Part shown: piece by piece, positions 1 through 64,000 of the stretch | Layout: each line of letters opens with the position of its first letter | Numbering within the stretch: the stretch's first letter is position 1 | Source of the DNA: Eledone cirrhosa | Lineage: Eukaryota | Assembly: GCA_964016885.1 (NCBI GenBank) | Contig: OZ024764.1 | Span: 26,536,001-26,600,000, forward strand | Direction: 5' to 3' | Length of the DNA: 64,000 nt | The notes under the pieces: model-generated | Database searches by the model: none | What the model was told of the DNA's origin: nothing | Seen by the model: the letters and a program-made list of their open reading frames with translations, nothing else | Translations under genes and position numbers: made by a program

Positions 1-95
1 CATCTCTGCCCCTGTGGCTAATAAATCTGTCATGTAATGTTATGGACATCTCTGCCCCTGTGGCTAATAATTCTGACATGTAATGTTATGGACAT
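1..95 (+). repeat. Tail of 46-bp minisatellite array (end of the same insert seen at 56107-58735)
   Basis: Two units of CATCTCTGCCCCTGTGGCTAATAA(A/T)TCTG(T/A)CATGTAATGTTATGGA, then the same junction as 58716-58745. Confidence 0.9.
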
Positions 96-115
96 TGCTA
101 TCTTGTTTCATCTCA

Positions 116-1711
116 AACAGCAAAGTGCAGGAAGAGAAAATTGTCGTGTACAGAACTGTGAATTAAGATTTAGAAGAGGATCAGATATGAGCTGCTCTAA
201 TTTACCAACTAGTAATGATAGCTGTTGTTTTGTGGGGGATTGAGGGCACACCACCTGTACAAAGAGATATTATCATCTTTCCTAAAGACCATCCTCCTCA
301 GAAAATACCACATAATTCATGCCACTTGGACCTCATGACCGACCCATAATGGTGAATTTTGGTGGCATAGTGCCATGGAGAGGAATGCAGGACCTGTGTT
401 TGCAATAGACTGACAATGCAGGAGTATTACATATACTGTATAGCATATAGAGGAGGATTTAGTGCGATATATAGGGCAGGTAAATTATTTTAGCAGTATT
501 TAGTGGATGCCTATATGAAAGTAGAGGGATGCAGGCTTCAATATTTGAGGAACAATCAAGCCCAATTGTGAGTGGATGAGTATAATGGTTTAATGAATTA
601 TCTAAACAGATGATAACACTGAGCCTTAAAAAATGAAGACAAGATAAGAAACAGAGAAGACATTGACAGAATCGTGTCAGCAGAAATACCTGCATTGGAA
701 GATGATCCAGTACTACATGAGCAGGTTTAAAAGTTTATGATCCACAGGCCATGTGGTTCTGGAAACTCTTTTCCCCCATTTATACAAAATGGATTTTTCC
801 AAAAGAACTATCCAAAAACCTACAGAAGGGAAACATTATTGAACCTAAATGGATACCCAGAGTACAGGAGGTGCAAGACAGGAACTGCAGTGTAAATTGG
901 ATGACATTCAGTAGATAACAGGAATGTTGTGCCATTTAATGCCTTTTTGATTAAGAAATATTGTGCACATATTAATGTTGAAGTTTGCGCTTCTGTAAAA
1001 AGTGTCAAGTACCTCTTTAAATATGTTACATGGGGCATGATTGTACATCTATAGAAGTAACAAATAATGCATTACCTAATGAGGCTCAGAACCAACACAA
1101 CCATGATGAAATAAGAACCTATCTTTGTTGCAGGTATGTGTCTCAGACAGAAGCAGTGTCGTGTCTCTCGGAATTTAAGCTTCATGGTACATCACATACA
1201 GTATACAGCCTAGCCACACACCCGGAGAACAAACAGAGTTCACTTTCAAAGAGGTAATGCTCAGGTTGTGGTAGAAATGCAGGGACCCTTGCTGCCTGGT
1301 TCAAGCTAAATGAACTTGCTTACACCTTCTGGGATGCCGCCTCACAAACTCCAATTATAAGCAGGATCAATAATAACGCTTCTATGGAATATTTCAATCC
1401 AGAACAGATTATGTAATGGCACAAGATTAGAAGTAGTAGAACTGCATAAACATTTTATCAAAGCTTCTCATATCTATGGTCCTTTGATGGGCAGGTGTGT
1501 TTTGATCCCAAGACTGAAGTTATCCCCCAGTGGTGCCAACATCCCTTTTACTTTGGAAAGACCCCAGTTTCCATTAAGACTGTCATATGCCATGACAATC
1601 AACAAGAACCATGGTCAAATACATGATAAAGTGGGTCTGTTCCTCCCTGAGCAAGTATTTAACCCTGGACAATTGTATGTTGCTTTTTCAAGAGTTCACA
1701 GACAGGTGTAA
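116..1711 (+). pseudogene. Helitron Rep/PIF1-helicase pseudogene, 3' part (copy 1)
   Basis: Frameshifted fragments EDIDRIVSAEIP, YPEYRR, VDNRNVVPFN..HINVEVCASVKSVKYLFKYV, DEIRTYLCCRYVS and CNGTRL..QFPLRLSYAMTINK..GQLYVAFSRV; many stops. Confidence 0.9.
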
Positions 1712-1905
1712 AAATTAATCCTACCAAACCCCCACCACTCCTACAACTGCTAGCTGTTAGCCCACCCCCAGCACCACCCAACCTCCGTTCTAGTCCCACC
1801 GTTAGAACCAATGCTGCTTACCCTGCCTCTTTTACTAGTTCACTCCGTCGCTCGAATTTCAAAGCTGGCCCTCTACACTTGGTCGTTGCCAGCTCACCAC
1901 CTGGT

Positions 1906-2046
1906 TGTGCTCTCTGTGTCCGCACTAGCCTGTACCTAAACACAATAAAATGTCACCTGTGCTACCAAAACTACCACAGGAACTGTGTCGGCATCAGCAA
2001 GGCTCAAGCCGAAAGGCTTCAATACTAGACCTGTAATCAGGGCCAC
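1906..2046 (+). pseudogene. PHD-finger (C4HC3) relic; paralogs at ~38430-38570, 47846-47986, 60529-60669
   Basis: Manual translation CALCVRTSLYLNTIKCHLCYQNYHRNCVGISKAQAERLQY*TCNQGH; the stop is at the conserved Trp and the last Cys reads Gly. Confidence 0.7.
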
Positions 2047-2283
2047 TTTACATCCGACGACCAGCTTTCTACCGAGTGTGTGTTGATGGAGGGGACATGA
2101 GACCAGCAAAGTCCTAGGAGTAGAGACTAGTAAATAATAAACGGTCCTAGCTATGTTAAGAATATATATAAGAAAAATGTTCTATACATTTAAGAAGACA
2201 AGAGAAATAAATATTTACCTCTTTCATGTAGGTAATATAGCGGTGTTATAAAAGTATAATAACTGATGCAGGTAGTTTGTTTC

Positions 2284-2556
2284 AAACTATAACACATATA
2301 ACTCTATCAGTGAAGCCCTTTAGTATAGGTCAACTGGGAAACTATAACACATATAACCCTATCAGTGAAGTCCTTTAGTATAGGTCAACTGGGAAACTAT
2401 AACACATATAACCCTATCAGTGAAGTCCTTTAGTATAGGTCACCTGGGAAACTATAACACATATAACCCTATCAGTGAAGTCCTTTAGTATAGGTCAACT
2501 GGGAAACTATAACACATATAACCCTATCAGTGAAGTCCTTTAGTATAGGTCAACTA
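2284..2556 (+). repeat. 55-bp tandem repeat, 5 units
   Basis: ACTATAACACATATAACCCTATCAGTGAAGTCCTTTAGTATAGGTCAACTGGGAA at 2286, 2341, 2396, 2451, 2506. Confidence 0.95.
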
Positions 2557-2607
2557 ACAGAAGTATTACGGGTATGGAAAAAATTCTAAATAATCCTACA
2601 ACAGTCA

Positions 2608-2675
2608 TTGCGGGCCACTCTGACTGGTCAGGTGGGCTCGATTGTGGCCCGCGGGCCGCCTGTTGCACGCCCCTC
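2608..2675. mobile_element. Right end of a hAT (Charlie/Buster-type) non-autonomous element
   Basis: TGGCCCGCGGGCCGCCTGTTGCACGCCCCTC followed by CTTTAGAC, a Charlie-like target 8-mer; repeated at ~48730 and ~61255. Confidence 0.55.
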
Positions 2676-2707
2676 CTTTAGACAGAATATCTATCACTGT
2701 TAAGTAA

Positions 2708-2917
2708 TACTGTGATCTGTCGGCCAACTACATTTTCCAGCCTGTGGCGTTTGGGGGAGTCGGGATACTGACTGCGAGATTCCTATCTTCACTGGCGGCT
2801 AGCCTGACGAAGGTGACTGGTGAAGCTCGTGAGGGCACTTGGTTGTTCCAGCTCCTCAGCCTCGCCATCGCCCGAGGTAACGCTGCAGACGTGCTGGCTT
2901 GCCTAAAAAATCATTAG
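2708..2917 (+). pseudogene. CRE-like non-LTR retrotransposon, RLE C-terminal fragment A (copies 48793-49002, 61317-61526)
   Basis: YCDLSANYIFQPVAFGGVGILTARFLSSLAASLTKVTGEAREGTWLFQLLSLAIARGNAADVLACLKNH* fits the CRE C-terminal pattern F.PVA.E..G..G...R E..FL.QRLS.AI.RGNA. Confidence 0.75.
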
Positions 2918-2999
2918 AGAGGTTTCCCAGTGCTCCTCGCGATACTGTTATCTTTTGCTCTAGTAGCAGCTCGTTTGTCCACCCCTTTCGCCTGCCTTT

Positions 3000-3180
3000 G
3001 GTTGTATGTCGTCCTAGATGTGTGTATTACCTGCTTGTGTTGTATGTGGTCCTAGATGTGTGTATTACCTGCTTATGTGGTCCTAGATGTATGTATTACC
3101 TGCTGGTGTGTTGTATGTGGTCCCAGATGTGTGGATTACCTGTTTTTGTGTTGTATGTGGTCCCAAACGTGTGTGCTACC
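3000..3180 (+). repeat. Degenerate ~30-40-bp tandem repeat (copies ~49085-49260, ~61610-61790)
   Basis: Recurring GTATGTGGTCC(T/C)AGATGTGTGTATTACCTG. Confidence 0.8.
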
Positions 3181-3905
3181 CGCTTCTGTGATTTGTTTTG
3201 TTTCTTCTTTCTCTCTTCCGAGAAACAATCCTGTATTTTTTAAATCTATTCCATGCGTTAAGTAATTAGCAGCAACAACAAAGTGATTTTCAGTCGTAAA
3301 AACAATCTTTAAACCTTCACCATTTACATTAACACATACCATACGTTGTCCCAGCCACAAATAAACAGTAAAAAAAACTTACTTTGCGGTTAAATTCTTC
3401 ACAATTAAAAGAAAAATATTTCTAACACGTTTCTAGACAACACCAAGTTTACACCTTCAATATCCGGTAAAAGTAAAAACAAATTCTGGAGACATTTAAC
3501 GAAACGAAACTATGTAAAGAAAAACGAAAATTAAACGAAGACAAATAGTAAATTTTAATTTTTATTAAATAAAATACCAGTAATTCACTGCGGTAGATTT
3601 AATCAACTTTACTCTCTCTGCACGAAAGAAGAAAAAAATTCCTGACTTAGTGCTTAATATATAGAGAGGGGGAGAGTTTGGTGTTACTTCATATAGAGAG
3701 GGGTATTGGAAGAGAGTGCCGTGTAGTAGATATAGAGAGGGAGAGAGTTAGTGCTAATTGATATAAAGAGGGGGATTTGCACCCCCCCCCGCCTAGAAAA
3801 ATTCTGAAATGCTTCGACCTCCCTGTACATATATATATAGTATACACACACAGACATATATATATGTATATATTATATATATAGTAAATAAATGTGTGTG
3901 TGTAT

Positions 3906-3945
3906 CAGTGGTCCCCAAACTTTTCTGTTCCACACCCCTCCTCTA
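3906..3945 (+). mobile_element. hAT Charlie-like terminus
   Basis: CAGTGGTCCCCAAACTTTT; copies at ~49999 and ~62505. Confidence 0.45.
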
Positions 3946-4087
3946 AAATATGTTTATGTTCCCCTTTAATATAAAAACAATCCGAGTATTCTGAAAGTAT
4001 TATTACTGTAATATAATGTAGAAACCCTTTATTTAAACAAAGCTACGATGCAGCGATGATCAAAACAAACTTCTCGTAGGTGCAGCC

Positions 4088-4182
4088 AAGCGGGGAAAAG
4101 TGGATGTATAATGATGATGATATATATATATATGTCCCACCCTTGTAAACAGGGAAAAGCAGACGTAAAATGAAAATGATGA
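4088..4182 (+). mobile_element. Doubled RTE 3' tail without the element body
   Basis: GGGAAAAGTGGATGTATAATGATGATGA plus a second GGGAAAAGCAGACGTAAAATGAAAATGATGA, the same as the end of the RTE at ~42405-42500. Confidence 0.75.
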
Positions 4183-4562
4183 TATATATATAGATAGATA
4201 TGTATATATATATATATATATTTATACTTATACGTCATGGTGGCTACAGGTGCCAAGAGGAAGAAGCCGGTCAAATCCTCTGATATTTGTTTATCTTCCT
4301 TTCCTTTGTATATATATATATATATATATAGTATGTGTGTGTGTATGAAGATGTATGACCCCTAGCAAGCCAAACTACAGTTACTCCCCAACATGGAGAG
4401 CAAATTAAAACATTACCTGTTAGAGACGAACGTGAAATGATTTGTTAGTGAACTACCGGTGTCACGGTAATTATGTTACCGGTGTAACTATTTCTGTTTA
4501 CCTTATTTTTAAATGACACTCCTATATTAGTTTAGTGACCTTTCAATTCAAATAAATTCTTG

Positions 4563-4990
4563 ATGATGATTGAACTCGCATCGGAGTAGCCCAACACCTT
4601 GGCCTCCGCGTGTGTGAGCCACATAAATGCTCTCAACGACATAGTGAGAAGAAGCCTGGACGCAGCTGAATTTCCATCTCAACTGGAGTCAGCAGGCCTA
4701 GGCCGCGGAGATGGCAAGCACCCCGAGGGAATCACCCTCTTCCCATTCGAAGGAGGTAGATCCACAAACCCCAGCATCGCTGCCCGTCTCGCAGATGAAC
4801 ATAACATAAACAAATTCCGGTGTTTGTCCTGGAGCCTCTTCTAAGCACCAGCCGCCGCCGAGACCCCGGGCCAACTTGGACCCATTACAGCCGAGCTCCT
4901 CCGCAACATCGCAGTGTCTGTGGCACGTCTGAGGATGGAGTCCCACGAGGTTGGATGCCTGTTGCACCAGGTGTCACTGTCCTTACATAT
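4563..4990 (+). pseudogene. CRE-like RLE fragment B (copies ~43694-44120, ~50633-51060, ~63151-63578)
   Basis: RIGVAQ(H/R)LGLRVCEPH; HINALNDIVRRSLDAAEFPSQLE(S/P)AGLGRGDGKHPEGITLFPFEGGR (the GKRPDG PD-(D/E)xK region); and APAA(A/V)ETPGQLGPITAELLRNIA..EVGCLL(H/Q)QVSLSLH. Confidence 0.8.
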
Positions 4991-5098
4991 ATACGTAAAT
5001 GTTCCCTTGACTGCTATTTCTAGCATATATTAATAGACACTTTAGAAACAGCAGCTAAAAATCAAGAAACAACAGTGTGTGTCTGTATATATATACAC

Positions 5099-5100
<2 letters not shown>

Positions 5101-5183
<83 letters not shown>

Positions 5184-5262
5184 AGCCAAAGACACGCACA
5201 CACGCACATACACATACACACAGGTGTATGTCTGCGTGTATGTATATATATGTGTGTGTCTT

Positions 5263-5341
<79 letters not shown>
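5101..5341. repeat. (GA)n, (CT)n and (TA)n microsatellite cluster (copies ~44230, ~51170, ~63690)
   Basis: Directly visible dinucleotide runs whose lengths vary between copies. Confidence 0.95.
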
Positions 5342-5346
<5 letters not shown>

Positions 5347-5479
5347 GTCAGTGATCCCCCTCGCAACCTTTAATTAAACAAACCTGCGATGAGGCGATGA
5401 TCAAAATAAACACCAAAGTATAAACAAACAGCCCATAGGTGCTGCCGGATACACGATAACATGTGTAGACGAAGTAAAA

Positions 5480-6735
5480 CTTTTATTACTGTAATATAAA
5501 GTAGAAACCCTTTATTTAAACAAAGCTGCGATGCAGCGATGATCAAAACAAACTTCAAATAACATGTGTATACGAAGTGTATCTCGAAGCTTGGTCGTAT
5601 TATATGACTTTCAAATTGACCCCTATTATATTCAAATTATCCCCTGTGGGGCGTGCACCCCACGTTGAGAATCCCTCATAAATAAATATATGTGAGTGTG
5701 TTGCTATGACTGCTATTTCTAGCAGGTTTACTGCAGTCCTGTAGACGCACAACAAAAACCGGAAGTGGCAGCCATTAAAAAACTTTGGCTTATAATCAGG
5801 CAAAAGTTTTTTAACAATTTGCCAAGAAAGATAACTCTTGTCTTACTTAATCGCAAAAATCGAGGCAAAAATTTTGCGGGTGTGCAGTTTGTTTGGTGTA
5901 TTTGACTGCTATTTCTAGCATGTATGGACACTTTAGAAATAGCAGCGAAAAACGGAAAACAGCAGAAAGAAGGACACACACCTATATATATATATATATA
6001 TACCAGCTATACACTCACCCATACATATATATATATACCAGCTATACACACACCCATATCTACGTATAGGTGTGTGTGCGCGCGTGTATGTATATATAAA
6101 TATATATATTTAAATGTATATATCTGTGCATATATATATGTATATATATATACGTGTGTGTCCTTCTTTCTTATGTTTCCCGTGTTTCGCTGCTATTTCT
6201 AAAGTGTCCATATATGCTAGAAATAGCAGTCAAATACACCAAACAAACTGCACACCCGCAAAATTTTTTGCCTCGATTTTTGCGATTAAGTAAGACAAGA
6301 GTTATCTTTATTGGCAAATTGTTAAAAAACTTTTGCCTGATTTTAAGCCAAAGTTTTTTAATGGCTGCCACTTCCGGTTTTTGTTGTGCGTCTAGAGGAC
6401 TGCAGTAAACCTGCTAGAAATAGCAGTCATAGCAACACACTCACATATATTTATTTATGAGGGATTCTCAACGTGGGGTGCACGCCCCACAGGGGATAAT
6501 TTGAATATAATAGGGGTCAATTTGAAAGTCATATAATACGACCCAACTCCCTGTTACACTTCGTATACACATGTTATCGTGTATCTGCCAGCACCTGCGA
6601 GAAGTTTGTTTACATTTTGGGGTTTGCTTTGATGATCGCTGCATCTCAGCTTTGTTTAAATAAAGGGTTTCTACTTTATATTACAGTAATAACACTTTTA
6701 CAAGACTCGGATTGTTTTTATATTAAAGGGGGACA
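5480..6735. mobile_element. Long inverted-repeat (foldback/MITE-like) element with ~360-470-bp arms around a (TA)/(CA) spacer
   Basis: 5593-5949 is the reverse complement of 6185-6542; weaker homology continues outward. Confidence 0.8.
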
Positions 6736-7374
6736 TGTTTTTTAAACTCTGAACTCAGCATCTTTCTGTTGTTCTCCGGGATTCTAGCAAAGTATAAAAA
6801 AATATATATATATATATAGATATATATATATATCTGGCAGTCAACCTCAGACTCGAAAAAGCCGCCGCTAATCGTGATCGTTGGGGTTATAATTAGACTA
6901 AAGTGCTTCCACTGAGCACCATTAGCTGGTTGTGATCATTGGAGAATTCTTTCTGCGCTGAAAGAGCCTAGGACTAAAAGATATATATATAGATGTCGAA
7001 ACGGCAGTAGCACAGCCGTTGGGGTCCTGAATATTTTCACATCTATATATGTGTGTGTATTCTGCGACATTTATAATTACATAAGCAAGCATATTTGAAT
7101 AACAAAATTTGAGGTTTAAATACTTTATTTTTTACCAATAACATAGAGAAAGGCATGAACAACACCACATGTTAATTACTTTAATATTGAAAGTAGGCTT
7201 ATAAATATTAAAAAAGCAGATTTTTTAATCTTTCATGGTGGTCTGGTGGGTGATACCAGAGATGGTGGTAGTCCTGGTTTCGGTTTCAATCCCGGTCATG
7301 GGTTACATATAAGGTCTCATTTTATTTTTCTTTCTTTCAATTTTCTTCTTATCTCTAGATATAAATATATATAC

Positions 7375-7485
7375 ATAAGGTAATTTTGTAGAATTGTTAG
7401 AACATCAGATAGAATTCTTTGCAGTATTTTTCCAGTACTTTACTCTGAGTACAACTTTACCTTTCTTCCATTCGGTGTCGATAAG
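7375..7485 (+). mobile_element. Degenerate tRNA-SINE fragment (copies ~10165, ~53810)
   Basis: GTAGAATTGTTAGAACATCAGA...CTTTACCTTTCTTCCATTCGGTGTCGATAA resembles the reverse complement of the SINE at 45782. Confidence 0.5.
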
Positions 7486-7602
7486 TCTTGAATATGTCTA
7501 ACGTAGCAATAACTGGAGCTACTTAACCAAGTTTTCCCAACCTAGTCGATGTCACCTACTGGTTGGCGATTTAAACTGTTGGCTGGGACAATGACCAACT
7601 AA

Positions 7603-7850
7603 TCAGTCAGATTCGAACTCACTATGTCTGGCATATATTTTATATTTTATATTTGAATGAAGTTCTGTAAGTAACCTGGTGGCTTAGATGGCAATACTGC
7701 TCGAATAGATGGCTTCTATTATGAAGTTATAAGTTCATTCCCTATCCAGGATTGTAGAATTAATTTTATTTAGTTATTATTTAATCAATTGTTTTAACAA
7801 ACAAATTATATCTATAAAACGCCAAATATAGTGAGTTCAAATCTGACTGA
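7603..7850. mobile_element. ~250-bp MITE with ~30-bp TIRs (copies ~10391-10638, ~54037-54285)
   Basis: TCAGTCAGATTCGAACTCACTATGTCTGGC ... GCCAAATATAGTGAGTTCAAATCTGACTGA; no clear TSD. Confidence 0.7.
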
Positions 7851-8183
7851 CATGCATGGTATGTATTTATGTTTCATTATACAACGACACAATACACAGG
7901 AACTTATAAAGATATGTATATATTGTCCAGGAGTTTCGAGTTTAGTGGGAATTGGTACAACTCTCAATTGGAGCTAGTCCCTGCAAGATCAGCATAAATA
8001 ATGTTATTACCTTTTCATGAAATCTTGCACACCCGATATTTTATACATGATTATTTAAAGGTGAACAAAAACCAAAGAACATTGTGCAGCATTTCTCAAC
8101 CTTTCTACCCATGTCGATCTCTTGAAATAGTTTTTATGTCTCAGGGAAGTCCTGCATAAAATATACTTTTTCTATCTCTAGAG

Positions 8184-8240
8184 CAGTGGTTCCCAAATCG
8201 TGTGCTGCGAGATGAAACAAGATGAGCTGCAAAAGACTAA
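8184..8240 (+). mobile_element. hAT Charlie/Buster-like left end (copies 10971, 35264, ~54616)
   Basis: CTCTAGAG target-like 8-mer immediately before CAGTGGTTCCCAAA. Confidence 0.6.
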
Positions 8241-8300
8241 GATTAAGTTTTATGATGTGAAAAATATAAAACTGAAATTTCATATAAAAGTTCAAATATA

Positions 8301-8530
8301 GCTACAGCCACAAACCTAGGCTCCACACCCCGCAATGCAGAGGATAGTAAGATAGTACCAAGGCCTGACTCACCTCTTCCACTCCATTGAGACCTCTGCC
8401 ATACTTGGTCCCTGTACTGCTGATTTCCTTCATAAAGTCGGGAGGAAAGATGACAGGAGCCTCATGAGGAGGGGCGACTATTGTAGCAGGTGTCTCTGGC
8501 CTTGCTCCGAGGTAACGCTTTTACGTTTCT
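8301..8530 (+). pseudogene. CRE-like RLE fragment C (copies ~11088-11315, ~35381-35610, ~54733-54960)
   Basis: ATATNLGSTPRNAEDSK / YQGLTHLFHSIETSAILGPCTADFLHKVGRK / EPHEEGRLL*QVSLALLRGNAFT across frameshifts. Confidence 0.7.
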
Positions 8531-8771
8531 TCCACAGGTTGCGGCTGAGGGACCACTTAGACTGGGGTGAAGTGTCTGTCCCTCCCCCGACTTCTTACTT
8601 CTTTTTTTTTTTCCTTTTCATTTTCTTTTCTCTTCTTGCTTATCTCTGCTATACCACGGCATCAAAAAGATATATGATATATGTATGTATGGTATAGGTG
8701 TATTTATATCTAGGATAGTTATCAAAGGTAAATAGACTGGTTGGAGCAATAACAGTCTTGTTTATGTATAT

Positions 8772-8820
<49 letters not shown>

Positions 8821-8921
8821 TGTTCTTGTATTTCCATAGAAAAGGTAAAGAAAAGAAGAATGCTCTATGTATTGTACAGAGCTATTTAATTACATAATAA
8901 ACAACAGAATATAATTATTCC

Positions 8922-9174
8922 ATGCAAATAGACTTAAATTGGAAAACATTCAGACAGAGAAGAATGGATAATGAGCGTCGTAAGAGAAATTGGCCAACAA
9001 TTAATATTAATGGAAATGTAGAAGGATTTCATATTAGTGATTTGAATCTTTCGTGTGATCACTGTGGAGCTTTGAAATTTAGAAATGAAAATTGTAACTG
9101 TTGTAAAAAAGGAAAGGTTGTGTTGCCACCATTGCAAATATACCCTGAGAGACTGAGAAATCTCTTTGAAAGAG
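8922..9174 (+). pseudogene. Helitron N-terminal stub, cut off at a snap-back hairpin
   Basis: CDHCGALKFRNENCNCCKKGKVVLPPL, the Cys-rich Helitron N-terminal motif. Confidence 0.85.
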
Positions 9175-9193
9175 ATTTCTCAGTCTCTCAGGG

Positions 9194-10084
9194 TATATAT
9201 TCCCGCCGGTGAAATAAAAATTTTAATAGAAAAACGGCGGGAATATATCTTACAACCCAACCTACATATTTTTGGGTTGTAACATATATTCCCGCCGTTG
9301 AAATAAATATTTTAATAGAAAAACGGCGGGAATATATGTTACAACCCAATCTATATATATTTGAGTTGTAACATATATTCCCGCCGTTGAAATAAAAATT
9401 TTAATAGAAAAACGGCGGGAATATATGTTACAACCCAATCTATATATATTTGGGTTGTAACATATTCCCGCCGTTGAAATAAAAATTTTAATAGAAAAAC
9501 GGCGGGAATATATGTTACAACCCAATCTATATATATTTGGATTGTAACATATATTCCCGCCGTTGAAATAAAAATTTTAATAGAAAAACGGCGGGAATAT
9601 ATGATGCAACCCAATCTACATATATTTGGGTTGTAACATATATTCCCGCCGTCGAAATAAAAATTTTAATAGAAAAACGGCGGGAATATATGTTACAACC
9701 CAATCTACATATATTTGGGTTGTAACATATATTCCCGGCGTTGAAATAAAAATTTTAATAGAAAAACGGCGGGAATATATGTTACAACCCAAACATATAT
9801 AGATTGGGTTGTAACATATATTCCCGCCGGTTTTCTATTAAAATTTTTATTTCAACGGCGGGAATATATGTTACAACCCAAATATATATAGATTGGGTTG
9901 TAACATATATTCCCGCCGGTTTTCTATTAAAATTTTTATTTCAACGGCGGGAATATATGTTACAACCCAAATATATCTAGATTGGATTGTAACATATATT
10001 CCCGCCGTTTTTCTATTAAAATTTTTATTTCAACGGCGGGAATATATGTTACAACTCAAATATATATATATTGAGTTGTAACAT
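9194..10084. repeat. 89-bp palindromic tandem array: 7 forward units and 3 inverted units
   Basis: Unit = X (TTGGGTTGTAACATATATTCCCGCCGTT) + 22-bp loop + reverse complement of X + 11-bp loop; CCCG motif at 9202, 9291, 9380, 9467, 9556, 9645, 9734, 9823, 9912, 10001. Confidence 0.95.
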
Positions 10085-11907
10085 GGGTTACATATAAGGT
10101 CTCATTTTTTTTCTTTTCTTTCTTTCAGTTTTCTTCTTATCTCTAGATATAAATATATATACATAAGGTAACTTGGTAGAATTGTTAGAACATCAGATAG
10201 AATTCTTTGCAGTATTTTTCCTGTTGTTTACTCTGAGTTCAACTTAACCTTTCTTCCATTCGGTGTCGATAAGTCTTGAATATGTCTAACGTAGCAATAA
10301 CTGGAGCTACTTAACCAAGTTTTCCCAACCTAGTCGATGTCACCTACTGGTTGGCGATTTAAACTGTTGGCTGGGACAATGACCAGCTAATCAGTCAGAT
10401 TCGAACTCACTATGTCTGGCATATATTTTATATTTTATATTTGAATGAAGTTCTGTAAGTAACCTGGTGGCTTAGATGGCAATACTGCTCGAATAGATGG
10501 CTTCTATTATGAAGTTATAAGTTCATTCCCTATCCAGGATTGTAGAATTAATTTTATTTAGTTATTATTTAATCAATTGTTTTAACAAACAAATTATGTC
10601 TATAAAACGCCAAATATAGTGAGTTCAAATCTGACTGACATGCATGGTATATATTTATGTTTCATTATACAGCGACACAATACACAGGAACTTATAAAGA
10701 TATGTATATATTGTCCAGGAGTTTCGAGTTTAGTGGGAATTGGTACAACTCTCAATTGGAGCTAGTCCCTGCAAGACCAGCATAAATAATGTTATACCTT
10801 TTCATGAAATCTTGCACACCCGATATTTTATACATGATTATTTAAAGGTGAACAAAAACCAAAGAACATTGTGCAGCATTTCTCAACCTTTCTACCCATG
10901 TCGATCTCTTGAAATAGTTTTTATGTCTCAGGGAAGCCCTGCATAAAATATACTTTTTCTATCTCTAGAGCAGTGGTTCCCAAATCGTGTGCTGCGAGAT
11001 GAAACAAGACGAGCTGCAAAAGACTAAGATTAAGTTTTATGATGTGAAAAATATAAAACTGAAATTTCATATAAAAGTTCAAATATAGCTACAGCCACAA
11101 ACCTAGGCTCCACACCCCGCAATGCAGAGGATAGTAAGATAGTACCAAGGCCTGACTCACCTCTTCCACTCCATTGAGACCTCTGCCATACTTGGTCCCT
11201 GTGCTGCTGATTTCCTTCATAAAGTCGGGAGGAAAGATGACAGGAGCCTCATGAGGAGGGGCGACTATTGTAGCAGGTGTCTCTGGCCTTGCTCCGAGGT
11301 AACGCTTTTACGTTTCTTCCACAGGTTGCGGCTGAGGGACCACTTAGACTGGGGTGAAGTGTCTGTCCCTCCCCCGACTTCTTACTTCTTTTTTTTTCTC
11401 CTTTTCATTTTCTTTTCTCTTCTTGCTTATCTCTGCTATACCACGGCATCAAAAACATATATGATATATGTATGTATAGTATAGGTGTATTTATATTTAG
11501 GATAGTTATCAAAGGTAAATAGACTGGTTGGAGCAATAACAGTCTTGTTTATGTATATACATATATATATATATTTACATGTTTGTTCTTGTATTTCCAT
11601 AGAAAAGGTAAAGAAAAGAAGAGCGCTCTATGTATTGTACAGAGCTATTTAATTACATAATAAACAACAGAATGGAAAACATTCAGACAGAGAAGAATGG
11701 ATAATGAGCGTTGTAAGAGAAATTGGCCAACAATTAATATTAATGGAAATGTAGAAGAATTTCATATTAGTGATATGAATGTTTCGTGTGATCACTGTGG
11801 AGCTTTGAAATTTAGAAATGAAAATTGTAACTGTTGTAATAAAGGAAAGGTTGTGTTGCCACCATTGCAAATATACCCTGAGAGACTGAGAAATCTCTTT
11901 GAAAGAG
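10082..11907 (+). repeat. Direct duplication of 7297-9174
   Basis: Near-identical sequence restarts at CATGGGTTACATATAAGG. Confidence 0.95.
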
Positions 11908-12414
11908 GCCCGGAAGCAGTTGATTTCACAGAAACATCTGCAATTAAAACTACATTTATTTCACTTCATTTGGTGTTACCACCCGGCAGAGGCCCGTATA
12001 GCTTTCATATTCAGGGTCAAACATATCACTACACCCCCATCTCTGTAACCTGCAGAAAATACACCACAATATGGCCAGTTATATATTATTGATGGGAACG
12101 AAGGTGTGTAGCACAGATTGGAAGTACGACCAAATAATTGTTTCTGGCACAAGGCCAGCAATCACTGGTACTTTATTCTATCGACCTCATAAGGATGAAA
12201 ACAAAGTCAACCTTGGAGGGATTTGAACCCAGAACGTAAATGGCCATAACCCTATGCTGTAAAGCATGGTGTCTGGCGCTCTACCGATACTGCCAATCCA
12301 CTGCCCTAGTACCAACAAATAATGACTGCTCACCACAAAAAATGGCTATAATAAGAGAGGTGTTGCATGAATGTAATTCATATGTCGAAGTGTACAATAC
12401 AATGCATGGCATCA
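11670..12414 (+). pseudogene. Helitron 5' part (copy 2), interrupted at 12415
   Basis: CDHCGALKF..CC.KGKV.LP and GRGPYSFHIQGQTYH; internal SINE at ~12139-12307. Confidence 0.85.
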
Positions 12415-12979
12415 CAAATGAATATATATATATATATATATATATACTACTAAAGTGTATGTAAAATTTTAAAATAAATACTTAAATTCAATTTGTATAA
12501 TTACACATACAATATGTTTTGTTGTAAAACCCTAAATAATGATTTAAGAAATGATGTCAATCTCTTTGTACAGAGAAAAACAATTTATATATATGCATTG
12601 TGTGCGCGTGTATACTCCATTTAAGACATTGAAAAACCTAGTACCTCCTTCAAAGAATGCCAAATAGTTTATGCCTAAGGTGTAACACTAATTAAGTTAC
12701 CGGTGTAGATATTTCAGTTGAACCCTGCTTCAAACATGCATATTATTATTATATATTTTCAAACACACTTACATACATTATATTTATACACATAGAAATA
12801 ATAAGTTAAAACTAAAGTATAATGATATAACAACAGTATATAATAGTTTTCTTCACTTTATTGAAATGCAATCGTTTTAAAGAAAAAACATGACAGTATA
12901 AGAAATATTTAATATGATAACATAATATTTCAGGTAGGATGGTGGTTTCTCTATGATGGTGGTTTCTCTTTGAACTAAT

Positions 12980-13124
12980 AATTGTTTCTATTTTAGGCAC
13001 AAGGTCAGTAATTAACCAGTACATTACTAGTACTTTATTTTATCGACCCCGTAAGGATGAAAGGCAAAGTTGACCTCGGATCGTAAAGGGACGTAACTAT
13101 GCTGGAAAGCATGGCGTCAGACCC
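12980..13124 (-). mobile_element. tRNA-SINE, truncated by the GA array (fuller copy at ~56640-56810)
   Basis: TACTTTATTTTATCGACCCCGTAAGGATGAAAGGCAAAGTTGACCTCGG core. Confidence 0.75.
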
Positions 13125-16100
13125 GAGAGACAGAGAGAGCGAGATGACACGAGACAGAGAGCGAGATGAAATGAGAGAGAGAGAGAGAGAGATGAAACGA
13201 GAGAGAGAGTGCGAGATGAAACGAGAGTGAGAGAGCGAGATGAAACGAGAGAGTGAGAGCGAGATGAAATGAGAGAGAGAGAGAACGAGATGAAATGAGA
13301 GAGAGAGAGAGCGAGATGAAATGAGACATAGAGAGATGAAACGAGAGAGAGATGAAACGAGAAAGAGAGGAAACGAGAGAGAGGAAACGTGAGTAGAGAG
13401 CGAGATGAAACAGGAGAGAGAGAGCGAGATGAAACGAGAGGGAGAGAGAGATGAAACGAGAGAGCGAGAGAGAGATAGAGGGAAATGAAACGACAGAGAG
13501 AGAGACAGATGAAACGAGGGATATAGAGATGAAACGAGAGAGAGAGATGAAACGAGAGAGAGGAAGAGAGAGATAGAACGAGAGAGAGGAAGAGAGAGAT
13601 GAAACGAGAGAGAAGAAGACAGAGGTGAAACGAGAGAGAGAGAGAGCGAGATGAAACGAGAGAGAGAGCGAGATGAAACGAGAGAGAGGAAGAGAGAGAG
13701 CGAGAGATGAAACTCTGTCATGGACATATCTGACCCTGGGGCTAATAATTGTCATGTAATGTTATGGACATCTCTGCCCCTGTGGCTAATAATTCTGTCA
13801 TGTAATGTTATGGACATCTCTGCCCCTGTGGCTAATAATTCTGTCATGTAATGTTATGGAAATCTCTGCCCCTGTGGCTAATAATTCTGACATGTAATGT
13901 TATGGAATCTCTGCCCCTGTGGCTAATAAATCTGTCATTTAATGTTACGGACATCTCTGCCACTGTGGCTAATAAATCTGTCATGTAATGTTATGGACAT
14001 CTGTGCCCCTGTGGCTAATAATTCTGACATGTAATGTTATGGACATCTCTGCCCCTGTAGCTAATAATTCTGACATGTAATGTTATGGACATCTCTGCCC
14101 CTGTGGCTAATAAATTCGTCATGTAATGTTATGGACATCTCTGCCCCTGTGGCTAATAAATCTGTCATGTAATGTTATGGACATCTCTGCCCCTGTGGCT
14201 AATAATTCTGACATGTAATGTTATGGACATCTCTGCCCCTGTGGCTAATAATTCTGACATGTAATGTTATGGACATCTCTGCCCCTGTGGCTAATAATTC
14301 TGAGAGAGATGAAACAAGTGAGGGATTAGAGAGAGATGAAACAAGTGAGGGATTAGAGTGTTGAAACAAGAGAGAGAGAGGAAGAGAGAGTGAGAGCGAG
14401 ATGAAACGAGAGAGAGAGAGAGAGCGAGATGAAATGAGAGAGAGAGAGCGAGATGAAATGAGAGAGAGAGAGCGAGATGAAACGAGACAGAGAGAGCGGG
14501 ATGAAACGTGACAGAGAGAGCAAGAGCGAGATGAAACGAGACAGAGAGAGCGAGATGAAACGAGAGAGAGAGAGCGAGATGAAATGAGAGAGAGAGAGCG
14601 AGATGAAATGAGAGAGAGAGAGCGAGATGAAACGAGAGAGTGAGAGCGAGATGGAACGAGACAGAGAGAGCGAGATGAAACGAGAGTAGGAGAGCTAGAT
14701 GAAACGAGAGAGAGAGGAAACGAGAGATACGAAACGAGAGAGAGGAAACGAGAGTAGAGAGCGAGATGAAACAGGAGAGAGAGAGCGAGATGAAACAGGA
14801 GAGAGAAAGCGAGATGAAACGAGAGGGAGAGAGAGATGAAACGAGAGAGCGAGAGAGAGATAGAGGGAGATGAAACGACAGAGAGAGAGACAGATGAAAC
14901 GAGGGAGATAGAGATGAAACGAGAGAGAGAGATGAAACGAGAGAGAGGAAGAGAGAGATGGAACGAGAGAGAGGAAGAGAGAGATGGAACGAGAGAGAGG
15001 AAGACAGAGATGAAACGAGAGAGAGAGAGAGCAAGATGAAACGAGAGAGAGGAAGAGAGAGATGGAACGAGAGAGAGGAAGAGAGAGATGGAACGAGCGA
15101 GAGGAAGACAGAGATGAAACGAGACAGAGAGAGATCGAGATGAAACGAGAGAGAGGAAGAGAGAGAGCGCAAGATGAAACGAGAGAGAGAGAGAGAACGA
15201 GATGAAACGAGAGAGAGGAAGAGAGAGAGCGCGAGATGAAACGAGAGAGAGGAAGAGAGAGAGCGCGAGATGAAGTGAGAGAGAGAGAGCGAGATGAAAT
15301 GAGAGATTGAGAGTGAGATGAAACGAGAGAGTGAGAGAGAGCGAGATGAAATGAGAGAGAGAGAGCGAGATGAAATGAGAGAGAGAGAGAGAGATGAAAT
15401 GAGAGAGAGAGAGCGAGATGAAACGAGACAGAGAGAGCGGGATGAAACGAGACAGAGAGATCGAGATGAAATGAGAGAGAGAGAGCGAGATGAAATGAGA
15501 GAGAGAGAGCGAGATGAAACGAGAGAGTGAGAGCGAGATGGAACGAGTCAGAGAGAGCGAGATGAAACGAGAGAGTGAGAGCTAGATGAAACGAGAGAGA
15601 GAGGAAACGAGAGAGAGAGGAAACTAGAGAGAGGAAACAAGAGAGAGGAAACGAGAGTAGAGAGCAAGATGAAACAGGAGAGAGAGAGAGCGAGATGAAA
15701 CCGGAGAGAGAGAGCGAGATGAAACGAGAGGGAGGGAGAGATGAAACGAGAGAGCGAGAGAGAGATAGAGGGAGATGAAACGAGAGAGTGATAGCTAGAT
15801 GAAACGAGAGAGAGAGGAATAGAGAGATGGAACGAGAGAGAGGAAGACAGATATGAAACGAGAGAGAGAGAGAGCGAGATGAAACGAGAGAGAGGAAGAG
15901 AGAGAGCGCGAGATGAAACGAGAGAGAGAGAGCGAGATGAAACGAGAGAGAGAGAGCGAGATGAAACGAGAGAGAGAGAGCGAGATGAAACGAGAGAGAG
16001 GAAGAGAGAGAGCGCGAGATGAAAGTCTGTCATGTAATGTTATGGACATATCTGCCCTTGGGGCTAATAATTGTCATGTAATGTTATGGACATATCTACC

Positions 16101-19100
16101 CTTGGGGCTAATAATTGTCATGTAATGTTATGTACATCTCTGCCCCTGTGGCAAATAATTCTGTCATGTAATGTTATGGACATCTCTGTCCCTGTGGCTA
16201 ATAATTATGTCATGTAATGTTATGGACATCTCTGCCCCTGTGGCTAATAATTCTGTCATGTAATGTTATGGACATCTCTGCCCCTGTGGCTAATAAATTT
16301 GTCATGTAATGTTATAGACATCTCTGCCCCTGTGGCTAATAATTCTGACATGTAATGTTATGGATATCTCTGCCCCTGTGGCTAATAATTCTGAGAGAGA
16401 TGAAACAAGTGAGGGATAAGAGAGAGATGAAACAAGTGAGGGATTAGAGTGTTGAAACAAGAGAGAGAGAGGAAGAGAGAGTGAGAGCGAGATCAAACGA
16501 GAGAGAGAGAGAGAGCGAGATGAAATGAGAGAGAGAGAGCGAGATGAAATGAGAGAGAGAGAGCGAGATGAAACGAGACAGAGAGAGCGGGATGAAACGT
16601 GACAGAGAGAGCAAGAGCGAGATGAAACGAGACAGAGAGAGCGAGATGAAACGAGAGAGAGAGAGCGAGATGAAATGAGAGAGAGAGAGCGAGATGAAAT
16701 GAGAGAGAGAGAGAGCGAGATGAAACGAGAGAGTGAGAGCGAGATGGAACGAGACAGAGAGAGCGAGATGAAACGAGAGTAGGAGAGCTAGATGAAACGA
16801 GAGAGAGAGGAAACGAGAGATACGAAACGAGAGAGAGGAAACGAGAGTAGAGAGCGAGATGAAACAGGAGAGAGAGAGCGAGATGAAACAGGAGAGAGAA
16901 AGCGAGATGAAACGAGAGGGAGAGAGAGATGAAACGAGAGAGCGAGAGAGAGATAGTGGGAGATGAAACGACAGAGAGAGAGACAGATGAAACGAGGGAG
17001 ATAGAGATGAAACGAGAGAGAGAGATGAAACGAGAGAGAGGAAGAGAGAGATGGAACGAGAGAGAGGAAGAGAGAGATGGAACGAGAGAGAGGAAGACAG
17101 AGATGAAACGAGAGAGAGAGAGAGCAAGATGAAACGAGAGAGAGGAAGAGAGAGATGGAACGAGAGAGAGGAAGAGAGAGATGGAACGAGCGAGAGGAGG
17201 ACAGAGATGAAACGAGACAGAGAGAGATCGAGATGAAACGAGAGAGAGGAAGAGAGAGAGCGCAAGATGAAACGAGAGAGAGAGAGCGAGATGAAACGAG
17301 AGAGAGGAAGAGAGAGAGCGCGAGATGAAACGAGAGAGAGGAAGAGAGAGAGCGCGAGATGAAGTGAGAGAGAGAGAGCGAGATGAAATGAGAGATGCAG
17401 AGTGAGATGAAACGAGAGAGTGAGAGAGAGCGAGATGAAATGAGAGAGAGAGAGCGAGATGAAATGAGAGAGAGAGAGCGAGATGAAATGAGGGAGAGAG
17501 AGCGAGATGAAACGAGACAGAGAGAGCGGGATGAAACGAGACAGAGAGATCGAGATGAAATGAGAGAGAGAGAGCGAGATGAAATGAGAGAGAGAGAGCG
17601 AGATGAAACGAGAGAGTGAGAGCGAGATGGAACGAGTCAGAGAGAGCGAGATGAAACGAGAGAGTGAGAGCTAGATGAAACGAGAGAGAGAGGAAACGAG
17701 AGAGAGAGGAAACTAGAGAGAGGAAACAAGAGAGAGGAAACGAGAGTAGAGAGCAAGATGAAACAGGAGAGAGAGAGAGCGAGATGAAACCGGAGAGAGA
17801 GAGCGAGATGAAACGAGAGGGAGGGAGAGATGAAACGAGAGAGCGAGAGAGAGATAGAGGGAGATGAAACGAGAGAGTGATAGCTAGATGAAACGAGAGA
17901 GAGAGGAATAGAGAGATGGAACGAGAGAGAGGAAGACAGATATGAAACGAGAGAGAGAGCGAGATGAAACGAGAGAGAGGAAGAGAGAGAGCGCGAGATG
18001 AAACGAGAGAGAGAGAGCGAGATGAAACGAGAGAGAGAGAGCGAGATGAAACGAGAGAGAGAGAGCGAGATGAAACGAGAGAGAGGAAGAGAGAGAGCGC
18101 GAGATGAAAGTCTGTCATGTAATGTTATGGACATATCTGCCCTTGGGGCTAATAATTGTCATGTAATGTTATGGACATATCTACCCTTGGGGCTAATAAT
18201 TGTCATGTAATGTTATGTACATCTCTGCCCCTGTGGCAAATAATTCTGTCATGTAACGTTATGGACATCTCTGTCCCTGTGGCTAATAATTATGTCATGT
18301 AATGTTATGGACATCTCTGCCCCTGTGGCTAATAATTCTGTCATGTAATGTTATGGACATCTCTGCCCCTGTGGCTAATAAATTTGTCATGTAATGTTAT
18401 GGACATCTCTGCCCCTGTGGCTAATAAATCTGTCATGTAATGTTATGGACATCTCTGCCCCTGTGGCTAATAATTCTGACATGTAATGTTATGGATATCT
18501 CTGCCCCTGTGGCTAATAATTCTGAGAGAGATGAAACAAGTGAGGGATAAGAGAGAGATGAAACAAGTGAGGGATTAGAGTGTTGAAACAAGAGAGAGAG
18601 AGGAAGAGAGAGTGAGAGCGAGATCAAACGAGAGAGAGAGAGCGAGATGAAATGAGAGAGTGAGAGCGAGATGAAACGAGAGAGAGAGAGCGAGATGAAA
18701 TGAGAGAGAGAGAGCGAGATGAAATGAGAGAGAGAGAGCGAGATGAAACGAGACAGAGAGAGCGAGGTGAAACGAGAGAGAGAGAGAGCGAAATGAAACG
18801 AGACAGATTAGAGCGAGATGAAACGAGAGAGAGAGAGCGAGATGAAATGAGAGAGAGAGAGCGAGATGAAACGAGAGAGTGAGAGCTAGAGGAAACGATA
18901 GAGAGAGGAAACGAGAGAGAGAGGAAACGAGAGAGAGGATACGAGAGAGAGGAAACGAGAGTAGAGAGCGAGATGAAACAGGAGAGAGAGAGCGAGATGA
19001 AACAGGAGAGAGAGAGCGAGATGAAACGAGAGGGAGAGAGAGATGAAACGAGAGAGCGAGAGAGAGATAGAGGGAGATGAAACGACAGAGAGAGAGACAG

Positions 19101-22100
19101 ATGAAACAAGTGAGGGATAAGAGAGAGATGAAACAAGTGAGGGATTAGAGTGTTGAAACAAGAGAGAGAGAGGAAGAGAGAGTGAGAGCGAGATCAAACG
19201 AGAGAGAGAGAGCGAGATGAAATGAGAGAGTGAGAGCGAGATGAAACGAGAGAGAGAGAGCGAGATGAAATGAGAGAGCGAGAGCGAGATGAAATGAGAG
19301 AGAGAGAGCGAGATGAAACGAGACAGAGAGAGCGAGATGAAACGAGAGAGAGAGAGAGCGAAATGAAACGAGACAGATTAGAGCGAGATGAAACGAGAGA
19401 GAGAGAGCGAGATGAAATGAGAGAGAGAGAGCGAGATGAAACGAGAGAGTGAGAGCTAGAGGAAACGAGAGAGAGAGGAAACGAGAGTAGAGAGCGAGAT
19501 GAAACAGGAGAGAGAGAGCGAGATGAAACAGGAGAGAGAGAGCGAGATGAAACAGGAGAGAGAGAGCGAGATGAAACAGGAGAGAGAGAGCGAGATGAAA
19601 CGAGAGGGAGAGAGAGATGAAACGAGAGAGCGAGAGAGAGATAGAGGGAGATGAAACGACAGAGAGAGAGACAGATGAAACGAGGGAGATAGAGATGAAA
19701 CGAGAGAGAGAGATGAAACGAGAGAGAGGAAGAGAGAGATGGAACGAGAGAGAGGAAGAGAGAGATGGAACGAGAGAGAGGAAGACAGAGATGAAACGAG
19801 AGAGAGAGAGAGCGAGATGAAACGAGAGAGAGGAAGAGAGAGAACGCGAGATGAAACGAGAGCGAGAGAGAGCAAGATGAAACGAGAGAGAGGAAGAGAG
19901 AGAGCGCAAGATGAAACGAGAGAGAGAGAGAGCGAGATGAAAGTCTGTCATGTAATGTTATGGACACATCTGCCCTTGGGGCTAATAATTGTCATGTAAT
20001 GTTATGGAAATCTCTGCCCCTGTGGCTAATAATTCTGTCATGTAATGTTATGGACATCTCTGCCACTGTGGCTAATAATTATGTCATGTAATGTTATGGA
20101 CATCTCTGCCCCTGTGGCTAATAAATCTGTCATGTAATGTTATGGACATCTCTGCCCCTGTGGCTAATAATTCTGACATGTAATGTTATGGACATCTCTG
20201 CCCCTGTGGCTAATAAATATGACATGTAATGTTATGGACATCTCTGCCCCTGTGGCTAATAAATCTGTCATGTAATGTTATGGACATCTCTGCCCCTGTG
20301 GCTAATAATTCTGACATGTAATGTTATGGACATCTCTGCCCCTGTGGCTAATAATTCTGAGATAGATGAAACAAGTGAGGGATTAGATAGAGATGAAACA
20401 AGTGAGGGATTAGAGTGTTGAAACAAGAGAGAGAGAGGAAGAGAGAGTGAAAGCGAAATCAAACGAGAGAGAGCGAGATGAAATGAGAGAGTGAGAGCGA
20501 GATGAAACGAGAGAGAGAGAGAGAGCGAGATGAAATGAGAGAGAGAGAGCGAGATGAAATGAGAGAGAGAGAGCGAGATGAAACGAGACAGAGAGAGCGG
20601 GATGAAACGAGACAGAGAGAGCGAGAGCGAGATGAAACGAGACAGAGAGAGCGAGATGAAACGAGAGAGAGAGAGCGAGATGAAATGAGAGAGAGAGAGC
20701 GAGATGAAATGAGAGAGAGAGAGCGAGATGAAACGAGAGAGTGAGAGCGAGATGGAACGAGACAGAGAGAGCGAGATGAAACGAGAGTGGGAGAGCTAGA
20801 TGAAACGAGAGAGAGAGGAAACGAGAGAGACGAAACGAGAGAGAGGAAACGAGAGTAGAGAGCGAGATGAAACAGGAGAGAGAGAGCGAGATGAAACAGG
20901 AGAGAGAGAGCGAGATGAAACGAGAGGGAGAGAGAGATGAAACGAGAGAGCGAGAGAGAGATAGAGGGAGATGAAACGACAGAGAGAGATACAGATGAAA
21001 CGAGGGAGATAGAGATGAAACGAGAGAGAGAGATGAAACGAGAGAGAGGAAGAGAGAGATGGAACGAGAGAGAGGAAGAGAGAGATGGAACGAGAGAGAG
21101 GAAGACAGAGATGAAACGAGAGAGAGAGAGAGCAAGATGAAACGAGAGAGAGAGATGTAACGAGAGAGAGGAAGAGAGAGATGGAACGAGAGAGAGGAAG
21201 AGAGAGATGGAACGAGCGAGAGGAAGACAGAGATGAAACGAGACAGAGAGAGATCGAGATGAAACGAGAGAGAGGAAGAGAGAGAGCGCAAGATGAAACG
21301 AGAGAGAGAGAGAGAGCAAGATGAAACGAGAGAGAGGAAGAGAGAGAGCGCGAGATGAAACGAGAGAGAGGAAGAGAGAGAGCGCGAGATGAAATGAGAG
21401 AGAGAGAGCAAGATGAAATGAGAGATTGAGAGTGAGATGAAACGAGAGAGTGAGAGAGAGCGAGATGAAATGAGAGAGAGAGAGCGAGATGAAATGAGAG
21501 AGAGAGAGCGAGATGAAACGAGACAGAGAGAGCGGGATGAAACGAGACAGAGAGATCGAGATGAAATGAGAGAGAGAGAGCGAGATGAAATGAGAGAGAG
21601 AGAGCGAGATGAAACGAGAGAGTGAGAGCGAGATGGAACGAGTCAGAGAGAGCGAGATGAAACGAGAGAGTGAGAGCTAGATGAAACGAGAGAGAGAGGA
21701 AACGAGAGAGAGAGGAAACGAGAGAGAGGAAACGAGAGAGAGGAAACGAGAGTAGAGAGCAAGATGAAACAGGAGAGAGAGAGAGCGAGATGAAACTGGA
21801 GAGAGAGAGCGAGATGAAACGAGTGGGAGGGAGAGATGAAACGAGAGAGCGAGAGAGAGATAGAGGGAGATGAAACGAGAGAGTGATAGCTAGATGAAAC
21901 GAGAGAGAGAGGAATAGAGAGATGGAACGAGAGAGAGGAAGACAGATATGAAACGAGAGAGAGAGAGCGAGATGAAACGAGAGAGAGGAAGAGAGAGAGA
22001 GCGAGATGAAACGAGAGAGAGAGCGAGATGAAACGAGAGAGAGAGAGAGCGAGATGAAACGAGAGAGAGGAAGAGAGAGAGCGCGAGATGAAAGTCTGTC

Positions 22101-23898
22101 ATGTAATGTTATGGACATATCTGCCCCTGGGGCTAATAATTGTCATGTAATGTTATGGACATATCTGCCCTTGGGGCTAATAATTGTCATGTAATGTTAT
22201 GTACATCTCTGCCCCTGTGGCAAATAATTCTGTCATGTAATGTTATGGACATCTCTGTCCCTGTGGCTAATAATTATGTCATGTAATGTTATGGACATCT
22301 CTGCCCCTGTGGCTAATAATTCTGTCATGTAATGTTATGGACATCTCTGCCCCTGTGGCTAATAAATTCGTCATGTAATGTTATGGACATCTCTGCCCCT
22401 GTGGCTAATAAATCTGTCATGTAATGTTATGGACATCTCTGCCCCTGTGGCTAATAATTCTGACATGTAATGTTATGGATATCTCTGCCCCTGTGGCTAA
22501 TAATTCTGAGAGAGATGAAACAAGTGAGGGATAAGAGAGAGATGAAACAAGTGAGGGATTAGAGTGTTGAAACAAGAGAGAGAGAGGAAGAGAGAGTGAG
22601 AGCGAGATCAAACGAGAGAGAGAGAGCGAGATGAAATGAGAGAGTGAGAGCGAGATGAAACGAGAGAGAGAGAGCGAGATGAAATGAGAGAGAGAGAGCG
22701 AGATGAAATGAGAGAGAGAGAGCGAGATGAAACGAGACAGAGAGAGCGAGATGAAACGAGAGAGAGAGAGAGCGAAATGAAACGAGACAGATTAGAGCGA
22801 GATGAAACGAGAGAGAGAGAGCGAGATGAAATGAGAGAGAGAGAGCGAGATGAAACGAGAGAGTGAGAGCTAGAGGAAACGAGAGCTAGAGGAAACGAGA
22901 GAGAGAGGAAACGAGAGAGAGGATACGAGAGAGAGGAAACGAGAGTAGAGAGCGAGATGAAACAGGAGAGAGAGAGCGAGATGAAACAGGAGAGAGAGAG
23001 CGAGATGAAACGAGAGGGAGAGAGAGATGAAACGAGAGAGCGAGAGAGAGATAGAGGGAGATGAAACGACAGAGAGAGAGACAGATGAAACGAGGGAGAT
23101 AGAGATGAAACGAGAGAGAGAGATGAAACGAGAGAGAGGAAGAGAGAGATGGAACGAGAGAGAGGAAGAGAGAGATGGAACGAGAGAGAGGAAGACAGAG
23201 ATGAAACGAGAGAGAGAGAGAGCGAGATGAAACGAGAGAGAGGAAGAGAGAGAACGCAAGATGAAACGAGAGAGAGAGCAAGATGAAACGAGAGAGAGGA
23301 AGAGAGAGAGCGCAAGATGAAACGAGAGAGAGAGAGCGCGAGATGAAAGTCTGTCATGTAATGTTATGGACATATCTGCCCTTGGGGCTAATAATTGTCA
23401 TGTAATGTTATGGAAATCTCTGCCCCTGTGGCTAATAATTCTGTCATGTAATGTTATGGACATCTCTGCCCCTGTGGCTAATAATTCTGTCATGTAATGT
23501 TATGAACATCTCTGCCCCTGTGGCTAATAAATCTGTCATGTAATGTTATGGACATCTCTGCCCCTGTGGCTAATAATTCTGACATGTAATGTTATGGACA
23601 TCTCTGCCCCTGTGGCTAATAAATATTACATGTAATGTTATGGACATCTCTGCCCCTGTGGCTAATAAATCTGTCATGTAATGTTATGGACATCTCTGCC
23701 CCTGTGGCTAATAATTCTGACATGTAATGTTATGGACATCTCTGCCCCTGTGGCTAATAAATCTGTCATGTAATGTTATGGACATCTCTGCCCCTGTGGC
23801 TAATAATTCTGACATGTAATGTTATGGACATCTCTGCCCCTGTGGCTAATAATTCTGACATGTAATGTTATGGACATCTCTGCCCCTGTGGCTAATAA
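13125..23898 (+). repeat. Left arm of composite satellite: 6 modules of GA-rich (GAGATGAAAC..) block + 46-bp minisatellite
   Basis: GA blocks begin at ~13125, 14300, 16391, 18521, 20357, 22507 and end at ~13712, 16024, 18109, 19942, 22093, 23349, with fixed junction sequences. Confidence 0.95.
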
Positions 23899-23905
23899 TT
23901 CTGAT

Positions 23906-26900
23906 TTATTAGCCACAGGGGCAGAGATGTCCATAACATTACATGTCAGAATTATTAGCCACAGGGGCAGAGATGTCCATAACATTACATGACAGAATTA
24001 TTAGCCACAGGGGCAGAGATGACCATAACATTACATGACAATTATTAGCCACAGGGTCAGATATGTCAATAACATTACATGACAGAGTTTCATCTTGCGC
24101 GCTCTCTCTCTCGTTTCATCTCGCTCTCCCTCTCTCTCGTTTCATCTCTGTCTTCCTCTCTCTCGTTTCATCTCGCTCTCTCTCTCTCTCGTTTCATCTC
24201 TGTCTTCCTCTCTCTCGTTCCATCTCTCACTTCCTCTCTCTCGTTCCATCTCTCTCTTCCTCTCTCTCGTTTCATCTCTATCTCCCTTCTTTCATCTGTC
24301 TCTCTCTCTGTCGTTTCATCTCGCGCTCTCTCTCTCTCTCGTTTCATCTTGCGCTCTCTCTCTCTCTCGTTTCGTCTTGCTCTCTCTCTCTCTCGTTTCA
24401 TCTCTGTCTTCCTCTCTCTCGTTCCATCTCTCTCTTCCTCTCTCTCGTTCCATCTCTCTCATCCTCTCTCTCGTTTCATCTCTATCTCCCTTCTTTCATC
24501 TGTCTCTCTCTCTGTCGTTTCATCTCGCGCTCTCTCTCTCTCTCGTTTCATCTTGCGCTCTCTCTCTCTCTCGTTTCGTCTTGCTCTCTCTCTCTCTCGT
24601 TTCATCTCTGTCTTCCTCTCTCTCGTTCCATCTCTCTCTTCCTCTCTCTCGTTCCATCTCTCTCATCCTCTCTCTCGTTTCATCTCTATCTCCCTCCTTT
24701 CATCTGTCTCTCTCTCTGTCGTTTCATCTCGCGCTCTCTCTCTCTCGTTTCATCTTGCGCTCTCTCTCTCTCGTTTCATCTCGCTCTCTCTCTCGTTTCA
24801 TCTCTGTCTTCCTCTCTCTCGTTCCATCTCTCTCTTCCTCTCTCTCGTTCCATCTCTCTCTTCCTCTCTCTCGTTTCATCTCTATCTCCCTTCTTTCATC
24901 TGTCTCGCTCTCTGTAGTTTCATCTCGCGCTCTCTCTCTCTCGTTTCATGTCGCGCTCTCTCTCTCTCGTTTCATCTCGCTCTCTCTCTCTTGTTTCATC
25001 TCTGTCTTCCTCTCTCTCGTGCCATCTCTCTCTTCCTCTCTCTCGTTCCATCTCTCTCTTCCTCTCTCTCGTTTCATCTCTATCTCCCTTGTTTCATCTC
25101 TCTCTCGCTCTCTCGTTTCATCTCTCTCTCCCTCTCGTTTCATCTCGCTCTCTCTCTCCTGTTTCATCTCACTCTCTCTCTCTCGTTTCATCTCTGTCTT
25201 CCTCTCTCTCGTTCCATCTCTGTCTTCCTCTCTCTCGTTCCATCTCTCTCTTCCTCTCCCTCGTTTCATCTCTCTCTCGCTCTCTCGTTTCATCTCTCTC
25301 TCCCTCTCATTTCATCTCGCTCTCTCTCTCCTGTTTCATCTCGCTCTCTACTCTCGTTTCCTCTCTCTCTCTCGTTTCATCTCTCTCTCCCTCCCGTTTC
25401 ATCTCGCTCTCTCTCTCTCATTTCATCTCGCTCTCTCTCTCTCGTTTCATCTCGCTCTCCCTCTCTCGTTTCATCCCGCTCTCACTCTCTCATTTCTTCT
25501 CGCTCTCTCTCTCTTGTTTCAACACTCTAATCCCTCACTTGTTTACTATCTCTCAGAATTATTAGCCACAGGGACAGAGATGACCATAACATTACATGTC
25601 AGAATTATTAGCCACAAGGGCAGAGATGTCCATAACATTACATGACAGAATTATTAGCCACAGGGGCAGAGATGACCATAACATTACATGAAAATTATTA
25701 GCCACAGGGGCAGATATGTCAATAACATTACATGACAGAGTTTCATCTCGCGCTCTCTCTCTCTCGTTTCATCTTGCACTCTCTCTCTCTCTCGTTTCAT
25801 CTTGCTCTCTCTCTCGTTTCATCTCTGTCTTCCTCTCTCTCGTTCCATCTCTCTCTTCCTCTCCCTCGTTCCATCTCTCTCATCCTCTCTCTCGTTTCAT
25901 CTCTATCTCCCTCCTTTCATCTGTCTCTCTCTCTGTCGTTTCATCTCGCGCTCTCTCTCTCTCGTTTCATCTCGCGCTCTCTCTGTCTCGTTTCATCTCG
26001 CTCTCTCTCGTTTCATCTCTGTCTTCCTCTCTCTCGTTCCATCTCTCTCTTCCTCTCTCTCATTCCATCTCTCTCTTCCTCTCTCTCGTTTCATCTCTAT
26101 CTCCCTCGTTTCATCTCTCTCTCGCTCTCTCGTTTCATCTCTCTCTCCCGCTCGTTTCTTCTCGCTCTCTCTCTCCTGTTTCATCTCGCTCTCTACTCTC
26201 GTTTCCTCTCTCTCTCGTTTCATCTCTGTCTCGTTTCATCTCGCTCTCTCTCTTTCTCGTTTGATCTCGCTCTCACTCTCTCGTTTCATCTCGCTTCTCT
26301 CACTCTCTTGTTTCATCTCGCTCTCTCTCTCTCTTCCTCTCTCTCTCTTGTTTCAACACTCTAATCCCTCACTTGTTTTATCTCTCTCTAATCCCTCACT
26401 TGGTTCATCTCTCTCAGAATTATTAGCCACAGGGGCAGAGATGTCCATAACATTGCATGTCAGAATTATTAGCCACAGGGCAGAGATGTCCATAACATTA
26501 CGTCAGAATTATTAGCCACAGGGGCAGAGATGTCCATAACATTACATGGCAGAATTATTAGCCACAGGGGCAGAGATGTCCATAACATTACATGACAGAA
26601 TTATTAGCCACAGGGGCAGAGATGTCCATAACATTACATGTCAGAATTATTAGCCATAGGGGCAGAGATGTCCATAACATTACATGACAATTATTAGCCC
26701 CAAGGGCAGATATGTCGATAACATTACATGAGAGAGTTTCATCTCGCGCTCTCTCTCTTCCTCTCTCTCGTTTCATCTCTCTCTTCCTCTCTCTCGTTTC
26801 ATCTCTATCTCCCTCCTTTCATCTGTCTCTCTCTCTGTCGTTTCATCTCGCGCTCTCTCTCTCTCGTTTCATCTTGCGCTCTCTCTCTCTCGTTTCATCT

Positions 26901-29900
26901 CGCTCTCCCTCTCTCTCGTTTCATCTCTGTCTTCCTCTCTCTCGTTTCATCTCGCTCTCTCTCTCTCTCGTTTCATCTCTGTCTTCCTCTCTCTCGTTCC
27001 ATCTCTCACTTCCTCTCTCTCGTTCCATCTCTCTCTTCCTCTCTCTCGTTTCATCTCTATCTCCCTTCTTTCATCTGTCTCTCTCTCTGTCGTTTCATCT
27101 CGCGCTCTCTCTCTCTCTCGTTTCATCTTGCGCTCTCTCTCTCTCTCGTTTCGTCTTGCTCTCTCTCTCTCTCGTTTCATCTCTGTCTTCCTCTCTCTCG
27201 TTCCATCTCTCTCTTCCTCTCTCTCGTTCCATCTCTCTCATCCTCTCTCTCGTTTCATCTCTATCTCCCTCCTTTCATCTGTCTCTCTCTCTGTCGTTTC
27301 ATCTCGCGCTCTCTCTCTCTCGTTTCATCTTGCGCTCTCTCTCTCTCGTTTCATCTCGCTCTCTCTCTCGTTTCATCTCTGTCTTCCTCTCTCTCGTTCC
27401 ATCTCTCTCTTCCTCTCTCTCATTCCATCTCTCTCTTCCTCTCTCTCGTTTCATCTCTATCTCCCTTCTTTCATCTGTCTCGCTCTCTGTAGTTTCATCT
27501 CGCGCTCTCTCTCTCTCGTTTCATGTCGCGCTCTCTCTCTCTCGTTTCATCTCGCTCTCTCTCTCTCGTTTCATCTCTGTCTTCCTCTCTCTCGTGCCAT
27601 CTCTCTCTTCCTCTCTCTCGTTCCATCTCTCTCTTCCTCTCTCTCGTTTCATCTCTATCTCCCTTGTTTCATCTCTCTCTCGCTCTCTCGTTTCATCTCT
27701 CTCTCCCTCTCGTTTCATCTCGCTCTCTCTCTCCTGTTTCATCTCGCTCTCTCTCTCTCTCGTTTCATCTCTGTCTTCCTCTCTCTCGTTCCATCTCTGT
27801 CTTCCTCTCTCTCGTTCCATCTCTCTCTTCCTCTCCCTCGTTTCATCTCTCTCTCGCTCTCTCGTTTCATCTCTCTCTCCCTCTCATTTCATCTCGCTCT
27901 CTCTCTCCTGTTTCATCTCGCTCTCTACTCTCGTTTCCTCTCTCTCTCTCGTTTCATCTCTCTCTCCCTCCCGTTTCATCTCGCTCTCTCTCTCTCATTT
28001 CATCTCGCTCTCTCTCTCTCGTTTCATCTCGCTCTCCCTCTCTCGTTTCATCCCGCTCTCACTCTCTCATTTCTTCTCGCTCTCTCTCTCTTGTTTCAAC
28101 ACTCTAATCCCTCACTTGTTTACTATCTCTCAGAATTATTAGCCACAGGGACAGAGATGACCATAACATTACATGTCAGAATTATTAGCCACAAGGGCAG
28201 AGATGTCCATAACATTACATGACAGAATTATTAGCCACAGGGGCAGAGATGACCATAACATTACATGAAAATTATTAGCCACAGGGGCAGATATGTCAAT
28301 AACATTACATGACAGAGTTTCATCTCGCGCTCTCTCTCTCGTTTCATCTTGCGCTCTCTCTCTCTCTCGTTTCATCTTGCTCTCTCTCTCGTTTCATCTC
28401 TGTCTTCATCTCTCTCGTTCCATCTCTCTCTTCCTCTCCCTCGTTCCATCTCTCTCATCCTCTCTCTCGTTTCATCTCTATCTCCCTCCTTTCATCTGTC
28501 TCTCTCTCTGTCGTTTCATCTCGCGCTCTCTCTCTCTCGTTTCATCTCGCGCTCTCTCTGTCTCGTTTGATCTCGCTCTCTCTCGTTTCATCTCTGTCTT
28601 CCTCTCTCTCGTTCCATCTCTCTCTTCCTCTCTCTCGTTCCATCTCTCTCTTCCTCTCTCTCGTTTCATCTCTATCTCCCTCGTTTCATCTCTCTCTCGC
28701 TCTCTCGTTTCATCTCTCTCTCCCGCTTGTTTCTTCTCGCTCTCTCTCTCCTGTTTCATCTCGCTCTCTACTCTCGTTTCCTCTCTCTCATTTCCTCTCT
28801 CTCTCGTTTCATCTCTGTCTCGTTTCATCTCGCTCTCTCTCTTTCTCGTTTGATCTCGCTCTCACTCTCTCGTTTCATCTCGCTTCTCTCACTCTCTTGT
28901 TTCATCTCGCTCTCTCTCTCTCTTCCTCTCTCTCTCTTGTTTCAACACTCTAATCCCTCACTTGTTTTATCTCTCTCTAATCCCTCACTTGGTTCATCTC
29001 TCTCAGAATTATTAGCCACAGGGGCAGAGATGTCCATAACATTGCATGTCAGAATTATTAGCCACAGGGCAGAGATGTCCATAACATTACGTCAGAATTA
29101 TTAGCCACAGGGGCAGAGATGTCCATAACATTACATGTCAGAATTATTAGCCACAGGGGCAGAGATGTCCATAACATTACATGACAGAATTATTAGCCAC
29201 AGGGGCAGAGATGTCCATAACATTACATGTCAGAATTATTAGCCATAGGGGCAGAGATGTCCATAACATTACATGACAATTATTAGCCCCAAGGGCAGAT
29301 ATGTCGATAACATTACATGAGAGAGTTTCATCTCGCGCTCTCTCTCTTCCTCTCTCTCGTTTCATCTCTGTCTTCCTCTCTCTCGTTCCATCTCCCTCTT
29401 CCTCTCTCTCGTTCCATCTCTCTCTTCCTCTCTCTCGTTTCATCTCTATCTCCCTCCTTTCATCTGTCTCTCTCTCTGTCGTTTCATCTCGCGCTCTCTC
29501 TCTCTCGTTTCATCTTGCGCTCTCTCTCTCTCGTTTCATCTCGCTCTCTCTCTCTCTCGTTTCATCTCTGTCTTCCTCTCTCTCGTTCCATCTCTCTCTT
29601 CCTCTCTCTCGTTTCATCTCTATCTCCCTCGTTTCATCTCTCTCTCGCTCTCTCGTTTCATCTCTCTCTCCCTCTCGTTTCATCTCACTCTCTACTCTCG
29701 TTTCCTCTCTGTCTCGTTCCATCCCGCTCTCTCTCTCTCTCATTACATCTCGCTCTCTCTGTCTCGTTTCATCTCGCTCTCACTCTCTCGTTTCAACACT
29801 CTAATCCCTCACTTGTTTTATCTCTCTCTAATCCCCCACTTGTTTCATCTCTCTCAGAATTATTAGCCACAGGGGGAGAGATGTCCATAACATTACATGT

Positions 29901-32900
29901 AAGAATTATTAGCCACAGGGGCAGAGATGTCCATAACATTACATGACAGAATTATTAGCCACCGGGCCAGTGATGTCCATAACATTACATGACAATTATT
30001 AGCCCGAAGGGCAGATATGTCCATAACATTACATGACAGAGTTTCATCTTGCGCTCTCTCTCTTGCTCTCTCTCGTTTCATCTCGCTCTCTCGTTTCATC
30101 TCGCTCTCTCTCGTTTCATCTCTGTCTTCCTCTCTCTCGTTCCATCTCTCTCTTCCTCTCTCTCGTTCCATCTCTCTCTTCCTCTCTCTCGTTCCATCTC
30201 TCTCTTCCTCTCTCTCGTTTCATTTCTATCTCCCTCCTTTCATCTGTCTCTCTCTCTGTCGTTTCATCTCGCGCTCTCTCTCTCTCGATTCATCTCGCGC
30301 TCTCTCTCTCTCGTTTCATCTCGCTCTCTCTCTCTCTCTCGTTTCATCTCTGTCTTCCTCTCTCTCGTTCCATCTCTCTCTTCCTCCCTCTCTTCCTCTC
30401 TCTCGTTTCATCACTATCTCCCTCGTTTCATCTCTCTCTCCCTCTCGTTTCATCTCGCTCTCTCTCTCCTGTTTCATCTCGCTCTCTACTCTCGTTTCCT
30501 CTCTGTCTCGTTCCATCCCGCTCTCTCTCTCTCTCATTACATCTCGCTCTCTCTGTCTCGTTTCATCTCGCTCTCTCTCTCTCTCGTTTCATCTCGCTCT
30601 CACTCTCTCGTTTCATCTCGCGTTTCATCTCACTCTCCCTGTCTCATTTCATCTCGCTCTCTCTCTCTCTCTTCCTCTCTCTCTCTTGTTTCAACACTCT
30701 AATCCCTCACTTGTTTTATCTCTCTCTAATCCCTCACTTGTTTCATCTCTCTCAGAATTATTAGCCACAGGGGCAGAGATGTCCATAACATTACATGTCA
30801 GAATTATTAGCCACAGGGCAGAGATGTCCATAACATTACATGTCAGAGTTATTAGCCACAGGGGCAGAGATGTCCATAACATTACATGTCAGAATTATTA
30901 GCCACAGGGGCGGAGACGTCCATAACATTACATGACAGAATTATTAGCCACAGGGGCAGAGATGACCATAACATTACATGACAATTATTAGCCACAGGGG
31001 CAGATATATCAATAACATTACATGATAGAGTTTCATCTCGCGCTCTCTCTCTCTCGTTTCATCTTGCTCTCTCTCTCTCTCGTTTCATCTCTGTCTTCCT
31101 CTCTCTCGTTCCATCTCTCTCTTCCTCTCTCTCGTTCCATCTCTCTCATCCTCTCTCTCGTTTCATCTCTATCTCCCTCCTTTCATCTGTCTCTCTCTCT
31201 GTCGTTTCATCTCGTGCTCTCTCTCTCTCGTTTCATCTCGCGCCCTCTCTGTCTCGTTTCATCTCGCTCTCTCTCTCTCTCGTTTCATCTCTGTCTTCCT
31301 CTCTCTCGTTCCATCTCTCTCTTCCTCTCTCTCTTCCTCTCTCTCGTTTCATCTCTATCTCCCTCGTTTCATATCTCTCTCGCTCTCTCGTTTCATCTCT
31401 CTCTCCCTCTCGTTTCATCTCGCTCTCTACTCTCGTTTCCTCTCTGTCTCGTTCCATCCCGCTCTCTCTCTCTCACATTACATCTCGCTCTCTCTGTCTC
31501 GTTTCATCTCGCTCTCTCTCTCTCTCGTTTCATCTCGATCTCACTCGCTCGTTTCATCTCGCTTCTCTCACTATTGCGTTTCATCTCGCTCTCCCTGTCT
31601 CATTTCATCTCGCTCTCTCTCTCTCTCTTCCTCTCTCTCTCTTGTTTCAACACTCTAATCCCTCACTTGTTTTATCTCTCTCTAATCCCTCCCTTGTTTC
31701 ATCTCTCTCAGAATTATTAGCCACTGGGGCAGAGATGTCCATAACATTACATGTCAGAGTTATTAGCCACAGGGGCAGAGATGTCCATAACATTACATGA
31801 CAATTATTAGCCCCAAGGGCAGATATGTGCATAACATTACATGACAGAGTTTCATCTCGCGCTCTCTCTCTCTCGTTTCATCTCGCGCTCTCTCCCTTCC
31901 TCTCTCTCGTTTCATCTCGATCTCTCTCTCTCTCGTTTCACCTCTGTCTTTCATCTCTCTCTTCCTCTCTCTCGTTCCATCTCTCTCTTCCTCTCTCTCG
32001 TTTCATCTCTATCTCCCTCCTTTCATCTGTCTCTCTCTCTGTCGTTTCATCTCGCGCTCTCTCTCTCTCCTTTCATCTCGTGCTCTCTCTCTCTCGTTTC
32101 ATCTCTGTCTTCCTCTCTCTCGTTCCATCTCTCTCTTCCTCTCTCTCTTCCTCTCTCTCGTTTCATCTCTATCTCCCTCGTTTCATCTCTCTCTCCCTCT
32201 CGTTTCATCTCGCTCTCTCTCTCCTGTTTCATCTCGCTCTCTACTCTCGTTTCCTCTCTCTCGTTTCCTCTCTGTCTCGTTCCATCCCGCTCTCTCTCTC
32301 TCTCATTACATCTCGCTCTCTCTGTCTCGTTTCATCTCGCTCTCTGTCTCTCTCGTTTCATCTCGCTCTCACTCTCTCGTTTCATCTCGCGTTTCATCTC
32401 ACTCTCCCTGTCTCATTTCATCTCGCTCTCTCTCTCTCTTCCTCTCTCTCTCTTGTTTCAACACTCTAATCCCTCACTTGTTTTATCTCTCTCTAATCCC
32501 TCACTTGTTTCATCTCTCTCAGAATTATTAGCCACAGGGGCAGAGATGTCCATAACATTACATGTCAGAATTATTAGCCACAGGGCAGAGATGTCCATAA
32601 CATTACATGTCAGAATTATTAGCCACAGGGGCAGAGATGTCCATAACATTACATGTCAGAATTATTAGCCACAGGGGCGGAGACGTCCATAACATTACAT
32701 GACAGAATTATTAGCCACAGGGGCAGAGATGACCATAACATTACATGACACTTATTAGCCACAGGGGCAGATATATCAATAACATTACATGATAGAGTTT
32801 CATCTCGCGCTCTCTCTCTCTCTCGTTTCATCTTGCGCTCTCTCTCTCTCGTTTCATCTTGCTCTCTCTCTCTCTCGTTTCATCTCTGTCTTCCTCTCTC

Positions 32901-34690
32901 TCGTTCCATCTCTCTATTCCTCTCTCTCGTTCCATCTCTCTCATCCTCTCTCTCGTTTTATCTGTATCTCCCTCCTTCAATCTGTCTCTCTCTCTGTCGT
33001 TTCATCTCGTGCTCTCTCTCTCTCGTTTCATCTCGCGCTCTCTCTGTCTCGTTTCATCTCGCTCTCTCTCTCTCTCTCTCGTTTCATCTCTGTCTTCCTC
33101 TCTCTCGTTCCATCTCTCTCTTCCTCTTTCTCGTTCCATCTCTCTCTTCCTCTCTCTCGTTTCATCTCTATCTCCCTCGTTTCATCTCTCTCTCGCTCTC
33201 TCGTTTCATCTCTCTCTCCCTCTCGTTTCATCTCCCTCTCTACTCTCGTTTCCTCTCTGTCTCGTTCCATCCCGCTCTCTCTCTCTCTCATTACATCTCG
33301 CTCTCTCTGTCTCGTTTCATCTCGCTCTCTCTCGCTCTCGTTTCATCTCGCTCTCACTCTCTCGTTTCATCTCGCTTCTCTAACTATTGCGTTTCATCTC
33401 GCTCTCCCTGTCTCATTTCATCTCGCTCTCTCTCTCTCTCTTCCTCTTGTTTCAACACTCTAATCCCTCACTTGTTTTATCTCTCTCTAATCCCTCACTT
33501 GTTTCATCTCTCTCAGAATTATTAGCCACAGGGGCAGAGATGTCCATAACATTACATGTCAGAGTTATTAGCCACAGGGGCAGAGATGTCCATAACATTA
33601 CATGACAATTATTAGCCCCAAGGGCAGATATGTCCATAACATTACATGACAGAGTTTCATCTCGCGCTCTCTCTCTCTCGTTTCATCTCGCGCTCTCTCT
33701 CTTCCTCTCTCTCGTTTCATCTCGCTCTCTCTCTCTCTCGTTTCACCTCTGTCTTCCTCTCTCTCGTTCCATCTCACTCTTCCTCTCTCTCATTTCATCT
33801 CTCTCTCTCTCGTTTCATCTGTCTCTCTCTCTGTCGTTTCATCTCCCTCTATCTCTCTCTCCCTCTCGTTTCATCTCGCTCTCTCTCTCCTGTTTCATCT
33901 CGCTCTCTCTCTCTCATTTCATCTCGCTCTCTCTCTCTCATTTCATCTCGCTCTCTCTCTCTCGTTTCATCTCGCTCTCACTCTCTCGTTTCATCTCGCT
34001 CTCACTCTCTCGTTTCATCTCGCTCTCCCTGTCTCGTTTCATCTCGCTCACACTCTCTCATTTCATCTCGCTCTCTCTCTCTTCTTTCAACACTCTAATC
34101 CCTCACTTGTTTCATCTCTCTCAGAATTATTAGCCACAGGGGCAGAGATGTCCATAACATTACATGTCAGAATTATTAGCCACAGGGGCAGAGATGTCCA
34201 TAACATCACATGTCAGAATTATTAGCCACAGGGGCAGAGATGTCCATAACATTACATGTCAGAATTATTAGCCACAGGGGCAGAGATGTCCATAACATTA
34301 CATGACAGATTTATTAGCCACAGGGGCAGAGATGTCCATAACATTACATGGCAGATTTATTAGCCACAGGGGCAGAGATGTCCATAACATTACATGTCAG
34401 AATTATTAGCCACAGGGGCAGAGATGTCCATAACATTACATGACAGATTTATTAGCCACAGGGGCAGAGATGTCCATAACATTACATGACAGATTTATTA
34501 GCCACAGGGGCAGAGATGTCTATAACATTACATGACATAATTATTAGCCACAGGGGCAGAGATGTCCATAACATTACATGACAGATTTATTAGCCATAGG
34601 GGCAGAGATGACCATAACATTACATGACAGAATTATTAGCCACAGGGGCAGAGATGTCCATAACATTACATGACAGAATTATTAGCCACA
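23906..34690 (-). repeat. Right arm of composite satellite: 10 modules in inverted orientation
   Basis: CT blocks begin at ~24083, 25736, 26732, 28313, 29321, 30037, 31026, 31845, 32793, 33650, separated by reverse-complement 46-bp arrays. Confidence 0.95.
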
Positions 34691-34917
34691 TGTAATGTTA
34701 TGGACATCTCTGCCCCTGTGGCTAATAATTCTGTCATGTTATGTTATGGACATCTCTGCCCCTGTGGCTAATAATTCTGACATGTAATGTTAGGGACATC
34801 TCTGCCCCAGTGGCTCATAATTCTGACATGTAATGTTATGGACATCTCTGCCCCTGTGGCTAATAATTCTGTCATGTAATGTTATGGACATCTCTGCCCC
34901 TGTGGCTAATAATTCTG
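34688..34917 (+). repeat. Re-inverted 46-bp array, ~5 units
   Basis: Junction ATTAGCCACA|TGTAATGTTATGGAC. Confidence 0.9.
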
Positions 34918-35979
34918 TTCAAATCTGACTGACATGCATGGTATATATTTATGTTTCATTAGACACCGCCACAATACACAGGAACTTATAAAGATATGTA
35001 TATATTGTCCAGGAGTTTCGAGTTTAGTGGGAATTGTACAAATCTCAATTGGAGCTAGTCCCTGCAAGATCAGCATAAATAATGTTATACCTTTTCATGA
35101 AATCTTGCACACCCGATATTTTATACATGATTATTTAAAGGTGAACAAAAACCGAAGAACATTGAGCAGCATTTCTCAACCTTTCTACCCATGTTGATCT
35201 CTTGAAATAGTTTTTATGTCTCAAGGAAGCCTTGCATAAAATATACTTTTTCTATCTCTAGAGCAGTGGTTCCCAAATCGTGTGCTGTGAGATGAAACTA
35301 GATGAGCTGCAAAAGACTAAGATTAAGTTTTAAGATGTGAAAAATATAAAACTGAAATTTCATATAAAAGTTCAAATATAGCTACAGCCACAAACCTAGG
35401 CTCCACACCCCGCAACGCAGAGGAGAGTAAGATAGTACTGAGCCCTGACTCACCTCTTCCACTCCATTGAGACCTCTGCCATACTTGGTCCCCCTACTGC
35501 TGATTTCCTCCATAAAGTCGGGAGGAAAGACGGCAGGAGCCTCGTGAGGAGGGGCAACTATTGTAGCAGGTGTCTCTGGCCTTGTTCCGAGGTAACGCTT
35601 TTACGTTTCTTCCACGTGTTGCGGCTGAGGGACCACTTAGACTGGGGTGAAGTGTCTGTCCCTCCCCCGACTTCTTACTTCCTTTTTTTTCTCCTTTTCA
35701 ATTTCTTTTCTCTTCTTGCTTATCTCTGCTATACCACGGCATCAAAAAGATATATGATATATGTATGTATGGTATAGGTGTATTTATATTTAGGATAGTT
35801 ATCAAAGGTAAATAGACTGGTTGGAGTAATAACAGTCTTGTTTATGTATATACACACATATATACATATATATATATATATATATATGTTTGTTCTTGTA
35901 TTTCTATAGAAAAGGTAAAGAAAAGAAGAGTGCTCTATGTATTGTACAGAGCTATTTAATTACATAATAAACAACAGAA

Positions 35980-38259
35980 TGGAAAACATTCAGACAGAGA
36001 AGAATGGATAATGAGCGTTGTAAGAGAAATTGGCCAACAATTAATATTAATGGAAATGTAGAAGAATTTCATATTAGTGATATGAATGTTTCGTGTGATC
36101 ACTGTGGAGCTTTGAAATTTAGAAATGAAAATTGTATCTGTTGTAATAAAGGAAAGGTTGTGTTGCCACCATTGCAAATATACCCTGAGAGACTGAGAAA
36201 TCTCTTTGAAAGAGGCCAGGAAGCAGTTGATTTCACAGAAACATCTGCAATTAAAACTACATTTATTTCACTTCATTTGGTGTTACCACCCGGCAGAGGC
36301 CCGTATAGCTTTCATATTCAGGGTCAAACATATCAATACACCCCCATCTCTGTAACCTGCAGAAAATACACCACAATATGGCCAGTTATATATTATTGAT
36401 GGGAATGAAAGTGTGTAGCACAGATTGGAAGTACAACCAAATAATTGTTTCTGGCACAAGGCCAGCAATTACTGGTACTTTATTCTATCGACCTCATAAG
36501 GATGAAAACAAAGTCAACCTTAGAGGGATTTGAACCCAGAACGTAAAGGGCCATAACCCTATGCTGCAAAGCATGGTGTCTGACGCTCTACCGATACTGC
36601 CAATCCACCGCCCTAGTACCAACAAATAATGACTGCTCACCACAAAAAATGGCTATGATAAGAGAGGTGTTGCATGAATGTTATCCATATGTCGAAGTGT
36701 ACAATACAATGCATGGCATCAAACAGCAAATTTCTAGAAGAGAAAATTGTCGTGTACAGAACTGTGAATTAAGATTTAGAAGAGGATCAGATATGAGCTG
36801 CTATAATTTACCAACTAGTAATGATAGCTGTTGTTTTGTGGGGGATTGAGGGCACACCACCTGTACAAAGAGATATTATCATCTTTCCTAAAGACCATCC
36901 TCCTCAGAAAATACCACATAATTCATGCCACTTGGACCTCATGACCGACCGATAATGGTGAATTTTGGTGGCATAGTGACATGGAGAGGAATGCAGGACC
37001 TGTGTTTGCAATAGACTGACAATGCAGGAGTATTACATATACTGTATAGCATATAGAGGAGGATTTAGTGCGATATATAGGGCAGGTAAATTATTTTAGC
37101 AGTATTTAGTGGATGCCTATATGAAAGTAGAGGGATGCAGGCTTCAATATTTGAGGAACAATCAAGCCCAATTGTGAGTGGATGAGTATAATGGTTTAAT
37201 GAATTATCTAAACAGATGATAACACTGAGCCTTAAAAAATGAAGACAAGATATGAAACAGAGAAGACATTGACAGAATCGTGTCAGCAGAAATACCTGCA
37301 TTGGAAGATGATCCAGTACTACATGAGCAGGTTTAAAAGTTTATTATCCACAGGCCATGTGGTTCTGGAAACCCTTTTCCCCCATTTATACAAAATGGAT
37401 TTTTCCAAAAGAACTATCCAAAAACCTACAGAAGGGAAACATTATTGAACCTAAATGGATACCCAGAGTACAGGAGGTGCAAGACAGGAACTGCAGTGTA
37501 AATTGGATGACATTCAGTAGATAACAGGAATGTTGTGCCACTTAATGCCTTTTTGCTTAAGAAATATTGTGCACATATTAATGTTGAAGTTTGCGCTTCT
37601 GTAAAAAGTGTCAAGTACCTCTTTAAATATGTTACATGGGGCATGATTGTACATCTATAGAAGTAACGAATAATGCATTACCTAATGAGGCTCAGAACCA
37701 ACACAACCATGATGAAATAAGAACCTATCTTTGTTGCAGGTATGTGTCTCAGCCAGAAGCAGTGTTGTGTCTCTCAGAATTTAAGCTTCATGGTACATCA
37801 CATACAGTATACAGCCTAGCCACACACCTGGAGAACAAACAGAGTTTACTTTCAAAGAGGCAATGCTTACACCTTCTGGGATGCCGCCTCACTAACTCCA
37901 ATTAAAAGCAGGATCAATAATAATGCTTCTATGGAATATTTCAATCCAGAACAGATTATTTTATTGGCACAAGATTAGAAGTAGTGGAACTGCATAAACA
38001 TTTTATCGAAGCTTCTCATATCTATGGTCCTTTGATGGGCAGGTGTGTTTTGATCCGAAGACTGAAGTTAGTTCCCAGTGGTGCCAACATCCCTTTTACT
38101 TTGGAAAGACCCCAGTTTCCATTAAGACTGTCATATGCCATGACAATCAACAAGAACCATGGTCAAATACATGATAAAGTGGGTCTGTTCCTCCCTGAGC
38201 AAGTATTTAACCCTGGACAATTGTATGTTGCTTTTTCAAGAGTTCACAGACAGATGTAA
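35980..38259 (+). pseudogene. Helitron Rep/helicase pseudogene (copy 3, no satellite insert)
   Basis: Same motifs and lesions as the other copies, with an extra small deletion near 37866. Confidence 0.9.
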
Positions 38260-38746
38260 AAATTAATCCTAGCAAACCCCCACCACTCCTACAACTGTTA
38301 GCTGTTAGACCACCCCCAGCACCACCCAACCTCCGTTCTAGTCCCACCGTTAGAACCAATGCTGCTTACCCTGCCTCTTTTACTAGTTCACTCCTTCGCT
38401 CGAATTTCAAAGCTGGCCCTCTACACTTGGTCGTGCTCTCTGTGTCCGCACTAGCCGGTACCTAAACACAATAAAATGTCACCTGTGCTACCAAAACTAC
38501 CACAGGAACTCTGTCGGCATCAGCAAGGCTCAAGCCGAAAGGCTTCAATACTAGACCTGTAATCAGGGCCACTTTACCTCCGACGACCAGCTTTCTACCG
38601 ATTGTGTGTTGATGGAGGGGACATGAGACCAGCAAAGTCCTAGGAGTAGAGACTAGTAAATAATAAACGGTCCTAGCTATGTTAAGAAGACAAGAGAAAT
38701 AAATATTTACCTCTTTCATGTAGGTAATATAGCGGTGTTATAAAAG

Positions 38747-40034
38747 TAATTATACGACCGGTGTAACAGTCGGTATAAATGAAAGATGTAGAAATGAAAG
38801 TTGCAACAATGACATGAATAAATATACAGTAATTTAATATGAGCAAGAATAAATATTTAATGGAATTAATTAAGTGTAATTTAATAAGAAATAAGAAATA
38901 AGTAAAACAGTAAAAGAAACAATAACAAACAAAATGGAGTCACATAAAATTTGGTTTATCTTTATAAAGCTTATTTTAAACGCGATTTTCCTTTTAAATC
39001 CGTAGCTCCGCTTACTAACCTTAGGGCTGTAACGTTACATGGTTCGAATCTTACACTCTTCTCTATAGTGCCACACGAGTTATCTCCTAGTCTTTTTATA
39101 TAGTTTCACTGTTTAGTGAAAGAGGGCGCTACGAACAGTTACTTATGTAGATGGGTGGTTAGCGATTCGGCTTACAAACATTAGCATCATGACGTTACAT
39201 GGGTTCGAACCCTTCCGGCGCCTCAATTTTTCAAATAGAGTTATCACCCATGGTTCTTTAGAGTTTCATTGCTTACTCGAAAGATGGCGCGGGGATCATC
39301 TTTTACGATGAGTAGTAAGAGACAATAATACATGGAAGGAGGAGAAATAGAGAGAGATAGAAAGACGAATGTGTCACACACTCAATTCTCTCACCCTCTC
39401 TTTACTTTTATTACTCTATCTACCTCTACTTTCTCACCCTCTCTTTTCTTCTATTACACTTTCTTCCTCGTATTTCTCACCCTCTCTTTATTTCTATTAC
39501 TCTATCTACCTCATATTTCTCACCTTATCTTTACTTCTTTTATTCTTTCTTCTTTGTATTTCTCACCCTCTATCTATCTCTTATTTCTCATCTCTCTTTA
39601 CTTCTGACAGAGTGATAGATGTAAAGAGAAGGTGAGAAATAAGAGGTTGATAGATTTGGCTGTTATTTTTAACATTTTCTAATCATATGAGAGAGAGAGA
39701 GAGAGTATAAGATATATAGAGAGGGGGAAATCGCCGATGTTTACGTTGAGAAAACCTTATAAAATGTTATAAATGGGTTTATAAAGAACAGAATGAGATA
39801 AACAAGACAAAGACAGATAAAATAAAATCAGCGATTTATTTATAATATTTTAATATATTTTTCCTGGTCGTCTGCTTCCATTGATAGAGAGAGGAGTGGT
39901 GGGAGGTAGCCATAACAACCGTGGTAGCAACACTGTGGTTTTTAAAGAAGTGAATACAAGAAAAACTAAACAAGCAACAAATTTAATTTACTAAAATTAG
40001 TTTAAACATCTAAATCTTAAGAATATTAAATCTC
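38747..40034. other. Segment found only in copy 3: AT-rich DNA, a degenerate tRNA-like dimer and CT-rich low-complexity DNA
   Basis: Leaves the unit consensus after GGTGTTATAAAAGTA; not found elsewhere in the window. Confidence 0.5.
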
Positions 40035-40038
40035 TTAC

Positions 40039-40246
40039 CCCTTTAGCATTCACATTACTCTATATATACTATTGTATTTTCACAGTAACGGCTTTATCTC
40101 ACATAATATCGAATCTATGAGATTTCGATATTATTTATTTTCAGAACAATACTTTAACATCAGTATGAGTGGTTAATTAGGGCTGGTTTGAACAGAAAGA
40201 GGTGAGAGAATTCTGGCCGGTTACAGCTGGTTTTAATGCTAAGGGG
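40039..40246. mobile_element. piggyBac-like MITE, ~208 bp
   Basis: TTAC|CCCTTTAGCATT ... AATGCTAAGGGG|TTAA: 11/12 TIR match and a TTAA-type TSD. Confidence 0.75.
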
Positions 40247-40250
40247 TTAA

Positions 40251-42500
40251 GCCCTTCAAGATGTGTATGACGAGAAAGAAGCCGTTTTAGAATCGTATGA
40301 CATAGATAATAACTGGAATTTCTTATGTGACAACTTACTGCAGGTTGCTGAAGACACTTGTGGCTGGAGCAGAGCTCCGACCAGACAGAGAGTGACCTGG
40401 TGGTGGGACAACACGGTAGATAAGGCCATTAGAGACAAAAGACTAGCATGGAACACTTGGATAAATGGTGGGAGTAGAGACCGATGCACAGCCGCTAAGA
40501 AAGAAGCTAGACGTCAGGTGTACTTAGCACGCAGGGAGGCTGAGAATAGGAGGATTGCCAATGTTCTGTGACGGGAAGATCAAAGACGTGCGGTGTTCCG
40601 CATTGCAAGCCAGTGTGTCAGTGTAAATCGGGATGTTGTTGGAGATAAATGTGTCCGGAATGATGCTGGTGTACTCAGTGTCAATAATGATCAGAAAAAG
40701 GAGGCCTGGAAATGCCATTATGAGAGGCTGATGAATGTAGAGAATGAATGGGAGAGAGAGAAACTACCCACATTTGACCGAACAGAGGGACCAGCTATTG
40801 AGATTGTTGACTATAGGGTCAAAGAGGCAATTAAAGAAAGGAAAAATGGTAAGGCAGCTGGACCATCAGGGATAGTTGCTGAGATGCTGAAGGCATGAGG
40901 AGAAGTAGGTACTAAACTGGTTGCAAGCATAATCAATCAAGCTATATATGGCGGAGTCATACCCAAAGACTGGTGCAGCAGTATTCTCATAAATTGCTAC
41001 AAAGGTAAAGGGGATGCTCTGGAGAGGATCAATTATAGAGGCAGAAAACTGATGGATCAGGTTATGAAAGTGGCAGAAAGGATATTAGAGCAACTAATTA
41101 GAGAAAGAGTCAAACTAGATGAGATGCAGTTTGGTTTTGTGCCTGGGAAAAGTACAACCGATGCCCTCTTCTTAGAGAAGAATAAGCCATTATACTTAGC
41201 TTTTGTTGACCTAGAGAAAGCCTTTGATAGTGTACCCCAGTCTGTCATCTGGTGATCCCTAAGGAAACTAGGTGTTGAGGAATGGCTTGTGAGGACAGTA
41301 CAAGCTTTGTACAGAGGTACTGTCTGTAAAGTGAGGGTAGGAATGGAGTTTAGTGAGGAATTCCAGATACAAGGAGGAGTCCATCAGAGTTCGGTCCTCA
41401 GCCCGCTCTTCTTCATTATAGTCCTCCAAGCCATAACAGAGGAGTTTAAGACTAGCTGCCCATGGGAACTTCTCTATACTGACAATCTGGTTTTTATAGC
41501 AGAATCAGTAGAGGAGCTAGAGAATAAATTCTGGCTATGGAAACAGCAGTTGGAATTAAGAGGACTGAGAGTGAACCCAGCTAAAACAAAAGTGTTGATA
41601 AGTAGAAAAAAGGACAAAACTCTGATGGCCATGTTCGATATGCAGAAAAGGAACTGGCATACATTCTATAAAATGTACACAATGCAGATCTTGGGTACAC
41701 ACGAGATGTAGTGGGATAGCAGGCAAACTAACAGGTAGGGAAAACTACGTATGCAGTAGATGTACAGGGAAATTTGACAGTAGAAGTCGCATTGATAGAC
41801 ACATTTTTCAAATGCAAGTTGGTTCTATAAAAGTGGTTGATAGCTTCAGTACCTAGGTGATCAGATTAGTATGGGAGGGGGGGGGGGGAGGGGGGTTCCG
41901 AGACCATAGTATCTAGAATAAGGACGGGCTGGAAGAAGTTTAGGGAGCTGCCTCCTCTGGTGACAAAGAGGGTTTCTCCCTGCATACAAAAGGTTGGTTG
42001 TTTGATGCCTGTGTGAGATGCACAATGTTGCATGGTAGTGAGACATGGGCAGCAACTGCAGAGGATATGCGAAGGCTGAAGAGAAATGAAGCAAGCATGC
42101 TCCATTGGATGTGCAATGTCAATGTGCGTGAAAGACCAAGCATGGACGAGTTGAGAGTGAAACTCTATAAGAAGGATAAACTGCAGTGTGCGGGAGAAAA
42201 GACTGCGTTGGTATGGCCATGCGATGCGTATGCAGGATTACCGCAGGGTGAAGAAGTGCCAAGTAATCCCAGTGGGAGGAATATGCAGTAGAGGAAGACC
42301 AAGGAAGATATGGGCAGAGGTAGTGAGAGCTGACCTCAGATCGTTGAAGCTCAGAGGAGATGATGAAGGAGAGATGCTGCGCTGAAGAGGATCTGTCCCA
42401 CCCTTATAAGCAGGGAAAAGTGGATGTATAATGATGATGATATATATATATGTCCCACCCTTGCAAACAGGGAAAAGCAGACGTAAAATGAAAATGATGA
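40251..42500 (+). mobile_element. 5'-truncated, decayed RTE-clade LINE (RT pseudogene)
   Basis: TWWWD, GKAAGPSGI.AEMLK, YKGKGD..NYRG, QFGFVPGKSTTDA, FVDLEKAFDSV, GVHQSSVLSPLFF, LLYTDNLV (YADD site), RLRWYGH, RGRPRKIW; doubled (ATG)n tail; no endonuclease domain seen. Confidence 0.92.
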
Positions 42501-42523
42501 TATATATATAGATAGATAGATAG

Positions 42524-42580
<57 letters not shown>

Positions 42581-42924
42581 CTTATACGTCATGGTGGCTA
42601 CAGGTGCCAAGAGGAAGAAGCCGGACAATCCTCTGATATTTGTTTATCTTCCTTTCCTTCGTGGGCCGCGGTACCCGGGTTTGTGGCCGAAGCGACCAAG
42701 TTGAAATCGGCCACCGGTGGTTGATATCACCAGGTTAGGAAACCCTGGTTTAGTCGCTCCAGTTATTACTTCGTTAGACATAGTCAGTAATTGAAATTAA
42801 AGCCTAAAGGTGTACTAAAGCCACAAACGTTTTTCTATCTATGAATTATTAGTGGTGTAAACAGATGAATTAAAGTCAAAGCTAACAAATATATCACCAA
42901 GAAGAATATCTAAGGATTTCCAAA

Positions 42925-43148
42925 GTGTAAAGTCAGCTCAAGCCTGGAGACTTATCAAGCAGGTGCCTGTCCCAGTTCCTCTAGCGTAAAGGGACTGAGA
43001 GTACATGACTTCCCCCTGGACATGATGTCAGTCCATCGCAGGGTTAACCCCCCACCTATGTGAAATTAAGTTTTTGCTCAAGTAAAACAACTAACAACAC
43101 GGTCCAGGAATCGAATACACATATGATCGTAAGACCACGGGCCTCCAC
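42925..43148 (-). mobile_element. Second-family tRNA-derived SINE relic
   Basis: CCCCCTGGACATGATGTCAGTCCATCGCAGGGTTAACCCCC..TTGCTCAAG..CAGGAATCGAA..GCCTCCAC; B-box-like GGAATCGAA read on the minus strand. Confidence 0.6.
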
Positions 43149-44239
43149 TATCGAAGGATCTACCCTTCATTAAAGAATAAATTAGACTTATGCTTACATC
43201 GCCGACATAATTATGGTCGGAAAGGACATTACTGAAAATAAGGAATGAACAACTAAAGGAAGACAGAAACGGTCCCTCCTATCTGAAATATTAAGGAAGG
43301 AATCTACACAGGAGGGCCCATCTTCCTACCAAAAGAATTATTTTAACAAGCCTACATCCTACTGAGCCAAAGAAAGGGGCCTCATAACTAGAACATGCTT
43401 CATTTGTCCTAAATACGGAGCTGACTTTACATATAATTATATATATGTATATATATATAGTATGTGTGTGTGTGTATGAAGATGTATGACCCCTAGCAAG
43501 CCAAACTACAGTTACTCCCCAACATGGATAGCAAATTAAAACATTACCTGTTAGAGACAAACGTGAAATGATTTGTTAGTGAACTACCGGTGTAACAGTA
43601 ATTATGTTACCGGTGTAACTATTTCTGTTTACCTTATTTTTAAATCACACTCCTATATTAGTTTAGTGACCTTTCAATTCAAATAAATTCTTGATGATGA
43701 TTGAACTCGCATCGGAGTAGCCCAACGCCTTGGCCTCCGCGTGTGTGAGCCACATAAATGCTCTCAACGACATAGTGAGAAGAAGCCTGGACGCAGCTGA
43801 ATTTCCATCTCAACTGGAGCCAGCAGGCCTAGGCCGCGGAGATGGCAAGCACCGCGAGGGAATCACCCTCTTCCCATTCGAAGGAGGTAGATCCACAAAC
43901 CCCAGCATCGCTGCCCGTCTCGCAGATGAACATAAAATAAACAAATTCCGGTGTTTGTCCTGGAGCCTCTTCTAAGCACCAGCCGCCGTCGAGACCCCGG
44001 GCCAACTTGGACCCATTACAGCCGAGCTCCTCCGCAACATCGCAGTGTCTGTGGCCCGTCTGAGGATGGAGTCCCACGAGGTTGGATGCCTGTTGCAGCA
44101 GGTGTCACTGTCCTTACATATATATACGTAAATGTTCCCTTGACTGCTATTTCTAGCATATATTAATAGACACTTTAGAAACAGCAGCTAAAAATCAAGA
44201 AACAACAGTGTGTGTCTGTATATATATACACAGAGAGAA

Positions 44240-44319
<80 letters not shown>

Positions 44320-44403
44320 AGCCAAAGACACGCACACACGAACATACACATACACACAGGTGTATGTCTGCGTGTATGTATATATATGTGTGTGTCTTTT
44401 CGT

Positions 44404-44446
<43 letters not shown>

Positions 44447-44579
44447 CAGTGATCCCCCTCGCAACCTTTAATTAAACAAACCTGCGATGAGGCGATGATC
44501 AAAATAAACACCAAAGTGTAAACAAACAGCCCATAGGTGCTGCCGGATACACGATAACATGTGTAGACGAAGTAAAACT

Positions 44580-45066
44580 TTTATTACTGTAATATAAAGT
44601 AGAAACCCTTTATTTAAACAAAGCTGCGTGGCAGCGATGATCAAAACAAACTTCAAAGTGTAAACAAACCTCTCGTAGGTGCGGCCAGATACACGCTAAC
44701 ATGTGTATACGAAGTGTAACAGGGAGTTGGGTCGTATTATATGACTTTCAAATTGACCCCTATTATATTCAAATTATCCCCTGTGGGGCGTGCACCCCAC
44801 GTTGAGAATCCCTCATAAATAAATATATGTGAGTGTGTTGCTATGACTGCTATTTCTAGCAGGTTTACTGCAGTTCTGTAGACGCACAACAAAAACCGGA
44901 AGTGGCAGCCATTAAAAAACTTTGGCTTAAAATCAGGCAAAAGTTTTTTAACAATTTGCCAAGAAAGATAACTCTTGTCTGACTTAATCGCAAAAATCGA
45001 GGCAAAAATTTTGCGGCTGTGCAGTTTGTTTGGTGTATTTGACTGCTATTTCTAGCATGTATGGAC
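44580..45066. mobile_element. Left arm only of the long IR element; the rest is deleted at 45066
   Basis: Matches ~5480-5929, then joins sequence equivalent to ~8683. Confidence 0.8.
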
Positions 45067-45161
45067 GTAAGTACGGTATAGGTGTATTTATATTTAGGAT
45101 AGTTATCAAAGGTAAATAGACTGGTTGGAGTAATAACAGTCTTGTTTATGTATATACACAC

Positions 45162-45193
<32 letters not shown>

Positions 45194-45297
45194 GTTTGTT
45201 CTTGTATTTCTATAGAAAAGGTAAAGAAAAGAAGAATGCTCTATGTATTGTACAGAGCTATTTAGTTACATAATAAACAACAGAATATAATTATTCC

Positions 45298-47652
45298 ATG
45301 CAAATAGACTTAGAATGGAAAACATTCAGACAGAGAAGAATGGATAATGAGCGTCATAAGAGAAATTGGCCAACAATTAATATTAATGGAAATCTAGAAG
45401 AATTTCATATTAGTGATATGAATGTTTCGTGTGATCACTGTGAAGCTTTGAAATTTAGAAATGAAAATTGTAACTGTTGTAATAAAGGAAAGGTTGTGTT
45501 GCCTCCATTGCAAATATACCCCGAGAGACTGAGAAATCTCTTTGAAAGAGGCCAGGAAGCAGTTGATTTCACAGAAACATCTGCAATTAAAACTACATTT
45601 ATTTCACTTCATTTGGTGTTACCACTCGGCAGAGGCCCGTATAGCTTTCATATTCAGGGTCAAATATATCACTACACCCCCACCTCTGTAACCTGCAGAA
45701 AATACACCACAATATGGCCAGTTATATATTATTGATGGGAACGAAGGTGTGTAGCACAGATTGGAAGTACAACCAAATAATTGTTTCTGGCACAAGGCCA
45801 GCAATTACTGGTACTTTATTCTATCGACCTAATAAGGATGAAAACAAAGTCAACCTTGGAGGGATTTGAACCCAGAACGTAAAGGGCCATAACCCTATGC
45901 TGCAAAGCATGGTGTCTGACGCTCTACCGATACTGCCAATCCACCGCCCTAGTACCAACAAATAATGACTGCTCACCACAAAAAATGGCTATGATAAGAG
46001 AGGTGTTGCATGAATGTTATCCATATGTCGAAGTGTACAATACAATGCATGGCATCAAACAGCAAAGTGCAAGAAGAGAAAATTGTCGTGTACAGAACTG
46101 TGAATTAAGATTTAGAAGAGGATCAGATATGAGCTGCTATAATTTACCAACTAGTAATGATAGCTGTTGTTTTGTGGGGTTTGAGGGCAGACCACCTGTA
46201 CAAAGAGATATTATCATCTTTCCTAAAGACCATCCTCCTCAGAAAATATCACATAATTCATGCCACTTGGACCTCATGACTGACCCATAATGGTGAATTT
46301 TGGTGGCATAGTGACATGGAGAGGAATGCAGGACCTGTGTTTGCAATAGACTGACAATGCAGGAGTATTACATATACAGTATAGCATATAGAGGAGGATT
46401 TAGTGTGATATATAGGGCAGGTAAATTATTTTAGCAGTATTTAGTGGATGCCTATATGAAAGTAGAGGGATGCAGGCTTCTATATTTGAGGAACAATCAA
46501 GCCCAATTGTGAGTGGATGAGTATAATGGTTTAATGAATTATCTAAACAGATGATAACACTGAGCCTTAAAAAATGAAGACAAGATAAGAAACAGAGAAG
46601 ACATTGACAGAATCGTGTCAGCAGAAATACCTGCATTGGAAGATGATCCAGTACTACATGAGCAGGTTTAAAAGTTTATGATCCACAGGCCATGTGGTTC
46701 TGGAAACCCTTTTCCCCCATTTATACAAAATGGATTTTTCCAAAAGAACTATCCAAAAACCTACAGAAGGGAAACATTATTGAACCTAAATGGATACCCA
46801 GAGTACAGGAGGTGCAAGACAGGAACTGCAGTGTAAATTGGATGACATTCAGTAGATAACAGGAATGTTGTGCCATTTAATGCCTTTTTGATTAAGAAAT
46901 ATTGTGCACATATTAATGTTGAAGTTTGCGCTTCTGTAAAAAGTGTCAAGTACCTCTTTAAATATGTTACATGGGGCATGATTGTACATCTATAGAAGTA
47001 ACGAATAATGCATTACCTAATGAGGCTCAGAACCAACACAACCATGATGAAATAAGAACCTATCTTTGTTGTAGGTATGTGTCTCAGCCAGAAGCAGTGT
47101 CGTGTCTCTCGGAATTTAAGCTTCATGGTACATCACATACAGTATACAGCCTAGTCACACACCTGGAGAACAAACAGAGTTTACTTTCAAAGAGGCAATG
47201 CTCAGGTTGTGGTAGAAATGCAGGGACCCTTGCTGCCTGGTTCAAGCTAAATGAACTTGCTTACACCTTCTGGGATGCCGCCTCACAAACTCCAATTATA
47301 AGCAGGATCAATAATAATGCTTCTATGGAATATTTCAATCCAGAACAGATTATGTAATGGCACAAGATTAGAAGTAGTAGAACTGCATAAACATTTTATC
47401 AAAGCTTCTCATATCTATGGTCCTTTGATGGGCAGGTGTGTTTTGATCCCAAGACTGAAGTTATCCCCCAGTGGTGCCAACATCCCTTTTACTTTGGAAA
47501 GACCCCAGTTTCCATTAAGACTGTCATATGCCATGACAATCAACAAGAACCATGGTCAAATACATGATAAAGTGGGTCTGTTCCTCCCTGAGCAAGTATT
47601 TAACCCTGGACAATTGTATGTTGCTTTTTCAAGAGTTCACAGACAGATGTAA
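45298..47652 (+). pseudogene. Helitron Rep/PIF1 pseudogene (copy 4, most contiguous)
   Basis: Cys-rich N-terminus, YNLPTSN, RDIII, Rep KYLFKY motif and helicase C-terminal motifs; HUH motif and helicase motifs I-IV not found. Confidence 0.92.
45782..45950 (-). mobile_element. tRNA-derived SINE inside the Helitron (copies ~12139, ~36446, ~55830)
   Basis: Minus-strand A box TGGCAGTATCGG and B box GGTTCAAATCC; imperfect 16-bp TSD AGTACAACCAAATAAT / AGTACCAACAAATAAT. Confidence 0.8.
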
Positions 47653-48223
47653 AAATTAATCCTAGCAAACCCCCACCACTCCTACAACTGTTAGCTGTTA
47701 GCCCACCCCAGCACCACCCAACCTCCGTTCTAGTCCCACCGTTAGAACCAATGCTGCTTACCCTGCCTCTTTTACTAGTTCACTCCGTCGCTCGAATTTC
47801 AAAGCTGGCCCTCTACACTTGGTCGTTGCCAGCTCACCACCTGGTTGTGCTCTCTGTGTCCGCACTAGCCGGTACCTAAACACAATAAAATATCACCTGT
47901 GCTACCAAAACTACCACAGGAACTCTGTCGGCATCAGCAAGGCTCAAGCCGAAAGGCTTCAATACTAGACCTGTAATCAGGGCCACTTTACCTCCGACGA
48001 CCAGCTTTCTACCGAGTGTGTGTTGATGGAGGGGACATGAGACCAGCAAAGTCCTAGGAGTAGAGACTAGTAAATAATAAACGGTCCTAGCTATGTTAAG
48101 AATATATATAAGAAAAATGTTCTATACATTTAAGAAGACAAGAGAAATAAATATTTACCTCTTTCATGTAGGTAATATAGCGGTGTTATAAAAGTATAAT
48201 AACTGATGCAGGTAGTTTGTTTC

Positions 48224-48701
48224 AAACTATAACACATATAACTCTATCAGTGAAGCCCTTTAGTATAGGTCAACTAGGAAACTATAACACATATAACCCT
48301 ATCAGTGAAGTCCTTTAGTATAGGTCAACTGGGAAACGATAACACATATAACCCTATCAGTGAAGTCCTTTAGTATAGGTCAACTGGGAAACTATAACAC
48401 ATATAACCCTATCAGTGAAGTCCTTTAGTATAGGTCAACTGGGAAACTATAACACATATAACCCTATCAGTGAAGCCCTCTGGGAAACTATAACACATAT
48501 AACTCTATCAGTGAAGCCCTTTAGTATAGGTCAACTGGGAAACTATAACACATATAACCCTATCAGTGAAGTCCTTTAGTATAGGTCAACTGGGAAACTA
48601 TAACACATATAACCCTATCAGTGAAGTCCTTTAGTATAGGTCAACTGGGAAATTATAACACATATAACCCTATCAGTGAAGTCCTTTAGTATAGGTCAAC
48701 T
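48224..48701 (+). repeat. 55-bp tandem repeat, 9 units (one shortened)
   Basis: Same unit as 2284-2556. Confidence 0.95.
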
Positions 48702-51170
48702 AACAGAAGTATTAAGGTGGGCTCGATTGTGGCCCGCGGGCCGCCTGTTGCACGCCCCTCCTTTAGACAGAATATCTATCACAGTTAAGTAATACTGTGA
48801 TCTGTCGGCCAACTACATTTTCCAGCCTGAGGCGTTTGGGGGAGTCGGGATACTGACTGCGAGATTCCTATCTTCACTGGCGGCTAGCCTGACGAAGGTG
48901 ACTGGTGAAGCTCGTGAGGGCACTTGGTTGTTCCAGCTCCTCAGCCTCGCCATCGCCCGAGGTAACGCTGCAGACGTGCTGGCTTGCCTAAAAAATCATT
49001 AGAGGTTTCCCAGTGCTCCTCGCGATACTGTTATCTTTTGCTCTAGTAGCAGCTCGTTTGTCCACCCCTTTCGCCTGCCTTTGGTTGTATGTCGTCCTAG
49101 ATGTGTGTATTACCTGCTTGTGTGTTGTATGTGGTCCTAGATGTGTGTATTACCTGCTTATGTGGTCCTAGATGTATGTATTACCTGCTGGTGTGTTGTA
49201 TGTGGTCCCAGATGTGTGCATTACCTGTTTTTGTGTTGTATGTGGTCCCAAATGTGTGTGCTACCCGCTTCTGTGATTTGTTTTGTTCCTTCTTTCTCTC
49301 TTCCGAGAAACAATCCTGTATTTTTTTAATCTATTCCATGCGTTAAGTAATTAGCAGCAACAACAAACTGATTTTCAGTTGTAAAAAGAATCTTTAAACC
49401 TTCACCATTTACATTAACACATACCATACGTTGTCCCAGCCACAAATAAACAGTAAAAAAAACTTACTTTGCGGTTAAATTCTTCACAATTCAAAGAAAA
49501 ATATTTCTAACACGTTTCTAGACAACACCAAGTTTACACCTTCAATATCCGGTAAAAGTAAAAACAAATTCTGGAGACATTTAACGAAACGAAACTATGT
49601 AAAGAAAAACGAAAATTAAACGAAGACAAATAGTAAATTTTAATTTTTATTAAATAAAATACCAGTAATTCACTGCAGTAGATTTAATCAACTTTACTCT
49701 CTCTGCACGAAAGAAGAAAAAAATTCCTGACTTAGTGCTTAATATATAGAGAGGGGGAGAGTTTGGTGTTACTTCATATAGAGAGGGGTATTGGAAGAGA
49801 GTGCCGTGTAGTAGATATAGAGAGGGAGAGAGTGTGTGCTAATTGATATAAAGAGGGGGATTTGCACCCCCCCCCCGCCGCCTAGAAAAATTCTGAAATG
49901 CTTCGACCTCCCTGTACATATATATATATATATAGTATACACACACAGACATATATATGTATATATTATATATATAGTAAATAAATGTGTGTGTGTATCA
50001 GTGGTCGCCAAACTTTTCTGTTCCACACCCCTCCTCTAAAATATGTTTATGTTCCCCTTTAATATAAAAACAATCCGAGTATTCTGAAAGTATTATTACT
50101 GTAATATAAAGTAGAAACCCTTTATTTAAACAAAGCTACGATGCAGCGATGATCAAAACAAACTTCTCGTAGGTGCTGCCAAGCGGGGAAAAGTGGATGT
50201 ATAATGATGATGATATATATATATATGCCCCACCCTTGCAAACAGGGAAAAGCAGACGTAAAATGAAAATGATGATATATATATAGATAGATAGATATGT
50301 ATTTATACTTATACGTCATGGTGGCTACAGGTGCCAAGAGGAAGAAGCCGGTCAAATCCTCTGATATTTGTTTATCTTCCTTTCCTTTGTATATATATAT
50401 ATAGTATGTGTGTATGAAGATGTATGACCCCCTAGCAAGCCAAACTACAGTTACTCCCCAACATGGAGAGCAAATTAAAACATTACCTGTTAGAGAGGAA
50501 CGTGAAATGAATTGTTAGTGAACTACCGGTGTAACAGTAATTATGTTACCGGTGTAACTATTTCTGTTTACCTTATTTTTAAATGACACTCCTATATTAG
50601 TTTAGTGACCTTTCAATTCAAATAAATTCTTGATGATGATTGAACTCGCATCGGAGTAGCCCAACGCCTTGGCCTCCGCGTGTGTGAGCCACATAAATGC
50701 TCTCAACGACATAGTGAGAAGAAGCCTGGACGCAGCTGAATTTCCATCTCAACTGGAGCCAGCAGGCCTAGGCCGCGGAGATGGCAAGCACCGCGAGGGA
50801 ATCACCCTCTTCCCATTCGAAGGAGGTAGATCCACAAACCCCAGCATCGCTGCCCGTCTCGCAGATGAACATAAAATAAACAAATTCCGGTGTTTGTCCT
50901 GGAGCCTCTTCTAAGCACCAGCCGCCGTCGAGACCCCGGGCCAACTTGGACCCATTACAGCCGAGCTCCTCCGCAACATCGCAGTGTCTGTGGCCCGTCT
51001 GAGGATGGAGTCCCACGAGGTTGGATGCCTGTTGCAGCAGGTGTCACTGTCCTTACATATATATACGTAAATGTTCCCTTGACTGCTATTTCTAGCATAT
51101 ATTAATAGACACTTTAGAAACAGCAGCTAAAAATCAAGAAACAACAGTGTGTGTCTGTATATATATACAC

Positions 51171-51209
<39 letters not shown>

Positions 51210-51288
51210 AGCCAAAGACACGCACACACGAACATACACATACACACAGGTGTATGTCTGCGTGTATGTATATATATGTGTGTGTCTT

Positions 51289-51358
<70 letters not shown>

Positions 51359-51494
51359 GTCAGTGATCCCCCTCGCAACCTTTAATTAAACAAACCTGCG
51401 ATGAGGCGATGATCAAAATAAACACCAAAGTATAAACAAACAGCCCATAGGTGCTGCCGGATACACGATAACATGTGTAGACGAAGTAAAACTT

Positions 51495-51975
51495 TTATTA
51501 CTGTAATATAAAGTAGAAACCCTATATTTAAACAAAGCTGCGATGCAGCGATGATCAAAACAAACTTCAAATAACATGTGTATACGAAGTGTATCTGGAA
51601 GCTTGGTCGTATTATATGACTTTCAAATTGACCCCTATTATATTCAAATTATCCCCTGTGGGGCGTGCACCCCACGTTGAGAATCCCTCATAAATAAAAA
51701 TATGTGAGTGTGTTGCTATGACTGCTATTTCTAGCAGGTTTACTGCAGTCCTGTAGACGCACAACAAAAACCGGAAGTGGCAGCCATTAAAAAACTTTGG
51801 CTTAAAATCAGCCAAAAGATTTTCAATAATAGTAAAATTTTATTTTTGACAAGGACGATAACTTTTGTCTTACTTAATCGCAAAAATCGAGGCAAAAATT
51901 TTGCGGGTGTGCAGTTTACACGCTAAAATAAACCTGCTAGAAATAGCAGTTATAGCAACTCACATATATTTATAT

Positions 51976-52009
<34 letters not shown>

Positions 52010-52422
52010 CCAAACACACACCCTTATATATGTACGTGTGTGTGTGTTGACCGCTATATATATATATAGCAGCCAAACACATACACAGACACACATATAT
52101 ATATATATATACATGTGTGTGTATATGTGTGTGTCCTCCTCTCGTCTATGGCTGTTATTTTTACATTGTCCTTTTTGTTATTTTTCTCGGGATTTGCCCG
52201 GATTCGAACATGCGACCACCTATTTACAATATAGAATCTTTACAGCTTTACTGACTTTTAAGTAATCCAAGTTGTAAACCCGGATTTAGTAGTGTTTAAT
52301 TTATTTTGAAGTATTTTATTATTGGCCTTAGTTAGACGATCGTCCAAGACCATGCTGGGGCATATATATATATATGTATATATATGTGTGTGTGTGTGTG
52401 TATGCTGGGGCATATATATATA

Positions 52423-52496
<74 letters not shown>

Positions 52497-53185
52497 CTAG
52501 GGCATATATATATATGTGTGTGTGTGTATATATATATATATGTGTGTGTGTCCTTTCTGTTATTCGCTGCTATTTCTAAAGTGTCAATATATATATCATA
52601 TATATATATATATCATATATAAATATATGTAAGTGAGTTGCTATGACTGCTATTTCTAGCAGGTTTATTTTTAGCGTGTAAACTGCACACCCTCAAAATT
52701 TTTGCCTCGATTTTTGCGATTAAGTAAGACAAAAGTTATCGTCCTTGTCAAAAATAAAATTTTACTATTATTGAAAATCTTTTGGCTGATTTTAAGCCAA
52801 AGTTTTTTAATGGCTGCCACTTCCGGTTTTTGTTGTGCGTCTACAGGACTGCAGTAAACCTGCTAGAAATAGCAGTCATAGCAACACACTCACATATTTT
52901 TATTTATGAGGGATTCTCAACGTGGGGTGCACGCCCCACAGCGGATAATTTGAATATAATAGGGGTCAATTTGAAAGTCATATAATACGACCCAACTCCC
53001 TGTTACACTTCGTATACACATGTTATCGTGTATCTGGCAGCACCTGCGAGAAGTTTGTTTACATTTTGGGGTTTGCTTTGATGATCGCTGCATCGCAGCT
53101 TTGTTTAAATAAAGGGTTTCTACTTTATATTACAGTAATAACACTTTTACAAGACTCGGATTGTTTTTATATTAAAGGGGACATG
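51495..53185. mobile_element. Long IR element, variant B, with microsatellite-rich spacer
   Basis: ~51605-51970 is the reverse complement of ~52620-52992. Confidence 0.8.
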
Positions 53186-55204
53186 TTTTTTAAACTCTGA
53201 ACTCAGCATCTTTCTGTTGTTCTCCGGGATTCTAGCAAAGTATAAAAATATATATATATATATAGCTGGCAGTCAACCTCAGACTCGAAAAAGCCGCCGC
53301 TAATCGTGATCGTTGGGGTTATAATTAGACTAAAAGTGCTTCCACTGGGCACCATTAGCTGATTGTGATCATTGGAGAATTCTTTCTGCGCTGAAAGAGC
53401 CTAGGACTAAAAGATATATATATAGATGTCGAAACGGCAGTAGCACAGCCGTTGGGGTCCTGAATATTTTCACATCTATATATGTGTGTGTATTCTGCGA
53501 CATTTATAATTACATAAGCAAGCATATTTGAATAACAAAATTTGAGGTTTAAATACTTTATTTTTTACCAATAACATAGAGAAAGGCATGAACAACACCA
53601 CATGTTAATTACTTTAATATTGAAAGTAGGGTTATAAAGATTAAAAAAGCAGATTTTTTAATCTTTCATGGTGGTCTGGTGGGTGATACCAGAGATGGTG
53701 GTAGTCCTGGTTTCGGTTTCAATCCTGGTCATGGGTTACATATAAGGTCTCATTTTTTTTTTTCTTTCTTTCAGTTTTCTTCTTATCTCTAGATATAAAT
53801 ATATATACATAAGGTAATTTGGTAGAATTGTTAGAACATCAGATAGAATTCTTTGCAGTATTTTTCCAGTTCTTTACTCTGAGTTCAACTTTACCTTTCT
53901 TCCATTCGGTGTCGATAAGTCTTGAATATGTCTAACGTAGCAATAATTGGAGCTACTTAACCAAGTTTTCCCAACCTAGTCGATGTCACCTACTGGTTGG
54001 CGATTTAAACTGTTGGCTGGGACAATGACCAACTAATCAGTCAGATTCGAACTCACTATGTCTGGCATATATTTTATATTTTATATTTGAATGACGTTCT
54101 GTAAGTAACCTGGTGGCTTAGATGGCAATACTGCTCGAATAGATGGCTTCTATTATGAAGTTATAAGTTCATTCCCTATCCAGGATTGTAGAATTAATTT
54201 TATTTAGTTATTATTTAATCAATTGTTTTAACAAACAAATTATATCTATAAAACGCCAAATATAGTGAGTTCAAATCTGACTGACATGCATGGTATATAT
54301 TTATGTTTCATTATACAACGACACAATACACAGGAACTTATAAAGATATGTATATATTGTCCAGGAGTTTCGAGTTTAGTGGGAATTGGTACAACTCTCA
54401 ATTGGAGCTAGTTCCTGCAAGATCAGCATAAATAATGTTATACCTTTTCATGAAATCTTGCACACCCGATGTTTTATACATGATTATTTAAAGGTGAACA
54501 AAAACCAAAGAACATTGTGCAGCATTTCTCAACCTTTCTACCCATGTCGATCTCTTGAAATAGTTTTTATGTCTCAGGGATGCCCTGCATAAAATATACT
54601 TTTTCTATCTCTAGAGCAGTGGTTCCCAAATCGTGTGCTGCGAGATGAAACAAGATGAGCTGCAAAAGACTAAGATTAAGTTTTAAGATGTGAAAAATAT
54701 AAAACTGAAATTTCATATAAAAGTTCAAATATAGCTACAGCCACAAACCTAGGCTCCACACCCCGCAATGCAAAGGATAGTAAGATAGTACCAAGGCCTG
54801 ACTCACCTCTTCCACTCCATTGAGACCTCTGCCATACTTGGTCCCTGTACTGCTGATTTCCTCCATAAAGTCGGGAGGAAAGACGACAGGAGCCTCATGA
54901 GGAGGGGCGACTATTGTAGCAGGTGTCTCTGGCCTTGCTCCGAGGTAACGCTTTTACGTTTCTTCCACAGGTTGCGGCTGAGGGACCACTTAGACTGGGG
55001 TGAAGTGTCTGTCCCTCCCCCGACTTCTTACTTCTTTTTTTTTCTCATTTTCATTTTCTTTTCTCTTCTTGCTTATCTCTGCTATACCACGGCATCAAAA
55101 ACATATATGATATGTGTATGTATGGTATAGGTGTATTTATATTTAGGATAGTTATCAAAGGTAAATAGACTGGTTGAAGCAATAACAGTCTTGTTTATGT
55201 ATAT

Positions 55205-55245
<41 letters not shown>

Positions 55246-55346
55246 TGTTCTTGTATTTCCATAGAAAAGGTAAAGAAAAGAAGAATGCTCTATGTATTGT
55301 ACAGAGCTATTTAATTACATAATAAACAACAGAATATAATTATTCC

Positions 55347-58300
55347 ATGCAAATAGACTTAGAATGGAAAACATTCAGACAGAGAAGAATGGATAATGAG
55401 CGTCGTAAGAGAAATTGGCCAACAATTAATATTAATGGAAATGTAGAAGAATTTCATATTAGTGATATGAATGTTTCGTGTGATCACTGTGGAGCTTTGA
55501 AATTTAGAAATGAAAATTGTAACTGTTGTAATAAAGGAAAGGTAGTGTTGCCACCATTGCAAATATACCCTGAGAGACTGAGAAATCTCTTTGAAAGAGG
55601 CCAGGAAGCAGTTGATTTCACAGAAACATCTGCAATTAAAACTACATTTATTTCACTTCATTTGGTGTTACCACCCGGCAGAGGCCCGTATAGATTTCAT
55701 ATTCAGGGTCAAACATATCAATACACACCCATCTCTGTAACCTGCAGAAAATACACCACAATATGGCCAGTTATATATTATTGATGGAAACGAAGGTGTG
55801 TAGCACAGATTGGAAGTACAACCAAATAATTGTTTCTGGCACAAGGCCAGCAATTACTGGTACTTTATTCTATCGACCTCATAAGGATGAAAACAAAGTC
55901 AACCTTAGAGGGATTTGAACCCAGAACGTAAAGGGCCATAACCCTATGCTGCAAAGCATGGTGTCTGACGCTCTACCGATACTGCCAATCCACTGCCCTA
56001 GTCCCAACAAATAATGACTGCTCACCACAAAAAATGGCTATGATAAGAGAGGTGTTGCATGAATATAATCCATATGTCGAAGTGTACAATACAATGCATG
56101 GCATCACAAATGAATATATATATATATACTACTAAAGTGTATGTAAAATTTTAAAATAAATACTTAAATTCAATTTGTATAATTACACATACAATATGTT
56201 TTGTTGTAAAACCCTAAATAATGATTTAAGAAATGATGTCAATCTCTTTGTACAGAGAAAAACAATTTATATATATGCATCGTGTGCGCGTGTATACTCC
56301 ATTTAAGACAGCGAAAAACCTAGTACCTCCTTCAAAGAATGCCAAATAGTTTATGCCTAAGGTGTAACACTAATTAAGTTACTGGTATAGATATTTCAGT
56401 TGAACCCTGCTTCAAACATGCATATTATTATTATATATTTTCAAACACACTTACATACATTATATTTATACACATAGAAATGTTAAAACTAAAGTATAAT
56501 GATATAACAACAGTATATAATAGTTTTCTTCACTTTATTGAGATGCAATCGTTTTAAAGAAAAAACATGACAGTATAAGAAATATTTAATATGATAACAT
56601 AATATTTCAGGTAGGATGGTGGTTTCTCTTTGAACTAATAATTGTTTCTACTTTAGGCACAAGGCCAGCAATTAACCAGTACATTACTGGTACTTTATTT
56701 TATCGACCCCGTAAGGATGAAAGGCAAAGTTAACCTCGGATCGTAAAGGGACGTAACTATGCTGGAAAGCATGGCGTCAGACCCTCTACCGATACTGCCA
56801 ATTCACCATACAGTATAATTATACAAATATGCATATAGATAGCAATATATATACACTAATATGTATGTACATATTTATACATATATACATATATATAGGG
56901 AGAGAGAGAGACACATGTATGTATATATATATACACATGCGTGTATGTATGTGTTTATGTACATTCTTCGGTATATATATATGAGTCACGGTTTATTACA
57001 CATTGGAGACACAGAGAGAAAGAGTTGAAACGAGAGGTGAGAGAGTTGAAACAAGAGAGGAGAGAGTTGAAACGAGAAAAGAGAGAGAGAGTTGAAACGA
57101 GAGGAGAGAGAGAGAGAGTTGTAACGAGAGGAGAGAGAGAGAGAGAGTTGAAACGAGAGGAGAGAGAGTTGAAACGAGGAGAGAGTTGAAACAAGAGGGT
57201 GAGGGGAGAGAGGGGAGAGAGTGATGAAACGAGTCGGAGATAGAGTGTGAAAGAGAGAGAGAGAGGAAGAGAGAGAGAGAGAGGAAGAGAGAGAGAGAGG
57301 AAGAGAGAGAGAGAAAGAGAGAGAGAGAGGAAGAGAGAGAGAGGAAGAGGGAGAGGGGGGATGAAACAAGAGGGTGAGGGATGAAACAAGAGGGTGAGGG
57401 ATGAAACAAGAGAGAGAGGGGAGAGAAAGAGAGAGGGGAGAGAAAGAGAGAGGGGAGAGAAAGAGAGAGAGAGAGAGAGAACGAATTGAAACAAGAGAGA
57501 GATGAAACAAGTGAGGGATTAGAGTGTTGAAACAAGAGAGAGAGGAAGAGAGAGAGAGAGCAAGATGGAACGAGAGAGAGAGAGCGAGATGAAATGAGAG
57601 CGAGATGAAACGAGAGAGAGAGAGAGTGAGATGAAATGAGAGAGAGAGAGAGCGAGAGAGAGAGCGAGATGAAACGAGAGAGAGAGAGAGAGAGAGAGAG
57701 CGAGATGAAATGAGACAGAGAGAGCGAGATGAAACGAGAGAGAGAGAGAGCGAGATGAAATGAGAGAGTGAGTGCGAGATGAAATGAGAGAGAGTGAGAG
57801 CGACATGAAATGAGAGAGAGAGAGCGAGATGAAACGAGAGAGAGAGAGAGCGAGATGAAATGAGAGAGAGTCAGAGCGAGATGAAATGAGAGAGTGAGAG
57901 CGAGATGAAATGAGAGAGAGAGAGCGAGATGAAATGAGAGAGAGTGAGAGCGAGATGAAATGAGAGAGAGAGAGCGAGATGAAATGAGAGAGAGAGGAAA
58001 CGAGACTAGAGAGCGAGATGAAACAGGAGAGAGAGAGCGAGATGAAACAGGAGAGAGAGAGCGAGATGAAACAGGAGAGAGAGAGCGAGATGAAACGAGA
58101 GGGAGAGAGAGATGAAATGAGAGAGCGAGAGAGAGATAGAGGGAGATGAAACGACAGAGAGAGAGACAGATGAAACGAGAGAGAGAAATAGAGATGAAAC
58201 GAGAGAGAGTGATGAAACGAGAGAGAGGAAGAGAGAGATGGAACGAGAGAGAGGAAGAGAGAGATGGAACGAGAGAGAGGAAGACAGAGATGAAATGAGA

Positions 58301-60334
58301 GAGAGGAAGACAGAGATGAAACGAGAGAGAGAGAGAGCGAGATGAAACGAGAGAGAGAGAGCGCGAGATGAAACTCTGTCATGTAATGTTATGGACATAT
58401 CTGCCCCTGGGGCTAATAATTGTCATGTAATGTTATGGTCATCTCTGCCCCTGTGGTTAATAATTCTGTCATGTAATGTTATGGTCATGTCTGCACCTGT
58501 GGCTAATAAATCTGTCATGTAATGTTATGGTCATCTCTGCCCCTGTGGCTAATAATTCTGTCATGTAATGTTATGGACATCTCTGCCCCTGTGGCTAATA
58601 ATTCTGACATGTAATGTTATGGACATCTCTGCCCCGGTGGCTAATAATTCTGACATGTAATGTTATGGACATCTCTGCCCCTGTGGCTAATAATTCTGAC
58701 ATGTAATGTTATGGACATTGCTATCTTGTTTCATCTCAAACAGCAAAGTGCAAGAAGAGAAAATTGTCGTGTACAGAACTGTGAATTAAGATTTAGAAGA
58801 GGATCAGATATGAGCTGCTCTAATTTACCAACTAGTAATGATAGCTGTTGTTTTGTGGGGGATTGAGGGCACACCACCTGTACAAAGAGATATTATCATC
58901 TTTCCTAAAGACCATCCTCCTCAGAAAATACCACATAATGCATGCCACTTGGACCTCATGACCGACCGATAATGGTGAATTTTGGTGGCATAGTGCCATG
59001 GAGAGGAATGTAGGACCTGTGTTTGCAATAGACTGACAATGCAGGAGTATTACATATACTGTATAGCATATAGAGGAGGATTTAGTGCGATATATAGGGC
59101 AGGTAAATTATTTTAGCAGTATTTAGTGGATGCCTATATGAAAGTAGAGGGATGCAGGCTTCAATATTTGAGGAACAATCAAGCCCAATTGTGAGTGGAT
59201 GAGTATAATGGTTTAATGAATTATCTAAACAGATGATAACACTGAGCCTTAAAAAATGAAGACAAGATAAGAAACAGAGAAGACATTGACAGAATCGTGT
59301 CAGCAGAAATACCTGCATTGGAAGATGATCCAGTACTACATGAGCAGGTTTAAAAGTTTATGATCCACAGGCCATGTGGTTCTGGAAACCCTTTTCCCCC
59401 ATTTATACAAAATGGATTTTTCAAAAAGAACTATCCAAAAACCTACAGAAGGGAAACATTATTGAACCTAAATGGATACCCAGAGTACAGGAGGTGCAAG
59501 ACAGGAACTGCAGTGTAAATTGGATGACATTCAGTAGATAACAGGAATGTTATGCCATTTAATGCCTTTTTGCTTAAGAAATATTGTGCACATATTAATG
59601 TTGAAGTTTGCGCTTCTGTAAAAAGTGTCAAGTACCTCTTTAAATATGTTACATGGGGCATGATTGTACATCTATAGAAGTAACGAATAATGCATTACCT
59701 AATGAGGCTCAGAACCAACACAACCATGATGAAATAAGAACCTATCTTTGTTGCAGGTATGTGTCTCAGCCAGAAGCAGTGTCGTGTCTCTCGGAATTTA
59801 AGCTTCATGGTACATCACATACAGTATACAGCCTAGCCACACACCTGGAGAACAAACAGAGTTTACTTTCAAAGAGGCAATGCTCAGGTTGTGGTAGAAA
59901 TGCAGGGACCCTTGCTGCCTGGTTCAAGCTAAATGAACTTGCTTACACCTTCTGGGATGCCGCCTCACTAACTCCAATTATAAGCAGGATCAATAATAAT
60001 GCTTCTATGGAATATTTCAATCCAGAACAGATTATGTAATGGCACAAGATTAGAAGTAGTAGAACTGCATAAACATTTTATCAAAGCTTCTCATATCTAT
60101 GGTCCTTTGATGGGCAGGTGTGTTTTGATCCCAAGACTGAAGTTATCCCCCAGTGGTGCCAACATCCCTTTTACTTTGGAAAGACCCCAGTTTCCATTAA
60201 GACTGTCATATGCCATGACAATCAACAAGAACCATGGTCAAATACATGATAAAGTGGGTCTGTTCCTCCCTGAGCAAGTATTTAACCCTGGACAATTGTA
60301 TGTTGCTTTTTCAAGAGTTCACAGACAGATGTAA
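55347..60334 (+). pseudogene. Helitron pseudogene (copy 5), split by a 2.6-kb insert
   Basis: Collinear with copy 4 on both sides of 56107-58735. Confidence 0.9.
56107..58735 (+). mobile_element. 2.6-kb insert: AT-rich DNA + SINE + one GA block + short 46-bp array
   Basis: Empty site GGCATCAAACAG (~46051); filled site GGCATCA|CAAATG ... TTTCATC|TCAAACAG, a possible 3-bp TCA duplication; no TIRs. Confidence 0.75.
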
Positions 60335-63300
60335 AAATTAATCCTAGCAAACCCCCACCACTCCTACAACTGTTAGCTGTTAGCCCACCCCCAGCACCAC
60401 CCAACCTCCGTTCTAGTCCCACCGTTAGAACCAATGCTGCTTACCCTGCCTCTTTTACTAGTTCACTCCGTCGCTCGAATTTCAAAGCTGGCCCTCTACA
60501 CTTGGTCGTTGCCAGCTCACCACCTGGTTGTGCTCTCTGTGTCCGCACTAGCCGGTACCTAAACACAATAAAATGTCACCTGTGCTACCAAAACTACCAC
60601 AGGAACTCTGTCGGCATCAGCAAGGCTCAAGCCGAAAGGCTTCAATACTAGACCTGTAATCAGGGCCACTTTACCTCCGACGACCAGCTTTCTACCGAGT
60701 GTGTGTTGATGGAGGGGACATGAGACCAGCAAAGTCCTAGGAGTAGAGACTAGTAAATAATAAACGGTCCTAGCTATGTTAAGAATATATATAAGAAAAA
60801 TGTTCTATACATTTAAGAAGACAAGAGAAATAAATATTTACCTCTTTCATGTAGGTAATATAGCGGTGTTATAAAAGTATAATAACTGATGCAGGTAGTT
60901 TGTTTCAAACTATAACACATATAACTCTATCAGTGAAGCCCTTTAGTATAGGTCAACTGGGAAACTATAACACATATAACCCTATCAGTGAAGCCCTCTG
61001 GGAAACTATAACACATATAACTCTATCAGTGAAGCCCTTTAGTATAGGTCAACTGGGAAACTATAACACATATAACCCTATCAGTGAAGTCCTTTAGTAT
61101 AGGTCAACTGGGAAATTATAACACATATAACCCTATCAGTGAAGTCCTTTAGTATAGGTCAACTAACAGAAGTATTACGGGTATGGAAAAAATTCTAAAT
61201 AAGCCTACAACAGTCATTGCGGGCCACTCTGACTGGTCAGGTGGGCTCGATTGTGGCCCGCGGGCCGCCTGTTGCACGCCCCTCCTTCAGACAGAATATC
61301 TATCACTGTTAAGTAATACTGTGATCTGTCGGCTAACTACATTTTCCAGCCTGTGGCGTTTGGGGGAGTCGGGATACTGACTGCGAGATTCCTATCTTCA
61401 CTGGCGGCTAGCCTGACGAAGGTGACTGGTGAAGCTCGTGAGGGCACTTGGTTGTTCCAGCTCCTCAGCCTCGCCATCGCCCGAGGTAACGCTGCAGACG
61501 TGCTGGCTTGCCTAAAAAATCATTAGAGAGGTTTCCCAGTGCTCCTCGCGATACTGTTATCTTTTGCTCTAGTAGCAGCTCGTTTGTCCACCCCTTTCGC
61601 CTGCCTTTGGTTGTATGTCGTCCTAGATGTGTGTATTACCTGCTTGTGTGTTGTATGTGGTCCTAGATGTGTGTATTACCTGCTTATGTGGTCCTAGATG
61701 TATGTATTACCTGCTGGTGTGTTGTATGTGGTCCCAGATGTGTGGATTACCTGTTTTTGTGTTGTATGTGGTCCCAAATGTGTGTGCTACCCGCTTCTGT
61801 GATTTGTTGTTTCTTCTTTCTCTCTTCCGAGAAACAATCCTGTATTTTTTTAATCTATTCCATGCGTTAAGTAATTAGCAGCAACAACAAACTGATTTTC
61901 AGTTGTAAAAAGAATCTTTAAACCTTCACCATTTACATTAACACATACCATACGTTGTCCCAGCCACAAATAAACAGTAAAAAAAACTTACTTTGCGGTT
62001 AAATTCTTCACAATTAAAAGAAAAATATTTCTAACACGTTTCTAGACAACACCAAGTTTACACCTTCAATATCCGGTAAAAGTAAAAACATATTCTGGAG
62101 ACATTTAACGAAACGAAACTATGTAAAGAAAAACGAAAATTAAACGAAGACAAATAGTAAATTTTAATTTTTATTAAATAAAATACCAGTAATACACTGC
62201 AGTAGATTTAATCAACTTTACTCTCTCTGCACGAAAGAAGAAAAAAATTCCTGACTTAGTGCTTAATATATAGAGAGGGGGAGAGTTTGGTGTTACTTCA
62301 TATAGAGAGGGGTATTGGAAGAGAGTGCCGTGTAGTAGATATAGAGAGGGAGAGAGTGTGTGCTAATTGATATAAAGAGGGGGATTTGCACCCCCCCCCC
62401 CGCCTAGAAAAATTCTGAAATGCTTCGACCTCCCTGTACATATATATATATATATAGTATACACACACAGACATATATATAGTAAATAAATGTGTGTGTG
62501 TATCAGTGGTCCCCAAACTTTTCTGTTCCACACCCCTCCTCTAAAATATGTTTATGTTCCCCTTTAATATAAAAACAATCCGAGTATTCTGAAAGTATTA
62601 TTACTGTAATATAAAGTAGAAACCCTTTATTTAAACAAAGCTACGATGCAGCGATGATCAAAACAAACTTCTCGTAGGTGCTGCCAAGCGGGGAAAAGTG
62701 GATGTATAATGATGATGATATATATATATATGCCCCACCCTTGCAAACAGGGAAAAGCAGACGTAAAATGAAAATGATGATATATATATAGATAGATAGA
62801 TATGTATATATATATATTTATACTTATACGTCATGGTGGCTACAGGTGCCAAGAGGAAGAAGCCGGTCAAATCCTCTGATATTTGTTTATCTTCCTTTCC
62901 TTTGTATATATATATATAGTATGTGTGTGTGTATGAAGATGTATGACCCCTAGCAAGCCAAACTACAGTTACTCCCCAACATGGAGAGCAAATTAAAACA
63001 TTACCTGTTAGAGACGAACGTGAAATGATTTGTTAGTGAACTACCGGTGTCACAGTAATTATGTTACCGGTGTAACTATTTCTGTTTACCTTATTTTTAA
63101 ATGACACTCCTATATTAGTTTAGTGACCTTTCAATTCAAATAAATTCTTGATGATGATTGAACTCGCATCGGAGTAGCCCAACGCCTTGGCCTCCGCGTG
63201 TGTGAGCCACATAAATGCTCTCAACGACATAGTGAGAAGAAGCCTGGACGCAGCTGAATTTCCATCTCAACTGGAGTCAGCAGGCTTAGGCCGCGGAGAT

Positions 63301-63688
63301 GGCAAGCACCCCGAGGGAATCACCCTCTTCCCATTCGAAGGAGGTAGATCCACAAACCCCAGCATCGCTGCCCGTCTCGCAGATGAACATAAAATAAACA
63401 AATTCCGGTGTTTGTCCTGGAGCCTCTTCTAAGCACCAGCCGCCGTCGAGACCCCGGGCCAACTTGGACCCATTACAGCCGAGCTCCTCCGCAACATCGC
63501 AGTGTCTGTGGCCCGTCTGAGGATGGAGTCCCACGAGATTGGATGCCTGTTGCAGCAGGTGTTACTGTCCTTACATATATATACGTAAATGTTCCCTTGA
63601 CTGCTATTTCTAGCATATATTAATAGACACTTTAGAAACAGCAGCTAAAAATCAAGAAACAACAGTGTGTGTCTGTATATATATACAC

Positions 63689-63763
<75 letters not shown>

Positions 63764-63842
63764 AGCCAAAGACACGCACACACGAACATACACATACACA
63801 CAGGTGTATGTCTGCGTGTATGTATATATATGTGTGTGTCTT

Positions 63843-63904
<62 letters not shown>

Positions 63905-64000
63905 GTCAGTGATCCCCCTCGCAACCTTTAATTAAACAAACCTGCGATGAGGCGATGATCAAAATAAACACCAAAGTATAAACAAACAGCCCATAGGTGC
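58624..64000 (+). repeat. Near-identical copy of window positions 1-~5440
   Basis: ORF at 37 corresponds to ORF at 58660; collinear to the end of the window. Confidence 0.9.
60907..61165 (+). repeat. 55-bp tandem repeat, 5 units (one shortened)
   Basis: Same unit as 2284-2556. Confidence 0.95.

What the first reader, a model, noticed from the sequence alone, without database searches (positions are those of the whole stretch)
13125..34917. 21.8-kb fold-back satellite with equal-length arms that are not mirror copies
Seen: a two-part module (purine-rich GAGATGAAAC block + 46-bp array) repeats on + up to 23898. After a 7-bp spacer (GCTAATAA-TTCTGAT-TTATTAGC) it repeats on - up to ~34690. Each arm is ~10.8 kb, but the left has 6 modules and the right has 10. 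Five left junctions read GAAAGTCTGTC, while right-arm junctions read the GAAACTC-type variant. Inference: the arms expanded separately after an inversion. The layout resembles Foldback-type elements built from tandem subrepeats, but no transposase or TSD is visible. The equal arm lengths may be chance.
Basis: partly seen in the sequence, partly recalled or inferred. Interest (0 to 1): 0.75.

Follow-up and report, generated by a model that had tools for sequence, protein, structure and literature searches.

The report
Inverted satellite cassette copied genome-wide
A 22-kb stretch of repeated DNA that reverses direction in its middle is one of at least 58 copies sharing the same turning point, which likely arose once as a DNA-copying slip and spread inside a larger repeated block; its equal arm lengths match what chance gives, and it lacks the ends of a Foldback jumping gene.

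Summary
The arms are not mirror copies. The exact turning point occurs 58 times on four contigs, always inside a ~12-kb tandem unit built on a broken Helitron. The '7-bp spacer' is two satellite units overlapping by 2 bases. Arm lengths in 26 copies are uncorrelated, so equality here is chance. Modules group by arm, not by locus (161 of 161). The outer ends are neither inverted nor flanked by a target duplication, and no copy examined is a fresh insertion: not a Foldback transposon. Best reading: one out-and-back template switch inside an existing array, separate expansion of each arm, spread by segmental duplication, and flips by crossover between the arms (13 of 16 copies on C18). Unfolded relatives survive on C1 and C18. 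It resembles Tribolium macro-dyad satellite arrays, but the tip is no more conserved than its flanks, so no function is shown. No long read across the switch was seen.

The parts
11669..12414 (+). 5' part of the broken Helitron Rep-helicase gene (segment C), interrupted at 12414 by the insert that carries the satellite
   Evidence: Self-BLAST to 35976-36721 and 45312-46057, where it runs straight on into the rest of the gene; Pfam hits on the 45277-47649 copy
12415..13124 (+). Segment D: AT-rich spacer ending in a cut SINE-like piece (label recalled, no call); constant left flank of the satellite. The array's left end is a deletion joint: the longer form continues past it at 56769-57012
   Evidence: marker found 79 times in the genome
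13125..23898 (+). Left arm: six modules (GA block + 46-bp array): 13125-14302, 14303-16393, 16394-18524, 18525-20359, 20360-22508, 22509-23904; first C-type, five G-type
23891..23913 (.). Switch J1 (+ to -): a + unit ending TCTGA overlaps a - unit by GA (23903-23904); predicted hairpin tip with a 7-nt loop and an 86-bp perfect stem
   Evidence: 58 exact copies on C25 (35), C18 (16), C20 (5), C644 (2)
23906..34690 (-). Right (inverted) arm: ten GA blocks and eleven 46-bp arrays, all C-type
34676..34705 (.). Switch J2 (- to +): the two orientations overlap by ACA (34688-34690)
   Evidence: 16 exact copies
34689..34918 (+). Five 46-bp units back on +, joined by a 2-base overlap (GT) to segment B; this right joint also ends unfolded arrays on C1 and C18, so it is older than the inversion
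34919..38688 (+). Right flank: restart of the unit at segment B, then Helitron pieces C, E, F without the insert
   Evidence: self-BLAST; map
45277..47649 (+). Another copy of the broken Helitron gene (stops, frameshifts, Rep region joined almost directly to the Pif1 end)
   Evidence: Helitron_like_N E=6.7e-07 and Pif1_2B_dom E=1.5e-11, both above cut-off, read with X at stops
57013..58718 (+). Unfolded single-module copy of the same satellite (C-type) in the next unit; the end of another lies at 1-95
9195..10084 (.). A second, unrelated 89-bp satellite in the same unit that also switches from + to -, at a hairpin inside its own monomer

Best explanation
This is a composite satellite array with an internal inverted segment, repeated as part of a broken-Helitron macro-repeat, which likely arose once by an out-and-back template switch during DNA synthesis and was then likely reshaped by ordinary unequal exchange. 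Shown: forward-inverted-forward layout; both switches are overlaps of 2-3 bases with no foreign DNA; one junction sequence is shared by all but a few copies; modules group by arm; unfolded versions exist; on C18 the centre is often reversed relative to its flank. Inferred steps: (1) a GA block and a 46-bp repeat formed a multi-module array inside an insert in the Helitron (state kept on C1 and C18:25 Mb); (2) synthesis jumped to the opposite strand at the TCNGA near-palindrome of the 46-mer, copied backwards and returned at ACA; (3) each arm grew and shrank by slippage or unequal crossover among same-direction modules, fixing G on the left and keeping ancestral C on the right; (4) the whole unit was duplicated in tandem and between chromosomes; (5) occasional crossovers between opposite arms flipped the centre, moved modules between arms and turned flanking DNA round. 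The cassette is most likely a passenger with no selected role.
For: Single origin: 58 exact 29-mers on 4 contigs, 0 in the reversed control; 31 of 35 +/- switches in the fetched DNA carry J1 (29 exact over 47 nt, 2 with one change), 2 have lost it by deletion, 2 involve flank B. Microhomology at J1, J2, the right joint and the shortened right end. Separate arms: nearest neighbour in the same arm for 161 of 161 modules from 12 arrays on C25 and C20, also when only the other chromosome is allowed; mean 24-mer similarity left-left across chromosomes 0.31, right-right 0.24, left-right in the same locus 0.15. Junction letter: inner left modules 60 G, 0 C, 3 uncalled of 63; right 79 C, 0 G, 7 uncalled of 86. 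The unfolded six-module C1 array is C-type (5 called of 6) and about equally far from both arms. A two-module C-type copy with only four inverted units and the tip reversed lies at C18:34.938 Mb. Flips: 13 of 16 C18 junctions have the D flank on the right-arm side, 3 of them on both sides, and C18 right arms hold G-type, left-like modules. Passenger: arm lengths uncorrelated in 26 C25 arrays (rho 0.07, p 0.73); 1 of 56 stem variants mirrored in 30 copies; stem variation 0.5% (left) and 1.7% (right) against 1.3% (0.7-2.3%) in flank C.
Against: No read or contig was seen to bridge J1 with 31 letters on both sides: contigs of X5 and X7 have zero depth on 23885-23902, and none of the listed X4 or X1 pieces spans it (137 of 153 pieces not shown). 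Raw-read support has only 6-8 letters left of the joint. The order of events is not fixed: the C18:34.938 form and the window form are one flip apart in either direction. A plain two-break inversion repaired by end joining would leave similar 2-3-base overlaps. Two of 26 arrays have arms within 1% where 0.5 are expected (p 0.08). The left stem is slightly more uniform (0.5%) than the quietest flank window (0.7%). Copies share ancestry, so counts are not independent events.
Confidence: 0.78

Rival explanations
1. A functional macro-dyad: the inverted arms and their tip are kept because they help organise (peri)centromeric chromatin, as proposed for Tribolium, or because the hairpin promotes breaks that amplify the unit.
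For: Same layout as in PMC13081366 (conserved inversion site shared by chromosomes, flexible arms). Folded C25 arrays are 14-34 kb, unfolded single-module ones 1.1-3.2 kb. A second satellite in the unit also switches strand in 29 copies. On C25 two mirror-oriented blocks flank an 80-bp satellite that fills samples from 28.16 to 28.41 Mb. J1 is kept in 31 of 35 switches.
Against: Tip no more conserved than flanks and variants not mirrored; arm lengths uncorrelated; the 80-bp satellite was absent from all 18 samples beside the C18 and C20 blocks; found on 3 large contigs and one small one only; an unfolded C1 array also reached 8.6 kb.
Confidence: 0.1
2. A Foldback-type (Mutator-like) non-autonomous transposon whose long terminal inverted repeats are made of subrepeats.
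For: Long modular inverted arms of unequal make-up, like the foldback layout described in PMC4079207.
Against: Outer ends not inverted, no 8-10-bp target duplication, left end a deletion joint; no middle domain; flanks are pieces of the same unit in the folded copies mapped; both outer joints exist in unfolded arrays.
Confidence: 0.03
3. An assembly or fold-back read artefact.
For: Short-read contigs X5 and X7 show no J1; no long reads were available.
Against: Arms are not mirror copies; 58 copies with different arm content; in two other samples 11 of 15 and 12 of 12 molecules end exactly at the AATT at 23897 and read on through J1, about 2-4% of monomer depth against 1.0% in the fetched assembly DNA.
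Confidence: 0.04
4. Helitron rolling-circle replication made both the inversion and the tandem units.
For: The unit is built on a Helitron gene, and each satellite is followed by a jump back into upstream unit DNA.
Against: The gene is broken in the copy read; units differ in content and break at many places; Helitron ends were not identified; rolling circles give direct, not inverted, copies (own knowledge).
Confidence: 0.05

Closest known systems
Macro-dyad satellite arrays of Tribolium madens and T. freemani (PMC13081366: passages and part 2 of the Discussion; 10.1101/2024.12.02.626372: passages)
   Same: Multi-kilobase direct and inverted subarrays; truncated monomers meeting with no foreign DNA; short loop; identical inversion site on non-homologous chromosomes; variable arm lengths; one-direction arrays shorter.
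   Different: Here one main junction rather than several types; at least 58 copies rather than thousands; a minor repeat inside a broken-Helitron unit, not the major (peri)centromeric satellite; no trend to equal arms; tip not specially conserved; a second switch returns to the first strand; unfolded and flipped relatives survive. PMC13081366 says such symmetries were documented only in Tribolium.
Small inverted triplications and templated inverted insertions (PMC13334657: passages; PMC11724301 and PMC10766186: abstracts)
   Same: Forward-inverted-forward layout with microhomology at both switches; the four-unit inversion at C18:34.938 Mb (~190 nt) is near the reported median inverted fragment of 160 bp.
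   Different: Overlaps of 2-3 bases against a median of 6; inside a tandem array, so the duplicated flanks cannot be delimited; inherited and amplified rather than transient.
Strand switches in human satellite arrays (10.1101/2021.07.12.452052: passages)
   Same: Inversion breakpoints inside satellite arrays, over 200 in HSat3B5 and beta satellite; composite satellites made of transposon pieces.
   Different: There the arrays are megabases long; here each cassette is 10-35 kb and the switch is traceable to one joint.
Foldback transposons such as Tetris (PMC4079207: passages)
   Same: Inverted arms built from tandem subrepeats.
   Different: No terminal inverted ends, no target duplication, no middle domain, no new insertion sites.
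Helitron/Helentron-carried satellites of oysters (PMC7492417, PMC8268682: search listing only)
   Same: Tandem repeats lodged in Helitron-derived DNA.
   Different: Here the satellite sits in an insert within a broken coding region and spreads with a tandem macro-unit, not as dispersed elements.

Membership tests
Foldback transposon | Outer ends are inverted repeats of each other | tested here: not met
   Left end is GA block, right end is + strand 46-bp unit
Foldback transposon | 8-10-bp target-site duplication | tested here: not met
   No shared end word of 2-14 nt at either end placement tried
Foldback transposon | Copies inserted at unrelated sites | tested here: not met
   Folded copies mapped lie between pieces of the same unit; exceptions are one-sided truncations on C20 and C644. 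Not every one of the 58 was mapped
Foldback transposon | Middle domain or transposase | tested here: not met
   Arms overlap directly; 12 flank ORFs gave only Pif1 and RT families above cut-off; no genome-wide transposase search
Macro-dyad satellite array (Tribolium type) | Multi-kb direct and inverted subarrays of one satellite | tested here: met
Macro-dyad satellite array (Tribolium type) | Inversion site of truncated monomers, no foreign DNA, shared between chromosomes | tested here: met
Macro-dyad satellite array (Tribolium type) | Tendency to equal arm lengths | tested here: not met
   Ratios 0.77-2.30, rho 0.07 in 26 arrays; 2 within 5% against 2.1 expected
Macro-dyad satellite array (Tribolium type) | Major satellite of (peri)centromeric regions on most chromosomes | tested here: inconclusive
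   J1 on four contigs only; 80-bp array between the C25 blocks but not in 18 samples by C18 and C20; centromeres cannot be located with these tools
Template-switch inverted triplication | Forward-inverted-forward layout | tested here: met
Template-switch inverted triplication | Microhomology at both switches | tested here: met
   GA and ACA overlaps read from the sequence; short enough to arise by chance
Template-switch inverted triplication | Net copy gain against the parent allele | not testable with these tools
   The parent array is unknown and later expansion hides copy number
Helitron | Rep and Pif1 helicase coding sequence | tested here: met
   Remnants in the flanking unit, broken
Helitron | 5' TC and 3' hairpin-CTRR termini at unit ends | not tested
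   Unit ends were not defined

The most novel reading that the evidence does not exclude
The fold-back cassette is an engine, not a passenger: by holding one repeat in both directions it acts as a built-in inversion switch and break site that drove a megabase macro-repeat across three chromosomes and set up the mirror-image blocks around the 80-bp array on C25. It would then be a young, single-origin precursor of Tribolium-style macro-dyad chromatin in another animal phylum, with the unfolded, freshly folded, expanded and flipped stages all preserved in one genome.
Probability: 0.12. Interest if true: 0.7.

Novelty: new member of a known kind. Interest (0 to 1): 0.38.

Why it matters
Conserved inversion points in satellite arrays have been read as signs of function (PMC13081366). 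Here an equally 'conserved' point on several chromosomes is explained by one origin plus recent duplication, with no excess conservation and no arm matching: a useful null case. The genome also keeps a series of stages (unfolded, short inversion, expanded, shortened, flipped), which makes the birth and turnover of such arrays directly traceable, and the C18 copies show that the arms serve as substrates for inversions.

Tried and rejected
tRNA and Rfam scans of the window: nothing. Equal-arm constraint: rejected (17 arrays measured from sequence, 9 from motif coordinates, out of at least 37 folded arrays on C25; the within-1% class gave p 0.08). Arm-to-arm conversion at the tip: rejected, 1 of 56 variants mirrored (one of 31 copies dropped for 8 or more differences). 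Pericentromeric link through the 80-bp satellite: not seen by C18 or C20; the genome-wide count failed because the long exact pattern matched only twice. Heterogeneous loose read ends first suggested a dispersed monomer, but they all fall at AATT, so they are most likely restriction-ligation joints (enzyme inferred). The window's exact 89-bp junction motif matched only 10 places because these junctions vary. Register continuity (the + strand stops after TCTGA and resumes at CATG) favours insertion at one point, but about 1 in 8 would arise by chance (my estimate) and it fails in the flipped form, so it is not relied on. Earlier scan findings: none returned. Paper searches listed no description of this satellite; only titles and abstract openings were seen, most subscription papers are not held, and no supplements were opened.
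Full report
Observation. The window is G000:C25:26,536,001-26,600,000 of a 3.0-Gb assembly; the animal group is not shown by any search (the short interspersed repeat pieces look cephalopod-like from recall only). The array runs 13125-34918. GC skew is positive to 24 kb and negative after. After 34690 five 46-bp units return to +, so the layout is forward-inverted-forward.

Not a mirror artefact. Perfect symmetry stops 86 nt from the loop. Modules within an arm reach 98-99.5% identity (L2/L3 99.5, R7/R9 99.4), while the best pair across arms is 97.2%. The exact 29-base turning point J1 occurs 58 times: 35 on C25, 16 on C18, 5 on C20, 2 on C644, and never in the reversed control. J2 occurs 16 times, the right joint 26 times, this copy's left joint 13 times. 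Independent reads give partial support. In raw runs X10 and X11 (two other samples), 11 of 15 and 12 of 12 molecules end at the AATT at 23897 and continue through J1, at about 2-4% of monomer depth; the fetched assembly DNA gives 30 of 2,864, or 1.0%. These reads have only 6-8 letters left of the joint, and short-read contigs X5 and X7 show no depth there, so bridging is not formally shown.

Context. The flanks are a tandem unit of roughly 12 kb that starts near C25:26.46 Mb and recurs in varied form. It carries a broken Helitron gene (Helitron_like_N and Pif1_2B_dom above cut-off), 55-bp and 89-bp satellites and, in some units, reverse-transcriptase remnants. The satellite sits in an insert (segment D plus array) that interrupts the Helitron at 12414; other units lack the insert. 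The unit is + oriented to 28.01 Mb and - oriented from 28.63 to 29.10 Mb on C25, and recurs on C18, C20, C1 and C25:14.7 Mb.

Junction anatomy. At J1 a + unit ending TCTGA overlaps by GA a - unit of the AATAAATC variant; the '7-bp spacer' is simply this overlap. At J2 the overlap is ACA. The right joint overlaps segment B by GT and also ends unfolded arrays on C1 and C18:25 Mb, so it predates the inversion. A shortened right end, 36 exact copies, joins the inverted arm to the end of B over CT. The left end here is a deletion of the longer form seen at 56769-57012. Of 35 +/- switches in 1.66 Mb of fetched DNA, 31 carry J1, 2 lost it by deletion and 2 involve B.

Arm history. Among 161 modules of 500 nt or more from 12 arrays on C25 and C20, every nearest neighbour lies in the same arm, also across chromosomes (14 of 244 modules were under 500 nt and dropped, 69 from C18, C20:27.35 Mb and C644 were classed separately). 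Inner left modules are G-type in 60 of 63 and right modules C-type in 79 of 86, the rest uncalled. The unfolded C1 array is C-type and about equidistant from both arms, so C is likely ancestral. On C18, 13 of 16 junctions have D on the right-arm side, three on both sides, and right arms there contain G-type, left-like modules: the expected trace of crossovers between opposite arms. The copy at C18:34.938 Mb has two C-type modules, four inverted units and a reversed tip; it is one flip from the window's form, direction unknown.

Equal arms. In 26 C25 arrays left arms span 8.9-21.5 kb and right arms 5.5-14.8 kb, ratios 0.77-2.30, rho 0.07. Two are within 5% against 2.1 expected from random pairing; the same two are within 1% against 0.5 expected, p 0.08. 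The window's copy is one of these two.

Function. The tip can fold into a long hairpin, as any such inversion would. Perfect stems are 10-86 bp (median 40) in 31 copies; 1 of 56 variants is mirrored; variation is 0.5% and 1.7% against 1.3% in flank C. Nothing indicates selection. An 80-bp satellite fills four samples between the two C25 blocks but none of 18 samples by the C18 and C20 blocks.

Mechanism. Shown: layout, overlaps, shared junction, arm-wise clustering, unfolded and flipped relatives. Inferred: a single out-and-back template switch in a pre-existing multi-module array, separate expansion of arms, spread by duplication of the unit, and occasional arm-to-arm crossover. It works like a small inverted triplication (PMC13334657, passages) that was inherited and amplified, and looks like Tribolium macro-dyad arrays (PMC13081366), which that paper says were documented only in that genus; strand switches as such are common in human satellites. 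It fails the Foldback tests drawn from PMC4079207.

Verdict. A real, species-level satellite cassette and a tidy natural history of a macro-dyad array, but made by known processes and without evidence of function. New member of a known kind; interest 0.38.

Noticed in passing
window 9195-10084: An 89-bp satellite made of two hairpins also switches from + to -; 29 copies in the fetched DNA do so, with at least 8 junction variants inside the monomer's own hairpin, and each is followed by a jump back to upstream unit DNA.
   Followed up: partly
G000:C25:28.14-28.41 Mb (L151-L153, L225): A homogeneous 80-bp satellite fills four 10-kb samples between the + and - blocks of the macro-repeat; a candidate centromeric array.
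   Followed up: partly
G000:C18:35.03-35.10, 35.28-35.30, 35.70-35.72 Mb: Rearranged units in which D flanks the array on both sides in opposite directions, so the inversion extends into unit DNA.
   Followed up: partly
window 38700-43400: A 4.7-kb insert with broken reverse-transcriptase frames (RVT_1 at 40899-41708), present in only some units.
   Followed up: no
G000:C25:26.46-26.80 Mb: Units recur in a higher-order pattern of roughly 95-110 kb (unfolded, folded short-end, folded long-end).
   Followed up: no
window 98-112 and 58720-58735: Unfolded arrays end in a 15-nt piece that resembles the reverse complement of a GAGATGAAAC-bearing stretch in segment B (near 8207), a possible source of the GA-block motif.
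   Followed up: no
window 57013-57520: The long form of the GA block grades from near-pure GA runs into the GAGATGAAAC motif, as if grown from a microsatellite.
   Followed up: no
G000:C20:27.2376 Mb and C25:27.394 Mb: Two folded arrays have lost the hairpin tip by one-sided deletion.
   Followed up: partly

What the first reader, a model, noticed from the sequence alone, without database searches (positions are those of the whole stretch)
56107..58738. Empty, seeded and expanded states of one satellite at the same Helitron site
Seen: the Helitron position GGCATCA^AACAG is empty in copies 3 and 4 (~36717, ~46057). In copy 5, and at the window start, it holds an insert, which in copy 5 is 2.6 kb with one GA+46-bp module. 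In copy 2 the same insert start (12415) leads into 16 modules over ~22 kb. Inference: this is a side-by-side record of satellite birth from a single module. The insert has a possible 3-bp TCA duplication but no TIR, poly-A or ORF, so its mobility class is unclear.
Basis: partly seen in the sequence, partly recalled or inferred. Interest (0 to 1): 0.72.

Follow-up and report, generated by a model that had tools for sequence, protein, structure and literature searches.

The report
One-off patchwork insertion seeds a satellite
A 2.6-kb patch stitched from pieces of another genomic repeat landed once, likely during DNA repair, in a dead jumping gene inside a larger repeated block, and copies of that block survive today empty, with one repeat unit, or with long arrays that probably grew from a single unit.

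Summary
The three states are real, and the empty one is ancestral: Helitron homologues align straight across the site. The insert is not a mobile element. All 39 of 46 right ends and 20 of 111 left ends read in the two end surveys sit at this one Helitron position, inside a multi-megabase macro-repeat. Its first 0.9 kb is a rearranged patchwork of a different 6.3-kb repeat on C22/C24, joined at 2–4-bp microhomologies; the 'TCA duplication' fits microhomology better than a transposase footprint. One module junction is shared by 908 sites, so array growth began once. Copy 5 is not the seed itself but one of 46 single-module cousins with their own derived changes. Copy 2 lost the insert's right end and ~0.9 kb on the left, and is partly inverted. 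The window-start copy belongs to the expanded lineage. Trees cannot order single versus expanded states (AU p 0.37 and 0.30); parsimony favours single first (~65%). The source of the GA+46-bp block was not found. A well-documented case of a known process.

The parts
55326..56106 (+). Left half of the decayed Helitron coding region in copy 5 (carries a SINE-like repeat at 55825-55993)
56104..56106 (+). TCA at the left junction; CA (TCA in 2 of 19 donor copies) is shared with the donor bases just upstream of piece A
56107..56415 (+). Piece A, from the 6.28-kb C22/C24 repeat unit (~89-90% identity with gaps, ~93% without)
56415..56630 (+). Piece C, from ~2.1 kb further along the donor unit; TCAA shared at the A|C junction
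56631..57010 (+). SINE-like repeat (56641-56810) plus piece B; donor copy L144 has the same SINE-like insertion at the same site; B lies between A and C in the donor
57011..57495 (+). GA-rich lead-in, not repeated in internal modules; its unique word occurs only in the array clusters (49 of 49 hits)
57496..58374 (+). GA part of the ~1.2-kb module (GAGATGAAAC words); module start defined by junction J
58375..58718 (+). 46-bp tandem repeat, 7.5 copies
58719..58738 (+). Right filler R; 58723-58737 is a 15-bp inverted match to host 54642-54656 (13 bp also match the satellite word); ends in TCA
58739..60400 (+). Right half of the decayed Helitron (Pif1 2B domain hit in the copy-4 equivalent, E 7.6e-7)
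54642..54656 (+). Host 15-mer, possible template for R, 1.45 kb upstream of the site
12415..13124 (+). Copy 2 insert start (A, C, 17-bp duplication, truncated SINE-like repeat), followed by a ~0.9-1.0 kb deletion
13124..23903 (+). Copy 2: six forward modules
23906..34690 (-). Copy 2: ten inverted modules
34689..34918 (+). Copy 2: last 46-mers and deletion junction T into host 54269 (27 such junctions genome-wide)
36715..36726 (+). Empty site, copy 3
45883..46290 (+). Open frame across the empty site of copy 4 (site at 46057/46058); homologues align across it
1..115 (+). End of the window-start copy: single module with R but expanded-lineage flank and first-module marks

Best explanation
The insert is a single, non-mobile patchwork of copied genomic pieces that entered a dead Helitron once, likely by microhomology-guided template switching during break repair, and it probably carried one GA+46-bp module, which one descendant lineage later duplicated into arrays while a sister lineage kept it single. 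Steps: (1) shown: a decayed Helitron sits in a 10-15 kb macro-unit repeated in clusters on C1, C18, C20, C23, C24 and C25. (2) shown: pieces A, C and SINE+B come from a different 6.28-kb repeat and are out of donor order. (3) inferred: synthesis primed at CA/TCA, switched at TCAA, stuttered 17 bp, entered the GA+46 block (source unknown), copied ~15 bp inverted and returned to the host at TCA; the patchwork may instead have been built in steps elsewhere and moved as one piece. (4) shown: one head-to-tail junction J (GA microhomology) is shared by the modules; inferred: it arose once, after the single lineage split. (5) inferred: unequal exchange and fold-back rearrangements grew and inverted the arrays, deleted the right end, and multiplied the macro-unit, which is why all three states lie side by side.
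For: Empty ancestral: 128 empty junctions; the C23, C24 and C18:14.9 Mb copies read are empty with more diverged flanks, 91-97%; Helitron-type proteins align across the site. One site only: 20 of 20 left flanks and 39 of 39 right flanks read are the same Helitron position; the right end has 46 hits even at 3 mismatches. Donor found; filled copies are one clade against 5 donor rows, 100/98. Donor bases before piece A end in CA in 19 of 19 copies and TCA in 2 of 19; A|C shares TCAA. R matches the host over 15 bp inverted, 0 of 200 shuffles as long. J: 908 hits; by far the commonest exit from a 46-bp array in stored loci (91 exact). No internal module ends in R among 128 modules parsed. Single-module R copies span up to 2.1% divergence. 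Expanded first and most internal modules share a GA word that 29 of 29 single modules lack. Organism B (study P2) holds the A|C junction with the 17-bp duplication and junction J, so these are not assembly artefacts.
Against: Trees do not order the states: basal polytomy; the expanded group is one side of a branch in 0 of 200 bootstrap trees and the single group in 47%; AU tests reject neither (p 0.366, 0.297). The single lineage has derived sites of its own, and the expanded lineage keeps donor-like states. Single states can be secondary: the window-start copy and four truncated C18:25 Mb copies. Junction T marks only 27 ends against some 65 left ends without a right end (111 minus 46), so it does not define the whole expanded group. 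Microhomologies of 2-4 bp are common by chance, and the 15-bp test was chosen after seeing the match. The nearest donors sampled are 4-8% away, so the immediate template was not seen. The GA+46 block has no identified source. One R copy (C20:27044921) abuts a 200-N gap next to an inverted array.
Confidence: 0.6

Rival explanations
1. The insertion captured an already multi-module array (junction J included). Single-module copies such as copy 5 are contractions by recombination between 46-bp tracts, so the site records capture and turnover, not birth.
For: The single group has its own derived sites and is not basal in the donor-rooted tree. The window-start copy shows that a single module with R can sit on an expanded-type flank. 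J is present in organism B, so expansion is at least as old as the A/B split; organism C holds the GA-to-46 junction and 46-mers, and contigs span the empty Helitron site in B and C. Single, first and internal modules differ by similar numbers of changes in the alignable GA block, judged by eye.
Against: Needs a gain and a loss of J instead of one gain. No R-ended multi-module array among 46 right ends (39 read; 7 lie ~2.6 kb from a left end). No independent array of the block was seen: the unique GA word has 49 of 49 hits in the clusters.
Confidence: 0.3
2. The insert is a non-autonomous transposon (Helentron/HINE-, Helitron- or CACTA-like) that made a 3-bp target duplication and whose other copies are lost or diverged.
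For: TCA lies on both sides; one register starts the insert with TC after A; central tandem repeats resemble HINE anatomy (PMC7492417).
Against: No second insertion site; no terminal inverted repeats; the left end is an internal point of another repeat that continues upstream in the donor; the 3' end is CATC, not CTRR (rule recalled).
Confidence: 0.05
3. The three states are assembly artefacts of a collapsed or mis-joined repeat.
For: Highly repetitive region; 200-N gaps occur in two fetched stretches.
Against: States carry consistent lineage-specific substitutions across four contigs; junctions A|C, GA-to-46, J and the empty site are held in contigs of another study.
Confidence: 0.02

Closest known systems
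Rsp-like satellite seeded into 1.688 arrays in the Drosophila simulans clade (bioRxiv 10.1101/846238; passages seen)
   Same: A rare microhomology-mediated event makes a hybrid junction that then spreads with the flanking repeat as a higher-order unit; FoSTeS/MMBIR proposed for complex junctions.
   Different: There the satellite pre-exists and several insertions are inferred. Here there is one insertion, a patchwork from an identified non-satellite repeat, into a dead Helitron in a 10-15 kb macro-unit.
Satellites expanded from short arrays inside LTR retrotransposons in Lathyrus sativus (PMC7004042; abstract and outline seen)
   Same: Short and expanded states of one tandem repeat coexist inside copies of a carrier element.
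   Different: The carrier there is a dispersed retrotransposon; here it is a decayed Helitron inside tandem segmental arrays, and the expanding unit is a composite 1.2-kb module.
Cg_HINE non-autonomous Helentrons with central repeats, Crassostrea gigas (PMC7492417; abstract, sections 3 and 9 read); DINE-TR1 (seen only as cited in PMC9659126 passages)
   Same: Unique flanks around a central tandem array; empty sites recoverable in other repeat copies.
   Different: HINEs have subterminal inverted repeats, prefer TT targets and are dispersed; this insert has none of these and occupies one site.
MMBIR-type multi-templated insertions (PMC8421209; passages seen)
   Same: Several pieces copied from templates out of order, with 2-12 bp microhomology at junctions; germline events persist.
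   Different: The founding events described there are short and copied from within 100 bp; this insert is 2.6 kb, draws on a repeat on other contigs and later fed a satellite.

Membership tests
Non-autonomous Helentron (HINE) | Subterminal inverted repeats and a 3' palindrome | tested here: not met
   No end-to-end inverted pair among the 25 longest of 47 pairs; features from PMC7492417 section 3
Non-autonomous Helentron (HINE) | TT target, no duplication, dispersed copies | tested here: not met
   Target is GGCATCA^AACAG; one site only; features from section 9
Canonical Helitron (insert) | 5' TC, 3' CTRR, A^T target (recalled) | tested here: not met
   One register gives A^TC but the end is CATC; the TC/CA is donor-internal sequence
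TIR DNA transposon / MITE / CACTA | Terminal inverted repeats with a fixed-length TSD at many sites (recalled) | tested here: not met
Retroposed copy | Poly-A tail and longer TSD (recalled) | tested here: not met
   Ends seen
Multi-templated repair insertion (MMBIR/FoSTeS/TMEJ type) | Identifiable templates, out of order | tested here: met
   A, C, SINE+B from the C22/C24 unit; no template found for the GA+46 block
Multi-templated repair insertion (MMBIR/FoSTeS/TMEJ type) | Microhomology at junctions | tested here: inconclusive
   2-3 bp left, 4 bp A|C, 3 bp right, 0-2 bp C|B; each is short enough for chance
Multi-templated repair insertion (MMBIR/FoSTeS/TMEJ type) | All pieces joined in one event by a known repair pathway | not testable with these tools
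   A stepwise build elsewhere is not excluded
Helitron (host relic) | Rep (PF14214) and PIF1 helicase coding homology | tested here: met
   8 of 9 homologues scanned carry PF14214 and 3 also PIF1; Pif1 2B hit in the window; many stops and frameshifts
Helitron (host relic) | Intact termini | not tested
   Ends of the host element were not mapped
Satellite born from one module | Single-module copies basal to expanded copies | tested here: inconclusive
   Polytomy; AU p 0.366 and 0.297

The most novel reading that the evidence does not exclude
The whole satellite (about 900 modules, over 1 Mb) was made at one repair scar: its core word GAGATGAAACAAG was copied from host sequence 1.45 kb upstream, and empty, seeded and expanded states plus the donor repeat all survive in one genome, giving a complete, datable record of satellite origin without any transposition.
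Probability: 0.12. Interest if true: 0.62.

Novelty: new member of a known kind. Interest (0 to 1): 0.38.

Why it matters
How a satellite's first unit arises is rarely visible, because the seed and the empty site are usually lost. Here macro-unit amplification kept 128 empty, 46 single-module and some 65 expanded or truncated copies, and the donor of part of the insert is still in the genome. With long reads from two close relatives, the order of insertion, duplication and inversion can be tested directly. The processes involved (microhomology-seeded insertion, growth of short arrays inside carrier repeats) are already described in flies, oysters and legumes, so this is a clear example and not a new mechanism. 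No function is suggested.

Tried and rejected
Mobile-element reading: rejected. DNA search with the left end returned only array copies (40 scored of 479 candidates); the donor was found through an internal motif. Donor for the GA+46 block: none found; the 46-mer's best matches to host (10 bp) and donor (11 bp) are at chance level (135 and 34-35 of 200 shuffles), and hit lists show only the first 100 of 4138 46-mer and 908 J matches, so later contigs could not be viewed. Left-end search: 11 of 111 hits unlisted. Helitron-flank tree was distorted by truncated C18:25 Mb copies and left filled versus empty unresolved. The piece-C alignment failed for 5 rows (strand flip) and was replaced by reference projection. 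I first took junction T as defining all expanded copies; only 27 exist. Rfam: 0 hits in two donor loci; the donor unit's open frames were not searched against protein families. Pfam gave no Helitron hit on the frame across the site itself. Sequencing runs: no RNA holder listed. No contig was listed across the filled left junction in organisms B or C, and none across R in any of four runs, including one of organism A; contigs show presence only, so this is not used as evidence. Organism A runs may be the assembly's source and were left out as support. Literature searches (listings only, apart from the five papers named) found no description of this satellite; supplements were not opened. Earlier-findings look-ups by sequence and by nearby place gave nothing relevant.

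Full report
Setting. The window is G000:C25:26536001-26600000 in a 3.0-Gb animal assembly. The window lies in a multi-megabase array of a 10-15 kb unit holding a decayed Helitron.

Observation. All coordinates in the finding hold. Copy 5 carries a 2632-bp insert with one GA block and 7.5 46-mers; copy 2 has 16 modules, 6 forward and 10 inverted. Copy 2 is not simply copy 5 with more modules: it lacks about 0.9-1.0 kb after 56784 and lacks the right end, joining host position 54269 of the next unit.

Polarity. The frame across the empty site has 95 homologues at E<=0.001. Nine aligned homologues run across the site, with one 3-residue gap a few codons downstream, in sequence shared by filled and empty copies. 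Eight of 9 scanned carry PF14214. There are 128 empty junctions; the five copies read on C23, C24 and C18:14.9 Mb are empty with more diverged flanks. Empty is ancestral.

Mobility. The left end has 111 hits (100 listed); the right end has 46, unchanged at 3 mismatches. All listed hits lie in a few macro-unit clusters on C1, C18, C20 and C25. Twenty of 20 left flanks and 39 of 39 right flanks read are the same Helitron position; the other 7 right ends lie about 2.6 kb from a left end. A few copies lost the left junction by later deletion (C25:14.7 Mb, L113, L147). The insert entered once and spread only with its host.

Origin of the insert. An internal motif has 170 hits, many in 6.3-kb-spaced arrays on C22 and one on C24. 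In those units the order is A...B...C; in the insert it is A, C, SINE+B. Donor copy L144 has the same SINE-like insertion before B. Donor bases before A end in CA in 19 of 19 copies and TCA in 2, matching the host end GGCATCA; A|C shares TCAA. The last 15 bp before the terminal A are an inverted match to host 54642-54656 (0 of 200 shuffles), though 13 of them also match the satellite's own word. This is the anatomy of a multi-templated repair insertion (PMC8421209, passages); the pathway and a single-event origin are inferred. None of the 15 C22/C24 loci fetched holds GA words or 46-mers, and the block's unique word occurs only in the clusters (49 of 49). Its source is unknown.

Single versus expanded. 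Of 128 modules parsed, the 30 ending in R are first modules (28) or cut off by the fetch (2); none is internal. Modules share one junction J (908 hits), so duplication began once; at 1.36 kb per module as in copy 2, that is about 1.2 Mb (estimate). Array ends seen are junction T (27 hits) or inverted segments joined to host ~55170 or ~55256. In a 642-column tree of 72 filled copies and 5 donor rows, filled copies are one clade (100/98) with a basal polytomy; AU tests reject neither group as a clade. All 40 single-lineage rows have the derived base at 56387, and 18 of them, copy 5 included, are identical over these columns. Copy 5 is therefore a recent cousin, 1.7% from copy 2, not its ancestor. 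The window-start copy is 0.47% from copy 2, shares its first-module marks, yet is single with R: most likely a recombinant or contraction, possibly an early relic. Parsimony (one gain of J against gain plus loss) favours single-first; I put it near 65%.

Other organisms. In study P2, organism B holds a contig across A|C with the 17-bp duplication and donor-like bases, plus the GA-to-46 junction and J. Organism C holds the GA-to-46 junction and 46-mers; contigs span the empty site in both. The junctions are thus real DNA, and expansion is at least as old as the A/B split. These data cannot order insertion and expansion.

Comparison and verdict. Microhomology-seeded satellites that spread with a flanking repeat are described in Drosophila (10.1101/846238, passages), and short arrays expanding inside carriers in Lathyrus (PMC7004042, abstract) and oyster (PMC7492417, sections 3 and 9). 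The insert fails the HINE, Helitron, TIR and retroposon tests. Five searches found no account of this satellite; supplements were not opened. It is a new and well-resolved instance of a known process, without a sign of function. Interest 0.38.

Noticed in passing
L072:4762-4891 (G000:C7 ~42172762-42172891): About three 46-mers sit alone inside what looks like a SINE-like repeat, far from any array; likely a small templated patch copied from the satellite.
   Followed up: partly
L134, L144 and other C22/C24 loci: A 6.28-kb non-coding-looking tandem unit with about 100 copies and a 149-bp, 97% perfect hairpin; no Rfam hit; class unknown.
   Followed up: partly
window:23903-23906 and 34689: Strand switches in the array fall at short inverted motifs of the 46-mer (TAATAA/TTATTA; ACATGT); many expanded arrays have a forward then an inverted half.
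   Followed up: partly
L074-L078 (G000:C1:212.61-212.63 Mb): An isolated ~23-kb piece of the array on C1 with two T junctions and two extra SINE-like insertions; the most diverged filled copy.
   Followed up: partly
L146:1590-1833 (G000:C18:25006590): A ~200-bp fragment of the insert (piece B end and GA start) lies between a 40-bp repeat and an empty Helitron copy.
   Followed up: no
window:9195-10084; 2284-2555; 3001-3189: Three more young tandem repeats (89, 55 and 40 bp) vary in copy number among macro-unit copies.
   Followed up: no
window:51486-53150 and 5474-6701: A ~470-bp inverted repeat pair in the macro-unit, possibly a MITE-like element.
   Followed up: no
L097 (G000:C25:26428000-26437999): Arrays of a ~72-bp unit similar to window 40044-40110 flank an empty Helitron copy.
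   Followed up: no
P0002: A 2349-aa database protein matches only the SINE-derived residues of the query, in 36 stretches; probably a gene model built from repeat DNA.
   Followed up: no
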